From positions 1-64,000 of the IMG/VR virus record IMGVR_UViG_3300037245_001773: 64,000 nucleotides of DNA. One strand, given 5' to 3'. Under the pieces are notes generated by a model, which ran no database searches, was not told where the DNA came from, and was given only the letters and a program-made list of their open reading frames with translations. Each line of letters starts with the position of its first letter. The stretch's first letter is position 1. Made by a program: the position numbers and the translations under genes. Below, piece by piece: positions 1 to 64,000 of this stretch. The stretch is from a virus.

Positions 1-135
1 TTTTTTTGTTTCAAGTGGCTCAAAATCTGACCCGCCGTATGTAACTTTTTGACCTGGTTCTGCGTCGAAGTCACAACTACATGATAATGGCATTTTATTT
101 CCTTTTTAAGATTGCCTTTGTTGTGTTGATAAGGT

Positions 136-543
136 TTATAGCCACACTTGGTTATCTGTCAGCATAATCGCTATTTCATCAGCATTGACAGTTTTTACAG
201 TTTCCGAGCAAAAATTACATCCTAAATAAAAGATGGTCTGGACTTCGTTTAATTTTAATCGGCCATCTACTACCCCACTATTTGTATTTTGGGTGCAACC
301 CCACTCTAAATCAGTACTTCCGCATTCTCCACATTTTGGATTGTTTTCGGAAGGTTCTCGGTCACCTGACAAGCCTTTCAAAGTATCGATGCACTCCTGT
401 TCGTCACCATCCTCAAGTGCTGTGAGTGCGTTTCTGGCTTGTGTTGAATACGCTGTTCTGGCAAAGAGCATGGTTTTTTCGAGCTCTTGAATCTTAACTT
501 TTAAATGAGTAATTTCAATACTGTCAGACATGATTTTCTCCAA
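136..543 (-). CDS. Hypothetical protein with C-terminal CxxC...CxxC zinc ribbon
   Basis: CGEC...CNFC; coiled-coil-like N-terminus. Confidence 0.7.
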   Translation of the reverse strand: MEKIMSDSIEITHLKVKIQELEKTMLFARTAYSTQARNALTALEDGDEQECIDTLKGLSGDREPSENNPKCGECGSTDLEWGCTQNTNSGVVDGRLKLNEVQTIFYLGCNFCSETVKTVNADEIAIMLTDNQVWL

Positions 544-660
544 GTTTGGTCATACTACCCGGTCGGTGTTTCGACATTTACTTAGCCGTTCTTACCTTAA
601 ATGTGACAAAGAGCACTGAACCGGGTAGCAAGTGTGGTTATTTACGTTATTACTACGATT

Positions 661-888
661 CTAACTGCTGCCGTTGTTGCGTTCAGAGGCATGAATAAAA
701 TGCTTTGAATCTTTCATTTTACCTATTTCACGATTAAGCCTTTCAACCTGGTCCACCTCTTGTTTTTCCAAACCGATCAGGCATTTTTCGCAAAGGGCAA
801 AGAATTTTTCATATTCATGTCTGATGCTGAATAGCTTTTTATCACAGAAATAGCACTTTATTTCTCTTGGATCGGTTGGTGCTTCCAT
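661..888 (-). CDS. Small zinc-finger protein
   Basis: CYFC...CEKC; start overlaps upstream stop. Confidence 0.65.
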   Translation of the reverse strand: MEAPTDPREIKCYFCDKKLFSIRHEYEKFFALCEKCLIGLEKQEVDQVERLNREIGKMKDSKHFIHASERNNGSS

Positions 889-1268
889 TAAGCCTCTATT
901 TGTTTTACAGATTTACCCGATCCACTGCACCGATTGCATGGCCTGTATTTTGTCCCATCCTTTGCGCTCCATGAATTCATGACTTTACCTTCACCGAAAC
1001 ATTGAGCACAATTTCCGGTTTCTTTTTCATATTTTTCACACCAAACAATCGTTTCGTCTGCTGTCATAACGGTTTTTCTTTCTCCCTCTGGAAGCCATCT
1101 CACATCACCTTTATTCTTGCCCCTTGTGATTATTTTTGTGAGACTGCCCTCTAACAGCATCATATCCCCTTCGATTCTTTCAAATCTAAAGAAGTCAAAA
1201 CCAATCTCAGTACTTAATTTATCTTTTCCGGCTTCACCGTAGTGCTTAAATGACAATTCAAAACTCAT
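888..1268 (-). CDS. Hypothetical protein with DnaJ-type CxxCxGxG zinc finger
   Basis: CAQCFGEG and CNRCSGSG motifs; AGGAG RBS. Confidence 0.75.
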   Translation of the reverse strand: MSFELSFKHYGEAGKDKLSTEIGFDFFRFERIEGDMMLLEGSLTKIITRGKNKGDVRWLPEGERKTVMTADETIVWCEKYEKETGNCAQCFGEGKVMNSWSAKDGTKYRPCNRCSGSGKSVKQIEA

Positions 1269-1295
1269 GGCTTATTCTCCTATTTGTTTTACAGG

Positions 1296-1733
1296 TTAAA
1301 GATAGTCTGAGTAATCTGGCTCAGGGTTGCATTCGGCAAACATGGCCTTTTTTTCCTTATTCCAAACAAATCCCGGAAATAACCCTGTTGTTTTGGTTAG
1401 GCGCATTGCAGAAAGAATACACGCCGGACAGTTGTTAGACGCTTTCCTTAATTCATCAAGTACAGTTTCTTCAAATTCACCTGATTTAAGCTCTGTCCAT
1501 TCCCATGGGGTATTTCCTTGCTCATCTTCGGTACTCATCCAGATAATTGATTTATTGATTATCTCAGTTAAGTCATTGAGTTTTGGTTGAGTCTCTTCCA
1601 TGATTCTGCAAAATCCACATTTTCTATCAGGGTTTTTAGTGCATGACTCTTCATGGTTTTTCATGTGGCCACCGCTTCCGCCTGACTTTTTGCAGAAGTC
1701 GCAGTAATATCGCCAGCGTTTAATCTTTTTCAT
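1296..1733 (-). CDS. Cys/His-rich hypothetical phage protein
   Basis: YYCDFCKK...HEESC, CGFC, CPAC motifs. Confidence 0.75.
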   Translation of the reverse strand: MKKIKRWRYYCDFCKKSGGSGGHMKNHEESCTKNPDRKCGFCRIMEETQPKLNDLTEIINKSIIWMSTEDEQGNTPWEWTELKSGEFEETVLDELRKASNNCPACILSAMRLTKTTGLFPGFVWNKEKKAMFAECNPEPDYSDYL

Positions 1734-1878
1734 CCTTTTCCTTTTTGGCTGTCAGGCTTTCAAAATACAAATCGATTCCCCTTCTCACAACTTCTGATCC
1801 AGGGATCCCCGTTTTAATTTTGTGCTCTTTAAGTCGTTTGATTTGATCCTCTCGGATTGGAAAGTTTGTTGTTTTCAT
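1720..1878 (-). CDS. Ribbon-helix-helix regulator, 52 aa (below ORF-track cutoff)
   Basis: Manual translation MKTTNFPIREDQIKRLKEHKIKTGIPGSEVVRRGIDLYFES..., CopG/Arc-like pattern, directly behind a TTGACA promoter. Confidence 0.75.
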   Translation of the reverse strand: MKTTNFPIREDQIKRLKEHKIKTGIPGSEVVRRGIDLYFESLTAKKEKDEKD

Positions 1879-1883
1879 ATCTA

Positions 1884-1913
1884 ATATTAGTTAATGTTAT
1901 ATATTTCTGTCAA
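1884..1913 (-). promoter_or_regulatory. Sigma70-type promoter, probably leaderless
   Basis: TTGACA-N18-TAATAT, ATG 5 nt downstream; palindrome CTAATATTAG at 1881-1890. Confidence 0.55.
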
Positions 1914-2326
1914 GCTTTTTTATTAAAATTCTCAACCTCTCTCCTGACATCATCAACAGATTCAACCAGCCAATAAAACCCGCCTGCCCGCCTGACTTTT
2001 ATCTCTCTTTTGATCTGATCAGGAGACTGTTTTTCGCCCGGTTTTTTGACTTCGATCTCTCCATATTTCGAGTTTAGGCAGACGGTTATATCTCCCTTGC
2101 CTCCTCCCTCGGTTTTCTTGGCTTTAATGTAGATATTGCCTACTTTCCGGCCTTTGGTACCGGTTTTTGTAGCGAGGCACCATGGAACACAATTTAGGAA
2201 AGTGAGGATATCGGTTTCTATGCTGGTTTCTGATGGTTCTATTTCAGCGCATAGTTTGCAGACCTGAAACGGCTCGCAATTGCAGATTCTATTTTTCATA
2301 TTAATTATGGATAATTTCTTGTCCAA
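1910..2326 (-). CDS. VRR-NUC / PD-(D/E)xK nuclease (Holliday junction resolvase-like)
   Basis: SETSIETDIL...GDI...IEVKKPG.KQSPDQ...AGG.YWLVES.DDV. Confidence 0.8.
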   Translation of the reverse strand: MDKKLSIINMKNRICNCEPFQVCKLCAEIEPSETSIETDILTFLNCVPWCLATKTGTKGRKVGNIYIKAKKTEGGGKGDITVCLNSKYGEIEVKKPGEKQSPDQIKREIKVRRAGGFYWLVESVDDVRREVENFNKKA

Positions 2327-2586
2327 AAAACTTTCCCGAGTCGTATTGCATAAACCTGTTCACCATGGAATGTTCCGTAAGAAATCCCCGCAAACTCAAC
2401 TCTCATGTTCGGTCGGTGTGATCCGTAACCGTTTACAAAATAGATTCCATCAAAATCTTTGAACTTGTCACCATCCATCAGGCGTTTTGTCCAGTATGGT
2501 TTGATTTCGCGGTATTCAAAAACCTTGCTGCCTGATGCGATTTCGTCAAACCATTTTTTATGAAGGGTCAAGTGTAGAATTTTCAT
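2305..2586 (-). CDS. ASCH domain protein
   Basis: LHLTLHKKWFDEIASGSKVFEYREIKPYW (GxKxxExR motif). Confidence 0.85.
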   Translation of the reverse strand: MKILHLTLHKKWFDEIASGSKVFEYREIKPYWTKRLMDGDKFKDFDGIYFVNGYGSHRPNMRVEFAGISYGTFHGEQVYAIRLGKVFWTRNYP

Positions 2587-2729
2587 TTAATCCCTGTATT
2601 GTTTGCACCGATCCATTTCAGTCCAATTTTTACAGCATTTATTGCAATGGAAAGTTGGTTGTTTTTCTTTCCGATATCTTGGTAAAACATTTCCACCACA
2701 GGGGCACTTGTTTGCTTCTTTTGTCGATT

Positions 2730-2921
2730 TCATGATTCTCCTTTTTCAATAATTAACTTACTATTTGAAGACCCACAATGAGAGCAAGGATATTCATGGA
2801 TCAAATGACAGCAATTCCAGCATTTTGTTATCGGGCCGGTTTTCTTTTCTGTATCCTTGACCAGATTTTCGAATGTGTTTTTGACATTTCTGAACTTTTC
2901 CTCTGCCTCTGCTTCTCTCAT
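2730..2921 (-). CDS. Small zinc-ribbon protein
   Basis: CWNC...CSHCGS. Confidence 0.55.
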   Translation of the reverse strand: MREAEAEEKFRNVKNTFENLVKDTEKKTGPITKCWNCCHLIHEYPCSHCGSSNSKLIIEKGES

Positions 2922-3077
2922 GGCTCTATGTGTGTTTTGGTGTGTGAAAACGTTTTTTATTCCAGCAATATACCTGCATCGTTGAGACAGACAGATAAGG
3001 CCAATAATGTTGACAACTACTACATCGCCAGCTTTTACATCCTTTATAAGGCATAACCCCTCTATGTGTGTTTGTGG

Positions 3078-3230
3078 TTAACGTTCTTCAACAGTAGCGT
3101 ACCACCCTATATTGGTAATCTCACAACAATTTGGGCACTCCCATTCTGTATTATCACAAGCTAGATCCGGGATATCCCCGCCATCCACTTCTGATTTCTT
3201 TTTGCATTTTGGGCACTCAAAGTCTAGCAT
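3078..3230 (-). CDS. Small zinc-ribbon protein, 50 aa (manual)
   Basis: MLDFECPKC...WECPNC; GGGGA RBS. Confidence 0.6.
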   Translation of the reverse strand: MLDFECPKCKKKSEVDGGDIPDLACDNTEWECPNCCEITNIGWYATVEER

Positions 3231-3259
3231 CTTATATCCCCTGTGTTATAGATGGTTTA

Positions 3260-3541
3260 TTATTTTAATAACTTAGAAACAATCATAGCAAATATACCCC
3301 TAATACAAAGACCGTTTGAAAACTGAATATAAGCCTCTGACCATTTTCCATGTCCGCAACAGGCATTCATTGTATATTTTAGATTTTTAATGCATGGATC
3401 ATGGTCGTTTTTTGTGTTTGGTAGATCGCATTTTTTGCAGTCCCTGTCTTTGTTTGAGCTTACAGGGTTTTTTGTGTCTGAATAGAGCCAATGATTTTTT
3501 GTGTATTCTATTTTATGACCTCGATATGTGCTTATTATCAT
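3260..3541 (-). CDS. Hypothetical phage protein
   Basis: YRGH.IEY...HDPCI..L...NACCGHG pattern seen in phage hypotheticals. Confidence 0.7.
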   Translation of the reverse strand: MIISTYRGHKIEYTKNHWLYSDTKNPVSSNKDRDCKKCDLPNTKNDHDPCIKNLKYTMNACCGHGKWSEAYIQFSNGLCIRGIFAMIVSKLLK

Positions 3542-3542
3542 T

Positions 3543-3761
3543 TCACACCTTCACAACAGTAACCGCACGCGCTCCATAGTTATGCATGGAGCATCTAATA
3601 AAAGAAGTGACCCGGTTTGAATACATCTCACATTCCCATACTTGCTTGATATCTCCAAGGTTTACGGAGACTTGGAATTGATCCCGGATTGCTGACTGGA
3701 ATTCTAGCGGGTCGATGTGTCCTAGTGTTGTGTATTCGTCTGGTTTTATTTCGATTTGCAT
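3543..3761 (-). CDS. Hypothetical protein
   Basis: Tightly packed ORF in the minus-strand operon. Confidence 0.5.
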   Translation of the reverse strand: MQIEIKPDEYTTLGHIDPLEFQSAIRDQFQVSVNLGDIKQVWECEMYSNRVTSFIRCSMHNYGARAVTVVKV

Positions 3762-3921
3762 TTTTTAAAGAACTCTTGATTAGATTTTGCACGTTTCACA
3801 GATTTTAAAACAAATTTAACCATCTCAAAGTTGATGAGACCTGCATTAAGGGAAAGCATCAATCCTTTTGCAAGGTAGTATTCAGCGTTTGATTTGTCTG
3901 AGTGATATTTTTCTGTGTGTT

Positions 3922-4791
3922 TCATCGGTAGCTTTCCCCTTCAAACCTCTCAAGAATAACCGATTTACCGCGTACCCTATCAATCATTACTTCAAGGTCA
4001 AGGCTATTTTTGTTTGAATCTGCTATCTGATCTATTGCATGATTGGCTGTTATTATCACAATATGTCGATTTTTAAGCTCTTCAATTAAGAGGAGGAGTT
4101 GGCGAATCTGGAAATCCTTTTGCTTGTCGAATTTGTCAAAGTCATCAATCAAGACGATCTTTTTCATTTTACTTATATCGACATATTCCGGATTGTCAGG
4201 CTGAAGACTCTTGACCCATTTTCCAATTGACAGGAAAGTGGCTTCTCTCTCTGGGTAGTTTTTAATCATCTCCCAGACTGCCCGAGTCGCAAGGGAAGTT
4301 TTGCCCCTGCCGGGATCCCCATAAATATAAATCCATGACCGGCGTATGTTTGACATAATAGTGCTTAGATTTTCACCGAAATTGTGAGAACTGATAAATA
4401 GACGGTCCTTGCGATCATATGGGAATTGGCATTCATCAAGACGTTTGTTGAAGTCGTTTCCATGTCTTTTGAGTGCAATGTTTCTTTTTACGTCATTTTC
4501 CTGAGAAACGAACTTGGAGACATCCTGGAATGGCCGACCTTTTTCATCTTCATGAAATCCCTCAGTATCTTTTATCATTGCGCCAGATTTTATCCTTTCC
4601 CGGGCCTCTTCCATTTTATCCTGAACCCATGTTCGATCTTGAGGGACTATATTTGAAATATTTTCCACGGTTCTTATTTCATGGATTTCTTTTTTAAGAA
4701 CATCGACAACCAATTTTTTATTTTGTTTTTGGACTGCTCTCTGGCTGACTCGCTCTAAGGCTGCGTCTCTTTCAGATATCTGGCGCGTCAT
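3922..4791 (-). CDS. DnaC/IstB-like AAA+ ATPase (helicase loader)
   Basis: Walker A GDPGRGKT, Walker B IVLIDDFD, ITAN, DRV motifs; follows initiator; start moved to the ATG with an AAGGA RBS. Confidence 0.85.
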   Translation of the reverse strand: MTRQISERDAALERVSQRAVQKQNKKLVVDVLKKEIHEIRTVENISNIVPQDRTWVQDKMEEARERIKSGAMIKDTEGFHEDEKGRPFQDVSKFVSQENDVKRNIALKRHGNDFNKRLDECQFPYDRKDRLFISSHNFGENLSTIMSNIRRSWIYIYGDPGRGKTSLATRAVWEMIKNYPEREATFLSIGKWVKSLQPDNPEYVDISKMKKIVLIDDFDKFDKQKDFQIRQLLLLIEELKNRHIVIITANHAIDQIADSNKNSLDLEVMIDRVRGKSVILERFEGESYR

Positions 4792-5614
4792 TGTGTCCTT
4801 TCGGGTATCGGATTTTGTTTTCGTTAGGTTCAGGTGTTCTGCTGTTCTTTTTTTCACTTCCAATCTGATTAAGATAACCGTCAAACTTATTTCCAAACAG
4901 AGTTTCAGGTCTTAAATACTTTTCACTTTCAGTGCCTATCCACTCATTGTATTTTTTATCAATTACCGTTTCGAAGTCCTTTTCTGTGTAATCTTCATTT
5001 AGCCTGGCAGTGATACAGGAAACTGTTTTTGATGCTGTCGCTTTGAATTTTGTTCCAAGTTTTTTATTGAGGTAATCGACAATATTCTTTATTTTAACAT
5101 TCTTTTCATTGTTAGGTGTATTAGGTGTATTGGTTGTGTCCTCTGCCTGTCCTCTGCCTGTCCCTTGGTTGTCCTCTGCCTGTCCTTTTGCTTGTCCTTC
5201 GTCAGTCTGTGATTCAATAGTATCGTCGCCTTTAGGTTGTCCTTCTGCCTGTCCTTTGTAATTATTCATATCTTGATAAAAGTTATAATCACAGATAGTT
5301 ACAATAGAATAATGCGGTTCTGGTTTTATCGATATATTTTCGAACGGTTTATTTGATAAAATTTCCATTATATTTCTGACAGTTGAGGGCTTCATTGCCA
5401 ACCTTTCAGCCGCTTTATTTCTTCCAAATATAAATTGTCCTCTTTCTACCCAAACGGCAGTTGTAGACTTGCCTATTTTGACAGACGCAAATTTGCCTTT
5501 ATGGTTCGCCTGGATCAGACACCAAATGAAAACCTTAAGCCATTTTTCATTCTGGAAAATATCAGATTCATCCAGGGAACGGGCGAGTAAAACACACCCC
5601 CTTGATAAATCCAT
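4772..5614 (-). CDS. Phage replication initiator
   Basis: N-terminal wHTH (WLKVFIWCLIQANH...ERGQF), repeat-rich linker, C-terminal IVDYLN...YLRPETLFGNKFDGYLN. Confidence 0.9.
   Translation of the reverse strand: MDLSRGCVLLARSLDESDIFQNEKWLKVFIWCLIQANHKGKFASVKIGKSTTAVWVERGQFIFGRNKAAERLAMKPSTVRNIMEILSNKPFENISIKPEPHYSIVTICDYNFYQDMNNYKGQAEGQPKGDDTIESQTDEGQAKGQAEDNQGTGRGQAEDTTNTPNTPNNEKNVKIKNIVDYLNKKLGTKFKATASKTVSCITARLNEDYTEKDFETVIDKKYNEWIGTESEKYLRPETLFGNKFDGYLNQIGSEKKNSRTPEPNENKIRYPKGHNDAPDI
5137..5256. repeat. Iteron-like repeats (TGTCCTCTGCC and variants) inside the initiator gene; probable origin
   Basis: Three perfect and several degenerate copies, as in lambda O-type origins. Confidence 0.7.
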
Positions 5615-5821
5615 TTATCCCTGATTCAAATACTCGTTAATGGCTTTTTTAACATCATCACGCATGGTCCGAGTGCCTAAAAGCATCATTCCGAAATGCC
5701 CGTGACTTACATTTTCGATCTTGCCCTGAATATGCTCAATATAAAACCATGTTATAGAACCTTTCGGGCTCATTTCCTTAAATTTCTTTTCAAGGTTTTT
5801 CTTTTCTATTGTTTCTAACAT
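5615..5821 (-). CDS. Small putative DNA-binding protein, paralog of 13588-13773
   Basis: WF...HF.MML.G...MRDDVK..I..YL shared between the two. Confidence 0.7.
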   Translation of the reverse strand: MLETIEKKNLEKKFKEMSPKGSITWFYIEHIQGKIENVSHGHFGMMLLGTRTMRDDVKKAINEYLNQG

Positions 5822-5870
5822 AATAATTTTTATAAAGCCCCTTAATTAAAAGAGGCTGACGTTTATGGCA

Positions 5871-6083
5871 TTATGCGCTTCCTGTCGGTTCTTCTTGCTT
5901 AACTTCCTTGATCTCTCTTACAACAGGATAGTGAGTATCCCAAACCGTGACCGTGACAGATTCGCCGGGTTGCAATGTGTGTTTTGTGCCCTCTGCCGGT
6001 TCGCTGCCTTTGTAATGATCAAACTCTGTCACCTCTGCAATATACGTGGTTGACTCGTTTGAAATTTTGATTTCCATTGTCAT
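5871..6083 (-). CDS. Hypothetical protein
   Basis: AAGGAG RBS downstream of a TTGACT-N17-TTTAAT promoter. Confidence 0.6.
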   Translation of the reverse strand: MTMEIKISNESTTYIAEVTEFDHYKGSEPAEGTKHTLQPGESVTVTVWDTHYPVVREIKEVKQEEPTGSA

Positions 6084-6177
6084 GTTGAAAAACTCCTTTA
6101 ACTATTTCAAAATCAGCTCGTTATTGAACTGTTGCAGTAATTAAAACAACAAATAGAGCAAAAGTCAACTATTATTT

Positions 6178-6450
6178 TCAGAAAGTCGCCTGCCCCGGAA
6201 TATCCAATTCCTCAAAAGGTTTTGTCTCAGTAAATGCGCTGCATACTGGTTTTTCTGTCGCTGGACATATACGCCATTCATCTGGGTATTTTGGATCATC
6301 TATTTCAAATAGAATAACCCTGTCGTGGATGTCGCATTGCCTGATATAATCGCCTGTTTCCTCGTCCATTAAATCATGGTAGCACTTGTCGCAAAATTCT
6401 GACTCAAATGAACATCCTTCTGATCCGGATGTTGGCCTGTATTTTTTCAT
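6178..6450 (-). CDS. Hypothetical phage protein
   Basis: YRPTSGSEG..F...FC..C...P.EW...P.C.AF pattern. Confidence 0.7.
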   Translation of the reverse strand: MKKYRPTSGSEGCSFESEFCDKCYHDLMDEETGDYIRQCDIHDRVILFEIDDPKYPDEWRICPATEKPVCSAFTETKPFEELDIPGQATF

Positions 6451-6635
6451 AGCTTACTCCGGCATTTGGCAGAGCAAAAATGATACCATTCGCCCTCATG
6501 CTTTTTAAAACTCCATCCATCCCGTTTTGCCTGGTCGATGCAGTCCTGAAAGGTGCCGTCAAATTCGTCTTCATTTATGCATATGTCGCAATTTAGCGTC
6601 ATATGCTCGGCTTTGTTTATATATTTTTGGGTCAT
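6447..6635 (-). CDS. Small zinc-binding protein
   Basis: CDIC...GW...HFCSAKC. Confidence 0.7.
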   Translation of the reverse strand: MTQKYINKAEHMTLNCDICINEDEFDGTFQDCIDQAKRDGWSFKKHEGEWYHFCSAKCRSKL

Positions 6636-6872
6636 AATAACCCCTCTTAATGTGAGTGTTTTTTGGATGCTTAGTCAAAAGAAGAAACAAAAGTTTGATC
6701 AAGCTTATTAATAGCCTGGTCAATATAAGAAACAGGATCGTGACCACTGGCGCCTTCAATTTTCCTGCGCTTAAGTATTTTATTTCTGAGAGCGCAGAGC
6801 TGGTCATGGATTGATGAGAGTTTTAGCTCTTCTGAATGTGTAATTTTTTTCATATTTGTTTTAGTATGTGGT

Positions 6873-7172
6873 TTATTTTTTAAACACCCATTCACACCGC
6901 CCGCCATCCCTAACCATTTCAAGGATCTTGCCGGATTCAATGTGAATTTTATCAAAGCATATTCCAAGCAATTCAGCCGCTCCCATCGGGATAGGTCCGT
7001 CAAATATTCCCCCGGTTCCCTTGGTGTCCTTTTCGCAATCGTAGCACCATATCAGGTGTTCATATTCTGACCAATGGAGATTTTCACCGTTGCAGATATC
7101 GCACTGGATGCTGAACTTTTGGGGTTTATCGTAGAAACATTCTGTGCGTTTTTTGAGTTCTAATAGTTTCAT
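6873..7172 (-). CDS. Small zinc-ribbon protein
   Basis: CDIC...WSEY..LIWCYDC. Confidence 0.65.
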   Translation of the reverse strand: MKLLELKKRTECFYDKPQKFSIQCDICNGENLHWSEYEHLIWCYDCEKDTKGTGGIFDGPIPMGAAELLGICFDKIHIESGKILEMVRDGGRCEWVFKK

Positions 7173-7338
7173 TAAGTCCCAAATCTAAGTGCCTTTATAA
7201 TCTTTTCGTCTTTCCTGTACTGATAGCGAAAATATTGCGAGATAAGAGTTTTATGGTACTGTTTCCTGTGCGATTCTGAACAGTATTTTCCCGCGCTTGC
7301 TAACTCGATATTACACCAGATACATTTATGTTTTTTCA

Positions 7339-7542
7339 TTATTGATCCTTTAGAAACTCATCGACTGCCCCCGGGTGTTCGTTGGTTGAGGTAAAGTTCT
7401 TAAACGATTTTTCATCAAATACAGTCCTGGTAATTTTACCGCCATTGGCCAGGTATTCAGATACGGCGTTTGAAATAAAAGCGCTGTCTGGTTTGAATTT
7501 TACTGACTTTCTCATTGATCTTCTGTTAATTCGTTTTTTCAT
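7339..7542 (-). CDS. Small protein with SutA-like RNAP-binding motif
   Basis: AVSEYLANGGKITR resembles the (F/Y)LxxGGK(I/V) motif. Confidence 0.55.
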   Translation of the reverse strand: MKKRINRRSMRKSVKFKPDSAFISNAVSEYLANGGKITRTVFDEKSFKNFTSTNEHPGAVDEFLKDQ

Positions 7543-8057
7543 GGTTTGGTTACCTTTTGGCCGGCGATAAGTTCTAAAATTATTCTTGTATGAGTTAATG
7601 GTATTGCACGCTCATTGACAAATGCCTTAACAGCATCAAGACGAATTTGCAACTCTTCCCGGTTCGGTTCTGATGGTTTTTGTTTTATCCATGTTATGTG
7701 GCAATCCTCATGTAGCACTATTTTGTCGCCTGTTCTTACTTCTATTTCACAGTAGGGCTCATTCCAGAACAAAACCTTAATGTCTTTTTTGTTGTGCTCA
7801 TAGAGTTTGGTAAAATGACGCGCCTCTTTTCCTAAATCTTTTGGAGGCGTCAAATCCAGATAATGAGTTGGCTCCGGTACTTCTGTGATTTGATATTTGG
7901 TTGTCTCTTTCCATTCTGGTATCAACCCCAATTGACCAGCTGGTTTTAAAAGACAATCATAATCTGGCTCCTGTCCAGAACATGACTTAAGGCATGGAAG
8001 AGTTTGTTGAATGCATTTTTTATTCATGCACATCCATACTGTTTTTGACATTTTCAA
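7539..8057 (-). CDS. Hypothetical protein
   Basis: Coupled ORF with AAGGAG RBS. Confidence 0.55.
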   Translation of the reverse strand: MKMSKTVWMCMNKKCIQQTLPCLKSCSGQEPDYDCLLKPAGQLGLIPEWKETTKYQITEVPEPTHYLDLTPPKDLGKEARHFTKLYEHNKKDIKVLFWNEPYCEIEVRTGDKIVLHEDCHITWIKQKPSEPNREELQIRLDAVKAFVNERAIPLTHTRIILELIAGQKVTKP

Positions 8058-8413
8058 TCTCCTTGGTTGTGTGATAGTTCAATTAATCGATCCCACTCTT
8101 TTTCGTGGGATTTGAGTTGCGCCTGAGTCGCATCAGGTGGAAGTGCTACCGAAAAGATTTGATCCGCTTCAGTGCTCAACCATGCTGTTTTTTCGACTGG
8201 GATTCTGCCGCCCATGATACCGGTCCCGCCTTTGTGGTTTTTTGACTCTGAATGACACCAGCGTTCCGAGCCGGTGACATATCCAAGGTGTCTGCAATGG
8301 CGCTCTTTTGGTGGCGGCTGTTTTTGCAGATTCTTTTTCCGGCGCTTTTCTGGTTTTGGGAATGCAGGAACGTCAACCGCTCTGTCTTTAATGGCTTGGT
8401 ATGTGTGTTTCAC
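8054..8413 (-). CDS. Hypothetical protein
   Basis: Overlapping start/stop; FPKP basic N-terminus and His/Cys residues reminiscent of degenerate HNH-like proteins. Confidence 0.55.
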   Translation of the reverse strand: MKHTYQAIKDRAVDVPAFPKPEKRRKKNLQKQPPPKERHCRHLGYVTGSERWCHSESKNHKGGTGIMGGRIPVEKTAWLSTEADQIFSVALPPDATQAQLKSHEKEWDRLIELSHNQGD

Positions 8414-8655
8414 AGTGCTGAAAACTCTTTTTCAACTTCTGCAAGTTTGATTTGAATGCGTTTTTCTTGGGAGAAAAGGGCGATTTCAAAAAGGTCATGG
8501 TCTATCATCTTGTTTTCCCCGTATGCCCTTACAGCGCATTTATCTGGGTTCCTTTCTCCTCTGGCTCTAATTTCTTCCACCTTTTCAAGTTGACTTTTGA
8601 GTGCTTTGATTCTTTCAGTTAACAGATTTGCTCTCTCAAGTTTTTCATTGTCCAT
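8410..8655 (-). CDS. Coiled-coil hypothetical protein
   Basis: Start moved to MDNEKLERANLL with AAGGA RBS. Confidence 0.6.
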   Translation of the reverse strand: MDNEKLERANLLTERIKALKSQLEKVEEIRARGERNPDKCAVRAYGENKMIDHDLFEIALFSQEKRIQIKLAEVEKEFSAL

Positions 8656-9328
8656 TTTTATCCTTTTTTGATTGTTTGATACCCATAGCCCTGTGATAAT
8701 CGGGATATTTAAATTCAGAATAACACTCAGGAATATTTTCACTGGCGCACCAATCATAAATAGTCCTCCTTGATACACCGCAAGCGATAGCGGCGTCTTT
8801 CGATCTCTCATATACATAGCCATATATAAACCAACGCTTTGACGTCCTCCTATTTCCGCCGTTAACTTTACTGGTTGCCCACCTAACGTTTCCAGGCTCA
8901 TACCCTCTGTTGTTATTGATTCGGTCTATTTGGTGCTTTTTGCTCGGTGATGGCCCAATGTGTTTATAAAAAGCAAGGAAGTCATTTATCCATAATGTCG
9001 AAATATTGATTCCGCGACCTCCATAATTATGGTAGTCTGGGCTTTTCTTATTTAGGCACCTTTCTTTCAACTTACACCAGGCGGCATGTTCTTTTGTGTG
9101 CGACATGCCGTGTTTTGTGTTTGCGTTTTTGGTACTTTCTTTATTTAGGCACCCGCAACTTTTTGTTACCCCTTTTCTTAATCTATACCCAACAATTGAC
9201 ACCGTATTCCCACAATCACAAAGACACTCCCAGTAAACCTTTCTATTCTTATGAGAGTCTTGCCGAATAACTGTTAGCCGGCTAAACTTTTGTCTCGTTA
9301 AATCAATAAACCTATTTCCGCGTTTCAT
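8645..9328 (-). CDS. HNH-type homing endonuclease-like protein
   Basis: DLT..KF.RLTV, WECLCDCGN, KSCGC, YGGRGI, IDRINN..GYEPGNVRWA. Confidence 0.9.
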   Translation of the reverse strand: MKRGNRFIDLTRQKFSRLTVIRQDSHKNRKVYWECLCDCGNTVSIVGYRLRKGVTKSCGCLNKESTKNANTKHGMSHTKEHAAWCKLKERCLNKKSPDYHNYGGRGINISTLWINDFLAFYKHIGPSPSKKHQIDRINNNRGYEPGNVRWATSKVNGGNRRTSKRWFIYGYVYERSKDAAIACGVSRRTIYDWCASENIPECYSEFKYPDYHRAMGIKQSKKDKNGQ

Positions 9329-9470
9329 CTTTTTTCTTTTTCCCTTCTCTGATGAAATACAAGTCCAGACCCATGCGGACAACAACGGACATTTTCATCC
9401 CTGTTTCCTTGCAGTGATCTCGAAGTGTCTTCGACCTCTCGTCGTCTATGGTAAATGTTTCTCGTTTCAT
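9312..9470 (-). CDS. Ribbon-helix-helix regulator, 52 aa (manual), paralog of 1720-1878
   Basis: MKRETFTIDDERSKTLRDHCKETGMKMSVVVRMGLDLYF... Confidence 0.75.
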   Translation of the reverse strand: MKRETFTIDDERSKTLRDHCKETGMKMSVVVRMGLDLYFIREGKKKKDETRK

Positions 9471-9476
9471 AGTTAT

Positions 9477-9505
9477 AACTTATATGAATTATTATGAATA
9501 GTCAA
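9477..9505 (-). promoter_or_regulatory. Sigma70-type promoter, probably leaderless
   Basis: TTGACT-N17-TAAGTT, ATG 6 nt downstream; palindrome AGTTATAACT at 9471-9480. Confidence 0.55.
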
Positions 9506-9515
9506 GCTTTAATTA

Positions 9516-9932
9516 TCAAAAATTCAAAGCTATTTCCATTTCCAACTCTTCCCTGGTAGTATCTGGAATAAAGTATTTAAGAACGATATTGACCGCCTTA
9601 TTGTAAAAAGCGTTAAATTCGTCCTCATCCATCGAAACGAAAGAGATTGACTTAGGGACATAGACCACAACCCCTTTCATCGTGACGTGCTCTTGATAGT
9701 GTCCTGTCCTAAGTTTTATCTCTGTCAGAACATCGTTGAGCGTGTCGTATTTATCTTGATTTTCAAATACGATATTGAAGAGGGAAAAGGCTTTTTTGTG
9801 GAAACGGTAATTCCGGGGCTTTTTTACTTCGCAACTCAGGACTTCGCCTTGCTTCCACTTTTTCAGGACTTCGGCGGCTTCATTATCAGCTGGTTCCAGT
9901 TTCGATAGATTTTTGCGTAGATAAATTTTCAT
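9516..9932 (-). CDS. DUF1367-family (NinB-like) protein
   Basis: PRNYRFHKKAFSL...PKSISF..MD..EF..FY. Confidence 0.85.
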   Translation of the reverse strand: MKIYLRKNLSKLEPADNEAAEVLKKWKQGEVLSCEVKKPRNYRFHKKAFSLFNIVFENQDKYDTLNDVLTEIKLRTGHYQEHVTMKGVVVYVPKSISFVSMDEDEFNAFYNKAVNIVLKYFIPDTTREELEMEIALNF

Positions 9933-10219
9933 GTCATTGATTCAAGTGATTGCATTGCATCGATAAATTTGTACATGAATCTTTCTTCCTGCTCGGTTGT
10001 CTCACTCGGGAACGCCAACATAGCTTCTGAAATATGCGATATATGCCCGGCAGAGAAAACTTTAAATCCCATGATCTCAGGTATTACAAGGGCATTTTCA
10101 AGAACGCCCTGGTCGATTAACAATATGGCCTTGCTGAGATCAACCTTAAGACCTGTCTCAGTTTGTACGTCTCTCAGAGCTTGCCCGATTATCTCAACTA
10201 TTTTTGTTCTTTCGATCAT
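9929..10219 (-). CDS. Hypothetical protein
   Basis: Preceded by the repeated AATAGGTRGAGAT-ATG initiation element. Confidence 0.6.
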   Translation of the reverse strand: MIERTKIVEIIGQALRDVQTETGLKVDLSKAILLIDQGVLENALVIPEIMGFKVFSAGHISHISEAMLAFPSETTEQEERFMYKFIDAMQSLESMT

Positions 10220-10227
10220 ATCTCCAC

Positions 10228-10404
10228 CTATTCTGATTTAAGATTATCGAATAAATTAAATATCTCTTCGGATGTTCCGAAATACTCCAAGGCGGCATCA
10301 ACTCCAAACTCCCTGATAGCCGCCTCGAACTTTTCTACTCCGGTACCATATAGGATTTCTTCATGTCCGCAAGTTTCGCATTTGTCTAATTTAACGATAG
10401 ACAT
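10228..10404 (-). CDS. Hypothetical protein, 58 aa (manual)
   Basis: MSIVKLDKCETCGH...; same repeated initiation element. Confidence 0.6.
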   Translation of the reverse strand: MSIVKLDKCETCGHEEILYGTGVEKFEAAIREFGVDAALEYFGTSEEIFNLFDNLKSE

Positions 10405-10421
10405 ATCTCTACCTATTCGAG

Positions 10422-10694
10422 TTATTTATCATCCGAGTGAAGAAAATAGTGCATCATCTCAATGAATTCTCGACCTTTTTCGTCAAGATCATCGACCGAC
10501 ATAGCTATCCCCAAATGCGACTCAGGATAAATTTCACCCATCTTATTGATGAGCTTGGCCAGCGTGTCGGACATACCCTCGGAAAGAAGATCGATTATAT
10601 CCTCGGGCTTGATTGCGATTTGATGAGACTCAGTAACCATTGCGATTATTTCTTTTTGCTGGCCGTTATTTTTGTGAGACTCTGTAATTTTCAT
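10422..10694 (-). CDS. Hypothetical protein
   Basis: Same repeated initiation element. Confidence 0.6.
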   Translation of the reverse strand: MKITESHKNNGQQKEIIAMVTESHQIAIKPEDIIDLLSEGMSDTLAKLINKMGEIYPESHLGIAMSVDDLDEKGREFIEMMHYFLHSDDK

Positions 10695-10720
10695 ATCTCT
10701 ACCTATTGAGGTTATTAAAA

Positions 10721-11323
10721 TTAAGCTGCAAAAACTATTTCCATTTTATTTTCAATGGCACTGATCATCTTAGCGCCAGCGGTCAAACCGATCTCAAGCT
10801 TTTTGTACTTTTCAAGATCAGGAAGAACACGCTTGATAAAAATAATCTTGGCAAAATTAGGATTATAGGCCACAAAATCACACCACTCCTTTTCGCAAAT
10901 CATCATCTGCATTTGCATCTGCCAGATATCTTCCGGTTTCAGAGTCTCTTCAGTCAGTAGCCTGAAATACTCCTTATCATCCCTGGCTTTTATTTCTGCC
11001 ATCCCCCAATGCCCAACAAATAAATCAGGGGAACATCCTGAAAATTCGTCATGGATTACGAATCCTATTTTCTGGACTTCGTTTCCAGTTTCGGCAGCAT
11101 AAACAAAGGCCGCTGAGTCTTCAAGATCGTTTCCCCTTTTGGTATGGTGGTTTTGAAAATGATCAGGTTCAGCAATTGAATAATATTCCTGCATCATTTC
11201 CCTGGTATAAGTCACTAGCCCTTTTCCATTGGCAGCTATTGCCTGGGCGTGACTTGCAGACATACGTTTTTCTTTCAGCTTCCACCATTCCGGGGATTTC
11301 TGATCAACGTTAACTATCTGCAT
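10721..11323 (-). CDS. YqaJ / lambda-exonuclease family recombination exonuclease
   Basis: Q.SPEW...R.SAS, RG..LE..A, GCSPD, EIK, WQMQ.QM, WCDFV.Y.P. Confidence 0.92.
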   Translation of the reverse strand: MQIVNVDQKSPEWWKLKEKRMSASHAQAIAANGKGLVTYTREMMQEYYSIAEPDHFQNHHTKRGNDLEDSAAFVYAAETGNEVQKIGFVIHDEFSGCSPDLFVGHWGMAEIKARDDKEYFRLLTEETLKPEDIWQMQMQMMICEKEWCDFVAYNPNFAKIIFIKRVLPDLEKYKKLEIGLTAGAKMISAIENKMEIVFAA

Positions 11324-12125
11324 TCTGCAACTCCTTGACTATTTTATCTTTCCTGATTGCAAGTGCATCAACAAAGACTTGTGCAAATTTGTCGCGCTTG
11401 GCCACCTTCAGATGTTTCTGATAGTAGTCAACCGTGTCTTGTACGGTTTTAAGGGCTTCAATCTCTCCCTTCATTTCGATAGGAAAGCCGGTTGGCTGGT
11501 CAAGATCATAGTTCTCGTTGTCCAGTTTTTCAATACCCTCGTAGATATCATCAAAATGCTTCTTGCAAGCCTTTTTAATGACGGTCTTAAGGCACATTTC
11601 AATGAACCACTTTTTCCAGATATAATCAGTTTTTGCGACTTCCCTGTGCTTTTTTAGTTCATCCGAGCTTAACGTGGTGATGAATTCGCCACGTTTGTTT
11701 TTAATAACACAGTAAGCGCCAATGACTTTATCCTCTTTTTTGGAACTGAAAGAGTTTTCCATTACATGGGTGTAAAGGACTTTCCCTGATTCTTTTTTAG
11801 GGCTGAATTGATCCCCATCGTAAACGATATCCATGTCAATTTTTGACTCTGGGTAGGCCATCAGCATCTTGTTTCGATAGGCTACATAATCATAACTGAC
11901 GCCAGTTGCAAGAAGTGTGATATGGACACCATCAAAAGTCATTTCAGACAAAGACACAGCCTTAAAAATATCTGCCAATTGTTGATCACTTCTGTGCTGC
12001 ATCCATGGGTTTTTTGGTTGGTTGTCTTTCTTTTCGTTCTCAAGGTTCCAGCAGTATTTTGAAAAAACCTCTACGGCTGCCTGGTCGAAATCTTGAAGTA
12101 GTGCTGTTAGTGCTTGCGGGTTCAA
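11310..12125 (-). CDS. recT: RecT-family single-strand annealing protein
   Basis: VYDGDQF, VIGAYCVIK, W.KW..EMCLKTVIKKACK; adjacent to YqaJ. Confidence 0.88.
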   Translation of the reverse strand: MNPQALTALLQDFDQAAVEVFSKYCWNLENEKKDNQPKNPWMQHRSDQQLADIFKAVSLSEMTFDGVHITLLATGVSYDYVAYRNKMLMAYPESKIDMDIVYDGDQFSPKKESGKVLYTHVMENSFSSKKEDKVIGAYCVIKNKRGEFITTLSSDELKKHREVAKTDYIWKKWFIEMCLKTVIKKACKKHFDDIYEGIEKLDNENYDLDQPTGFPIEMKGEIEALKTVQDTVDYYQKHLKVAKRDKFAQVFVDALAIRKDKIVKELQNADS

Positions 12126-12263
12126 TTGATCTCCTGTAGGATAGTGGTTGTGTAGCGTTAGATTACGGCTTCGTCATCTTCAGAATGGCGAAGATTATTT
12201 ATTCCCTCGATCACCGTTGCGATAGCGATCATAGCGCAAAGACAAATATTTTCAGAATGTCAG

Positions 12264-12506
12264 TCATGGTTCAATCTCAAGTATCCAGCCTTTGCTTTTA
12301 ACCTGCGAAATTATGCCGCAAGCAGTCGGTGGTTGGCCATTTGATTTGTTTCCATTTCCGTCAACATCCACTGAAAAAAGCGTTTTCCCATCAGATTCAC
12401 GTATCAATGAAAACTTTCCTCTGTGGTGATCCCATTTGGCTATATCTCCGGGCTCTGCGTGTGCGACATTTGGCCAGATTGGATATGTGTTTTTAATAAC
12501 TTTCAT
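12264..12506 (-). CDS. Hypothetical protein
   Basis: ORF in the minus-strand operon. Confidence 0.5.
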   Translation of the reverse strand: MKVIKNTYPIWPNVAHAEPGDIAKWDHHRGKFSLIRESDGKTLFSVDVDGNGNKSNGQPPTACGIISQVKSKGWILEIEP

Positions 12507-12651
12507 TTATCCAACTCGTTTATAAGTTTGTCAGCCATCCAAACCGCATCAACAACCTTGGCTTCACTGTCCTGTTTTGGATTGTTTAGCAGGATGTATG
12601 ATTTAAGAATTTCTAGCGCCATTTCTGCCCGCTGTGCTTTTTCCCAATCTT

Positions 12652-12900
12652 TCATGATTCCCCCAAAAGTTTCTTGATATCACTGTCATAATAACCAGCC
12701 ATCCAAAAGAACTTTCCTTCTGTTGGCTCGATATTGTGTTCGGTTTTCAAATGTTTTTCCATGCTTGGAATGCACCCTCGGTTCTCCGGCGTGTACCCGC
12801 AAATTTTGCAACGGTATTTAGTTGAGTAGACAACTTCAATATGTTCCGCATCTTCGAACATTTCTTTTTGCTTCTCTGTCATCGGTTTGTGTCCGTTCAT
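12652..12900 (-). CDS. C2H2 zinc-finger protein
   Basis: YRCKICG...MEKHLKTEH. Confidence 0.7.
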   Translation of the reverse strand: MNGHKPMTEKQKEMFEDAEHIEVVYSTKYRCKICGYTPENRGCIPSMEKHLKTEHNIEPTEGKFFWMAGYYDSDIKKLLGES

Positions 12901-13322
12901 GCATCCCCTTTGAATTTATCAATATCCAATGGAAACAAAACGTTTTGACCTCTCTGAATATCATTCCAGGCATGGTACATTGCCCATGCCCAATTTGTGA
13001 CCTGATCTTTTTGTTCGGTCAGTTTTTCAAGCCTGCTTGACATTGCGCCTATTTCACCCTTTGCAATATCGCTTGATGCTTCGGCAACTTGACGAACAGC
13101 TTTATCAAGTGGGGTTGACGGTTTCTCAGGAGTATGGCTAATTGAACCATATGAACCCATGCTTGTCATTCCCTCTACGATCTGGTCTGCAACGTTTTTG
13201 ATAATTTTATCATTGCATGACAGATAATCGGCTATTTCTTCAACTTCATCAGGACCGAGTTTTTCAAGTATGTCTCTAAGGTCAAGAGTCACCTTGCCTC
13301 GATCAAATGTAACTTGGCTCAT
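12897..13322 (-). CDS. Hypothetical protein
   Basis: Coupled ORF, GGAGG RBS. Confidence 0.65.
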   Translation of the reverse strand: MSQVTFDRGKVTLDLRDILEKLGPDEVEEIADYLSCNDKIIKNVADQIVEGMTSMGSYGSISHTPEKPSTPLDKAVRQVAEASSDIAKGEIGAMSSRLEKLTEQKDQVTNWAWAMYHAWNDIQRGQNVLFPLDIDKFKGDA

Positions 13323-13588
13323 TTCGCCTCCGTTATTTGTTCACATAAATCCTTCAGAGCTTCATCTTTCGTTGATCCTGATCCGCTGAATTCGCCTAAA
13401 TCGATGGTATAAACTCCTGATGTGGCTAGTTTTGTCATCAGAATAGTGCAGAGCCAGGATTCCATGATTTCTGATTTGGAATAGATGGAAGGGATTGAAT
13501 CGAATATCTCGTGGGTTTCTTTCTCGAAATATTCAGGTGGTACAGTGCTATCATACCGTCTTTGCGCTGATTTGAATTGATCGCTCAT
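13319..13588 (-). CDS. Hypothetical protein
   Basis: Coupled ORF; AQ..YD...PPE N-terminus typical of phage hypotheticals. Confidence 0.6.
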   Translation of the reverse strand: MSDQFKSAQRRYDSTVPPEYFEKETHEIFDSIPSIYSKSEIMESWLCTILMTKLATSGVYTIDLGEFSGSGSTKDEALKDLCEQITEAK

Positions 13589-13773
13589 TACGCCCCTAAA
13601 TAAGTTTCAATCGTTTCTTTCACATCATCCCGCATCGGGGTATTGCCATCCAACATGTTCATAAAATGGGAATACGTTATACTGTTATTAGCCCTAACGT
13701 AGTTCGCCCAGAACCATTTAAACTTTCTGTCAATGTCTGGCAATTTCAACTTCATCATCAACTTTTCTTTCAT
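13588..13773 (-). CDS. Small putative DNA-binding protein, paralog of 5615-5821
   Basis: GAGGAG RBS; first gene after a TTGACT promoter; shared MRDDVK motif. Confidence 0.7.
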   Translation of the reverse strand: MKEKLMMKLKLPDIDRKFKWFWANYVRANNSITYSHFMNMLDGNTPMRDDVKETIETYLGA

Positions 13774-13832
13774 TTCTCCTCTTACGTTTAATTAATGTGT
13801 TGATTAATAATAATATGAATTATTAGTAAAAG

Positions 13833-14201
13833 TCAAGCTATTTTTTTCAATTTATTTTTACTAAACAACCACACTTCCCGGCATGTCTCAATATCAAACA
13901 TTCCAATATGACATTTATCTTTTGTAATTCCCAGGAAATCGGCCAACATTTTATATGATTCTGTTCTTGTGAAATGCTTTTTCTTCCACAGTCGGTCGAA
14001 TTCCTTGTGGGTTAATTGACGGGCTTTTTTAAGTTCTGCATTCGCCAATGTTCCAAGAGGCTTATCGGTTCCTTTATGACATCCAACGTGGGCATCGCAC
14101 CGGTAACAAATCCACATTTTGCCATAGCTTCGATATCGGTAAATATAAATAGAATCAATTAGCTCTGCTTCTTGATTGCAATATGGGCAAATTGGTATCA
14201 T
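13833..14201 (-). CDS. DUF3268-family zinc-finger protein
   Basis: CPYC, CDAHVGCH.GT..PLGTLA..ELK..R...H..FD.LW, CHIGMFD. Confidence 0.88.
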   Translation of the reverse strand: MIPICPYCNQEAELIDSIYIYRYRSYGKMWICYRCDAHVGCHKGTDKPLGTLANAELKKARQLTHKEFDRLWKKKHFTRTESYKMLADFLGITKDKCHIGMFDIETCREVWLFSKNKLKKIA

Positions 14202-14410
14202 ACCGATGCAGTCTTAAATTCAGGGTGTTGATCGACATTGGCCGTACCATCCCGCAAGTCTTTGATGAGTTCTTTTTCCTGACCGATAGAGCGGGTTTTT
14301 ACTTGCCAGTTTGCTGAGTTCTTGACCATTTGGGACCGTTCATCCATCAGGCGATTGATGCGTGAGCTTGCCTTAATGATAAGTCGATCTTTGTATGTTA
14401 GATTTTTCAT
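14198..14410 (-). CDS. Hypothetical protein
   Basis: Coupled ORF. Confidence 0.5.
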   Translation of the reverse strand: MKNLTYKDRLIIKASSRINRLMDERSQMVKNSANWQVKTRSIGQEKELIKDLRDGTANVDQHPEFKTASV

Positions 14411-14775
14411 CAGAACCTCAAATTGAATCTACCTGAATAAGGGGCCTTTTCCAATCTCCTGTATAGATTCGGAGGTTGTGAAGGCACTGAGAAAGTGAGA
14501 TAAAACTTTTTGGTGTGGACTTCTTTCATGTGCAACATTCCTTCTCTGTCCCAGTTTATAAAAACGATTGGGAATGCAAACAGAATTTCTGGTATTTCAA
14601 CCTCTGGAGAATAGGTTTCTAAATGAATGACATCGATGTCTTCAATACCAACATATCCTCCGGTAGAGGATTCAATTAATTCTACACCAGCTTGTTGGAT
14701 TTCTCGCAGGCATTCGTCAGTTGCTCCGGTTCCGTGTGAGTCTGTACTGGTAATCACATAAACTTTTTCTTGCAT
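14410..14775 (-). CDS. Hypothetical protein
   Basis: Coupled ORF. Confidence 0.5.
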   Translation of the reverse strand: MQEKVYVITSTDSHGTGATDECLREIQQAGVELIESSTGGYVGIEDIDVIHLETYSPEVEIPEILFAFPIVFINWDREGMLHMKEVHTKKFYLTFSVPSQPPNLYRRLEKAPYSGRFNLRF

Positions 14776-14968
14776 TTATCAGGCACCTTAAAAAAATATT
14801 TGAGTCAGAGACCAGAAAGCAAATGCCCACCCGCACAGGACCAGAACGCCGCCCGTCATCCAATAAAGCGTGTCATTCCACCATGTCAAAACGAGAATAG
14901 TCAAGATTGAGAAAATAAAATTGGCAAACATTGTACTACGTTTTTAAATTGTCCGCTACGTTTAGAGA

Positions 14969-15286
14969 TTAGAATCGCTTTAAGGGCTTTTTGGGGACTT
15001 CTGAAAGTGAATTTTTGATATCCTGCCATGCGTCTTCGTATTTTGCTTTTTCATCACCAGAACAGGACTTGCAAACATAAAGATCAGCCATTTCAAAACT
15101 GATATTTTCAGGCGTTAGCTCTATGCCGCATTCGTAGCAACATTTCTTTTTTACTGCAACCCCGTGAGGGATTAGTTCCAGAACCTTCCATCCGTTGCAT
15201 TTATCGGCACAGACACGGCGGGTTATTCCTGGGCCGTGGTAGCTTCTGACTTTTCCGCCGCAATCTGGACAGGTTTCGATTGTCAT
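14969..15286 (-). CDS. Double zinc-ribbon protein
   Basis: CPDCGG...C..KC and CYECG...CKSC. Confidence 0.65.
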   Translation of the reverse strand: MTIETCPDCGGKVRSYHGPGITRRVCADKCNGWKVLELIPHGVAVKKKCCYECGIELTPENISFEMADLYVCKSCSGDEKAKYEDAWQDIKNSLSEVPKKPLKRF

Positions 15287-15753
15287 GCCGGTTTTTCATT
15301 CAGAGTAACTTCGTCGACCATGCGTATAGCCTCATTAAATCCGTACTTCATGGCCTCATATCTGTCAGTGATATATAGATCCTCAAGACCGCAACCCATG
15401 GTTTCTGAATTATATTCAACGTCAGATAGCACAGTATCAAGGGCACTCCATGCAATTTTGTCCTGGTCATTTCTGGCGCTCATGATTGCGCCTGCTATTT
15501 GAAAGAGATTACCATCAACCGCACTTATTTCCGCCCCGTGAAGTCTGCAATACTCCATTGCTTCGCCGGCTGTTTTGAATTCACCCATGCTGGTTAATTC
15601 TTTGACGCGAGTATTGTCCTTTTCTTCTCTGACTTTTTCCAGCCAAATAAAAATACAACCCACTAAAACTGCCTGCTGAACGTTGGTTAATGCACATCCT
15701 GATTTTCTGAATGTGCTTTCTATTGAATCTATGATTTCGTTATTTGTTTTCAC
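15283..15753 (-). CDS. Hypothetical protein
   Basis: AAGGAG RBS; MGCGLED..ITDRYEAM.YG motif seen in phage proteins. Confidence 0.65.
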   Translation of the reverse strand: MKTNNEIIDSIESTFRKSGCALTNVQQAVLVGCIFIWLEKVREEKDNTRVKELTSMGEFKTAGEAMEYCRLHGAEISAVDGNLFQIAGAIMSARNDQDKIAWSALDTVLSDVEYNSETMGCGLEDLYITDRYEAMKYGFNEAIRMVDEVTLNEKPA

Positions 15754-16499
15754 AGGTTCTCCTTATTCCAATTTTTCACAAAAATAGTTTGATCTCTCCT
15801 TGAGACGTTTTTCTAGTCCCGGGATTGACATCAAATCAAGATCTTTGATTCTCTCGATGATATGTACATCTTCATTAAAAACATGATCGATCTGGTTTTC
15901 TATTTCGACTATGCTTTCGATGAGATTATCTTTTCTGCTCACGCTTTACCCTTTTCAATTGAAATACCCATTAAAAAACCTCGTGCCAAATCAACGGCTC
16001 CGCCAGTGCAAATATCATAAAATCCGCATTTATGGCAGTGCACGTTGAGGCATCCACGGTCATTGACTATCTGCTGAGCCTGTTCTGTTAGTTTTTGTTT
16101 TTCGGAAAGTCCCATGCTTTCTTCTCCAAATCGTTTTTATCACTCAGTGAATCAAGTCTGACAGTCTTCTTTTTTCCGTAAAGCTCAATCAATGCCGATT
16201 TTTTGCCACGTAGCTCAATGAAAGTGCATGGTGTCCTTGTTTTATTTACATTGTTCCAGTAGCCAGGGTCAGCGTAAATTATTCGATCATGTTTTTTAAA
16301 TGTTAATTTCTGACTCATTTGAATCACTCCCACATATGGCGCATTTCGTCTTTTGGCATCCAAAGAACACCTCTTATTTCACCTTCCCAGCTTACAGAAT
16401 GGTCCTGATAAGTCACTTTATGGCCTCCTGTCTCTTTGCATGAGTCTACCCACCATATTTCCCACTGTTCAGGCCATGAATCAATACCTTGATAAAATA

Positions 16500-16673
16500 T
16501 CATGTCTCCCGTGTGATTTTATTAGCCGGAAAATTTGCCTTTGCTTTTTTTAATGCAAAATGAATAACGCTTGATATAGTTCGACCCTCGTTTTTTGCTA
16601 TCTTGCGAATCCAATCGATTGTTTCCTTATCGGTTCTGGCGCTTACTTCTTCGCTTCTCGGTGCTGTTTTCAT
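16500..16673 (-). CDS. Ribbon-helix-helix regulator, 57 aa (manual)
   Basis: MKTAPRSEEVSARTDKETIDWIRKIAKNEGRTISSVIHFAL; AAGGA RBS. Confidence 0.7.
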   Translation of the reverse strand: MKTAPRSEEVSARTDKETIDWIRKIAKNEGRTISSVIHFALKKAKANFPANKITRET

Positions 16674-16775
16674 ATTCCTTTTTTGATTGTGTTTGGGATG
16701 TCAAGTCCCTTTTGTTTTAGGCTCTCACATTGACAATTTGAACCTTCCGGTTTTGTTTATGGTTGCCATGATTTG

Positions 16776-16804
16776 AATGTATAGGAGTTACACTTATCTG
16801 TCAA
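16776..16804 (-). promoter_or_regulatory. Sigma70-type promoter
   Basis: TTGACA-N17-TACATT. Confidence 0.65.
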
Positions 16805-16805
16805 G

Positions 16806-16824
16806 TAAAAAACACCTTTCGGTG
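16806..16824 (-). terminator. Rho-independent terminator after the moron genes
   Basis: CACC-GAAA-GGTG hairpin followed by a T run on the minus strand. Confidence 0.6.
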
Positions 16825-16834
16825 AATTTATTTT

Positions 16835-17221
16835 TTACTCGTCTTTCGGTATGTTATCCGTAGGCCCCTCGTAGATTTCAATTGGGTATAGCTCCCCGCC
16901 CCACGATGAGTTGATTAGTTCTGTTCTCTCTGTATCACCACCATAAATAGCCCACAAGACCCTTGACTGGCCTTTGTACTTTGCAAAATAGTGGTTCTGT
17001 TCGTTCAGTTCTCCCACTTGCGCCAGTTTCATACATTTGCCATACATCTCGATCATAAATATGAACAGCTTCTTTCTCCCGCGTTCATCTTCATGATAGT
17101 TTAACATATAGTGGCATTTAACCAGCTTTGGGGGCTCTTCTTTATCTTTATTGAACGGCCAAATAGCAAGCGCCGGGAATGATATCAATATGATTATGAT
17201 TGAAAGGAGTAGTTTTTTCAT
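16835..17221 (-). CDS. Exported protein (signal peptide)
   Basis: MKKLLLSIIIILISFPALA Sec signal. Confidence 0.75.
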   Translation of the reverse strand: MKKLLLSIIIILISFPALAIWPFNKDKEEPPKLVKCHYMLNYHEDERGRKKLFIFMIEMYGKCMKLAQVGELNEQNHYFAKYKGQSRVLWAIYGGDTERTELINSSWGGELYPIEIYEGPTDNIPKDE

Positions 17222-17901
17222 CTTGAAAGGGGGAATGATATTCCGACAAATCCGCCGACGTGTGAGGGGTTCCCGTCATTTTCTGCCGCTGTTGGGATTT
17301 CTTCTTTATCTGATGCCACCCGGACCCACTTGACCCCGGCGAAAAGATAGTTGCCTGCCCATGGTTGATTAAATTGTAGCCCTACCTCTGTCATCATGCC
17401 CAGGTCAGAAACGTCTTTCCCGTCCGAGTCGGTGGCCTCTATTAGTTTGCCCCACCCAAAATAAGCTTTCAAAGTCTGGAATAAATAAAAACCAGCGCCG
17501 ACAAACCCGTATTTTATATTGAACTTTTCGTCGTATACTGCATCCAATGACTGATTTATCTGGTAGCTTCTTTGGCCTAGAGTCCCATACCAGAAAGCCC
17601 TTGGGGATAGGTTGTGGACCACTGTTGCTTCTAGGTTGCCCGGAAAATAAAAGTCAAGTCTGTCGCCACCCGGGGTTTCAGCGAGTCCGAATCTTACCTC
17701 TAATTCTAAATCAAAGACATTTTCGCCCCTGTCAACATCGCCCCATGGTGTGTTCGGGTATGTCTGGCACGACTTTTGATTAACAGGATTGTACTCACTG
17801 ACAGTTTCCCTTATCTTCTGCCCATAAGAGTTTGAAAGTCCACCAGCAAAGACCGGGAATGAAAGAAAGGAAATTAGAAGTACAAGGATAAGCTTTTTCA
17901 T
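17218..17901 (-). CDS. Putative outer-membrane beta-barrel protein
   Basis: Signal peptide MKKLILVLLISFLSFPVFA; alternating amphipathic strands (YGFVGAGFYL, LKAYFGWG, EVGLQFN, GFVGISF). Confidence 0.65.
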   Translation of the reverse strand: MKKLILVLLISFLSFPVFAGGLSNSYGQKIRETVSEYNPVNQKSCQTYPNTPWGDVDRGENVFDLELEVRFGLAETPGGDRLDFYFPGNLEATVVHNLSPRAFWYGTLGQRSYQINQSLDAVYDEKFNIKYGFVGAGFYLFQTLKAYFGWGKLIEATDSDGKDVSDLGMMTEVGLQFNQPWAGNYLFAGVKWVRVASDKEEIPTAAENDGNPSHVGGFVGISFPLSR

Positions 17902-17918
17902 GGGATCCTCGTTTTTAA

Positions 17919-17947
17919 TTGACAAAAATTTAACTGTTGAGTATACT
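17919..17947 (+). promoter_or_regulatory. Near-consensus sigma70 promoter for the + strand gene
   Basis: TTGACA-N17-TATACT. Confidence 0.75.
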
Positions 17948-17974
17948 TTAAATTAAACCCTAACATAAAGCAAT

Positions 17975-18397
17975 ATGAAAATTCTAATTTTAATTATTCT
18001 CTTCCCGGCAATCGCCAGCGCTCAATATTTTGAGCCGTTTACGACTCAGGATTACGTGCTGCAATCTATCTACACTGCTGTAACCGTAATTGACTGGGCA
18101 CAAACTAAGGATTTCGTTTCCCAGGGAATTGAAGAAAGAAACATTATCTTAGGTAAATACCCCTCACAAGACAGAATAGATATTCTTATTTTTAGTGCCA
18201 TCGTTGTGCATGGTTTGATTACTTACGCCCTTCCGAGAAAGTATCGTTTTTACTGGCAATCACCTTGGATTGTCACTGAATATGTTGCTGTTTGCTATAC
18301 TAAGTATGATATGGAATTGCATGGTTACAAATTAACAAAAAACCCACCTGGTAATTGTGAAGGTGCCCATAAAATAGAAATTATTATAAAATTTTAG
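17975..18397 (+). CDS. Membrane/exported protein (DUF5658-like D...T...G..E.N pattern)
   Basis: Signal peptide, hydrophobic helices, own promoter; only credible + strand gene. Confidence 0.75.
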   Translation: MKILILIILFPAIASAQYFEPFTTQDYVLQSIYTAVTVIDWAQTKDFVSQGIEERNIILGKYPSQDRIDILIFSAIVVHGLITYALPRKYRFYWQSPWIVTEYVAVCYTKYDMELHGYKLTKNPPGNCEGAHKIEIIIKF

Positions 18398-18413
18398 AAA
18401 TTGATTATTTATT

Positions 18414-19793
18414 TTATGCAGCGTACCATATAGTTACCCATCCACGGTTATAAGATGGATCATTAAAACTACCGTTATCTAACTGACCGCTTGTTAGTCT
18501 TAAAATATCTACAGTAGTAGTGGTAATGTACCTAACCCAAACCTGCATTTCACCATTAGTTATAGATGAGGACCCACCAGCAGCATAATATATACTATCT
18601 TGATCATTTCTGATCAAAATATTAACACTTCTAATATTAGCAAGAGTCAGCCCATGTGGTACGGCAATGTTTCCAGTCGTATCCATGTTCCAATTACCGA
18701 TATTAATGATCTTACATTTCAATCCATTTGCAGCAACTCCTGCTTGATCTTTTACGCTGTCGACTTCATTAATAGCGTTGTTGTCTCCTGATATTGTTTT
18801 ATTTGTAAGTGTTTCAGATCCTGCTTTAGTTGCAGCGGTCGCTTTGTCGTAAACATCAAGATTTGTTCGAGAAATTGCTTTACTAGCTACATCATTTAGG
18901 TTTTCACTTTTTTCCAATCTCTTGTTTGAATCAATATCTGCTAAAACTTCTGGAGTAAGCAACAAAGACCCTGAATCAGTCAAAACTTTCCCAATCGGCT
19001 CATAAAAAGTATAATCAGCCGGTAATGTCGGTGTAGTAGCACTCAATGAAAACAATCCTGCCTGCGTGTCTGTGGTAGGGTTGTATATCACGTATATATA
19101 ATACAAAGTACTCGCTGCTACCGATCCCGTGTCAAGTCCATTTGCGCCCGATGTGGTTATATCAGCTGTTAGATTAACTGCATCCGCTCGGAATGTTTCA
19201 CCATTTACGTTTTGTATGGCTATGTTATCAGCGTCAATGTCGGTTTGAATATTTGGATTACCCGCGTTTTGAATAAGGATTAGGTTTTTCCAGATTCCGG
19301 GAATGGATTCTGGGGCCAATGTTGTTGCTCGATTAATAAACCCATATTTACCGGACCCGGTTATCACTTTCCCGGTATCGCTGACATTTATATCAAAAAA
19401 ACAATCATCTCCAAATATCAAATCTTGTGAGGAATTATCAAGCGTAATACTTGGATCGGATATTACCTTTAATCGATCAATGGCTGATAAATCGAAGTCA
19501 TTTGTTAATGTGTCTAGTCCGATGATATAAACTCTGTCATCGTCATCCAATACCACTATGTTGTCGTCTTTGTCGCGTAGCGTTTGGTCTGATGATTGGT
19601 ATTTTAACGTACAATCATTTAAGGCTAATTGTGCAGCCGTCCCGATTACATGATCCTGCTGTATTTCGAATAGAGCTTGATTGAAATATTTATCAAATAT
19701 TCCATTCCCACCGGACACGCCGGATCTTTTCAGCCCGGTCGGTACGGTGTCCCTTTGTTCTGGGTCTATCGCGAATAATTTTCTTCCACTCAT
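18414..19793 (-). CDS. Tail fibre / receptor-binding protein
   Basis: Last gene of baseplate block; GANGLDTG..AAST.YY, NLNDVA...RTNL and ETLTNKTI fibre motifs. Confidence 0.8.
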   Translation of the reverse strand: MSGRKLFAIDPEQRDTVPTGLKRSGVSGGNGIFDKYFNQALFEIQQDHVIGTAAQLALNDCTLKYQSSDQTLRDKDDNIVVLDDDDRVYIIGLDTLTNDFDLSAIDRLKVISDPSITLDNSSQDLIFGDDCFFDINVSDTGKVITGSGKYGFINRATTLAPESIPGIWKNLILIQNAGNPNIQTDIDADNIAIQNVNGETFRADAVNLTADITTSGANGLDTGSVAASTLYYIYVIYNPTTDTQAGLFSLSATTPTLPADYTFYEPIGKVLTDSGSLLLTPEVLADIDSNKRLEKSENLNDVASKAISRTNLDVYDKATAATKAGSETLTNKTISGDNNAINEVDSVKDQAGVAANGLKCKIINIGNWNMDTTGNIAVPHGLTLANIRSVNILIRNDQDSIYYAAGGSSSITNGEMQVWVRYITTTTVDILRLTSGQLDNGSFNDPSYNRGWVTIWYAA

Positions 19794-19794
19794 A

Positions 19795-20400
19795 TTAACT
19801 TATGTGTTTGATAAATTTACCGCCGTCGCTGCCGTCTGACAATGTTGCAAATCCTGAGCCAACAGGCACGCCACCATCAGCAGACGTTGAAAATAGAAAT
19901 ACAGGGGTGTCTTGTAACCCAATATCTAATCGTACCCCCTGAGCCCTGATTGATTGCATCTCTCTGTCTATTTCTTCCTCGTTGGTTACGTCGTCTATTT
20001 CGTCTACAATTGCATACAGTGCAAGCGCTCGTGGGTAAAAAAATTCATGGTCAACTCTTGACGCTCCTGACAAGTTTGTCAATGCCTGGATTAATACTTC
20101 GTGTTGTCCTGCCTTCCTTAATTTTGCTGGAAGAATTTGCAAAAAAGACCTGTACTGGTCATCTGTTCTGTTGTTCCTGTCTCCTTGATCTCCGAAAAAT
20201 TCCCCGAGTCCGTCTAACTGAACGCCGTCAGCGGTGGATATGGCACGCTCATTAATCATCTGATTCAGAACGTCCTCAAGTATCTGGATTCTGTTGGCAC
20301 GTATCTTGATTACTTTGTCGATGTTGGTTTTATTTTTAAACCGCTTGACCATCCTGGCTTGTGCGGCTTCGACATTATCTGTTATGGGTTCAAATGTCAT
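19795..20400 (-). CDS. Baseplate wedge protein (DUF2612-like)
   Basis: I.TA.GVQLD.LGE..G..R....DD.YR; follows baseplate J. Confidence 0.8.
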   Translation of the reverse strand: MTFEPITDNVEAAQARMVKRFKNKTNIDKVIKIRANRIQILEDVLNQMINERAISTADGVQLDGLGEFFGDQGDRNNRTDDQYRSFLQILPAKLRKAGQHEVLIQALTNLSGASRVDHEFFYPRALALYAIVDEIDDVTNEEEIDREMQSIRAQGVRLDIGLQDTPVFLFSTSADGGVPVGSGFATLSDGSDGGKFIKHIS

Positions 20401-21794
20401 GTGCTAATTACCCCCACGTCAGGCGTATCAATATTTGCAAAATCAGTAGGGTCAATAACTATCGGGGCCGTGTTTGACGGTGAAGCAGATGTATCGAATT
20501 TAAGTGATGTTATTGTAATTATGCCGGGTACAAGAGCCGTTATTGACCCTTTTAAAAATTCAGGCCATAAATCTTGACCTGGATCGAATTCAATTAACGC
20601 AAGTGCGGCTTTGACTTGATCGTCACCTGTGGCAGGATATACTGGACCTTGAAATATATCTGTATTTGTCGTCAACTCAACGTCAACCCACGTTCTAAGC
20701 TCTGTCAGTCTTGAGAATTTTATTGTAACGTCGTTACCCTGCGAATCTGTGACAATCTCAGTGACGTTCCCGAATGTTTGAATCCCCGAAGAAACGGCAT
20801 TAAATACACCTTCCGCCACGTCCTCATCTGTCCCTCCGGACGCAAAACATTCGACGGTGCCGGGTTCGCGTCCTTCTGAATCTACAATATTTGATGTATT
20901 TTCAAATACAGAGGCGGCTGTAACTCCTGACACTTCCAAAAGTATAGCAATGATTGCCTCTCTAAACCCACCGCCTGCAATACTAACCGTTTCGTCAACT
21001 CTTTCTCTTACCTCTGGGTCCGTCTCTGCATCAACTCCAAGTACCGCGTCGTCTGCATTTTCGGCGGCCACTACTCCAGGGACTGAACCCGATATATTTC
21101 TGAGTGTTCCAGCAAGTGCTATGACCGGGCCTGTCTCTTGAGCTTCGAAAGGTATTGGTGTTGCTTCATGGGCGTTTATTGAACCAGTTGCAGGGCTGAC
21201 AGCTCCGGAGTCAACCACATAGTCAAACGTGGTCCCGGTTACTCCTGATATTTCGGTTAGGATATTGTATTCTGATTGATCAGCGCCTTCAATAAATACA
21301 AACGATCCATCTATATATGAATGACCACCTGATATTGTGACCGTCGCGAGACCTACTGATTGCGTGATGCTGGTTACAGATTCGGTTCCAATACTTCCGA
21401 GTGTTGCGGCTGCCGGGTTCTGGAATATGGCGGTTGTTTCATCAACCGTCACCTTTAACGCCTCGGCCGCAATAGCCTGGTTTACTGTTCCCCTGACGTA
21501 CTCTGTGACGGTTGAATTCGTGGCGACTTGTCTTGAGTGTCCGGTTATTTCGAGATTAAAATCGAGATTGATACCTTGAGACGTGCTTCGAAAACCGGAT
21601 GAGTAACAGAATTGAATAGCCTCTTGGAGTAACGCCTCGCGCTCAGCGTATACACCTATCTCCTTGCCAGCCAGTGCATTATCAGCAACATTAAAAGAAG
21701 CCCCGAGCTCGTCCCTATAGTCCTGTTCAACCTCTAATTTTATCTCTTCTAAGCTCTGAACAGATAATCCGGTTTCGTCAAATTCAATTGGCAT
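20397..21794 (-). CDS. Baseplate J / gp47 family protein
   Basis: G..LD, FEA.ETG, G.DAETD..VRER, V.GV..A.VFEN, GI.TFG. Confidence 0.92.
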   Translation of the reverse strand: MPIEFDETGLSVQSLEEIKLEVEQDYRDELGASFNVADNALAGKEIGVYAEREALLQEAIQFCYSSGFRSTSQGINLDFNLEITGHSRQVATNSTVTEYVRGTVNQAIAAEALKVTVDETTAIFQNPAAATLGSIGTESVTSITQSVGLATVTISGGHSYIDGSFVFIEGADQSEYNILTEISGVTGTTFDYVVDSGAVSPATGSINAHEATPIPFEAQETGPVIALAGTLRNISGSVPGVVAAENADDAVLGVDAETDPEVRERVDETVSIAGGGFREAIIAILLEVSGVTAASVFENTSNIVDSEGREPGTVECFASGGTDEDVAEGVFNAVSSGIQTFGNVTEIVTDSQGNDVTIKFSRLTELRTWVDVELTTNTDIFQGPVYPATGDDQVKAALALIEFDPGQDLWPEFLKGSITALVPGIITITSLKFDTSASPSNTAPIVIDPTDFANIDTPDVGVIST

Positions 21795-22159
21795 TATAGT
21801 GTAACCTCAAGTTCAATCACTCCAAATTCTGTAAGTGCTTCGATATCTACGACTAATTCTGTTTGACCCAGATCAAGTTCGAATTTGTTCAATGAAATAA
21901 CTCCTAACGTATTTTCTGATGCTGCGATTAATTGTCCTTCTTGAGCCGTGGTTATTGTTTTGGCTCCCATTATTCCGGCGTCATTATCGAAAAACAGTAT
22001 GCCCTCATCGAAATTCAGAAACCAATCTTTTTTTGATAGCTTGAGATTTGTTTCCATCTGCTGTTTAATGACTTCGGCATCTTCGACAATGACGAATGAA
22101 CCGTTTTCAATGGCTCTATCCCCGCTTGCATCAAGTTTGTAATCGGTATATGTTGCCAT
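21794..22159 (-). CDS. Baseplate sheath initiator (gp25/DUF2634-like)
   Basis: D.KLD..GD...., L.L.K.DWFLN..EGI, T.FG; position before baseplate J. Confidence 0.75.
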   Translation of the reverse strand: MATYTDYKLDASGDRAIENGSFVIVEDAEVIKQQMETNLKLSKKDWFLNFDEGILFFDNDAGIMGAKTITTAQEGQLIAASENTLGVISLNKFELDLGQTELVVDIEALTEFGVIELEVTL

Positions 22160-22854
22160 TAGTTTATCAGCGTAGCAAGTTTTTGGGCGATTGCCTCGTT
22201 ATCTGTTTTCATCGTCGCTAAATCAGTCAATATTTTACTGTTTGTTCCTGTCGAAGCTGTACCAGGATTATCAACGCTACCACTTAACTTGTCTATCAAT
22301 GTGTTTTGAACTGTTAGCAAATCTTGTATTAGTGTCGGTATGTCAGCCGTCTCTGACCCTATTTCAAGTTTCGTGCCAGACATTACTTTTATTTCTGCCG
22401 TGTCGTCTTTCGGCGGACTTGTCCATGCCATCAAGTCAGGATACAGCCCTAAAACCGCAACGGCGTCTGCATAATAAAACTTTCTTCCGTCAGTGGGAAG
22501 GACATTGCCTCCGGTCTTTTTCCAGTTGGCTAGATAGTTATTTGAAATTATCAGCCCGACCCACGACCCAATTAACGATTTATCATCCGTTGGTGGCCTG
22601 ATAATAAATGTGTTTGTCCGTCCAACCATCATCAAAGGGATACTTTGTATCGCCCTTGGTTTGGCTAGATTCGTTTCCGGGTCAATCTGCAAGAAAGCTG
22701 AAACAACATCAACCACAACCGTGTTAGGGTTTACAGGTGATCTTTTAACCTTCGATATCGTAGCAGGGAAGAACGTTGACACTTCATTAAAAAGAACACG
22801 CTGAACGACTGATTCAATCGCATCCTCCATGCTCTCTGAGTTTTCTTGTGTCAC
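22159..22854 (-). CDS. Baseplate spike (Gp138-like)
   Basis: T.FPA.I, IP(L), W...G...P...R.F...DAVAVLG. Confidence 0.75.
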   Translation of the reverse strand: MTQENSESMEDAIESVVQRVLFNEVSTFFPATISKVKRSPVNPNTVVVDVVSAFLQIDPETNLAKPRAIQSIPLMMVGRTNTFIIRPPTDDKSLIGSWVGLIISNNYLANWKKTGGNVLPTDGRKFYYADAVAVLGLYPDLMAWTSPPKDDTAEIKVMSGTKLEIGSETADIPTLIQDLLTVQNTLIDKLSGSVDNPGTASTGTNSKILTDLATMKTDNEAIAQKLATLIN

Positions 22855-23795
22855 CCTGTAACCTGTTTTAATAAATCAATAAACTTTGTTGTCACGCTAG
22901 TTTTAAATTCTCCCTCCCTGTTATCGCCTGAATGGATAATTTTACTAGACACCGTTATTCCTGATCTCTCAATACCAGCCGCCCCGCCGCTTGCAATTGC
23001 CAACCTGTCTGTCGTTGTTGATATCACTTTTACCGGATCATTTATTCTATATGTGGCATCGAGTCTGGTCTCATATTCAAGTCCACTAGTAGTTGCCCTC
23101 GGTGCGCCGATAAGACCATTTATTTCTGATACAATCTTTGTTTCTCTGCCTTTCGTCGGAAGTCCTAGCGGGTCAAATGATACTCCAGCATCATCCCAAT
23201 AGACAACTATTCTACGTGGTAACCCTTTACTGAATGCTGTCAGAATTGAATCAAGCGTTCCTTCAATGAGTTCATCTTCGTCATAAACAGCACCCGCTAA
23301 GTTGGTTCTTAGGGCTGTGTCTTGTCCGGATTCGATAATTCCACCGGCCTGTCTTATTATTGATAGTACAGCATCTGCCTTGGATTGTCCAGCCGCGGCT
23401 TGATATGTTATCGGCCTACGCATTAATTCATAATAAATATTTCTACACTCAACCCTTGTTATATAATCAGGGGCTTCGAACGTGGTTAAGGCTTGGACCA
23501 CAACACCTGAGTACATTTGTTTGGGACCGTCTTCAATAAACCCGCCCTTGATTGTAACCTGTGGACCGAATTGGGTTGCGAAAGGATCGAATTTAAAATC
23601 AATTGCCCCGGAGTGTTCTTCGCTCAGATTATATATTTCAAGTGATGCGCTGTTTGGTTCGCTGGAAACCTGCTTTTCGACTTGGAACTTTACAAATATT
23701 TGAGGCTGGAATAAAGCGAAAGCGAGTTCATTTATTGTAAATGGTGCTGAATCTTTTGGGTTGAATGTTACTTCTAAATGCCTGGTACGTGTCAT
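22851..23795 (-). CDS. Baseplate hub protein
   Basis: F.VEK....PN.A.LEIYNLS, GLIGAP, H.GDN. Confidence 0.8.
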   Translation of the reverse strand: MTRTRHLEVTFNPKDSAPFTINELAFALFQPQIFVKFQVEKQVSSEPNSASLEIYNLSEEHSGAIDFKFDPFATQFGPQVTIKGGFIEDGPKQMYSGVVVQALTTFEAPDYITRVECRNIYYELMRRPITYQAAAGQSKADAVLSIIRQAGGIIESGQDTALRTNLAGAVYDEDELIEGTLDSILTAFSKGLPRRIVVYWDDAGVSFDPLGLPTKGRETKIVSEINGLIGAPRATTSGLEYETRLDATYRINDPVKVISTTTDRLAIASGGAAGIERSGITVSSKIIHSGDNREGEFKTSVTTKFIDLLKQVTG

Positions 23796-23995
23796 GTTAC
23801 AGAACCCGTGCCCGTCCCGTTTATAGTGTCAGGCGTCGTTACCACGGTTGCCACGGTACCACCTTTCACATATGTATCAATGGCATCTGCTATAGCATTG
23901 GCGACTGTTGTGTCTGCCGGCTGTAACCCTTGCCCGTGTGCCGCTGCGAATGCGTTAGCTATCGCTGTTCCGAGTGCTGCTTTATTAAGTGCCAT
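23792..23995 (-). CDS. Small baseplate-associated protein
   Basis: MALNKAAL...A.AIADAIDTYVK.G.V...GTG.V pattern; coupled stops and starts. Confidence 0.7.
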   Translation of the reverse strand: MALNKAALGTAIANAFAAAHGQGLQPADTTVANAIADAIDTYVKGGTVATVVTTPDTINGTGTGSVT

Positions 23996-24308
23996 TTGAT
24001 TCTGTATAGTTAAAGGTTATCCGTCCGCCAAACGTGTTTCGGGTGGGGTCACGGTTAAGTCCGTCAAAATCAAATAGTCTCAGTTCGCCCGGGGGAACTG
24101 CTAAATGGTGAAGCTGTTGGATCATATCAACACCGTTTTGAACAGTTATTCCTCTTGCCGCTTCCCCGATACTCAAAATGAATCTGTCCGGTCTTGACAA
24201 AAATTGAACCGTGAAAGTGTAAGTCACATCTTCAAGGGTCTTTTGGAATGACCGATAAAACTTTCTGTCTTCTGAGAAGTTGGGCAGGTTAAATAATATA
24301 TCGGCCAT
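23985..24308 (-). CDS. Baseplate plug-like protein
   Basis: L..VTY.F, G..V..GVD, DP.R..FG; position. Confidence 0.65.
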   Translation of the reverse strand: MADILFNLPNFSEDRKFYRSFQKTLEDVTYTFTVQFLSRPDRFILSIGEAARGITVQNGVDMIQQLHHLAVPPGELRLFDFDGLNRDPTRNTFGGRITFNYTESNGT

Positions 24309-24814
24309 TAAATAACCCCAATCGGAATAACACTGGTTGCTGAATGTGCAATACTTGAGTCAACTAAAAGAGCCGCCGCCAATGCAGCAAGACCCAAATC
24401 AGTCAATTGAACCTCAACGAATTTGATAGTTATTTTAATCGATTTACCGTCTGATGGTTGCTTGCTCGGATTAAGTTCCTGGATATGCATATTGATATAT
24501 GATCTTAGACCGAGAACAAGAATCAATGAGACCTTGAGTTTCTGCCATATTCTTAACTGAGCATATATAACACGGTGCCGACCTTCAAAGCTACTAACCC
24601 CGTCTTGTAGTGGGGTATCAGTTACCAATATATTCAACTCTACTTCGTCCGGTTGTTCCTGTGCATGGTCTGATCCAAATCTACCAGACTCAACGGGGTA
24701 ACGAGTATACCTGACAACAGAACTATGATTTTCTGAGTTTAAAGAATCAATCAAAATAGGGATCCCGGGCCCTATGATTATTGACCTCTTTCCAGTTCCT
24801 CTTGTGAAACTCAT
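24308..24814 (-). CDS. Dit-like baseplate/tail initiator
   Basis: E.H.....T.YPVE.G...SDH....P, Y.NM.I, I.F.EV. Confidence 0.8.
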   Translation of the reverse strand: MSFTRGTGKRSIIIGPGIPILIDSLNSENHSSVVRYTRYPVESGRFGSDHAQEQPDEVELNILVTDTPLQDGVSSFEGRHRVIYAQLRIWQKLKVSLILVLGLRSYINMHIQELNPSKQPSDGKSIKITIKFVEVQLTDLGLAALAAALLVDSSIAHSATSVIPIGVI

Positions 24815-26130
24815 TTACTAACCGCTGGCTGTACTGTTGTGTTAAGTGCTTGAGGGGTTTCTCTTCTCTGACTGTTTTTAATTATCCGGCTTGCCATTTT
24901 TGATTCGACGGCTCGGGCTGTTTCTTCAGGGTTTTTCGCCTCGGTTATATTAAACGTTGTGTTGTTTGTCGTGTCACCTTGCTTGTTTGTTGTGTTGACC
25001 TGACTTTGTTTTGTGCTTCCCACAGCCGCGCCGAGTAATCCGGCGTTAGGGTCTCCGAATATATTTCTTAAAAAGCCCTGCTTAATTCCGAAGAACCCCT
25101 TGTCGTCCTTTTCTTTTTCGTCCTTTTTTTTAATAATATTCCCGGCCTCGTCAAAGTCTAGTTCGCCACTAAACCCTGACACAAATTTAACAAACTTAAG
25201 CAACGCCTCCCCTACTGATTCACCGGATTCTATGTCTTTCTTGAATTTGTCTATTACCCCGGTTATTTCTTGCGCGGCCTTGTTTATTCCTGGGTTTAAT
25301 TTTTCACCAAGGACAACGACCGTATCCTCTGTAACGGTTGACAATCTATCAAGTGTTGCCTGACTTCTTTTAAGTACTTTAGCGAAGTTAACGTCTAGTT
25401 TTTCCTCCCCTTTGGAAATCTTCCCGCTAAGAAGTGACTTTCTAGTTTCTAATCCTTGCTGTGAAAAGTCAGTGCTTGCTTTTTTTAATGCGTCTATTTC
25501 TTCTACTTTGAAAAATTCAAACGCTACAAGTTCGTCAAGGTTGGCACCTGTTTTTATAAACGTTGAAAATGCCCTTTGAACTTCGTCTACGTCTTTTCCC
25601 AGAACCTTTGACAATTTTATGACAGTTTCAAAGTTATCTATGACAAAGTCAATATCCCCTGTCATGTTCGCGCCTATGTTTATAGCATTAAGCGCGTCCA
25701 GTTCTGACACAAGGTTCCCGGTTTTCTCTCTTATATCGTCAATTCTTTTTAGGGTGTCCTCTATATTGTCTTCTCCTACCCTGAACTCAATAACCCCTCT
25801 AGCCCCTTCAATAGTTGCGAACCCGGTAAAAATTTTAGTTGCGGCGGCTACCCCTGCGGCTATTGCAACGGCTACGACTGCCAGCGCTTTCTTTGCAACG
25901 CTTGCCATTCTCCCTGTCGCGGCCTTGAATTTTGAACCGAAATCTTTCTCGAACTTATTGAAATTTGGCTTTCCCAGCAAGTCTCTAATTTTTAGCTTAC
26001 TTTTCTTGCTTCCTCCTATCCTATCTAGGCTTTCCTTGAGACGTTTAAACCTGGACTTGAATACATCGGCCCCGGTCGTATCAACGTCATACCCTAATTT
26101 TACTGTCAGACTTCTGATTGATTCACCCAT
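24811..26130 (-). CDS. Tape measure protein (short, 439 aa)
   Basis: IRSLTVKLGYDVD N-terminus, Ala-rich hydrophobic helix, follows the chaperone. Confidence 0.85.
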   Translation of the reverse strand: MGESIRSLTVKLGYDVDTTGADVFKSRFKRLKESLDRIGGSKKSKLKIRDLLGKPNFNKFEKDFGSKFKAATGRMASVAKKALAVVAVAIAAGVAAATKIFTGFATIEGARGVIEFRVGEDNIEDTLKRIDDIREKTGNLVSELDALNAINIGANMTGDIDFVIDNFETVIKLSKVLGKDVDEVQRAFSTFIKTGANLDELVAFEFFKVEEIDALKKASTDFSQQGLETRKSLLSGKISKGEEKLDVNFAKVLKRSQATLDRLSTVTEDTVVVLGEKLNPGINKAAQEITGVIDKFKKDIESGESVGEALLKFVKFVSGFSGELDFDEAGNIIKKKDEKEKDDKGFFGIKQGFLRNIFGDPNAGLLGAAVGSTKQSQVNTTNKQGDTTNNTTFNITEAKNPEETARAVESKMASRIIKNSQRRETPQALNTTVQPAVSK

Positions 26131-26392
26131 TTTTAAGAAGGTCCTCTAATTCCTGTTTTTCTTCGTATGCTTTCTGTGCTTTGTGTGAATTTATGGCTTT
26201 GAGGTCTTCAACGTAGATCATTTCTAGCAAGTCGGTATAGGTCCATGATTCGATGATATTTTTTCTTGAGTCGTACCCTTCCATTACGGCGTGCCATTGG
26301 AGACTTTTTGTTTCGCCTAACTCGCTTGGTTCTCCAGTTTCTCCACTATCAAAGAGATCCTGGTGATTATTCCGGTTGATACCAATTTTTTT
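26123..26392 (-). CDS. -1 frameshift extension of the tail assembly chaperone (gpGT-like)
   Basis: -1 frame opens at the A9 run (26386-26394) and stays open to a TGA overlapping the TMP start. Confidence 0.8.
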   Translation of the reverse strand, partial: KKIGINRNNHQDLFDSGETGEPSELGETKSLQWHAVMEGYDSRKNIIESWTYTDLLEMIYVEDLKAINSHKAQKAYEEKQELEDLLKNG

Positions 26393-26754
26393 TTAATGTC
26401 ATTAATCACCTTGCCGAAATTGTGTTCCATAATCCAGGCAACTAAGCTTACTTGATGGTGATAATTTTCTGTGAATGCCGTGTCGTAATCGTCATATTTT
26501 TCCATAACAGGAAATCTTATCCCGGACATGATAATGTCACGCAAAAGATGAGCTCCTTTTTCTGGTTCGAGTCTGTCTAAAAGTCCTGTTACCATTTTTC
26601 CATAGTTCATTTCTGAGTCAATATCTTTTATGCCTTCCCCGACCCCGGTCGCTATATGTTTTAATTGAAGCGCTATTATTGACCTCTGGGTGGCCGGCAT
26701 CTCAACGATTTCATAATTAACACCGTCAATGCTTTTTGGTAGAATGTTAGCCAT
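26317..26754 (-). CDS. Tail assembly chaperone
   Basis: Between tube and TMP; IDG..Y....M.A, .NFG motifs. Confidence 0.8.
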   Translation of the reverse strand: MANILPKSIDGVNYEIVEMPATQRSIIALQLKHIATGVGEGIKDIDSEMNYGKMVTGLLDRLEPEKGAHLLRDIIMSGIRFPVMEKYDDYDTAFTENYHHQVSLVAWIMEHNFGKVINDIKKKLVSTGIITRISLIVEKLENQAS

Positions 26755-27185
26755 TAGACAGCCAAGCCCCCGCCCACGATACCTTTATAATCGTCGACCC
26801 ATATCCGCCACGCCCTGTCTGTGACTGTATCGGCCACCGTGATATCTGCGTATTTCATGATACTGGCCCCGGATCCACTGCCCTCAGTGTCACCACGGAG
26901 ATCGCGAAAAGAAACATCTTTTGTATTGTTTCCAGTATTGAGGTCTTCCGCATGGATGTCTGACAAGAACTTATTTGACTTTGAGTACATCGCCAGTGTG
27001 ACCGTAATAATCACAGACCTGTCGTTTGACATTACCCTAGCGCCCTCTCCATCGTTTCCTTTGTAGTAGGTAAAGGCGTCCTGATTGTAAACAATGCCTA
27101 TCTGGGTCCCCTTCGTGTATCCACCTACCAAGTGATCACCGAAAACAAAAGGATTCTCTGCAGGGTTGATTGTGCTTTGTGTCAT
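26754..27185 (-). CDS. Tail tube protein (DUF3277-like)
   Basis: G.DGEG......RS..IT.TL...S.SN..L, D..G, R.W. Confidence 0.85.
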   Translation of the reverse strand: MTQSTINPAENPFVFGDHLVGGYTKGTQIGIVYNQDAFTYYKGNDGEGARVMSNDRSVIITVTLAMYSKSNKFLSDIHAEDLNTGNNTKDVSFRDLRGDTEGSGSGASIMKYADITVADTVTDRAWRIWVDDYKGIVGGGLAV

Positions 27186-27194
27186 TTATTCTCC

Positions 27195-28490
27195 TTATAC
27201 GATCAGAGTTACATTAACGGTTAACTTCAGGACAGCCGAACCGATTCGGGCCGTTACAGGAATTGCATCAACGATACCTGCTTGCCTGTTTGATACAGAG
27301 GCGGAAAGAGCGTCAGGCATCTCAATGATGAAATCTTGAGTGTCGCTGAGAGGATTCAAGCCGGTTCTCCCGAGTTGGACATTCAGAGAACTTGCGATTG
27401 CTTTTCTGATAAGCTCAAAGCCTGAATTAGTGTATGGGATTTTCTCATTGGATATCTGAATATTGAAAATATCCGTCGCCATGTTCAATTCAATGAACAC
27501 TCTCACATTCTCATCAACTATCTGCCTTCCGGTAATTGTGAATCCGTCAGACGTTACCGAGATATTGTTTTGCGGCTCGGTATATGTGATATAAAACTTA
27601 TCTCTCAGAACTTGAATGTCTGACTCACTGTAAAGAGTCTTTGGAACTGCTACCTGACCTGCTAATGCTTTATAGGCCCATGAGCTTGTCCCGATCAGTT
27701 TTCCAAGCTGGAAACCCTCGAAAGCGGCCTCAGGGAAAAGATACCTTGCAAAGTAGTCGATTGCCCCGTTGTTAGCGTCTGCCCCGTCGCTTTCAGTTGT
27801 GGCAAATGTCCAGGTTCCATCTGTGGGAACTGATGCAACCACATGATTTCCGTTCAGGTCCGAGCCGTCTGCGCCGGAGAGAGTTACAGGATCACCGACC
27901 CTTAAACCGTGAGCCGCGTCGGTTACCGTGGCCACAAGAGAAGCGACGGTTATATCAACGTCTTCCACGTCAACCCCTGCTTCATGGTGCGCGTGAAGGT
28001 ACGTGTTTGTATTACCTGATGCATTCAAGATACTGCCAAGATCCGTTTCATCGTCCGAGTCGATCATTTCTGCATCGATTTCGATTGAAGCCCCGAACAT
28101 GATGTTTTTCCCAAGAGCCCAATCTGATATCTCTTCGAGTTCGGTTTCGTCTTTGGTCGTTGTCAGGAGCTGAAAGAATCCTCTGTCTTGCGCCCATATA
28201 TTGTCAAGCGATGCTGTGATATTTGCATCACCTGAATCAGTCCGCGCCACCTTGAAAGTTGAATTGTGGCCGGGTTGCTTGTAATGAGCGTTTGCACATT
28301 TAGCAATCTTGGTTGTGTTCGCAAAATCAGTTAACAGGTCAGTTTCAGAAGTGTAACTCTTTGTCAGGTTGGTGATTACGTCGGTTAGTAAGGGGTCGAA
28401 AACCATCGCAATATCAAGAGACGGTGCGGCTGCCACTTTATCAGCCAAGCTGACATTTACAACGACAGCATCAAAAAGAATGGAAGCCAT
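27195..28490 (-). CDS. Tail sheath protein (DUF3383-like)
   Basis: PEAA, G.SSWAYK.L.G, KIPYT.SG, R..G..., GSAV; precedes tube. Confidence 0.88.
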   Translation of the reverse strand: MASILFDAVVVNVSLADKVAAAPSLDIAMVFDPLLTDVITNLTKSYTSETDLLTDFANTTKIAKCANAHYKQPGHNSTFKVARTDSGDANITASLDNIWAQDRGFFQLLTTTKDETELEEISDWALGKNIMFGASIEIDAEMIDSDDETDLGSILNASGNTNTYLHAHHEAGVDVEDVDITVASLVATVTDAAHGLRVGDPVTLSGADGSDLNGNHVVASVPTDGTWTFATTESDGADANNGAIDYFARYLFPEAAFEGFQLGKLIGTSSWAYKALAGQVAVPKTLYSESDIQVLRDKFYITYTEPQNNISVTSDGFTITGRQIVDENVRVFIELNMATDIFNIQISNEKIPYTNSGFELIRKAIASSLNVQLGRTGLNPLSDTQDFIIEMPDALSASVSNRQAGIVDAIPVTARIGSAVLKLTVNVTLIV

Positions 28491-29020
28491 TAGATATCCT
28501 CGATAGTAAGGGTTGCATCGATTGTAGAGACATCAACTTCGAACGTCTCCTCTGTGTAATTCAAATTGTTATTCAAGAAAATCTCGACCGTGGCGCGTTG
28601 CTCGTTTTTATCTCCCATGAATTGTACTAATGGGGTTAAATCCGTCCAGTTCATTACGCCTATATTGTTGCTTTTCTGATAAGCCTGGCTTGAAAATGTG
28701 TTTAACCGGATAGTCATTTCTTCAGCGATTTGATTAGCTGATTTAAATCCGGAAACCTTTTTGTTTTTATTCTGTGCCGCTGTCTTTGTGTAGAAATTTA
28801 CCTGAACGGCTTCGGTTTTATTGATATCTATTGTTTCAGTGTAAACGCCGGCGACGTCTAAATACCCTATTTGCTCACGCCCGTTTGCCGGGTTGCTGAT
28901 TTCTTGCCAAGAACAATAAGGATTTTTAGGGGCCGCTCCTGGTTGGTTGTGTTTTATCACTTTAAAACCAACAGGTAGGAGTATTTTAAAAAAGCCCTGC
29001 AAGACTGAATCAGGTATCAT
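28490..29020 (-). CDS. Neck / tail terminator protein
   Basis: NQ....P..PY, E.RA.VEI; position. Confidence 0.7.
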   Translation of the reverse strand: MIPDSVLQGFFKILLPVGFKVIKHNQPGAAPKNPYCSWQEISNPANGREQIGYLDVAGVYTETIDINKTEAVQVNFYTKTAAQNKNKKVSGFKSANQIAEEMTIRLNTFSSQAYQKSNNIGVMNWTDLTPLVQFMGDKNEQRATVEIFLNNNLNYTEETFEVDVSTIDATLTIEDI

Positions 29021-29381
29021 CTATATTATCCGCTTCGCCACTTCTCGTTAAATCAAATTCTCTGTAATCTCCTGGCCAGTGTACCATATTACTGACAGTA
29101 AATAATCCGTCATCTACTGTGATAATGTCTTTGTTTGATACTTTGTTCCCGGGAATATCAACTGCCCATCCATGCCATGAAATTTCCTGTCTTTGTGATG
29201 GTACGCCGTCATTGAGCTTGTCAACTATCGGTTGTAAATGAACTTTGACTGTTGTTTTTGATTCCGGAGCATCAACCCATATCCCGTCATCATCATCAAA
29301 AAATCCTTCTGCCCGTTCGAATCTTTGTATCGGATATTCCCTAGACCTGCTTAAAATAGTCTTTCTTATCGATTTGCTCAT
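29010..29381 (-). CDS. Head-closure / head-tail adaptor
   Basis: G....G.WV, LQP, D.I.VD...F.V; position. Confidence 0.65.
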   Translation of the reverse strand: MSKSIRKTILSRSREYPIQRFERAEGFFDDDDGIWVDAPESKTTVKVHLQPIVDKLNDGVPSQRQEISWHGWAVDIPGNKVSNKDIITVDDGLFTVSNMVHWPGDYREFDLTRSGEADNIDDT

Positions 29382-29827
29382 GATACTTTAACGGTCGCCC
29401 CGTTTATCATTCTTGATGAGTCAATCAATGGCGTGTCACTTCCTTTTCTGTCGATTGTCGATTGCTCGTTATCCGCCAATCCTAATTCTCTTGTGACAAC
29501 TCCATTCATCATTGTGTTTCTGTAAAAGTCTCCCCATACTTCTAGTGCTAACTCCGCGTCTATTTTATCATCCAGATATTTATCAGCGAGCTTAACACCC
29601 ATGTCGCCTATTTCCTGCTCGTTATTATCAAACGAATCCCGCATGAATGGCCTTGCCGTCTGTCCTTCGCCTAACTCATGTATGATTGCGAGTTTAGCAA
29701 GATCAATTCCATCCTCTTCGGACTCCCCTTGTTGATAACCAACTTCGGCATCCATCTTTGTCAGAGTTTCTATTTTGTCAAAAAAGTCATCAAACCCATT
29801 ATCAATGTCTATTATCTCAACACCCAT
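29378..29827 (-). CDS. Tail completion protein (HK97 gp10-like)
   Basis: A.IHELG...ARPFMR, STI.RKGSD.PLID. Confidence 0.8.
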   Translation of the reverse strand: MGVEIIDIDNGFDDFFDKIETLTKMDAEVGYQQGESEEDGIDLAKLAIIHELGEGQTARPFMRDSFDNNEQEIGDMGVKLADKYLDDKIDAELALEVWGDFYRNTMMNGVVTRELGLADNEQSTIDRKGSDTPLIDSSRMINGATVKVS

Positions 29828-30195
29828 CAGTTGTAAAACCCCACGTACCTATGTTTCATTATGTGCCAAAAAGAACGCCCATATTGAGTTTCCTGGATAG
29901 TCATGTCAGGGGGTGGGTTGTTAACTGCCAACGTCACCCCCGTTGATACTGACCCAATAGATTCACTGGATCTTGTTCCTTCGCCTGCGGGTGGAGTTAT
30001 GGCCATATTAGCCCAATGCGAAGCATAATAGCGCCTCGCATCGAATGTGTCATCCAGATATCGAGACTCTGCAATCCGACGGTTTGTCATATTTATCACC
30101 AAGTCACGTTGAGCCGGTGTGAACAACTCAAGTTCTTCGGCAATATCCTGCGCCGTGTTCTGCACATCAGTCCATGTAATATCTGGAAGTGCCAT
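29827..30195 (-). CDS. Head-tail connector (DUF4054-like)
   Basis: YY.SH, SSESIGSVS, T.YG..FW. Confidence 0.8.
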   Translation of the reverse strand: MALPDITWTDVQNTAQDIAEELELFTPAQRDLVINMTNRRIAESRYLDDTFDARRYYASHWANMAITPPAGEGTRSSESIGSVSTGVTLAVNNPPPDMTIQETQYGRSFWHIMKHRYVGFYN

Positions 30196-30668
30196 TATTT
30201 ATCCGCCTTTTTTGCTTCTTTTTTGGCTTCTGCCAATGCTTTTTTGGCTTCTTTGACCACAAGCAATGCGGCCTTTTTCTCATCCGCATTAGCAGCCTTT
30301 TCAAGAGCGTCTTCTGCTTCCATTAAAGCCTTTTCAGCCTTGCCGACTTCAGACTCCTGTTTTTCATCGAACTTCGCCTTGTCCTCGGCATATTTGAGTT
30401 TTTTCTCAAGTTTCGTGATTTCACCCTTGAGACTTGAGATTTCAGACGACGCGGACTCGGCATCTTCGACAAAATCACCGCGATTCAACAGATGTTTCAA
30501 TGCACTCCCATTTTCAGCCATGAGAGCGTCGAATTGATCATCGTGAACCTCAGTTTTTTTATCGGGCAAAAATTCAACCGAAAATACCTTGTCGGGTTTA
30601 TCTTTGCCGACTTTAATCCTACCACTCATGACATTGGCGGATGTTAGCTTTGAATAAATCAAATGCAT
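30195..30668 (-). CDS. Hypothetical head-associated protein with Lys/Ala/Glu-rich coiled coil
   Basis: GGAGG RBS, directly after the capsid gene. Confidence 0.7.
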   Translation of the reverse strand: MHLIYSKLTSANVMSGRIKVGKDKPDKVFSVEFLPDKKTEVHDDQFDALMAENGSALKHLLNRGDFVEDAESASSEISSLKGEITKLEKKLKYAEDKAKFDEKQESEVGKAEKALMEAEDALEKAANADEKKAALLVVKEAKKALAEAKKEAKKADK

Positions 30669-30677
30669 TTTATCCTC

Positions 30678-31832
30678 CTATATGCCGTAAGTTTGATCAA
30701 GAGCAACCGCGTAGCGCATTGTCACGCCACCGAATTCCATCTCTGAATCAAAGTTGAAAAGAAGCCCTTTGATTGACATCGGCATCCAAATGATACTTTC
30801 GACAACGTTTGCCTCTAGGACTCGGTTGTCTTTTGGATACACAATCATCAACTGACTTGAGCCGGTTCCCTGATCAGACAGCTCGAAAATAACCACGAAA
30901 TTGCTGATTCCGTTGACTGCTGAATTGTTCAGGATGTACTGCATGATCGACGTGTCAGTACCGGACGACATACGCTCGTTTGCAAGAAAGTCGAATCTTG
31001 CTTGACTCAGAGCAACGGTCATTCCAGCCTTGCCATAAACACCGTAAGTCCTGGTTCGAACCCTGGAAACAGAATCAACGACATCGTGCATGATCTCATC
31101 GTTGGTCTTTTCTCCGCCTGGCCATGTCCTGTCAGTACCGGACGCGCCCAGCGGTGCTTGAGTATTCGTCACGCCAGTAGCGTTGATAAATCCCTCAAGT
31201 CCAAGTGCTGAGTTTCCAAGGAACATCTGAGTTTGAAGCCGTCTTGCATAACCGAGTTCAACAGCGATCAAATCTTCAGTGCTCAGAGGTACGCCAGCCA
31301 TTGCAGCCTTGCGCAACTCTTGAGCTGTGTAGCCATAACCCAAAGCCCAAGAATAAACTTTATTCGAGAACTCAACGCCTTTGGCGTTTGCCCGTGGAAC
31401 GTTCGTGATGTTTCCGACTGCGGTCAGTTCAGCAAGTCCGGTATGATCGATGGTTCTGTATGTAATCCGATCAGTTCCGGGTGTGAACGTCTTGATTGGA
31501 AGAACTTCTTTCCAATTGTCCAGGGGCTTATGGATCACCGCGTAACGGGTGGGATCGATCTCTTCCAACTGACGGGCAAAAACGAGCCCTTCATTTGCAT
31601 CGAAACGACCGGATTTCTCCATGTTTTTGACAATCTCATCATCTGTCAATTCCCTGCTGTACTGGTTTTTGAAAGCGTTGTTTTCAATCGCCGCTTTCTC
31701 ATACTCAATCACCCGAAACTGCTCCTTAAGCTGATCGAGTCTGTACGGGGTGTCTTTCCCGTCAGGATTGATAGCTTTCATAATAAAGGGGTTGGCCTTT
31801 ATCTCAGCCATCAAAGTATCTAAATATTCCAT
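30678..31832 (-). CDS. Major capsid protein (DUF2184-like)
   Basis: FARQLEEID...Y, YT.QEL..A...G..L, F.G......GFIN, GGV..RY. Confidence 0.92.
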   Translation of the reverse strand: MEYLDTLMAEIKANPFIMKAINPDGKDTPYRLDQLKEQFRVIEYEKAAIENNAFKNQYSRELTDDEIVKNMEKSGRFDANEGLVFARQLEEIDPTRYAVIHKPLDNWKEVLPIKTFTPGTDRITYRTIDHTGLAELTAVGNITNVPRANAKGVEFSNKVYSWALGYGYTAQELRKAAMAGVPLSTEDLIAVELGYARRLQTQMFLGNSALGLEGFINATGVTNTQAPLGASGTDRTWPGGEKTNDEIMHDVVDSVSRVRTRTYGVYGKAGMTVALSQARFDFLANERMSSGTDTSIMQYILNNSAVNGISNFVVIFELSDQGTGSSQLMIVYPKDNRVLEANVVESIIWMPMSIKGLLFNFDSEMEFGGVTMRYAVALDQTYGI

Positions 31833-31841
31833 TTATCCCCC

Positions 31842-32351
31842 TTATGTTAGAGTTGAGCCAATTCCTGCCGCGATATCGAGGTAGAAAAGGACAATGTCAC
31901 CTGAGTCACCACCCTCAAGATAATATCCCGGGACTTGGCTGGCTTTGTTGGTATCCAGGTCAATTCTCCAGGTTTTGGCCGCCGAGTCGCCGGTGGTATG
32001 AGTAAAATATCCGATATCATTCTTGACCACCGTATCGCCAAGCAATACAGCGATAGTTCCCTTTCTCAGGAGCGTAATCGGCTGGTCGTCTTCGTACGAG
32101 TTGACCCCGGTGCTGAGAGCTTTCTCGTTCTGAAACTCCGACCAAATGGCGATCCCTTGGAATGTTTTCTGGGTAAAAGCAGCCTCCGCGCCTTTGACAT
32201 CAATTTCCGCCGTGCTTTGGACTGCTACCTCGCCCGGCTTCATATTGGTGTCGTCGTCAAGAATTCTGACCAGAGTTTCGGCGGTTTCGAGATCAACCAC
32301 TTGGCCGGCCACCAAACGATCACGGAATTCACTTACTGTTGTTTGTGTCAT
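31842..32351 (-). CDS. Capsid decoration/cement protein
   Basis: AGQ..D, G.VAV, F.GIA, Y......LR.G.IAV; between scaffold and capsid. Confidence 0.75.
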   Translation of the reverse strand: MTQTTVSEFRDRLVAGQVVDLETAETLVRILDDDTNMKPGEVAVQSTAEIDVKGAEAAFTQKTFQGIAIWSEFQNEKALSTGVNSYEDDQPITLLRKGTIAVLLGDTVVKNDIGYFTHTTGDSAAKTWRIDLDTNKASQVPGYYLEGGDSGDIVLFYLDIAAGIGSTLT

Positions 32352-33565
32352 TATCCGTTCCTCCATGCTCTGGCTTTATCGAATGCAGACGTTTCCCCTT
32401 CTTTGCCTGGTTCGAAACTGTGGTTATCAAGATTCTCCTTGGCGGCAATCTTCTTTTTTTCATGCTTATGATCCAGCATGTCAAACGCGGCCTTGGCGTA
32501 AACAGGATTTTCAAGATCAGCATGCTTTGACTCTGGCAATTTGCCTGCTTTCTTGACCACCCCTACAATGATTTCTTCGTTGGTCATTTTATCCGCACCA
32601 TCAAGCTTGTACTCGCTTGCTGTATTCAGATAACCTGACCTTTCCTTGACAAATTCATCCAGCTTTTCTTTCGGGATTGAATCTACATTCGCTCCCTCAA
32701 GCTCTGTATTCTTAGCTTCAAGAATATCGAACTTTGCCTTGGATGCTACTGCTTCATTTGTCAAAGAATCAAATTTCTCAACAGCTTCTTTCAGTGCAGT
32801 TGTGAAACGTTTCTCGCGCTTTTTCAGCTGAGTGATGACTCCCTTATATTCCTTAGGAAGCTCAACCTCTTCAGCATCAAGCCGAAAATCGCCAACCACT
32901 ACCTCCGGTAGCTCCCGTTGAATAATTTCCATGATTGATTCCTCTTTATGGTTTTCGCTGATTTCCTCGGAGTCGATTCTCTCAGCTTCAATGCCGTTTA
33001 TTGCGCTATTACTATCAAGACGGATACGGCATGTTTCCCCGCCCCTAGCGTTCTTCACTCTTGCTATGTGGTTGTATCTTATGTTTTTTTGACGTTTTTG
33101 AAACTCAACCCCTTCAAAGATACCCGATTCGTTTATTACATCACATCGATATCCGGCTGAAAGTTCTAAATCTTTTTCCCCTTCTATCGCTTTTATTTCT
33201 TTTCCATCAACAATTTTTAACGGTACTCTTGCATGATTTTCAACTCTAGAAACATCCTCCATTGACATTCCAAAAGTTTTATTAGCAGCGTTTTCAGGAG
33301 TAAACAGTTCAACATGATTTGATTGAGTTGTGTATGGCAGCCCCTTCAATGAATCCATTGTCTCGACAGAAAACACATCATCCGGGTGCCTTAATTCTCC
33401 CCACTCATTACCAATAGAGTCCCGGTACATGAAAACACCGGCTCTTGTCGGAGTCGAATCAACCCTCAAAAAACCGTTGCTGTCTTTTTTTGGGTCATCT
33501 ACTTTGAACGCTGGAACGTTGACCTTGAAAAAGTCATACCTGATTTGGCCCATCATTTTACTCAT
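32351..33565 (-). CDS. Prohead protease/scaffold (DUF2213-like)
   Basis: GFL.......R.GV..Y, ELR.P.DVF, ELS.GY, Q..I.YNH.A.V..ARGG...RLDS. Confidence 0.92.
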   Translation of the reverse strand: MSKMMGQIRYDFFKVNVPAFKVDDPKKDSNGFLRVDSTPTRAGVFMYRDSIGNEWGELRHPDDVFSVETMDSLKGLPYTTQSNHVELFTPENAANKTFGMSMEDVSRVENHARVPLKIVDGKEIKAIEGEKDLELSAGYRCDVINESGIFEGVEFQKRQKNIRYNHIARVKNARGGETCRIRLDSNSAINGIEAERIDSEEISENHKEESIMEIIQRELPEVVVGDFRLDAEEVELPKEYKGVITQLKKREKRFTTALKEAVEKFDSLTNEAVASKAKFDILEAKNTELEGANVDSIPKEKLDEFVKERSGYLNTASEYKLDGADKMTNEEIIVGVVKKAGKLPESKHADLENPVYAKAAFDMLDHKHEKKKIAAKENLDNHSFEPGKEGETSAFDKARAWRNG

Positions 33566-33842
33566 TGATTAACTCCCGTATTCCATTGATTAGCCACTCC
33601 CAAAAGTCCTTGAATTCAGAGATATACTGACGCATGAAAAAGAAAACCAGCCCGAACAAGGCAGCAAAAACCGCTATTCTGATGATGAAATTGTCATCCC
33701 TGGTCTTTGACTCTGACTGATTTAATGTAGCTCTCTCAGCCCTTGCCAGTGCAATTTTCAACAGCATATATATGATGCCTGCCATTGCAAGGATGTTGAA
33801 ATAATACCAAACTAGCCCGGTTTGAGCGTAACTAAGAAGCAT
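33558..33842 (-). CDS. Two-TM membrane protein (holin-like size)
   Basis: Two hydrophobic helices; coupled to its neighbours. Confidence 0.7.
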   Translation of the reverse strand: MLLSYAQTGLVWYYFNILAMAGIIYMLLKIALARAERATLNQSESKTRDDNFIIRIAVFAALFGLVFFFMRQYISEFKDFWEWLINGIRELINE

Positions 33843-34302
33843 TTTCCTTCCTCGGCATTCCGTAAAGTTTCGCGCCTGTATTCTTCTGGTTTCCCTTGAA
33901 GCATTGGGACAATATCACAGCAGACGTAATCAATATGTACCCGAATCCATTATCCCCAAATGGCGGAACAAATGACTCAGTTGGCCATAACATTGCGAAC
34001 GCTTGCCATTGCCAATAATATCCAGTAGCCCCACATATAAAAAACTTGGCTAAATAATTAGTTGTGTAGTCCACATATCTAGCTGTGAGAAAGCAAACGA
34101 TTACAAACTGCCATATGATAAGCCCAAAAGTTCCAGATTTCACGGGAACGGAACTGTCACCGAGATAACCAGTTGTTACCAGCCCGATCAAAAACCCGTT
34201 AAACAAGGCAACCATCAGAATAATATTAGGCGTTATATTATCTGTTGCGGTTCTCAGAAAATCATTTACACCCTGGAGGGCGTCATCTGCTTTGTCTTTC
34301 AT
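33832..34302 (-). CDS. Multi-pass (about 4 TM) membrane protein
   Basis: Four hydrophobic segments, basic C-terminus. Confidence 0.7.
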   Translation of the reverse strand: MKDKADDALQGVNDFLRTATDNITPNIILMVALFNGFLIGLVTTGYLGDSSVPVKSGTFGLIIWQFVIVCFLTARYVDYTTNYLAKFFICGATGYYWQWQAFAMLWPTESFVPPFGDNGFGYILITSAVILSQCFKGNQKNTGAKLYGMPRKENAS

Positions 34303-34303
34303 T

Positions 34304-34477
34304 TTACCTTTTCCTCAGTGCTCTGTTTAACGTGTTGCTTAACTCTTCATCTTTTTCTATTTCGTCATGTCCGGCCTCTACATATTTCGCAATGGTTGCC
34401 AAGTCGAACTTGTTTGATCTTCTCATTGACTTGTTCGTATCATATTTATTTGATTTTGATTTCCTAACGGTTGTCAT
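34304..34477 (-). CDS. Small basic protein, 57 aa (manual)
   Basis: MTTVRKSKSNKYD...; ATGA coupling and GGAGG RBS. Confidence 0.55.
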   Translation of the reverse strand: MTTVRKSKSNKYDTNKSMRRSNKFDLATIAKYVEAGHDEIEKDEELSNTLNRALRKR

Positions 34478-35181
34478 TCTTTGTCGTCCTCCACAAAGTC
34501 CTCAATTACATCTGGACCGATTACACACCTAAACCGTTTTTGATCTTCTTTATTCTTGATTCTTTTGACTCTCCATGATTTAACAAAAACCGCTTCCATT
34601 TCTTCGTCTGGCAGAAACCCGTCGAAATAATCCTCACAATAATCATCGGCTGACATGCTGAAAAAAGTCGAGTGATCCAAGTTAAGTCTTGCGTTATCTT
34701 TTCCCCTCGCCGCTGATCTCATCACCATAAAATCTTGCTCATCATATATAGCGTATGCGAATATTTTCGAGAACTTTATTTTCTTGTCAAATTCAACATT
34801 GAACTTCGATTCTAAACTTCGGACTCCCTTGGTATGGAAAAAAGGGTGCATGTTTAGTTTTGTGGATTTATGTCCTGATTCTTTTGCGAATATCTTAAAG
34901 AATCCCACATAATCATCTTTTGCCCCCGCATCCGCCAATCCACCGGCAATGTCTACACTCTTTGTATAATTCATTGTGAGTGCCATCATTGCTACTGTAA
35001 AAACACCCAAGAACATAAACCTTGCCACCTGATAACCAGCCGCTTTCTTGCCGAGTTCACATATCGTGTTCAAGAGTGGATGCCTTATCAAGAAATCAGA
35101 ACGTCCTGTATCGGTGTCGAGTCTGGTCTCCTCTGTCTGATTTGTATCGCTGAATTCATCCAAATTAAATAAATTAGACAT
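34474..35181 (-). CDS. Single-TM membrane-anchored protein
   Basis: FMFLGVFTVAMMALTM helix followed by a globular domain. Confidence 0.7.
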   Translation of the reverse strand: MSNLFNLDEFSDTNQTEETRLDTDTGRSDFLIRHPLLNTICELGKKAAGYQVARFMFLGVFTVAMMALTMNYTKSVDIAGGLADAGAKDDYVGFFKIFAKESGHKSTKLNMHPFFHTKGVRSLESKFNVEFDKKIKFSKIFAYAIYDEQDFMVMRSAARGKDNARLNLDHSTFFSMSADDYCEDYFDGFLPDEEMEAVFVKSWRVKRIKNKEDQKRFRCVIGPDVIEDFVEDDKE

Positions 35182-36382
35182 CTATCGCCCCTGACTTTTG
35201 CGCTGTTTGGATTGCCTTGTCATTTGATGCAAATTGAAAAAGTTCATCAATCGGGTTGCACTCGTATCTTGTGGATCCGCACGCTCTGGAATTATCCAGG
35301 TTGACATCATGCTTTTGTTCGTCTTTTTTGATCAGTTTGCTGCGTTCATCCAGTACCCCTGACCCCTTATCAAAAATTCTCACGGGTGCGCCGATACTTG
35401 TCACACTCAGACCAGTGTTATATTGCATGAGATAGACATCGTTATTCTTTACAATGTCCCCGTTCATAATCCCAAAACCTGTAAACATTGGCTTGGAATT
35501 GAAGAAAACAGGATCCAGCATTGCAGCACAGACAGCTATGTAAATCGGCATATCCGGAAATGTCTTTCTTGTGATTGTCATGGTCCTACGTGAAATATCC
35601 CATACCGGAATATAAACATCTTTCTGGCATTCCTTGACTGTCAGATCTCGGTCTGTTCTCCCTCCTCCAGCACTCTTTGCCTTGAAGTAATTCCGGATAA
35701 CTTTTTCCGCTTTCTTCGATTTGATTCTATCATTGTCTCGGTTCAGGAGAATGGAAGACGCTATTTCAACACCGACTTGAACGTATCCTTTTCTCACGAC
35801 ATTTAGAAAATCGCTCAGATACCACCGATTTAATTCATCTGCACTGTAACCGAGCGCACAACTGAACGCCTGTAATGAACCGAACCCGGCACCTGAAAAA
35901 ACATCAAATTCGGTTACTATTGAACCGTACCTTTCCGCGATCCTTCCTTCCAGTCTATGCTGAATTACTATCTGGCCGATTGTGCGGGTAAAATATGACT
36001 GATCGAATGAAAGCGCCTTGCCTGTAAATTTCTGGTTAAGTGTTTCCTGGCTCTTTTGAATCTCGGCCCTGAAATATTGGTTCCCCGCAATCGACTTTTT
36101 GACGGGGGGTTCATCATATTTTTTTGGTGCTGTGGTTGCTTGCTCGTCAATGATAAAATGATAACTCGCGTTCATCAGGTAGCAATCCTGAAAGGTGATT
36201 TCCGCAATGTTGTCTTCCGGTATCAGGACAATTTTAGGCGGCATTATCCCGGTTCCGGAAGTACATCTTATATATACAGGAGTACCGGCAAATTCAGATC
36301 CTACCCTGTATATTCTGCTATTCGGTATCTTGATGCGAAATTCTTGCCCTAGCTTTATCTGCTGGTTCGATTGCATTATCAA
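35174..36382 (-). CDS. Patatin-fold protein with degenerate catalytic motifs and an N-terminal beta-rich domain
   Basis: ALSFDQSY, FDVFSGAGFGS, ALGYSADEL, VYIPVWDI, AAMLDPVFF, IMNGDIVKNN, VTSIGA in patatin order. Confidence 0.75.
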   Translation of the reverse strand: MIMQSNQQIKLGQEFRIKIPNSRIYRVGSEFAGTPVYIRCTSGTGIMPPKIVLIPEDNIAEITFQDCYLMNASYHFIIDEQATTAPKKYDEPPVKKSIAGNQYFRAEIQKSQETLNQKFTGKALSFDQSYFTRTIGQIVIQHRLEGRIAERYGSIVTEFDVFSGAGFGSLQAFSCALGYSADELNRWYLSDFLNVVRKGYVQVGVEIASSILLNRDNDRIKSKKAEKVIRNYFKAKSAGGGRTDRDLTVKECQKDVYIPVWDISRRTMTITRKTFPDMPIYIAVCAAMLDPVFFNSKPMFTGFGIMNGDIVKNNDVYLMQYNTGLSVTSIGAPVRIFDKGSGVLDERSKLIKKDEQKHDVNLDNSRACGSTRYECNPIDELFQFASNDKAIQTAQKSGAIDV

Positions 36383-36818
36383 TCTCGGTTATCATTGTTT
36401 TAATCTGGCTTTCTTCTGTAGATTCTACCAGGTAAGATAAATAGCATGCCACATTTTGATTTACCAGCGTTTCGTCTGAGAAAAAAGCCTCTTTCTGGTC
36501 ACTGTGTCTTATTCTTAAAATTCCACCGTTGACATATAGATAATGGTGACCGTCGAAAATTAGTCCTTTTGTCCTCGGTGTTATTTCGTTCAACTCTTTC
36601 ACAAAGTCCGTTACTTTCAAAGGACTTTCAAATGCCCCGGTTCCAAATAATCTGTCATTCTCGAAATATTGTGGCGGCACGCTTCTGTTGGGAGTCAGAG
36701 ATTGTTCCCTTATGTTCGTTGCCTTTAATCCATTCTGCACTGATTCCAAAAACCAAGGATTCCTTGTCGGGTTCTTTTTATCTGGTCTTTCCTTGTATGT
36801 GGTTAATAAGTTTTTCAT
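36318..36818 (-). CDS. Hypothetical protein
   Basis: ATGA coupling to the gp7 gene. Confidence 0.65.
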   Translation of the reverse strand: MKNLLTTYKERPDKKNPTRNPWFLESVQNGLKATNIREQSLTPNRSVPPQYFENDRLFGTGAFESPLKVTDFVKELNEITPRTKGLIFDGHHYLYVNGGILRIRHSDQKEAFFSDETLVNQNVACYLSYLVESTEESQIKTMITEIDNAIEPADKARARISHQDTE

Positions 36819-37855
36819 GCTGCTTTTTTCCTCGCCTCAACAGTATCGGGATGGCTCACACCTGTTATTTCGTCATAAATTGCCTGTGGCCAACAACGAT
36901 CTTGAATATCAGTTCCGGCATGATGCCTTTCACCTGCTCTTTTTCCCTTGAAAACTGTGACCGGGGGATCATTCCACTTAATTATCACCCCTTCTAGCCG
37001 TTTATGGTCTGAATATCCGTCTGAATTTGCCAATGATCTGACCCTGCCATCCTGCCTTGTTCTCCAAATATACTCAGTAACACCGGACTTTCTTTGGCGG
37101 GCCTCTTCAATATTGGCCGTCAACTTTCCGATCTGGTCACGGGCAATTAATCTGGCTCTATTTTTTGCGTTTCCTGTCAATTCCTGAATCTTCGCTCTTG
37201 CCGTGGCTGTCAATTCGCCTTTCCGTACAGCGTCTTTGGTGATTTGCTCTATCTGAGAAAAGTATTGACCCGGGACTGTTTTGATTAAAGAGATGTTTGC
37301 CTGCAAAGAATCTTGAATAAATTCATCCACGTTTAACTGTGCCGGTAATGGCTTGGTTCCGGTCTGTCTTTCGAATTCATTAACAAATTGCGTCTCTGTT
37401 TTTTCTTTGACTCTGTTTAAAAATGGTTTCACGGTTTTATTCAATGATCTGGTAAAAATCTCTTGCCTTGGTTCCGTGTTGGGTTTTACTGATTCGCCGA
37501 AAAACATGCTCTTCATTCTTGCGATCAATGCGGCTACCAGTGTGATTCCTGCCAGTTCTTTAAATTGTACGTCTAGCCTGATTTCTTTTATAAACGGGAT
37601 GCCGATAAGGTCACAGGCTTCTTTTTTACTTATGAGACTGGTGTCGAATCGTTCTGTTTTATGGTTCGTTAATCTATCGAGTTCAGGGAGTAAGACTTTT
37701 TTTGTTATTTCATCGATTTTGTTTATCTCTTTGATGATTGCCTTTCCGAATTCCATTTCGATCATGCGATTCTCGGGGGGTTCTTTGAAAGCGCGGGTCT
37801 TTCTCCTGTTTGATAGTTGTTTTTTGATTCGCTTTCTTTGTGCTTCAGTTGGCAT
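36815..37855 (-). CDS. Minor head protein (SPP1 gp7 / Mu gpF family)
   Basis: RARLIARDQ..KL, GV..YIWRT..DGRVR, H..LEG...W..PP. Confidence 0.9.
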   Translation of the reverse strand: MPTEAQRKRIKKQLSNRRKTRAFKEPPENRMIEMEFGKAIIKEINKIDEITKKVLLPELDRLTNHKTERFDTSLISKKEACDLIGIPFIKEIRLDVQFKELAGITLVAALIARMKSMFFGESVKPNTEPRQEIFTRSLNKTVKPFLNRVKEKTETQFVNEFERQTGTKPLPAQLNVDEFIQDSLQANISLIKTVPGQYFSQIEQITKDAVRKGELTATARAKIQELTGNAKNRARLIARDQIGKLTANIEEARQRKSGVTEYIWRTRQDGRVRSLANSDGYSDHKRLEGVIIKWNDPPVTVFKGKRAGERHHAGTDIQDRCWPQAIYDEITGVSHPDTVEARKKAA

Positions 37856-38681
37856 TAATGGCTCTTAATGGTTTTGTTAGTGCGTCTTCTGTTGACCACC
37901 CGCGACCAATCCTGTTGCTTATTACTTTTTTTGGTATCCCAGTTTTATTAGACCACTCCATGGCTGTCGCAGTAATTCCATTGTATGTGTGCAGGGCTGG
38001 CTTCTTTATTTGTTTTGTTATGGCATCTTCGAAGCTCATTCCCTTTCGCATTCTGCTGTCAACAGTTTCCGGCTTTATGCCGTTCCTCCTGCACCATTGT
38101 GCAAATGTCAGTGTTTGATTTTCATACGTATAAAATGTATTTGATCTTCTGTTGTTTGCCTGCTCCATTGGAGTTGCCCACTTGCAATTGTCCGGAGAGT
38201 ATCCCTTGTCGTTGTCTTCCCTTTCTATTGTCATTCCGTCCGGGACGTCTCCCATGTCTGAGTAGAAATTTTCAAACTTTGCCCACCTCTCACAGACTTT
38301 TATACCTCGGCCACCGTAGTATTTATAGTCTTTGTCATTCTCGTTGTGGCACCTATTCTTTATTTTTAGCCACCTTCTATATGACTTTGTTATTGTGCCA
38401 TTTGATGAGTGCCCGTGTGTTGTTGCCCTTTTAATCAAAGACTTAATTTTTCCGCAGCCACAACTCTTCGTGTGCCCACTTATTAAATCATTTGATGCAA
38501 CCTTTGTAATAGACCCACAATCACAAACGCACAACCACATTATTTTTTTATTTTCGTAGTCAGTTCGGTACAGAACGTCGATATCTCCAAATCTTTTGCC
38601 GGATAAAATGTATTTTAATTTTTTTCTCCTAATAGTATTAGGACCTTTCCTGGATTGTTGTAGCTCAAATAATATGCTCAT
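37845..38681 (-). CDS. HNH-type homing endonuclease-like protein
   Basis: WLCVCDCG, KSCGC, YGGRGIKVCERW, IER.DN..GYSPDNC.WAT; two C-terminal HTH-like repeats. Confidence 0.9.
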   Translation of the reverse strand: MSILFELQQSRKGPNTIRRKKLKYILSGKRFGDIDVLYRTDYENKKIMWLCVCDCGSITKVASNDLISGHTKSCGCGKIKSLIKRATTHGHSSNGTITKSYRRWLKIKNRCHNENDKDYKYYGGRGIKVCERWAKFENFYSDMGDVPDGMTIEREDNDKGYSPDNCKWATPMEQANNRRSNTFYTYENQTLTFAQWCRRNGIKPETVDSRMRKGMSFEDAITKQIKKPALHTYNGITATAMEWSNKTGIPKKVISNRIGRGWSTEDALTKPLRAINAN

Positions 38682-38695
38682 AGTTTTCTGTTTAA

Positions 38696-39565
38696 TTACA
38701 AGTCTTTGTAATCACTAGAGGCGGCGTCGGTAATTGCTTTCTGTGCATCGCTCCCCTCAATCCCAAGCTCTGAAACCTTGAATTGAACTGTGCTCGAACG
38801 GGGTAATACCCAATAAATTCTGTTGTTTGCGGGATCGTAAGTGCCGTTTACTTTCTGTCCGCTATAGAAAACTCCACTCAACTCAGCAGGCAAGCTGATG
38901 ATTTCAGCAGTTCCAGTGAGGCTTGCAAGGCTGACAGTCGGACGTTGGCTGGAAACGAAAATTGAGACCTCATTTTCTCCCGCCCCACTACTCGGGGTAA
39001 TTACAATCGCGGCCCCGGCGTAAGTGTCGGTTGTCGTTCCGGATACGGTTAAATCTTCTGGGACTGTAAAAGAGTATTGAGGTTTAGCGAGAACAACTTT
39101 ATATGCTCCATCATCCAAGGCAAATACAACTATGCCGCTTGAATTGGTGTTTTTTGAGTCAAGCTTTACCGTTTGGGCTGCATTCCATACTTGAACTTCT
39201 ACGCCTAGAATTGGGACTGGAACAGCATCGTTAACAGTGATCGTGACAGAATTAGCACCGGGACCAGAAGAGGCTGATTCAACCCATCCACCGACACGGA
39301 AGAAACCGGAATACTTCTTTGTGGTGGCGTCCACCATCGTCCAATAGTATTCAGCGAATGCGGTCGGAGGCGTTACCAGATCAGAAAGGGGATAGTAGAA
39401 AACTCCTGTTGTGCCAATTTGAACAGCTGTTCCGGTTGTCATTGCTTCCGGAGTTGCGGACCCGTCTTTATATACAGCGACGGTTATCGCATCAAGATTG
39501 GCGAATACCCCGAGAAAGGAGTAGACTTTTGATGATGCAAATTCAGAGAGTTTTATTCTGTCCAT
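38696..39565 (-). CDS. Beta-rich (Ig-like) putative virion protein
   Basis: P..GV.VQV...T...G...F.LDDG.Y.V carboxypeptidase-regulatory-like pattern. Confidence 0.7.
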   Translation of the reverse strand: MDRIKLSEFASSKVYSFLGVFANLDAITVAVYKDGSATPEAMTTGTAVQIGTTGVFYYPLSDLVTPPTAFAEYYWTMVDATTKKYSGFFRVGGWVESASSGPGANSVTITVNDAVPVPILGVEVQVWNAAQTVKLDSKNTNSSGIVVFALDDGAYKVVLAKPQYSFTVPEDLTVSGTTTDTYAGAAIVITPSSGAGENEVSIFVSSQRPTVSLASLTGTAEIISLPAELSGVFYSGQKVNGTYDPANNRIYWVLPRSSTVQFKVSELGIEGSDAQKAITDAASSDYKDL

Positions 39566-39843
39566 TATTTAGACTCCCATGCGCTTATGTTCTTCCATTC
39601 TCCAGTGGAATCATCCAGAATATCAAAGACACCTCCCCTGGTTTTTTTGTTCTTGTGCATTAAATCCCATATTTCTTTAAGGAATTCGGATACTGAGAGG
39701 CTATAATCAAGCTCAGGGTATTCTGTGCTGACCCTATCCTTTTTTCTCCTGTAATCAACATACCACTGAAGAGCGTCAACTTCGTCACCTTCAAAATCAT
39801 CAGGTAGATGGATGTATCCTATGAATTGGAGAATTTTCATCAC
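39565..39843 (-). CDS. Hypothetical protein
   Basis: Coupled ORF. Confidence 0.55.
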   Translation of the reverse strand: MMKILQFIGYIHLPDDFEGDEVDALQWYVDYRRKKDRVSTEYPELDYSLSVSEFLKEIWDLMHKNKKTRGGVFDILDDSTGEWKNISAWESK

Positions 39844-40007
39844 TTGGTCTCGCCTCTTTCTATCTCAAGGTTCATTTTTTCCAAAAGATCTTCAGGGACT
39901 TGTTTTAAGGACTTTAACTCTTCGATCAGGTCTTTAACATCACCATAGGGGCACGTTCTTAAATAAGCATACAACGCCCCTATAAATTCACCTTTGATTA
40001 AATGCAT
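39840..40007 (-). CDS. Hypothetical protein, 55 aa (manual)
   Basis: MHLIKGEFIGALYAYLRTCPYGDVKDLIEEL; YL...PY.(D/E)V..LI motif often follows fibre genes. Confidence 0.6.
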   Translation of the reverse strand: MHLIKGEFIGALYAYLRTCPYGDVKDLIEELKSLKQVPEDLLEKMNLEIERGETK

Positions 40008-40013
40008 TATATT

Positions 40014-40538
40014 TTACCAGCTTGCAATCGCAACACGTTCCCATTCATCTGTTCCCACACAAATATAGATGAAGTCAGCATCCCATGCGATAGTCCCGGC
40101 TGTTCCAGTATCATTTGCTGCTGATGGGGTTTTAGTTGCTGTTATCAAAAGACCTGAAGCCGTAATATTAACCCCGGTGATATTTCCAGAGGCCGCAAAA
40201 TCAACCGACCCTGCGTTACCAGTTACCGCGAGAATACCTGGGAGTGTCACGGTTCCAGCATCATCAATGATGACCTCATGTTCAACCCCGGCACCATCCT
40301 GGAAATAAGCCTTGTTATCGGCCTTGTAATAGATTGTCCCGAAGTCCGGCACCGCTGTCGGGGTTGTGATCTCAGGGAGCCCAACAAATCCAGCTGTCAC
40401 AGTCAACGCCTTGAGTGTCACTGTTGTGGCCGCTTCGACACTTGCCACAATCTCAGATGCCGTTCCTGATTTCCAATCCGTACCGATGTGCGCGTCAATC
40501 AAGGCGATTATTTCGCCTGCTCTCACTGTTCCGTACAT
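40014..40538 (-). CDS. Short fibre-like virion protein
   Basis: C-terminal TPSAANDTGTAGTIAWDADFIYICV....W.R.A..SW fibre tip motif. Confidence 0.75.
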   Translation of the reverse strand: MYGTVRAGEIIALIDAHIGTDWKSGTASEIVASVEAATTVTLKALTVTAGFVGLPEITTPTAVPDFGTIYYKADNKAYFQDGAGVEHEVIIDDAGTVTLPGILAVTGNAGSVDFAASGNITGVNITASGLLITATKTPSAANDTGTAGTIAWDADFIYICVGTDEWERVAIASW

Positions 40539-40684
40539 TACTTGTCCTCCTTTTTTTCTTCTTCTTTCTTGCCGAAATTAAACTTGTCTTTCCGTTCGTT
40601 CAATCCTTTTTCGTGAGCTTCCTTTGCCATCATTCCGGCGTCTTTTTTCTCTTCCTTTTCTTTCTTCTCAAAATTAAATGGCAT
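40538..40684 (-). CDS. 48-aa highly charged peptide with internal duplication (manual)
   Basis: AAGGAG RBS, own promoter, TAATG coupling; FNFEKKEKEEKKD / FNFGKKEEEKKED. Confidence 0.65.
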   Translation of the reverse strand: MPFNFEKKEKEEKKDAGMMAKEAHEKGLNERKDKFNFGKKEEEKKEDK

Positions 40685-40714
40685 GTTTTCTCCTTTATTT
40701 TGGTTTCTGTTTTA

Positions 40715-40743
40715 ACGATACACTGAACATTTGTTCTTGTCAA
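40715..40743 (-). promoter_or_regulatory. Sigma70 promoter with GAAC-N4-GTTC palindrome in the spacer
   Basis: TTGACA-AGAACAAATGTTCAGTG-TATCGT. Confidence 0.7.
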
Positions 40744-40752
40744 ATTTTCAGT

Positions 40753-43026
40753 TTATACCCCTATCATTATCACATTATCTGGTAATGTTGCGTGGCTTGA
40801 TGTTTTCCATAATTCATTTGCAATAGCTCCAGATCCTATCTGTGTCGCTCCTGACTTCATATTCGTCAGCAATGTGGGGTTGGTAAGGTCAAGCGTTTGA
40901 TTTGGGGACCTGCCAGCCAATAAAAGGTATTGAGCGTGATCATCGTCGGCCAAACCCGCCATATCTCCGTGATCACTTACACCCGCATTAGCAAATAACT
41001 GATCAAACGCTGAAGATATTGTTGCTGTGTCCGATGATTTTTGAAATGTAAACCTTGCAGCTAATAAAGATGTTTCTGTTATTTTTGACGGTAAGGATGA
41101 ACTGGGAACCGCTTCATTGTCAGCCGCAAATTCCGAATTATGTTGAGCGCGTCCATAAACCATAACAATATGGTCATCTGGTTCAATAAAAAAGAATAAG
41201 TTGGCCCACTTGTTATTGCTTAAAGTGGTCAATGTTCCAGCATTGTCATATTGTAAATTATTCCATTGGGATGCTGCCGCTTCCTCTTGTCCTCCCGCTG
41301 AATATGTTGAAAAGGTATCTGCACCCGAAGTGTTGAAAGTGGATATGGGATATTCAGTTCTGCCCCACCAAATCGATCCTGACGTCACGGAAACATCTCT
41401 ATTAGCATCTCCTGACTGTCCGAAAATCAATCCACCTTTTCTTTTATCTCTACTTAAACCAAAGACCCGTCTGATAAATCTACCGGCCTGACCTATGCTT
41501 TCTTGGAGTCTAACTCCCAATGAAAAAACATGTTCGACAGCTCCGTTTTCTTTTGTGACTACTCCAATTTGAATTTTATCAGGAGTTTCTAAAAACTCAT
41601 CTGTGCTTAATGAGATAACGCCTGAATCATCGACGTAAACATATTGAGTAGTGTTATCTGTAACCGCTATACCTAGTGATTCTGACCACTTGAAAGACTG
41701 CAATTCAGCGTTAGGATCATTAGTTGTGCGGATAAACCCTGATCCGGCAGATACGTCAAGAGTTCCTGATCCACCATCACTTAAGATGCCACCCAGGAAG
41801 AAACCGGATGATCCTGTATTGTCTAGATACTCTTGTAATTGATCTACTGTTGGGGTGCCTGATCCTTTGGCAATAGACACCGAACTGCTTGGAACTTCAG
41901 AAAAGTTTGTACCCTTGAATGTTGGGCTTGATCCGCTGGTTACATCTTGGTCAATAAGTGAATGATCACTGCCATCTGACCCACGATGAGTATCATTAAG
42001 CGCTACGTTGGCGTGATCTGATCCGTTCCCAGATCTATGAGAATTATTTAAAACAACGTCGGAATGGTCTTTTCCGTCACTTGACCGATGAGTATCGTTT
42101 AGAGCAACGTTTGCATGGTCAGACCCATTTCCGGTTCGATGACTATTGTTCAGTACTAGGTCGGAATGATCCTTGCCATCTGAAGTTTTGTGTGTCGTAT
42201 TTAAAGCAACATCTGAGTGATCAGAACCGCTCCCCGATCTATGAGAGTTATTAAGAACTACATCTGAGTGATTCTTCCCGTCCGAACTTCGATGAGTTGT
42301 ATTTGCGTCAACATTCGTATTGGCGTTGACTCTCGCTTCAGTATAATAAAGATTCGATCCCTCCTCAACATCGTCTGTATTTTGAGTTTCCCATATTGCG
42401 TCCCCTGCCTCGCCTGAATCTTTTGTTAAATGCTGGCCTGCTGTCCCGTCTGGAGGCAGACCCAGTTTCCAATCTGACGTACCTAAAATCTTGGTAAATT
42501 CGGCAATGATCTCTTTTGCATCGATTCCAGCATGAGAGGGTAGTTTGATTTTGCCTGACTTCAATTGCTTGACAAGTTCGATAATATCTTGCTTGCGGTC
42601 TTTAATCAGTTGGGTAACGTCGATTAAATCAGCTATTTCTTTTTTGTCTCTGTCTGTCAGTGGGAGGGGTTGAGCGTCTTGACCGGGCTCTCCCTGCTCA
42701 CCGGGAATGCCTTGTTCACCATCTTTGGGTACTTCGATTTGATCAAGTACGGATTTTTGAAAGGCTTCTTTTACTTCAGGGGAAAATATTTCATCCCGAT
42801 AAAAGTCAACTCGCTTTTCATCGTCTGTGGATTTGACTTGATCTAAAAGCTGTTTGACTATTTCTGATGAATCTAACTTAGGGGTTTGGATTGAGGATTG
42901 AACGCGCGCAACTATATTGTCAATTTCAGATTGATCGAAACGTATTTTTCTTTTGTCTAACTGTTCGATTATCTCTGATATAATTTCAAACTTTAATTTT
43001 TCTCTTGATTCAGGGGTTGCTTTCAA
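40753..43026 (-). CDS. Large fibre-like protein with collagen-like and His-rich repeats
   Basis: Short GXX run, TDDV.EG.NLYYT.AR, 7 x 17-aa repeats, DH....LADDDH.QY motifs. Confidence 0.8.
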   Translation of the reverse strand: MKATPESREKLKFEIISEIIEQLDKRKIRFDQSEIDNIVARVQSSIQTPKLDSSEIVKQLLDQVKSTDDEKRVDFYRDEIFSPEVKEAFQKSVLDQIEVPKDGEQGIPGEQGEPGQDAQPLPLTDRDKKEIADLIDVTQLIKDRKQDIIELVKQLKSGKIKLPSHAGIDAKEIIAEFTKILGTSDWKLGLPPDGTAGQHLTKDSGEAGDAIWETQNTDDVEEGSNLYYTEARVNANTNVDANTTHRSSDGKNHSDVVLNNSHRSGSGSDHSDVALNTTHKTSDGKDHSDLVLNNSHRTGNGSDHANVALNDTHRSSDGKDHSDVVLNNSHRSGNGSDHANVALNDTHRGSDGSDHSLIDQDVTSGSSPTFKGTNFSEVPSSSVSIAKGSGTPTVDQLQEYLDNTGSSGFFLGGILSDGGSGTLDVSAGSGFIRTTNDPNAELQSFKWSESLGIAVTDNTTQYVYVDDSGVISLSTDEFLETPDKIQIGVVTKENGAVEHVFSLGVRLQESIGQAGRFIRRVFGLSRDKRKGGLIFGQSGDANRDVSVTSGSIWWGRTEYPISTFNTSGADTFSTYSAGGQEEAAASQWNNLQYDNAGTLTTLSNNKWANLFFFIEPDDHIVMVYGRAQHNSEFAADNEAVPSSSLPSKITETSLLAARFTFQKSSDTATISSAFDQLFANAGVSDHGDMAGLADDDHAQYLLLAGRSPNQTLDLTNPTLLTNMKSGATQIGSGAIANELWKTSSHATLPDNVIMIGV
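41956..42312 (-). repeat. Seven tandem 51-bp (17-aa) coding repeats
   Basis: N(T/N/D)(T/S)H(R/K)xx(D/S/N)G(K/S)(D/N)H(S/A)(D/N)V(V/A)L, alternating A/B units. Confidence 0.9.
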
Positions 43027-44771
43027 ATCTCTATTTCCTGATCTAGTTTTTTGCTGATTTCATCAAGTCCCTTCTGAATATCGTCTATCTCTTTCGCATG
43101 GTCGATCTGTTCCGGGATTTTAACGTTGACAATTGGGGCTTCTACGATTATCTGTGGTTCGAGTTTTATGATTTGGTCTTTCTTTTCTTCTGGCTTCTCT
43201 GGAATTTCCGGTGGAATGACTTGATTCTGTTTTGCGGCCTCATCACTGATGGCCTTTTCCATCTTGATGCCTTCGAGTTCTTCAGCCATTGCGTCGGCCT
43301 CTTCCGGGGTGAACTCGTCTTTCATTTCTTCCCGGGCTTTGAAATCGATGATCATAGATTCAAGGTCAACCGTGTCCTTACTGAAACGAGATATTCCGAC
43401 TTCTTCAGGACTTACAACGTTTAAATTAACGTAAATTTCATCCTTTTGAGCTACAGTGTAGGCTGTATCGGCCTTGTCTTTGTCTGATTGTTCCTGTAAT
43501 GGGTTGAATACGTATGACGGTAATTCTGTCAGCATTCCGACTGCCATATTCACAAACGTCATGAACTCATTTAACCATGGCCTGAGTTGAATCTCTTGTT
43601 TTGAGTGGATCCCATTGAAATATGTTCTAGTGTCTGATTCAGAAGATGTTCCCCCTAGATTGCCTGACTCAGAAGAGAAAAATCTTGATTTGGGGATACT
43701 TGCGGCCCCGCATATTGCCTCTGTGTACCTGTCCCATAGGTCGGCAAGACCGGTTATTGGCGTTCCTTTGCGCTCCATTTTCTCTGAATCGGCATCATAC
43801 ACATTGAGACGGTTCGACGTCATATTAAAATGAGTCATAGCCAAGCGGTCAAGTATATAGTCAGGGTCGCTTCCGGTCATCACTTTTTCTGCCAGGCCCT
43901 TCATTCCGAGATAATCCTGGGTGAAGGTTTCCATTGTGCTGTTGGATTCCGTGACACAGATACCATAGTCTCTCAGAGCTGTATAAACTGCCTGCAGCTC
44001 TGAATCATCCCACCCTCTGTTGAGAGTACGTGGTGTTTGAGTGGTGAAACGTCCGTCCATGCGGATAAGTCTGGATTCGTGAACGTTCAGCGTCTTGCCG
44101 CCTGCGGGTTCCCTGATAATGACTTGGTAATGTTCAGGTTGTAACCATTTGGGGTCGTTTACGTCTTGATACCATGTAACAGGGATTGCAAACCATGCCG
44201 GAACCTGCCTAACCCACCTGATTTCTGAGACTTGATTTTCATTGAGAGGTTCCCAGAAATCATCAGGACCGCTAACGTCATCAAAATTAAACACGGTCAC
44301 AGAACCACCGGACGCGCGCGCGAGGGCTATGGACTGGAAAGCTGTTTGCCATAACTTGAACTGCTCATTCAGGAGATCATCGAAGTCTTCTACCTCTTTT
44401 TGGATTTTTATTTGATCTGTGGCTTCTTTTTCTTCACCTTCTTTTGATTCGTCGTCGTCGTTGTGCTTGTATGAGATACCATTGCGGGTCATGTCTTCGC
44501 TCGGCGCGTCTATAATTTTTCTAGAAACCCAATCAGACTGGTAAAGATCTTCTTGTTGTACGGTGTCTACTTTTGGAATGCCGGTGTATTGTGAGTTTGC
44601 CACGGGATGTTGGGCGCGCGTTCCAAATCCGGTTGATGGATTGGTCCATGCGTCCATTCTTTTGGAACGTGGGATTCTTAAGGCTGGGTCGATGTCTTTG
44701 AGCGGTTTTAGGTCGTAACCCTTTGAGGCTAACAGTAATCTTTCGTCTGCGAATGCGTTGGATTGCGCCAT
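43023..44771 (-). CDS. Portal protein (DUF1073-like)
   Basis: D.W.N..TG.GT, LY...W..RKIID.P.EDMTR, VHESRLIR, IP.SR.F...G..GG..SD...Y, FNPL. Confidence 0.92.
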   Translation of the reverse strand: MAQSNAFADERLLLASKGYDLKPLKDIDPALRIPRSKRMDAWTNPSTGFGTRAQHPVANSQYTGIPKVDTVQQEDLYQSDWVSRKIIDAPSEDMTRNGISYKHNDDDESKEGEEKEATDQIKIQKEVEDFDDLLNEQFKLWQTAFQSIALARASGGSVTVFNFDDVSGPDDFWEPLNENQVSEIRWVRQVPAWFAIPVTWYQDVNDPKWLQPEHYQVIIREPAGGKTLNVHESRLIRMDGRFTTQTPRTLNRGWDDSELQAVYTALRDYGICVTESNSTMETFTQDYLGMKGLAEKVMTGSDPDYILDRLAMTHFNMTSNRLNVYDADSEKMERKGTPITGLADLWDRYTEAICGAASIPKSRFFSSESGNLGGTSSESDTRTYFNGIHSKQEIQLRPWLNEFMTFVNMAVGMLTELPSYVFNPLQEQSDKDKADTAYTVAQKDEIYVNLNVVSPEEVGISRFSKDTVDLESMIIDFKAREEMKDEFTPEEADAMAEELEGIKMEKAISDEAAKQNQVIPPEIPEKPEEKKDQIIKLEPQIIVEAPIVNVKIPEQIDHAKEIDDIQKGLDEISKKLDQEIEI

Positions 44772-44798
44772 TGATACCCTGCTGATTGTTTTTCTCTT

Positions 44799-44827
44799 AT
44801 CTTACAGGGTACATTTGTTCTTGTCAA
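44799..44827 (-). promoter_or_regulatory. Sigma70 promoter of the portal operon
   Basis: TTGACA-AGAACAAATGTACCCTG-TAAGAT; shares 18 nt with the 40.7 kb promoter. Confidence 0.7.
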
Positions 44828-44847
44828 ATCTCTAATTACCTGAACGC

Positions 44848-44884
44848 AAAAAGACCACCAACACTCTCTTGAATGCGGTGGTCT
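44848..44884 (-). terminator. Rho-independent terminator
   Basis: AGACCAC...GTGGTCT stem followed by a T run on the minus strand. Confidence 0.55.
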
Positions 44885-44922
44885 CAGCTTTCTCTATGCT
44901 CTGTTCCGGTTTATACTTTATC

Positions 44923-45291
44923 TTAACCGGCCAGGGCTGCCAGATCTCGTTTTTGTGTGTTGTTTGCCGTCAGGGGCGATAAATCCAGACCGATCCCCGT
45001 TCGGTGTGCCGCCTCCCAATGGTTAAGAATTCCGGCAATTAGGGTTTCGGACCTTGTAATTGTATTTGGCTCCGTTTTGCTGCTGGCTTCGTTGGGGATA
45101 ATATAGATAGTCTCGTTGTCGAATTGACTAACATCACGACAATGAACGGTGTTGGCCGTTGACTGTCCCATAAAAACGGGGGTAACGAATTCCGGCACGC
45201 TTTGTGACATTCCAAGTTCAGCCGCAAAAATTACGGGACTGAACAAGATTGCCAACATGAAGGCCAGAATACTGAATAAACTTAATTTCAA
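44923..45291 (-). CDS. Exported hypothetical protein
   Basis: Signal peptide MKLSLFSILAFMLAILFSPVIFAA; GAGG RBS. Confidence 0.6.
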   Translation of the reverse strand: MKLSLFSILAFMLAILFSPVIFAAELGMSQSVPEFVTPVFMGQSTANTVHCRDVSQFDNETIYIIPNEASSKTEPNTITRSETLIAGILNHWEAAHRTGIGLDLSPLTANNTQKRDLAALAG

Positions 45292-45484
45292 TTTAACCTC
45301 TTTGCAAAGATATTAAAGGAGGCGATTAACCGGATCGCCTTTTCCGGTCGTACTGTATGTTTTAACTATCTCATATTGAATACCTTTTTGTCAAGTAATT
45401 TTTAAGGCAGGTTAAAGCTAATCCTCAGAACACCGAAGAACACAAACAGAGCAAAGCAGACTATTAGCATTTTAGATTCAAAGC

Positions 45485-45748
45485 TCATTTTGGCGGGTCC
45501 GGTAATGGCATCCAGTGAGTTACTGGATAATTTAACTCACATTCACACTCATTTTCGGAAACAAAAACATTGTCTGGGAAATCCATATAATTTTCCTTGT
45601 AAAACTCACTATCTGCTGGATTGATGAGCCTCCCAACTGATTGACCGCCCGCCTTACTATATACTAAGATAGGAACGCTTTTCCAGCATTTAGTGAGTTT
45701 TAATATTCCACCGGGCGGTAACCGTTCTTTGACGTTTATCCAGTTCAT
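45485..45748 (-). CDS. DUF551-family protein
   Basis: M.WI.VKERLP...VTHWMPLP.PP; start trimmed. Confidence 0.85.
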   Translation of the reverse strand: MNWINVKERLPPGGILKLTKCWKSVPILVYSKAGGQSVGRLINPADSEFYKENYMDFPDNVFVSENECECELNYPVTHWMPLPDPPK

Positions 45749-45767
45749 ATAATCTTGTATGGAGGTA

Positions 45768-46187
45768 TTATTTATCAACCGCCTTATGAGTAAGCAGACC
45801 GATTGCGAAAGGAAATAGCAGAATAAACTGAAGCGGTATTTTGTGAATATACGCCAAATAGGAGCACACAAAGCAAACGACAGGTAATGCCCAACCGTGG
45901 GTAAACCCTCTATGTTTGTCTGAGCTGAAGGCCATATATACGATGCCCGTCACCGCTGAATGTCTGTCTTTCCCGTACCACATAAGCAGAGCCGCGATGA
46001 TAATTCCAGCCCATGCGAACATCCTTGACGGTATACTTCCGGTATCGATATCGCTTGCCAGGGAACCGATTACAGTCACCCCTGCAAACGCTAATCCTGC
46101 AACTGGATTCTTTGTGATGTACCAGGCAGTTGCTCCGGTTATTAGTCCGGTTGCGGTTCCTGCTAATGCGTGCGCTCGAAAATTCAC
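45768..46187 (-). CDS. Membrane-bound metal-dependent hydrolase (YdjM-like)
   Basis: H..AG, GSL..DIDT.S, HRGFTH, G.LTH...D. Confidence 0.85.
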   Translation of the reverse strand: MNFRAHALAGTATGLITGATAWYITKNPVAGLAFAGVTVIGSLASDIDTGSIPSRMFAWAGIIIAALLMWYGKDRHSAVTGIVYMAFSSDKHRGFTHGWALPVVCFVCSYLAYIHKIPLQFILLFPFAIGLLTHKAVDK

Positions 46188-46214
46188 TTTATCCCCTATT
46201 TGATTGATGTTTTA

Positions 46215-46493
46215 TTAGTGCCTTTGTAATGCTGTTTCACTTGTCCCTGTTGACGTTTTTGGTGTTTCTGTTATTGTTTCGGGTCCATCCTGGTAGAAAT
46301 CTTCCACGTCATGCCCTGGATTCTCGAATGGATTAACGCGAGTGTTCCAAGCTTTGATTAAGTCCCGCCTACTGTCCCTGTCCATTATTATCTCGCAGCG
46401 TTCACATTCTATCCACCATCCCGAGTCTGCCGGTTCTGGTCCCACTGGTTTTGTATCGCAAAAAGGACACGGCTTTAATTCTTCACCTATCAC
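46215..46493 (-). CDS. Lar-like restriction alleviation zinc-finger protein
   Basis: ELKPCPFC...C..C...AWNTR. Confidence 0.75.
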   Translation of the reverse strand: MIGEELKPCPFCDTKPVGPEPADSGWWIECERCEIIMDRDSRRDLIKAWNTRVNPFENPGHDVEDFYQDGPETITETPKTSTGTSETALQRH

Positions 46494-46702
46494 AATAACC
46501 CCCTCAATCTCTCAATTATACTCAATTTTCTGACAGGAAACCTTCTATATTCGTGGCCACTGCTCTCAGTTTGTCAGGTATTGTGGTTTCATCTTCTATA
46601 CCCATGAACTGTACTTTTGCCACATACCCGTCTAACTTAAATACTAACTCCTGTCTTATTACTTCACCATCCAGTTTGTTTTTATTGACTGTTATTTCCA
46701 TT

Positions 46703-47383
46703 TTACATCCACCCCTTTAATCTTTCAATAATCGTTAATTGTCTGACAGGCTTCACACCTAACGCTTTCATGTTCCGGATGATGTGTTTGACTGCCATGA
46801 TTTTATTATAATAGTTTTGCGTCTCCGATGGCAAGGTGGATTTGCCTAATAGCCACGATTTTACTCGACTGGCTCCGCAGTTATAAGCGAGTATGGATAA
46901 CTTGGCTGTTTCTTTGTGGTATCTGAATTGCTTGAATAGGATCCCCATATGTTTTGCGCCGAGTCGGGTGTTTATCACTGGATCTTTGCCGTACTTCAAT
47001 ATTTTGGCCGGTGTGGGTACCATTGTGAATGTTTGGCCCATGATTGTCTTCTCTTTGGTCATGTAATGCCGAATATTGAAGGGCATGAGCTGCCATAAGC
47101 CGATTGCGTTTGATCTGCTGATAGCGTCAGGCTTGAATGATGATTCCACAGCTGGAACAGCGATCAACCATCTCGGCAAGTCTTCTTTGTCCAGGTATTT
47201 GAACATCATTTTCGAGTAGCCCACCATGCGCCCGAGAATTAATTCCAGGTCTTGCTTGCAAGCTCGGTTCTTTTCAAGGGTTGTGCAATCTCTGAGATAA
47301 AAATCTGTCCATTGTTCGATGCTGAAAACGGTTGCATTTAGATGGAATGGAATGAGCAAAAAAAGAATGATCAAGATTCTCAT
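46703..47383 (-). CDS. Lytic transglycosylase (SLT domain, MltD-like) with signal peptide
   Basis: VESSF...A.S...A.GLWQLMP, AYNCG, LP.ETQNY..KI. Confidence 0.9.
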   Translation of the reverse strand: MRILIILFLLIPFHLNATVFSIEQWTDFYLRDCTTLEKNRACKQDLELILGRMVGYSKMMFKYLDKEDLPRWLIAVPAVESSFKPDAISRSNAIGLWQLMPFNIRHYMTKEKTIMGQTFTMVPTPAKILKYGKDPVINTRLGAKHMGILFKQFRYHKETAKLSILAYNCGASRVKSWLLGKSTLPSETQNYYNKIMAVKHIIRNMKALGVKPVRQLTIIERLKGWM

Positions 47384-47608
47384 TTATTTGTTTTGAGGTG
47401 GAATTCTGACGACTGCTTGCATTGGAAACATGTGAACCATGAAACTAACATCACCTCTTTTATCTTCAAGACGCTTTCCAGGCGGAAGCAAATCTTTTTC
47501 GATGTCTTCCCAGTCTCGATCTATTAATGATCTTTTCAACCGGTCTTCTATCATTTCTTCAAATGTCTTGCGCGGTAGTGCGTCTGCTTTAATTTTGTTT
47601 GGCTTCAT
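47384..47608 (-). CDS. Hypothetical protein
   Basis: Coupled ORF. Confidence 0.5.
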   Translation of the reverse strand: MKPNKIKADALPRKTFEEMIEDRLKRSLIDRDWEDIEKDLLPPGKRLEDKRGDVSFMVHMFPMQAVVRIPPQNK

Positions 47609-47958
47609 TCCTTATTCTCTCCCCCTACGCCTCTGTTTATGCGGTCTTTCGTGCGACTTTCGAGTAATGCGATTGCCATTTGAGCGTATCCAAGAGCAAC
47701 TTCATTTTCGGTGCATGGAAAGTCCCCTGCCTGAAATCCCTTGAGTCTATGAATACAGATAGCGAATAAATCTTCTATCTGGCAGCCGTTGACACCGTTT
47801 TCTTGAATTGGGCCTTTTTGAAAGTAGACGAATTGATCAGTCATTTCTTTGTTATCATCGTCTGACGATTTTACCATGTACCGATGACAAGCGCCGCCTT
47901 CTCCTGGTTCATCCATTACAATTACTTTTGCATGCTCTGTTTCTCTGATTGTTTTCAT
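47605..47958 (-). CDS. tad1: Tad1-like cyclic-nucleotide sponge (anti-Thoeris/CBASS)
   Basis: G.GGA.H.Y, FQKG, DL..I...RLK.FQAG.F...EN..AL, R..DRI.R.V.G, matching Tad1 as I recall it; start trimmed to the ATG with GAGGAG RBS. Confidence 0.8.
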   Translation of the reverse strand: MKTIRETEHAKVIVMDEPGEGGACHRYMVKSSDDDNKEMTDQFVYFQKGPIQENGVNGCQIEDLFAICIHRLKGFQAGDFPCTENEVALGYAQMAIALLESRTKDRINRGVGGENKE

Positions 47959-48188
47959 CTCTCCTCTGTATGTTCTGATATTATTTTTAACATCGGGTAT
48001 CCCCATGTGAATATTATGCCAATAGAGGTGCACAATAAATTAAACCATATTGGATAAAAAGACAGGATTCCTAATTTTAGGGGATCAAATAAATACGTTG
48101 AAGAAAAAAAGAATTGGCCCAACAATGGAATGAGACCAATTACAATGATGACCCTGCCAACCATAAGTAATTTCTTTTCCTTGTCCAT
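47955..48188 (-). CDS. Small two-TM membrane protein
   Basis: Two hydrophobic segments; GAGGA RBS. Confidence 0.6.
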   Translation of the reverse strand: MDKEKKLLMVGRVIIVIGLIPLLGQFFFSSTYLFDPLKLGILSFYPIWFNLLCTSIGIIFTWGYPMLKIISEHTEER

Positions 48189-48208
48189 CCTCTCTCTCGT
48201 TTAATGTT

Positions 48209-48454
48209 TTACCGATTAGCGAAGCCTTCCACGCGCTCGACATCTGATTGAATTACGATATAACCGTATATTTCACCACATCTTGAGCATGAAATGGTAT
48301 TTCCTATTGTTTGGAATATATCGTAACCGCACCCTTGGCATAAACCATCTGGATAAATACCGGCAATCCTTCCGCAAAATTCACATGGATGTGATACATG
48401 ATTAAAACATCCTGGATGATCGCATGGTTCGCCTTTTTTAAATACTTCGCTCAT
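48209..48454 (-). CDS. Zinc-finger protein
   Basis: GEPC.HPGC..H..HPCE.CGR plus C..C...C..C. Confidence 0.7.
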   Translation of the reverse strand: MSEVFKKGEPCDHPGCFNHVSHPCEFCGRIAGIYPDGLCQGCGYDIFQTIGNTISCSRCGEIYGYIVIQSDVERVEGFANR

Positions 48455-48846
48455 CTCATTTTTTTGTTTAATGTTTTACAGCCACCGTGACTCAACCTGG
48501 CTCCTGATTTAGAGCGTGGGAACTGTCATCCACATTTGGCGATCTGATACGGTGGCATTGATTATCTTTTTATCGGCTTCGATTCTTGGCCTCCTCGGGC
48601 ACAAAAACTTTAGCCAGAAAGTTGCTGATTAGATATAAATACATGTCTTTTCCTTATTTTTGGGTCCCGGCCCCACACTGCGATAGTAACGAGTGCGCGT
48701 TTATGTCGAACTCAAGTTCTCCGAAGCCGGGGTTTAATGTTTCAGGGCATGGCTGCTGTTCAAGTGGTCCAACTCCATTTGATTGTTGGTCCGGCTATTC
48801 ACCCTTGCTAATCCATGCCCCATTGAAATGGTTATTGTGATTGTTA

Positions 48847-49323
48847 TTATTGGCATGGTGGTTTGAGGGTTTTCATTACATTAGATAACAATGTTAGCCC
48901 GCTGTTCATTTTACCATCAATAATCAATTCAGCTGCCTCTCTCAACTCCTTTGTCCGGTTCCATTCTTTGAGGCTAAAATATTTATGACACAAAGCTATG
49001 GTATTTCTGACTGTGGCATGAACGCAATCAGCATTCCATATGCCATCAACCGGACCTTGTTTTCTGGCTATTTCTTCTATCTCTTCAGCCGTCAAAACCT
49101 TTGGCTCTGCTTTTATTACTTGCCATTTGTCTGACGCGATAGCGTTTGGAGTGGGGAAGTTTACCTGATTATCAAGAATATACTTCAAGGTAAGTTTGCC
49201 AGTTGAATTCCACCCCTCTTCGAGAAAAGGAATATCATCATCACCGCATTTAAACGCTTGTTCCATTTTCATGTATTTGGTCATATCTCCTCTTTGGTTA
49301 TTCCGCATTATAGGTAAATTCAT
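48847..49323 (-). CDS. Hypothetical protein (start uncertain)
   Basis: ORF in operon; probable start MTKYMK after AGAGGAG. Confidence 0.55.
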   Translation of the reverse strand: MNLPIMRNNQRGDMTKYMKMEQAFKCGDDDIPFLEEGWNSTGKLTLKYILDNQVNFPTPNAIASDKWQVIKAEPKVLTAEEIEEIARKQGPVDGIWNADCVHATVRNTIALCHKYFSLKEWNRTKELREAAELIIDGKMNSGLTLLSNVMKTLKPPCQ

Positions 49324-49479
49324 TTTCCGAAACGCTGGTCACTTTATAGACAACCGGTTTAGGCGTATACCAGAAAGCGAGCCATAGAATGAAGCGCTTG
49401 AACCAGTGCTTTTTCTCTTCTTTGACATACACCGCATCACCGGCTTTTAGATCATGGCCTGCTGTTGCTTTGATTGTGT

Positions 49480-49839
49480 TCATGATTCTTTTAGTTCCCT
49501 GATTACACCGAAACCCGCCATTAATGAGTTATCTGACAAGACGTTTATCACTTCATCAATCGCAGCGTTCCAGCCAGTTTTTCTATCTTCATATTCAACT
49601 CTGTTTTTATGGAAATTCATGCCGCCTGAATTCCACTTCTGAAAGGCTGATTGTTTTGGTGGTAAGTATACCCATGTTCTAGAAATATCAGAAGGGGTAA
49701 ATATAATACGCCCCCCATTCATGTATCTTTTCAATTCGTCGGCTGTATGCCTGCCGCAATGTTCTTGATTTTTGTGGTGTATTAGTCCGCCGTTCTCCTT
49801 GCATAGCTCAATTGCTTTTTGTAATGTGCATTCTATCAT
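49480..49839 (-). CDS. Hypothetical protein
   Basis: GGGGAG RBS; GWNAAIDE motif. Confidence 0.6.
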   Translation of the reverse strand: MIECTLQKAIELCKENGGLIHHKNQEHCGRHTADELKRYMNGGRIIFTPSDISRTWVYLPPKQSAFQKWNSGGMNFHKNRVEYEDRKTGWNAAIDEVINVLSDNSLMAGFGVIRELKES

Positions 49840-49894
49840 GTCTCCCCCTTGTTCACAAATTCATGAGTTTCTAGCGCCTCAACTATCACGGCGG

Positions 49895-50275
49895 TTATGA
49901 ATGGATAAGAACCTCTGTTTTTAGCTCATCGTCTGATTCGAATGCGCTGAATACATGCTGACCAATCCAGTAATCAATAATTTGCGCATCATCCCACTCG
50001 GCAGCAGTGTTATGGCTGATTTTAACGTAAATCCTACTTATATCTTCATTGTAGGCAAATCGTGTCCCGAGTGCAAGCGAATCAAAAGGTTTCTTGATTA
50101 AATTATACGTTACAGTACACTTGCTTTCGATCTCATGATTTTCTAGGGCTTCAACCATTACTGAGGTCATTGAGCAGTTTTGTTTTTCACTGATGAACCT
50201 GAGATGATTTACTGATCTTTCTGGGAGGTTCCAGGGGCCTATCTTGATATGTCCTCTTTGGTTTCTTTTTGGCAT
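49895..50275 (-). CDS. Ribbon-helix-helix N-terminal domain protein
   Basis: WNLPE.....L..ISEK...SMT.VM.EAL. Confidence 0.6.
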   Translation of the reverse strand: MPKRNQRGHIKIGPWNLPERSVNHLRFISEKQNCSMTSVMVEALENHEIESKCTVTYNLIKKPFDSLALGTRFAYNEDISRIYVKISHNTAAEWDDAQIIDYWIGQHVFSAFESDDELKTEVLIHS

Positions 50276-50454
50276 ACTTTCTCTATTCGTTTATACTTCT
50301 CAATCCATGCGTTGAACTTCTTATCAAAGCGCTTCTTTTCCATCACAGACATAAATCCATTCTTAACCAATCCCTCAGCGCATGATTGAACATACTCATT
50401 GAGTGTCAGGATTGTGCTCTCGATATGGATGTTTAGCATTGGGTGATTTTTCAT
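50239..50454 (-). CDS. Hypothetical protein
   Basis: ORF downstream of the ncRNA cluster. Confidence 0.5.
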   Translation of the reverse strand: MKNHPMLNIHIESTILTLNEYVQSCAEGLVKNGFMSVMEKKRFDKKFNAWIEKYKRIEKVCQKETKEDISR

Positions 50455-50485
50455 TGGCTTTTATTCAAGGTGCAATTCTTTTAAA

Positions 50486-50591
50486 CAGCTATTCGACAGG
50501 ATTCGAACCTGCGGGGATCGGGGTATAGGCCACTGGACCACCCCTCACCCTAACCAGTGCTAACGTTAAACCTTTCCGCCACAAATAGCTG
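50486..50591 (-). ncRNA. tRNA-like RNA with non-canonical anticodon arm
   Basis: Acceptor CTATTTG/CGAATAG extended by CAG/CTG, class-II-like D arm, T arm GCAGG-TTCGAAT-CCTGT; 17-nt loop in place of the anticodon loop. Confidence 0.7.
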
Positions 50592-50691
50592 CTTATATAC
50601 AGAGAACAGGCTTCGAACTTTCGGTCAGAGCCGGTTTAAATTCACGGTGGTGACCTATTCTAATCCGATTCCTATCTACTCTGCAATTCTT

Positions 50692-50827
50692 TATCATTCA
50701 AAGCCGGTGTTTTGCCACTAAACTACAACATCAAGATCAGCCATTGAATATATCCTTTCTATACTTTTCACTGCTTGACTAGATGCCCCGGAATTGAACC
50801 AGGGGGCTCCGACACTCGGTATCATTC
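50692..50827 (-). ncRNA. Apparently circularly permuted tRNA-like element
   Basis: 3' half (GTCGG-AGCCC-CCTGG-TTCAATT-CCGGG-GCATC) lies upstream of the 5' half (GATGTTG-TA-GTTT-AGTGGCA-AAAC-A-CCGGC). Confidence 0.5.
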
Positions 50828-50831
50828 TTTT

Positions 50832-51057
50832 AAAATACACCGCCGCCACTTTTCGCCGGTCGTTCCACCGGTCAGCACGTTGAACAATTTATGCTGGAAA
50901 AGGGTATATCCATCCAAACCCAGTCAGCAGAAAAGGAGGGTCAGGACAGCATCAAAGCGGTGTATCTTTGTATGGCCGGTAACTCAGATCAGGGAAAGCT
51001 ACCGGCCTCTTATCGGGCTAGCTCCACCCAGCCCACGCACTCAAGTTCTGAGCGCAT
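50832..51057 (-). ncRNA. Multi-hairpin structured RNA region
   Basis: ATACACCGC/GCGGTGTAT closing stem with internal hairpins, plus three GC-rich hairpins upstream. Confidence 0.5.
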
Positions 51058-51114
51058 TCTTGGATCAAAAAACTGTAACCGGTCAGGGTTTTTCTGTTTC
51101 ATGATCACAATTTC

Positions 51115-51142
51115 ATTGTACAGGGTTCCATACTTTTGTCAA
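51115..51142 (-). promoter_or_regulatory. Sigma70 promoter upstream of the ncRNA cluster
   Basis: TTGACA-N16-TACAAT. Confidence 0.65.
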
Positions 51143-53777
51143 TACTTTATTTTCTGTGTTCCGTCGTTATTCATGATAAAATGCAGGGTATCAGCCAGTA
51201 TCCTGTCGTTGAGATCTTCCGCTATCTGACGTGTTGTTTTTCCTTCTGGATCTATTGGCGTTCCCCTTATCGACTCTAGCCTGGCCTCTTCTTCCTCGTC
51301 AATAAACCTTACTTCAGCCCTCATAATTCATCCTCTGTTAGTGGTTTTATGACGGTTCCATGACTGAGACAATATCAAAATTCTTTTGAGCTGATTCAAG
51401 CCTTGACTTTGATCTTTCAAGTTCCTGAATTACTCTGAGTTGTAGGAATGAAAAAGCATCTTCCCATGAATCAAAATGTTGATTGGATTGCGTGTTCTTT
51501 CTTTCGTGGTACTGTTGATTCTTGATCCAAATAGAGTGCTCGGACTCTTTGGTAATTTCAAGTTTTTCGATCTTCGTTCTATACTCATTTACCCTGTATT
51601 TAAACTTTTCCACTTTATTCCCTCTGTTAGTGGTTAGTAATATCTATGTGTTTCCGACTAAAGTTTATGCTTTTTTACATAGTTCCAGACCTCTAAACAG
51701 CCAGTGCATGTCGGGCGCTTATCGGTTTCGTGCATGTTGAGATCCATTCGATCAACATTCCCACATAATGTCTCCATCATATTAAAACCAACTATATGAA
51801 CAATGTCCGGACCTTCATCCCCTTCTGTGTAATACTCAGCGTTAATCTTTGGGGTATAATATAATCTTTCGGCGATTTCCAGCATTTGGAATACTCGGTT
51901 AATAGTTAATAAGGAATAACTGGTCAATAATTAGGCGCTTTCGGTTAATATGATGTCGGCCACTTTTCTCAGAAAGAACTTTTTCTTTAGATTTTTCTTC
52001 ATTGGAAATCCCATGTATCCAACGAGAACAAACAGGAAGTCTTTTGTTCCATTATCCAATGCCCTGATTAATGATCTCCTGTCTTTTATTAATTTTATTT
52101 CACTGATGTATCCGTCAATCTCTTTCTTTCCGCCAAGCACTTCTTTAGCCCAATCTTCTTTTGTTTTCATCTCAATCTCCTTTCGTTATGTGTTGTTTAG
52201 TGCTGATTTCTTGAGTTTCTTAAGCTTTTGGATCTTGTTATGCAAATCATCAAAGAAAAGCCCTAGTGTCTCTTCACTAAGACCGTCTTCATGGAGATAC
52301 TGCGCGTGCTCAATAGAATAAATATGGTTCTCAAATAAAAAATGAGCTATATCACAACTCTGCGCCTCTTCCCAGCAATCGTTAATTTTATCCATATCAA
52401 TCATCTTCTCATCTCCTTTGATTGCTGGGTTAATCTATTGATGTGGTGTTAAATCATGTTTATTAAACCACCGTCATCTACCCCAATAAATTTAGATTCG
52501 GTATACGTTGGAGTATAATATATTTTTCTGAGATCAAAACATCCCGGTTCAGATCCTAAGATAACGATGTTTATTTCAACGTTTTCAAGAATTGAGAAAT
52601 CAATGGTTTTGTCCTCGAATACGTACTTAAGCCTAGAATATGTAACTACCCCATTTTTAACTTTCCTTTTGAAATTTTTGTAATAGGCTGTTTTTTTCAT
52701 CTTTGTTAATTATCCAGTTCCGCAAATATATTATCGTATTCTGTTTTATCCTTATTCCATGCAGCAATTGCTCTATACGAAATAGGGCAAGTAATTAAAC
52801 CCATAGAATCACTACACGCTAAATAGTCGTGCCATATTTCACAATCAGGGCAATAAATATCTGAATAAAAGATCACTCTCAATTCTCCAATATTAAATTC
52901 TATCTTCAATACGCTGTCGATATTCCAGGGGAACATCATCTTTATACTTATCCCAAAATATCTTGAATTCTGCTCGGTCTTCATCTGTGAGGGTTCCGGC
53001 TTCGAATTTGACTTCGAATTCTGTTATGGACATGGGTTCCTTTTTGGTTGCCGGTATTGTGACCGGCGTTTTGGTCTATGCAGAATATTTTTTAAGGTGA
53101 TTGAAATCCGTTCCGTGGTCTTTTTTGCCAATTAACCATGCTGGGCATTTCGTATTTTTTGAGACAATACTGCATCCATCAAATATACCCCTGAAGGATT
53201 CAAAATCGTATTCGTTCCAGTCTGATCTAACCGTTGCTACATGAATAATTCTGTTGTTTTTGTAAATCGGGATATGTAGCGTTTCCAGTTTTTTCATTTT
53301 TATCTCCGGTTTAGACTGATTCAAGTTCAAGATTTTGCAGTTTTTCTGCTTGCTCGGATATGCACTTTTGTAAACTGTTCCTGTCCCATCCATTCTTTAC
53401 GAATTCTGGAACGCCACCGTTTTCAATTATCTCTTGATTTTGTTGTTCCGCCAATTCAAGTAAGTCGGATCTTTTATAATCAACCAAACCGCAGTAACAA
53501 AGGTCCATGATTTCGATCCAGTCCATTTTAAGAAGCTCATTCATCTTTGATTCCTTGTTAAGATTGTGCCGGGTTGCCCCGGCTTTGGTTCCTAATGCAA
53601 TGGTGATGGACTAAGATCACCATTTGTTCGCTCATCAACAAATGCTCTGTCAAGAGTTGCCCATTCTTCGGTTGCCCAAAACTTAAAGGCATAACGGTTG
53701 GCCTCATCATGAAAACAAATGATGGTCTTGCCAGTGATGCGCTCTATTGCGCGAAAAATCTTATCGGAAGCTGTCAT
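51139..53777 (-). other. Run of about ten small hypothetical ORFs (60-105 aa)
   Basis: Co-oriented short ORFs with RBSs; no family recognised. Confidence 0.55.
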
Positions 53778-53902
53778 GGGATTTCCTGTATGGAGTTAAC
53801 TGCGCGGGTGGAAAAACAAAGGAATTTATTTTAAATCCGGTATTTTCTAACCCGCTTTAACCCGGTGCGCGGTTTTAAGTTTTTGTTGTTTTGTATGTCT
53901 TA

Positions 53903-53930
53903 ATCATAACATTATGGCAATATATGTCAA
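53903..53930 (-). promoter_or_regulatory. Extended -10 sigma70 promoter, duplicated at 63501-63528
   Basis: TTGACA-N16-TATGAT with TGn; identical upstream AT-rich element. Confidence 0.7.
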
Positions 53931-54283
53931 GTAAATAATCATATTATTTTAATTTATTTTTGCCTTCCTTGGCTTTGATGAATAGGGGCTGGACGGGGGG
54001 TCGTTTTTGCTGTGTGGTTTTCGTGCTGATCGTTTTTAGCGTATGCTACTGAAACATAACGGTATTATCGTTTTAAATCGGTTTTCAATATGCCGGATCG
54101 GTAAAAACGGAAATATCGGTGTATCTTGTTATTGTTTACTTTCTGGTTTCTCTTCAGGCTTCACGAAGATTTTATCGTACCATTTGAGAGACTTCTCTCT
54201 TTCTTCTTTTGTCGTCTCTCTGTATGGATCATCAATTATAATTAATGTCTTTTGTTTTGATTTGCCCTCCATAATCATGTCCT

Positions 54284-55021
54284 TTAGTGTCCTCGTGATT
54301 TTGCGTGAGCTTTCCACGCTTCCTCAAGATCGCCGGTTGTAAAGTCATGCCTGTTTGGGTGATGCATTCTTCTTGTTCGAGTTGCCCAATCTTCAAAGGT
54401 CTCAGTCTCACGGTGTTTGAGTTGGTTGTTTGCTTCGCCCTGTTTGAGTGAATCTTTAGCGACTCTTTTCACGATCAACCCAATTCTTGATTCAATTAAC
54501 CCCTTTACCGAATACTTATTTTCGATCAATTCCTTATACGTCTGGGTTGATTTCTCCCATTCAAGCATATGACATGCCCACTCTTCAGGATCAACCGGCT
54601 CAACTTTCTGACAATCTTCACAGGTCAACGGATTATTGATATCGATTCCGTCTAACTCTTTCCCGCATTTATTGCACTCGATTACTTCTACTAAAAGCCC
54701 CAGTCTTAACAGGCTTTCATCCCACATATCGTCAATTTCGCCGTTTCTTTCTGCCAGTCCTGGGTTTATCCATCTGAGTAACTCTTCCGATATCTCTAGC
54801 CTGTAGCGCTTTTGCGACTTTTCTGGAATTCCGAAGTTAACACGAGGGTCAGGGTTGTATCGCTTTTGGGCGCTCTCATATCGCTTTAATTTATGAGCTT
54901 CTTCGATACCGTCAATAATAGACTTGAATTTTTCCATATGAACCGCGTTTCCGTCGTATGCGTGCTCATCACAAAGAATGCCATAGATAGACCTCAACAG
55001 TTTAATATCTTCTTTGTTCAT
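54284..55021 (-). CDS. Hypothetical mosaic protein
   Basis: Coupled ORF with an internal C..C...C..C ribbon. Confidence 0.6.
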   Translation of the reverse strand: MNKEDIKLLRSIYGILCDEHAYDGNAVHMEKFKSIIDGIEEAHKLKRYESAQKRYNPDPRVNFGIPEKSQKRYRLEISEELLRWINPGLAERNGEIDDMWDESLLRLGLLVEVIECNKCGKELDGIDINNPLTCEDCQKVEPVDPEEWACHMLEWEKSTQTYKELIENKYSVKGLIESRIGLIVKRVAKDSLKQGEANNQLKHRETETFEDWATRTRRMHHPNRHDFTTGDLEEAWKAHAKSRGH

Positions 55022-55602
55022 CCCTTCCCCCTAACACGGTTGGCCCATGACTTACCTTCATCAGTCTCAATTATCCACTCGCTGTACTTCATCTTGCTTT
55101 TTATCCATGCATCTCTTGGCTCACCGCTCTGTGGTTCTGGGTGATCATGGATAGCCGCCTCTTTAGTGTCTGCCGGATCATATGCGGTGTCACATAGACC
55201 ACACATTATCCACCTGCTATCTGTGGTCTTTTTGGGGAGGTCATTTCTGTCAAACGATTCGCATGATGCTACCGCAAGTGCCGCAACTTGTATCATCCTG
55301 CGTCTGAATTTATCCGGGCTATCTAATCTCCACATCATCTTTGCCCACTGAGCATAAGTGCAGATGAATTCAACCCAATCATTCACGCAGTGGGTATCAT
55401 CATGATCTGAGCCACCCCACTTCTCATCCTGACGGTCTCTTTCTTTCTGCACATCAATTAGAGCGTTGCTTACTGGCTTGTGAGTTTCCTCGTCCATCTC
55501 ATAGACCATATCAACCAACTCATTTCCTTCACTTGCTGACATGTTCCTGATTGTTCCGCTACCAACCATTTTATCGAGTAGTTCTTTCAATCTAGGTTCC
55601 AT
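55018..55602 (-). CDS. MazG-like all-alpha NTP-pyrophosphatase-fold protein (degenerate)
   Basis: ER.RQD.KWG...H...W...IQVAA.AVA; the usual EExxE motif is absent. Confidence 0.55.
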   Translation of the reverse strand: MEPRLKELLDKMVGSGTIRNMSASEGNELVDMVYEMDEETHKPVSNALIDVQKERDRQDEKWGGSDHDDTHCVNDWVEFICTYAQWAKMMWRLDSPDKFRRRMIQVAALAVASCESFDRNDLPKKTTDSRWIMCGLCDTAYDPADTKEAAIHDHPEPQSGEPRDAWIKSKMKYSEWIIETDEGKSWANRVRGKG

Positions 55603-55716
55603 TTTTTCTCCTTAAAAATAAAAAGCCAAACCTAACAGAGCTGTCCAGCAAGCAGTAAATACTATTTGCACTCCGGGAGATTTGGCTTTTTAAGTTACTG
55701 CGCACTGGACAATATT

Positions 55717-55745
55717 AACGTACCATTATGATATACTAAAGTCAA
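55717..55745 (-). promoter_or_regulatory. Sigma70 promoter followed by a structured leader
   Basis: TTGACT-N17-TACGTT. Confidence 0.55.
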
Positions 55746-55748
55746 GGT

Positions 55749-57350
55749 TTATCGATTCCGACGACGACTCAAAGCCTCAAGCATGGTTATTTCAGTGTTG
55801 ATGTGCTCCGCTAATCCACTGACCGCGTCAGGTGCGTCATCATGAGCGTTTCCGCCTTCTTTCGAGTATTTCATAAGGGCCTCTGAGAAACCAGTCCAAT
55901 GTTTGTTTCTGGTTCTCCAATCAGCCGGAAAATAAACATACTTCATAACCGTGTTCGAATTCGCGTTGATCCTGGCGTTCTTATTCTCTGACTGGTGAAA
56001 TGACTCGATGTAAATCTTTTCCTTTGGGTAGTTGGCCCTTATAGCGTTCTTAACATTCGTAGCGTAATACCCCCCGCCTGCCTGGGACTCTACTTTTACA
56101 TTCACGCTGTTCTGGATATTATTCTGAACCAGAAAATCAACCATCATTTCTTCGGTTACTTCGAGACCTTCCTGAGTATAAAGAACGTCTAAGATATATG
56201 CCTTTTTAATTGGTATCCCGAATGCATCCTTACCGTATTTGATCCCTCCGAATGGAGAGCACAGAAAATCAGACCCCATATCAGCCGTATCGATATAGCA
56301 AAACATCTCATCAAATGTTTCTGGCTGTTCTTCTGCAGTATAGAAATTAAAAGAGGTATACAGCTTCCCGGCCATTCCTAATCGCTGGCACAGATAGTTT
56401 CCGGATAGGATAATGGGATCCAGTCTCGATGTCAGAATATCAAACGCTCTTTTGTCCAGGATATCTTCACACAGCATTCCCTGGGTTTCAGTGTAGGCTT
56501 TGCAATTGAATATTTTTATAATCTCTCCAGAGTCAACCGCACCTTTAATTATTCTATCTCCCGGGTCCCCTTCTATCCATGGGGTCATTACCAGGATTTG
56601 TTTTCTCGGTTTTTCGAGACGTGACAGCCATGAATTCGAATATGCATTCCAGACCTTATCAAGATGGTTTTCATTAAATGCTTCAAGACTTCCTTTGATC
56701 GGGTCGTCGATTATGATTAAGTTTCCACCCTTACCCATAATTCCTGCCATGATACCAGCGCCAGTATATGACAAAAATGTACCCTCAAGTGCCCACCTTT
56801 CTTTCGATCTGTCACCGTGTTTGGTTCTGGTTTCCGGGAATATGTCAGGGTAGATAATATCAAAAGGTTTTATTCTGACTTCCTCGATTCCGTCCCTTAC
56901 ATACTGGCTGAATTCATTTGCTAGTTTTGAATTATAAGACGCCGTGATCATGATCTGTTTAGGATCTTGTCCTAAAATCCAGCACTCGAAATTGATTAAC
57001 GAATGGGATTTATGGTGCCGGGGCGGAACTTCTACAATCAAGATATCTGTTCCGGACGTATCGACCGTGATTAATGTTTTGTCGTTTTGATCTTCAAGTT
57101 CTACTTTAATTGTGCATTGTGACAGGTCAAGTAATTCATGGTGCTCGATTGGTAGGTTTGATAGATAGCTGACTGGCTCATCCTGGTAGAACGACTGTAG
57201 GCAGAGTGATAGGATTATCAGGTAAGTTCTGTCTTCTGTGTAGTCTTGCGGGGCTGTGATTTTTTGGAATTCCCATAAACTCTCTCTTGCCGCGAATATT
57301 TGATCAAGTCTTTCAAGCTCAAGGAGTTCTCTTTCTTCGGCTTCATTCAT
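55749..57350 (-). CDS. terL: Terminase large subunit
   Basis: PPRHHKS Walker A variant, ASY...LA..FS, LIIIDDPIK, IDTA..G.D, VESQAGG, HDDAPDA. Confidence 0.95.
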   Translation of the reverse strand: MNEAEERELLELERLDQIFAARESLWEFQKITAPQDYTEDRTYLIILSLCLQSFYQDEPVSYLSNLPIEHHELLDLSQCTIKVELEDQNDKTLITVDTSGTDILIVEVPPRHHKSHSLINFECWILGQDPKQIMITASYNSKLANEFSQYVRDGIEEVRIKPFDIIYPDIFPETRTKHGDRSKERWALEGTFLSYTGAGIMAGIMGKGGNLIIIDDPIKGSLEAFNENHLDKVWNAYSNSWLSRLEKPRKQILVMTPWIEGDPGDRIIKGAVDSGEIIKIFNCKAYTETQGMLCEDILDKRAFDILTSRLDPIILSGNYLCQRLGMAGKLYTSFNFYTAEEQPETFDEMFCYIDTADMGSDFLCSPFGGIKYGKDAFGIPIKKAYILDVLYTQEGLEVTEEMMVDFLVQNNIQNSVNVKVESQAGGGYYATNVKNAIRANYPKEKIYIESFHQSENKNARINANSNTVMKYVYFPADWRTRNKHWTGFSEALMKYSKEGGNAHDDAPDAVSGLAEHINTEITMLEALSRRRNR

Positions 57351-57910
57351 TTATTCCTGAGTTGCTTTATTCTTTCCTGAACATCTTCGCGGGTCATCCC
57401 TTTTGTTGGATCGTTAGCGTCATTTTCTTTTTGTTTATCCTCTCTATCCATACCAAGGGCTTTCCTTGCCCCTTCATACCCTAGTTTCAGTGCTTCAATT
57501 GCTGTCTTGATTGCCTTTGCGCTTTCCCATATCCGGCTGAACTCTTCCTTTGTTACTTTTAATTTCTTTTTTTTGACTGGATCACTTTTCGACGCTTCGT
57601 TGTAGGCAGATGCTAATTCAGAGGCAGGCATCAGGCTAAGCTTTCTATACTTCTCGATATCTTCTAGAAAATTGGTTGTTATTTGCGTGGCTAAATCAAC
57701 TTGTTTATTGATTATCTTATCCAGTGACCGATTTTCTGTTGCCTTGTCTATTTCTGTACGATTCTTGCCATATACCCACCCTTCCGATGCCGCGATTTTG
57801 TAGATTGTGGAGCGTGTAAGCTTGTGTTTGTTTGCTATGTCGCTTTTTGTCAGTAAACCGGCTTCAAAATCGACTTTGATAACGGTTTTTTTTTGGTGGG
57901 ATATTGCCAT
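57347..57910 (-). CDS. terS: Terminase small subunit
   Basis: N-terminal HTH (DIA.KH.L.RSTI.K.A..EGW), helical body, coupled to terL. Confidence 0.75.
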   Translation of the reverse strand: MAISHQKKTVIKVDFEAGLLTKSDIANKHKLTRSTIYKIAASEGWVYGKNRTEIDKATENRSLDKIINKQVDLATQITTNFLEDIEKYRKLSLMPASELASAYNEASKSDPVKKKKLKVTKEEFSRIWESAKAIKTAIEALKLGYEGARKALGMDREDKQKENDANDPTKGMTREDVQERIKQLRNK

Positions 57911-58069
57911 TTATCTATTTACTTCAAGTAGTAACAATATCAGTCTTTTAGTAGATGGATGAAATCCATTGTTTTTCCATCTCCATACTGTGTTTCTGTC
58001 AACCTGTAGTTTGCGTGCAAGCTCTGAATCTGTTTTACAACCCAGAGCTTTTTTGATTTCTTCAATCAT
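57911..58069 (-). CDS. Small HTH protein, 52 aa (manual)
   Basis: SELARKLQVDRNTVWRW. Confidence 0.7.
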   Translation of the reverse strand: MIEEIKKALGCKTDSELARKLQVDRNTVWRWKNNGFHPSTKRLILLLLEVNR

Positions 58070-58794
58070 GCTGCGAGTAAATCCTTTTTGATCATGTATC
58101 TTTTACCGAGTGACTCTAATTTATTGATCACTGATTCACGAAAAGATACCCAATCAATTGACTTTGAATGTTGGTGATAGTTGAGCTTTCCAACCTTGTA
58201 AAAATCAACAAATTCATGGGTTGAGTCTATTAATCTCATAACAGCGTCAGGGTCAATCACCGGCTCAAAACTGACAAACGTTTCAATCCCGAGTGTCCAC
58301 GCCTCCATTAATGCTTTTATTCTGTCTTGCGGTAATGCTGCCCCTGGTTCCCATTCCAAGGAAACTGAATCAACATCATGTGTTAGAGAAACGCCAAACT
58401 TTCTATTTTTGAATTTCGTGAGAATATCAAAATCCTTGGTTGCATTAGTCCCGCCTTTTGTCAGGATTACAGGGAATAAATCATATTTGAGCGCGATCTC
58501 AAGAGCTTGACGTGTGATATTTATTTCAGTTTCGCATTTCTGATAAGGGTCTGTTGTGAATGAAAAAAGTATTTCTCTTTGATCTCCTGCGTATTTTTTG
58601 CAGTCTTTTTCGAATTGTTCCAAAACTTTAGCACGTGGCCTAATGTATTCATCTGAATGGAATATTTTTCTGTCTTTGAATGTAGCTGAAGGCGCGTAAC
58701 AGTAGATACATGAATGTGAACAACCTTTATATAAATTTGCTGCAAGGGGGCTATACTCTAACGCCTTACCCTTTGGTTCGTAAATTATAGACAT
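58066..58794 (-). CDS. Radical SAM protein (spore photoproduct lyase-like clade)
   Basis: GCSHSCIYCYA (CxxxCxxC), TDPYQ, ILTK, EP.A....RI, VSFEPVID. Confidence 0.9.
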   Translation of the reverse strand: MSIIYEPKGKALEYSPLAANLYKGCSHSCIYCYAPSATFKDRKIFHSDEYIRPRAKVLEQFEKDCKKYAGDQREILFSFTTDPYQKCETEINITRQALEIALKYDLFPVILTKGGTNATKDFDILTKFKNRKFGVSLTHDVDSVSLEWEPGAALPQDRIKALMEAWTLGIETFVSFEPVIDPDAVMRLIDSTHEFVDFYKVGKLNYHQHSKSIDWVSFRESVINKLESLGKRYMIKKDLLAA

Positions 58795-58880
58795 TTTATC
58801 CTGTTTATTTTCAGAACCGCTTTATTGCTGATCTGTTAAGTAATACTTTCAGTTTGTCGTCATTCTGTCAACACTTATCT

Positions 58881-59432
58881 CTATAATTCAAAAGAAAAAT
58901 AGTTTTTATTTTTTATTCCTTTGTAATGAATCTTAGAAACGCCGTTCAAGGCAAGATAAAGTTTCATCTTATCCATACCGTTTTTATTGAATAAAGTTGG
59001 TATTTTTCTAACCATTTTATTAGGGTATCCGCATTCTTTTAAGAAAGCGCGAGGTAAAGCACCAAACATAGTCTGTATAAACGTTACAAAAACAATTACA
59101 TCTAATTTCTTTTTTTCGTTTTGCATAAATATTATTTTTAATTGCTTGAATGGCACTCCGTAAGCATCTAAGTCTATCACGTCAAATTTACTTAAATCCA
59201 TCCCTTTTAAGAATTTGACATTGTCTCCCTTTAAATATATGCCTTGTTTTTTTTCCTTATCTAATCTTAACACTTGTATCTCTTTATCCGTTTTTTCCTT
59301 AACTTCATCCCATATTTTCCCATCACTTGAAAAAGCGTCCAATACTTTTATTTTACCTTTTCCTGGCAAATGATTTAATCTTAATATCACTTTATCGTAA
59401 AAATAACTATTATCAGTTACTACTTTGCTCAT
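58881..59432 (-). CDS. Rossmann-fold SAM-dependent methyltransferase-like protein
   Basis: VLDAFSSDG motif I and FDVIDLDAYG.P. Confidence 0.75.
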   Translation of the reverse strand: MSKVVTDNSYFYDKVILRLNHLPGKGKIKVLDAFSSDGKIWDEVKEKTDKEIQVLRLDKEKKQGIYLKGDNVKFLKGMDLSKFDVIDLDAYGVPFKQLKIIFMQNEKKKLDVIVFVTFIQTMFGALPRAFLKECGYPNKMVRKIPTLFNKNGMDKMKLYLALNGVSKIHYKGIKNKNYFSFEL

Positions 59433-60015
59433 ATTCTATGCCCTCTATTTTTATGATTTTTTCAATATAATTTTTTATTTCGCTAAATTTTTCAGGGCTG
59501 AAGCTTAAAAGTATATGAGTTTTTTTGTATGCTTTTATTTCTTCCTCTTTTTCCGGTATTTCTTCTATTAACGTTTTTCCAAACTCGGAGCCACTTAATT
59601 CATTGAGTTTAAGATCTTCAAAATCTTGCATTTCGATGCTTAAATCTTCAAGCTGTGAATCCAGTAAATCAATATCCCATTCTCCTTGAATCTTTTCGTT
59701 ATTCGCAATTATACAAGCTTCTTTGTGGGTTTGTTCGTCCCAGTCCACCTCACGGTAATTAAGGCGTTGTCCAGTCGGGAGTGTAATTGTTCCTTCTGCT
59801 GTGGTTCCGGTATCGTCTGAAGTTGAATTGACTTTAATTACTGAATCTTTGTGGATTGTCTTAACCCGGTAGTGGCCTCCGACTAACTGTTCATTGCGGA
59901 TGTTAAATACCACACCGGATAGATCACCGTATTTCAGGATTGATTTTGATAAGCCTTCACCGTCTCCGTGGATGCGCGGATTGTCAGGATACGGTTTTAA
60001 ATCTTCTGTTTTCAT
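59413..60015 (-). CDS. ParB/Srx-like N-terminal domain protein
   Basis: LKPYP.NPR, SI.KYG, VGGH.R, N....GEWD...L. Confidence 0.85.
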   Translation of the reverse strand: MKTEDLKPYPDNPRIHGDGEGLSKSILKYGDLSGVVFNIRNEQLVGGHYRVKTIHKDSVIKVNSTSDDTGTTAEGTITLPTGQRLNYREVDWDEQTHKEACIIANNEKIQGEWDIDLLDSQLEDLSIEMQDFEDLKLNELSGSEFGKTLIEEIPEKEEEIKAYKKTHILLSFSPEKFSEIKNYIEKIIKIEGIEYEQSSN

Positions 60016-60277
60016 ACCCTTAATCTATCATAGGTTAATGATATTGTCCATTTTTGCAAGTTGGTTTTTTCCTGCACACAAGGACGATAGGCAGAGAGTT
60101 ATTTACTGCACACATAGATAAAAGTCAGTTATCAATTATCTGCCATACATAGGCGATAGGCAGATAATTTTCCGTTTTTGTTTTAGTCTGTATTTTCATT
60201 GTGTTGAATAATATTAAGCGCAAAATTATCTCTATTCTCTGACTATCATTAATGTGTGTGTTCTATAGATAGCCATA

Positions 60278-60697
60278 CTATGCAGTTTTCATTTTATCAG
60301 TAAACCCTCTTTTGCCGGGCTTAAATTTTAACCGACTCCTTTCTTTCACAATAAAATCTTCAGTACCGTACTTCTTCCACCGATCGGACAAACCGTAAAG
60401 AGTCCAATTGCCTTTTGCGTGTCCGCCGTACTTCTCAATACTGATAAACCCATATTTGAATAATTCATCAATCGCCCTTGTGAATTTTGAGGCAGGATAT
60501 CCGTGTTTATTGAGTGCGTCTTCATATGTGAAAACCAGTTCTTTATCATTAACGAACTGATAACTTCCATTCATTTTTACAAATCTTCTCTTGCAAAGGA
60601 ACTGGAACAAAATGTACTTTGGTGATCCTGGCAATTCTTTGAAAGCTTTTGATCTTAATAAGCTTTTTTCGATCCTTATTAGGCCACTGCTTGACAT
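60278..60697 (-). CDS. Winged-HTH protein
   Basis: LL.S.AF..L, F.Y, F.RAIDEL...GFI.....GG.......Y.LSD.W; start trimmed to the ATG with AGGGAG RBS. Confidence 0.7.
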   Translation of the reverse strand: MSSSGLIRIEKSLLRSKAFKELPGSPKYILFQFLCKRRFVKMNGSYQFVNDKELVFTYEDALNKHGYPASKFTRAIDELFKYGFISIEKYGGHAKGNWTLYGLSDRWKKYGTEDFIVKERSRLKFKPGKRGFTDKMKTA

Positions 60698-60836
60698 GGA
60701 TAACTCCCTGAAAATCATCAAGATAAGACCGGCTGAAAGAGGTTGTTCAGGGCAACCCCCTTCAATTACTGGCAGCAACTCCACCGGAAGGACTGTGTGT
60801 CTCTTGATATAATCATAAAGGAGTGATCACGCTAAA

Positions 60837-61256
60837 TCAAGTTTTTTCTTGTGCTAGTGGAGGGTAAATAGTGTAGTCAAGTTCTCTGACGCCGATACCT
60901 GCTTTTTCCAGGTTTGCGGCAATGATTTTTCTGTGGCAATCTTCCCGGTCCTTGCACATGCAAATGAAGATGATGTTTTTATCTTCGCCGTTCAGGAGTT
61001 TTTCGATCATCTTCAGGCCACCCGCATAGTTTTTCAATTCGGCCTGCTCGATTGGGGCCCGATAATTCAGATTCCCGAAGAACTCACCGCCTGCAATGTA
61101 CTTCTCCTTGAACGTTCTAATGAAGTTGGACTGTCCCCATGTTTTGTTTCTTGACCAGGGCTTTATCCGAATGTCAATAATGAATGCGTCCAGCTCTTCT
61201 ACTTTTGCAATCAGTTTTTCAATCTTCAGGCCTGTGTATCCAGTTGTGTAAATCAT
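60837..61256 (-). CDS. DUF488-family protein
   Basis: IYT.GY, IDIR..P.S, C.C.....CHR..IA..L. Confidence 0.85.
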   Translation of the reverse strand: MIYTTGYTGLKIEKLIAKVEELDAFIIDIRIKPWSRNKTWGQSNFIRTFKEKYIAGGEFFGNLNYRAPIEQAELKNYAGGLKMIEKLLNGEDKNIIFICMCKDREDCHRKIIAANLEKAGIGVRELDYTIYPPLAQEKT

Positions 61257-61453
61257 TTTTTCCCTTTGAGTTTTAAGAGTTCATCGTAAAATTTTATGGA
61301 ATTCGCCAAGACTTCAGGTATTGCATTTGGATTTTCTCCCTCATACCTTCTCAGCGTGTGATATTTCACGCCGAATACCGTCGCCATCCACTCTTTTGAC
61401 ATTTTACCTGGAAACACTCTCTCTCTAAATTCGCCCATCTGTTCGCCTGTCAT
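61253..61453 (-). CDS. XRE/Cro-like HTH regulator
   Basis: MS...MA..FGV...TL.RYE.....IP; first gene after its promoter. Confidence 0.75.
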   Translation of the reverse strand: MTGEQMGEFRERVFPGKMSKEWMATVFGVKYHTLRRYEGENPNAIPEVLANSIKFYDELLKLKGKK

Positions 61454-61477
61454 TTTTTTCTCCTTTGTATATTATTA

Positions 61478-61506
61478 ATGATACTGTTTTGGGCCTTTTG
61501 TGTCAA
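61478..61506 (-). promoter_or_regulatory. Sigma70 promoter
   Basis: TTGACA-N17-TATCAT. Confidence 0.7.
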
Positions 61507-61543
61507 GTGTTTTGCCAGTTTTTTTGGTGTGTATTGTAGCGCT

Positions 61544-61777
61544 TTATACTAAGAACAGCATGATAATCCATGTGGTAACTGCGGCCGGGATTGATAGTTG
61601 CCCGACCAGAGGTGTAAAGCCAAGGAAAAATCCATGCCACCATAAAACAACGGCTTCTTTTCCGGCATAAACGAGCCATGTGTTAATCGTGTAAGTCCAG
61701 CAAACAGCTCCGATAGCTCCGAAAATTGACAAAATCAAACATATTCCAATTACATAAGCAATGAATTTCATATTCAC
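61544..61777 (-). CDS. Small membrane protein
   Basis: Hydrophobic; W.YTINTWL...GK...P..GQ...P.A..TWI. Confidence 0.7.
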   Translation of the reverse strand: MNMKFIAYVIGICLILSIFGAIGAVCWTYTINTWLVYAGKEAVVLWWHGFFLGFTPLVGQLSIPAAVTTWIIMLFLV

Positions 61778-61887
61778 CTCTTTGGTTTGAGTTTTTGATT
61801 AACTGCTTTTACTCCGTACCGATCTGAATTGAGCGGTAGAGAGTAACAGGCAGTTAAGCCTGCTAGATATCCTCCTTCTTGTTTAGG

Positions 61888-63012
61888 TTACCACTGGATT
61901 TTGACTGGCATTAAAACAGCCAAATACTCGGGCTTGTCCGGGTCCAGGAAAAGGATAGGTTTATCAGGTCCAGCCACGACCATATCAAAGCTTTCTACCT
62001 TTTTGAATATCGCAACGGCTTCTTTGAGAAGGCAAATAGTCAAACCCCATGCTTGGGTTGTGTTTTCATATTCACAATCTATTTCAACTCTGCCTTCCCC
62101 GAATTCTATTTTCTGGGTTTCCATGGTCAAGGAATTATTGCCATTTAAACTCAGCTTTGCAATTGCGTTGGGGTTTGTGTCGGTCAAGACTTGCATCATT
62201 TCCATGGCTTCCAGTGCTGCTTTGGAGTCGATCCGGCAAGGCTGGCCCCCGGCTTGCGTCAGGCTGTCAAGATTTGGATATTCTGCCTCAATCAATCTTG
62301 ACTGATATTTCTGGGTATCATTTTGAATAATCAGGCAATCATCATCAAAATACCAGTCGGAGTCCTGCCAATTAAATATCTGGTTTGATTTGCTGAATGC
62401 CTTTTTGGGGAAAATAACAACCTCCTCAAAGTCATTCGCCAGTGGCAAAAAGTACCTGGCTATCCTGTAGGCGTCTGCTCCTTGGAACATTACCTGTCTA
62501 TCCTTTTGTCTGATATTCAACCCCATCAGGCTTTTCCTGCTCTCGTTTTCACCGATACTGTACAGAACCATTTCAGTAATTTCCTTCAAATGAGCGGCTG
62601 ACAACTTGAATTTCCAGGCCGGTTTTTTGAATTCACATTCAGGGAAAGCGCTTGAATCCGCCCCGGGAAGTTTTGTTGTGATTTTTCCCAGCTTCATATT
62701 GAACCAGTTGTGAACAGTTGTCTCGATCTCAACAGTCTCTGCCTTTGATTTTGACAGCACCTTTTTCAGTTTGTCGGCATTGACTAGGATGGAAGGGTAT
62801 TGCTCACAGTTTTCTTGATCCCGTATTTCATTGAATGCCGGGATAGTTTCCCTGTAAATCTCTTCGTAATCCGTGGCGGTAACTTCGATGCTTGCGCTCT
62901 TGCAGTCAATCCTAAGATTACTGATGATAGGATCAGTACAGGATTTTGGCGCTATCCTGCAGGCGTTTTTGACTGCATCAAGTAAATCTGTTCTTCTGCA
63001 TGTTGCCTTCAT
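61888..63012 (-). CDS. dnaN: DNA polymerase III beta sliding clamp homolog
   Basis: 374 aa; PI.SN, ATD.E, FP, ESR..L.G, D.YRIA, PKK, SRLI...YP, AVLMPV. Confidence 0.9.
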   Translation of the reverse strand: MKATCRRTDLLDAVKNACRIAPKSCTDPIISNLRIDCKSASIEVTATDYEEIYRETIPAFNEIRDQENCEQYPSILVNADKLKKVLSKSKAETVEIETTVHNWFNMKLGKITTKLPGADSSAFPECEFKKPAWKFKLSAAHLKEITEMVLYSIGENESRKSLMGLNIRQKDRQVMFQGADAYRIARYFLPLANDFEEVVIFPKKAFSKSNQIFNWQDSDWYFDDDCLIIQNDTQKYQSRLIEAEYPNLDSLTQAGGQPCRIDSKAALEAMEMMQVLTDTNPNAIAKLSLNGNNSLTMETQKIEFGEGRVEIDCEYENTTQAWGLTICLLKEAVAIFKKVESFDMVVAGPDKPILFLDPDKPEYLAVLMPVKIQW

Positions 63013-63031
63013 GTTTCTCCTGTGGTTTGTG

Positions 63032-63235
63032 TTAAGTATGATTTTTGAAATAATTCAAAATCATACTATCCTGATGAAACGCAGCCATTGCCGCGTCAAT
63101 ATCTGCCTGGTTGACATTCACAGATTTGATCTTTTTGGATGATGCCACGATCAGCCGCCCGCGTTCGAGATTGTAAGTCGTTACGTTCATGCCTTCCAGA
63201 ATCTTGACGTTGATGCTTTCTTGTAAGTGGCCCAT
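63032..63235 (-). CDS. Hypothetical protein
   Basis: GGAG RBS. Confidence 0.55.
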   Translation of the reverse strand: MGHLQESINVKILEGMNVTTYNLERGRLIVASSKKIKSVNVNQADIDAAMAAFHQDSMILNYFKNHT

Positions 63236-63500
63236 TTTATTCTCCGTTGGGTTCCGGGTTGATTCCCGGCTTTGTTGGTTGTTAAACTTCGCTGAAATCG
63301 TTCAGTCCACTGCATGACGGGCAAATCTCTTCGTCATACCCGTAAAGCTCACTGCCACACCAGCCGCATTCCAGGTCTTCCATTTCTATCGTATTCCCAG
63401 ATTCTTTATGGGTTACTTTTGTTATTACCTTTTTTGCCATTTTTGATTTCATTTTCGGGCTCCGTTTGGGGGTTTTTGTTTTTTGTTGTTTGTTAATATA

Positions 63501-63528
63501 ATCTTACCATTTTGGTAGAATATGTCAA
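63501..63528 (-). promoter_or_regulatory. Extended -10 sigma70 promoter
   Basis: TTGACA-N16-TAAGAT with TGn; TACCA-N3-TGGTA palindrome in the spacer. Confidence 0.7.
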
Positions 63529-63654
63529 GTAAATAATCATATTAATTTCCCCACCCTATAGCCTTAGTGCTAGGGGATGTACGGCTGGTCAGTTCGCGGT
63601 GTCCATGCCTTATCCCCCTGTTATGATAACGGTTTTATCGTTTTAAAACGGTTT

Positions 63655-64000
63655 TCAGAATTCAAACTGAGCCCTTATCTCGGTAGCCATATCCTGATAA
63701 GATTGAGACGTTCGCCGGTTCCCCTCGAAATAGCGGTTGTTGATCTTGAAAAAATGGTTGGTGATATTGCTCGTCCAATATTCACACATTCGAAACGCTT
63801 CACAGGATCCGGTAGTCTCCCATTTTTCCGGGGGCAGCAATTCCAACATTTCCCAGTACCGTTCCTTGTCAATTTCATGCCATGGATTTGAGGCGTCGGC
63901 GTCATCCATTTTTTTCGTGATCGCTTCAAATTTGCAGTAAGGGACCAGGACCAGATTCGGCCTTTCCTGCATGTACTCTTTGAATGGTCTTTTCCTAACT
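63655..64000 (-). CDS. DUF1419-like protein (may be 5' truncated by the window edge)
   Basis: W.EI....Y.EMLE.LPP......F.M.E....IT..F..I..RYF. Confidence 0.65.
   Translation of the reverse strand, partial: VRKRPFKEYMQERPNLVLVPYCKFEAITKKMDDADASNPWHEIDKERYWEMLELLPPEKWETTGSCEAFRMCEYWTSNITNHFFKINNRYFEGNRRTSQSYQDMATEIRAQFEF

Follow-up and report, generated by a model that had tools for sequence, protein, structure and literature searches.

A myovirus (IMG/VR record IMGVR_UViG_3300037245_001773) encodes, in a block of overlapping genes between two head genes, a cytoplasmic protein of the patatin fold that has lost all three catalytic motifs and is paired with inner-membrane proteins in a mobile late-expressed cassette. 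The fold, the catalytic loss throughout the family, purifying selection and the conservation and relocation of the cassette are established. Our preferred explanation, tentatively held and somewhat short of an even chance, is that this pseudo-patatin serves a late phage envelope cassette as a subunit that binds lipid or membrane without catalysis. The novelty lies in a patatin-fold pseudo-enzyme residing in a phage membrane cassette; the patatin fold itself is known. In CBASS immunity, patatin lipases are the killing effectors used most often, and the pseudo-patatin may show the reuse of an immune-effector fold by phages for the handling of host membranes.

The window, i.e. the whole stretch of 64,000 nucleotides analysed, is taken from a virus record that is complete at 72,208 bp and has direct terminal repeats, and carries all its long open reading frames on the minus strand. 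In addition to the terminase, head, sheath and baseplate genes (Table 1), a cement protein is encoded. The neighbours of the pseudo-patatin are head genes and membrane proteins with no adjacent CD-NTase, and a SMODS domain (PF18144) has no match anywhere in the complete 72,208-bp phage record.

Table 1. Features discussed in the text, with positions counted from the first nucleotide of the window.
Feature	Position	Strand	Remark
Large terminase	55749-57350	-	
77-aa two-TM ORF	47955-48188		near the SLT-domain protein
SLT-domain protein	46703-47383		N-terminal TM
Portal	43023-44771	-	
Mu F-like head morphogenesis protein (MuF)	36815..37855	-	upstream flank
166-aa soluble protein	36318..36818	-	overlaps pseudo-patatin start; always immediately upstream
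Pseudo-patatin gene	35174..36382	-	402 aa from TTG 36382; open frame
N-terminal beta-sandwich domain	36128..36382	-	aa 1-85
Patatin-fold domain	35177..36025	-	aa 120-402
DQSY, replacing the GGG oxyanion loop	35993..36004	-	aa 127-130; R133 kept just after
GAGFG, replacing GxSxG	35879..35893	-	aa 164-168; G166 is the nucleophile position
NGD, replacing DG[AG]	35456..35464	-	aa 307-309; dyad Asp column N, A, T, others
235-aa single-pass membrane protein	34474..35181	-	TM about 52-70; 8-nt overlap with pseudo-patatin stop
57-aa basic ORF	34304..34477	-	ORF only
156-aa polytopic membrane protein	33832..34302	-	homologous to second-clade polytopic protein
94-aa two-TM protein	33558..33842	-	
DUF2213 head maturation protease/scaffold	32351..33565	-	downstream flank
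Major head protein	30678-31832	-	
Sheath	27195-28490	-	
Baseplate wedge	20397-21794	-	

A first-pass annotation of the window had described a catalytically dead patatin/CapV-like protein with an intact reading frame and an extra beta-rich N-terminal domain, and this description has held throughout. The frame is open from end to end, with translation likely to start at the ATG at 36376 (400 aa) rather than at the upstream TTG, because the ATG is preceded by GAG(A) and a 400-aa database member agrees. The N-terminal domain is modelled as a beta-sandwich for which a specific structural relative was not found. An AlphaFold2 model built with 27 relatives as input (pLDDT 83.8, pTM 0.72) predicts the patatin alpha/beta fold with its central sheet and nucleophile elbow, an assignment that is not in doubt: the top Foldseek matches are CBASS lipases (9kh6, 1.2e-13; AbCapV 8zr9, 3.8e-13; CapE 9ion, 6.1e-13), followed by plant patatin (3.5e-11), VipD, iPLA2beta, PlpD and ExoU, while giant-virus patatins match structurally at 3.7e-12 and weaker and 29 of 30 ESM Atlas feature matches fall within the patatin set. 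The predicted structure alone says patatin and does not separate CapV from other patatins, as the scores for CapV, CapE and plant patatin differ by about one Z unit at most. At the sequence level the signal is fainter. The Pfam Patatin family (PF01734) scores below threshold (19.6 bits versus a gathering cut-off of 27.7, E 1.2e-3) and is a precomputed match in six of 33 homologues; the single sequence finds nothing significant among PDB sequences and no PHROG family, structural or other.

The relatives on which the catalytic loss was assessed comprise 33 proteins at 36-100% identity from a search of 5.8 billion clustered proteins and 61 matches at E<=1e-3 from a profile search of 1.84 billion representatives. 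They divide into a near family (P0001-P0044), a set of distant proteins of 420-490 aa (P0045-P0068) and 25 weak matches (P0069-P0093), and all motif counts given here are from these three tiers aligned to the family profile. The replacement of the three catalytic motifs, as read in the first pass from the single sequence, extends to the family. The nucleophile column is Gly in 43/44 near and 21/24 distant rows, the remainder being gaps in fragments, such that Gly occupies 64 and Ser none of the 64 family rows with a residue there; in the weak matches the same column is Ser in 22 of 25. An Asp in the dyad column is found in 0/44 near and 0/24 distant rows (0/68 family rows), where the near family has N (26), A (6), T (4) and others, and the distant set L (15) and others. 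The G-G-G-x-[K/R]-G motif reads D-Q-S-Y-F-T-R-T with the Arg alone retained; in this region D, Q and R are each present in 43 of the 44 near rows, and the Arg, R133, is matched by R or K in 17 of the 19 distant rows with a residue. Other residues of the scaffold are kept as well: P291, which is the Pro of ASxxxP, K312, N313 and N314, and also R372 and D379, whose places in the profile coincide with the C-terminal R...D motif of CapV-type sequences. As a side observation, the conserved S129 (Ser in 39 and Cys in 4 near rows) and C375 lie near the former active site and could mean new chemistry.

Judged from these alignments, the catalytic loss is old and universal across the family, and the protein is a maintained pseudo-enzyme of long standing with respect to the canonical Ser-Asp mechanism. 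The gene is under purifying selection. The comparison of homologues recommended at the first pass yields a dN/dS of 0.068 for the pseudo-patatin versus its 82%-identical copy in contig L001, next to 0.053 for MuF and 0.158 for the protease, values that are rough as dS is about 1.5 and near saturation.

Among catalytically intact patatins, the nearest relatives are of the CapV type, for which the label 'CapV-like' is fair. The PADLOC model for CBASS phospholipase effectors, PDLC00758, matches the pseudo-patatin at E 3.2e-7 and 21 of the 25 weak matches at E<=1e-10 (best 3.6e-90), though the model is not CBASS-specific by itself, as it also matches in 6 of 14 control genomes. The family profile on its own retrieves nothing significant from PDB sequences; its best match is CapE (E 0.21), with GTSTG aligned to GaGFG. 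Scored with a mixed profile of 13 family members and 21 of the weak matches, CapV-type structures reach 185-188 bits, ahead of CapE (129), plant patatin (120) and PlpD (79). Identity to CapV is 13-16%. Compared with CapV and CapE (AbCapV 8zr9/9jeh, CapE 9iom, the cGAMP-activated lipase 9kh6/9kh7), the pseudo-patatin is without nucleophile Ser, dyad Asp and GGG loop, possesses the additional N-terminal beta-sandwich, matches the cGAMP contacts only in part and is encoded by a phage, in a late operon that it shares with its membrane-protein partners and with no CD-NTase beside it. Pat17 (1oxw/4pk9), PlpD, ExoU, VipD and iPLA2beta are active Ser-Asp lipases; plant and bacterial patatin-like lipases of this kind give a weaker sequence signal to the pseudo-patatin than CapV-type proteins and, unlike it, are active.

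The second line of evidence is the genetic context. In the near clade the order is MuF, 166-aa protein, pseudo-patatin, 235-aa protein, 57-aa ORF, 156-aa protein, 94-aa protein and protease, with overlaps of 4-65 nt and no excess of promoter-like or terminator-like sites in the block. The co-expression with head genes that had been proposed from the window is thus well founded, with the overlapping genes between MuF and protease predicted to be co-transcribed and translationally coupled. The 166-aa gene lies directly upstream in all nine contigs with upstream DNA (L001, L002, L003, L008, L010, L012, L013, L015 and L018; L007 and L009 appear identical to L001 and L002), and the 156-aa gene lies downstream in all six with enough DNA. 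The 235-aa gene was found by tblastn in five of the related contigs; in L012 and L013 it has no tblastn match, and a gap of suitable size is present there. In L003 a 5-kb insertion with an anti-repressor and a 689-aa phrog_1735 gene parts MuF from the block, which is itself intact. Neither the 235-aa nor the 166-aa protein belongs to a Pfam, PHROG or PADLOC family, the 235-aa protein has no match in the ESM Atlas, and the 166-aa family reaches E 0.12 at best versus PDB sequences. A complex prediction for the pseudo-patatin with the 166-aa protein (score 0.00, mark 0.32) carries no weight either way. In the near clade the gene has the character of a core member of the head module, and a role in morphogenesis or as a packaged product would be compatible with this as well.

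A second myovirus clade (L005, L006, L020 and L021) encodes the pseudo-patatin at 23-24% identity, and in all four loci the order is the same: a small soluble protein (141-196 aa), the pseudo-patatin (435-449 aa), a single-pass membrane protein (269-306 aa) and a polytopic membrane protein (166-217 aa). The location differs. In L005 the cassette lies after baseplate wedge and tail-fibre genes, and in L006 it follows a 1,556-aa phrog_9880 protein of unknown function and one that is tail-fibre-like; it is flanked by sheath/tube and baseplate hub genes in L021, and by the genes for a tail protein and a hub-like product in L020. As the same order recurs at other sites of the late operon, the selected unit is the mobile late-expressed cassette, in which the cytoplasmic pseudo-patatin is paired with inner-membrane proteins. 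Profile comparison shows the polytopic proteins to be homologous between the clades (hhalign probability 94.9%, E 4.8e-8, 126 columns), bearing in mind that composition can raise hhalign scores between membrane proteins. Between the small upstream proteins the likeness is weak (probability 55%, E 1.2e-4, 104 columns), and the single-pass proteins show no detectable homology by hhalign (E 0.65 and 0.046). One second-clade single-pass protein has an FGE/lectin-like domain at the Pfam threshold.

Taken as a mechanism, the preferred reading starts from a descent of the pseudo-patatin from CapV-type phospholipases with loss of the Ser-Asp dyad and of the Gly-rich oxyanion loop. The protein would bind membrane phospholipid, or dock at the inner membrane, without cutting, as is hinted at by the retained phosphate-binding Arg (R133), which fits lipid binding as already offered at the first pass, and by the membrane partners. 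Together with the small soluble protein, the single-pass membrane protein and the polytopic membrane proteins, with which it may physically associate, it would make up a cassette that is expressed late, along with the structural genes. The whole would constitute a self-contained mobile module whose target is the host envelope at a late stage of infection, with lysis timing, membrane stabilisation or exclusion as candidate roles.

To our knowledge, phage patatins have been discussed so far only as lytic enzymes. The closest phage precedent is the proposed lytic cassette of Wolbachia phage WO, itself a hypothesis, which combines a patatin with a holin-like gene and in which the patatin gene is described as phospholipase A2 in a phage reported there as without endolysin (PMC9203015). 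Common to both is a phage patatin-like gene accompanied by small membrane (holin-like) genes in or beside structural modules (PMC9203015). In contrast to phage WO, the pseudo-patatin is without catalytic dyad and its phage has an SLT-domain protein of its own elsewhere. The present cassette resembles that of phage WO minus hydrolysis; the partner genes, as far as compared, are not common to the two.

A role as the lysis cassette proper has been set aside. The SLT-domain protein and the 77-aa two-TM ORF likely form a separate lysis set, because of which such a role is not needed; PF00959 and PF01510 have no match in the phage.

What the first-pass annotation had proposed on seeing the dead active site, a possible decoy or sponge against CBASS, has fared less well. 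Such a dead CapV homologue would sequester the cyclic nucleotide, or co-assemble with CapV and block filaments or docking, which we consider unlikely, although the CapV-type nature of the nearest intact relatives, as seen from PDLC00758 and the mixed-profile scores, argues for it. In AbCapV, 3'3'-cGAMP sits between three filament protomers with contacts to F147, K149, D159 and E207 of the first, L272, F275 and R279 of the second and E328, T331 and K332 of the third; CapV activity requires filament assembly, and mutation of F147, K149, D159, E207 or R279 abolishes filaments and activity (PMC12480259). The S58A and D192A mutants still make filaments (PMC12480259), which in principle would allow a dead subunit to poison assembly. 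A further precedent is the reported direct inhibition of CapV by a virion protein, the case of ICP3 Gp15 indicating that a late or virion protein can act in this way (bioRxiv 10.1101/2025.07.23.666291).

Mapping of these AbCapV residues via the mixed profile (43 rows), which is of low confidence especially in loops, assigns K149 to R272, with K or R in 41 rows as a point in favour of an effector mimic. F147 falls on I270, which is hydrophobic only, D159 on F275 (F or Y in 33/43 rows), E207 on a gap in 43/43 rows or by eye on N322, R279 on R366 (R in 22/43 rows) and the dimer-interface residue W255 on a gap, again at low confidence. With the D159 and E207 equivalents lost and W255 in a gap, neither the nucleotide pocket nor the homotypic interface looks preserved. 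The low identity to CapV, the structural tie between CapV, CapE and plant patatin and the matches of PDLC00758 in control genomes count against an effector mimic as well, as does the absence of a match in 185,579 species genomes. Known sponges are single small genes. The pseudo-patatin, on the other hand, has membrane partners in two deeply diverged clades, and a sponge made of one protein leaves a conserved multi-gene membrane cassette unaccounted for. The three-protomer ligand site described for AbCapV (PMC12480259) in addition suits a monomeric sponge poorly.

With the phage anti-CBASS proteins, the Acb1 nuclease, the Acb2 and Acb4 sponges and ICP3 Gp15, the pseudo-patatin may have the target pathway in common; these are single proteins of other folds without fold or sequence relation to it, and we know of none that is an effector homologue. 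Were the decoy reading true, it would define a new class of immune antagonist. A version that takes the cassette into account, and to which we assign a rather low probability, is that an immune lipase of the CapV type was taken up by phages, stripped of its activity and linked to inner-membrane proteins of the phage, with the late dead copy occupying CapV docking sites or capping cGAMP-induced filaments. It would, if true, be the first effector-mimic (dominant-negative) CBASS inhibitor, in the form of a mobile multi-gene cassette. Either way, a defined cassette of four to six genes is open to synthesis and testing in laboratory strains.

Quite improbable, too, is a new enzyme with a relocated catalytic centre (S129 or Cys, C375, H358 and D127) on the patatin scaffold, acting on a lipid or other substrate. 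Ser/Cys alternation is a pattern known at nucleophiles, and it is this pattern that position 129 displays (39 Ser and 4 Cys among 44 near rows). The most conserved residues of the family cluster in the former active-site loops (FDQS, R133, G136-Q137, GxGFG and Q171), and C375 is present in 41/44 near and 14/17 distant rows with a residue and maps beside AbCapV E300, which contacts R21 (PMC12480259). The distant clade, however, conserves neither S129 (S in 1/19) nor H358 (H in 5/17), and R372 and D379 look like ancestral scaffold rather than new chemistry because CapV-type sequences carry the same C-terminal R...D motif.

It is very unlikely that the protein belongs to the head as a minor, internal or ejected component that assembles with MuF and the DUF2213 protease/scaffold: its fixed place between MuF and protease throughout the near-clade contigs and its substitution rate, similar to that of MuF, are outweighed by the location of the second-clade cassette in tail or baseplate regions, integral membrane proteins as partners and no match to a PHROG structural family.

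With respect to distribution, the pseudo-patatin family is a deep, well-conserved, phage-only lineage in which the scaffold has been kept and the chemistry discarded, always with the same membrane partner at its side. Our literature search found no paper linking patatin, phage and pseudoenzyme and no description of a phage-encoded dead patatin or dead effector homologue. Among 50,697 deposited phage records, neither megablast of positions 33000-39000 nor tblastn with the pseudo-patatin, P0048 and P0045 detected a relative, which leaves the family without a cultured-phage member, and by capsid protein no phage comes closer than 26-27% identity. The near-clade pseudo-patatin was likewise without match in the species genomes, which were searched as one genome for each of the 185,579 species. 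Single-protein scans with P0058, P0060 and P0045 for the context of the other distant sub-clades found no locus, and the prophage/host search with the second profile matched two MAG contigs.

The 166-aa soluble protein gene and the pseudo-patatin gene are read in different frames and overlap by 59-65 nt (window 36318-36382), and the equivalent overlap, of about 60-70 nt, is found in the related contigs L001 and L003. In L003, a relative at 40% identity, an insert of about 5 kb separates the Mu F-like head morphogenesis gene (MuF) from the cassette, which is left intact. This insert codes for an anti-repressor (phrog_63) as well as a 689-aa member of phrog_1735 on the opposite strand.

In three of the four second-clade loci (L005, L006 and L020), the cassette is longer by genes for three kinds of protein: one YdjM-like and of the inner membrane (PF04307; in L005, E 1.9e-7), one with a signal peptide and one with two TM segments. 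With these added genes, the cassette at those loci becomes an island of as many as eight or nine genes directed at the envelope.

In the flanking region of the window's phage, an HNH endonuclease gene separates the Ig-like gene from MuF. As these two genes lie only about 80-560 nt apart in the related contigs L002 and L013, the HNH gene seems to be a mobile insertion. Upstream of the portal, window 44923-48188 (-) is likely the lysis region, with the SLT-domain protein and the 77-aa, 139-aa and 122-aa TM-containing ORFs listed below. The 757-aa protein encoded near the portal matches no Pfam or PHROG family.

Features of the cassette surroundings in the window and in related loci
Feature	Position	Strand	Remark
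YdjM-like-containing cassette extension	L005 11027-11503
YdjM-like-containing cassette extension	L006 10154-10666
YdjM-like-containing cassette extension	L020 10468-10959
Insert of about 5 kb	L003 1630-6460		between MuF and cassette
HNH endonuclease gene	window 37845-38681	(-)	phrog_374, E 3.1e-68
757-aa protein	window 40753-43026	(-)	between portal and Ig-like gene
122-aa ORF with N-terminal TM	window 44923-45291	(-)
139-aa two-TM ORF	window 45768-46187	(-)
SLT-domain protein with N-terminal TM segment	window 46703-47383	(-)
77-aa two-TM ORF	window 47955-48188	(-)

The elbow serine is also missing in 3 of the 25 weakest hits of the family profile search, P0077 (GSGFG), P0089 (GVHFS) and P0080 (GSGFG), and the opening stretch of P0077 resembles the N-terminal beta domain of the pseudo-patatin. 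These sequence features suggest that dead patatins may extend past the two clades studied here.
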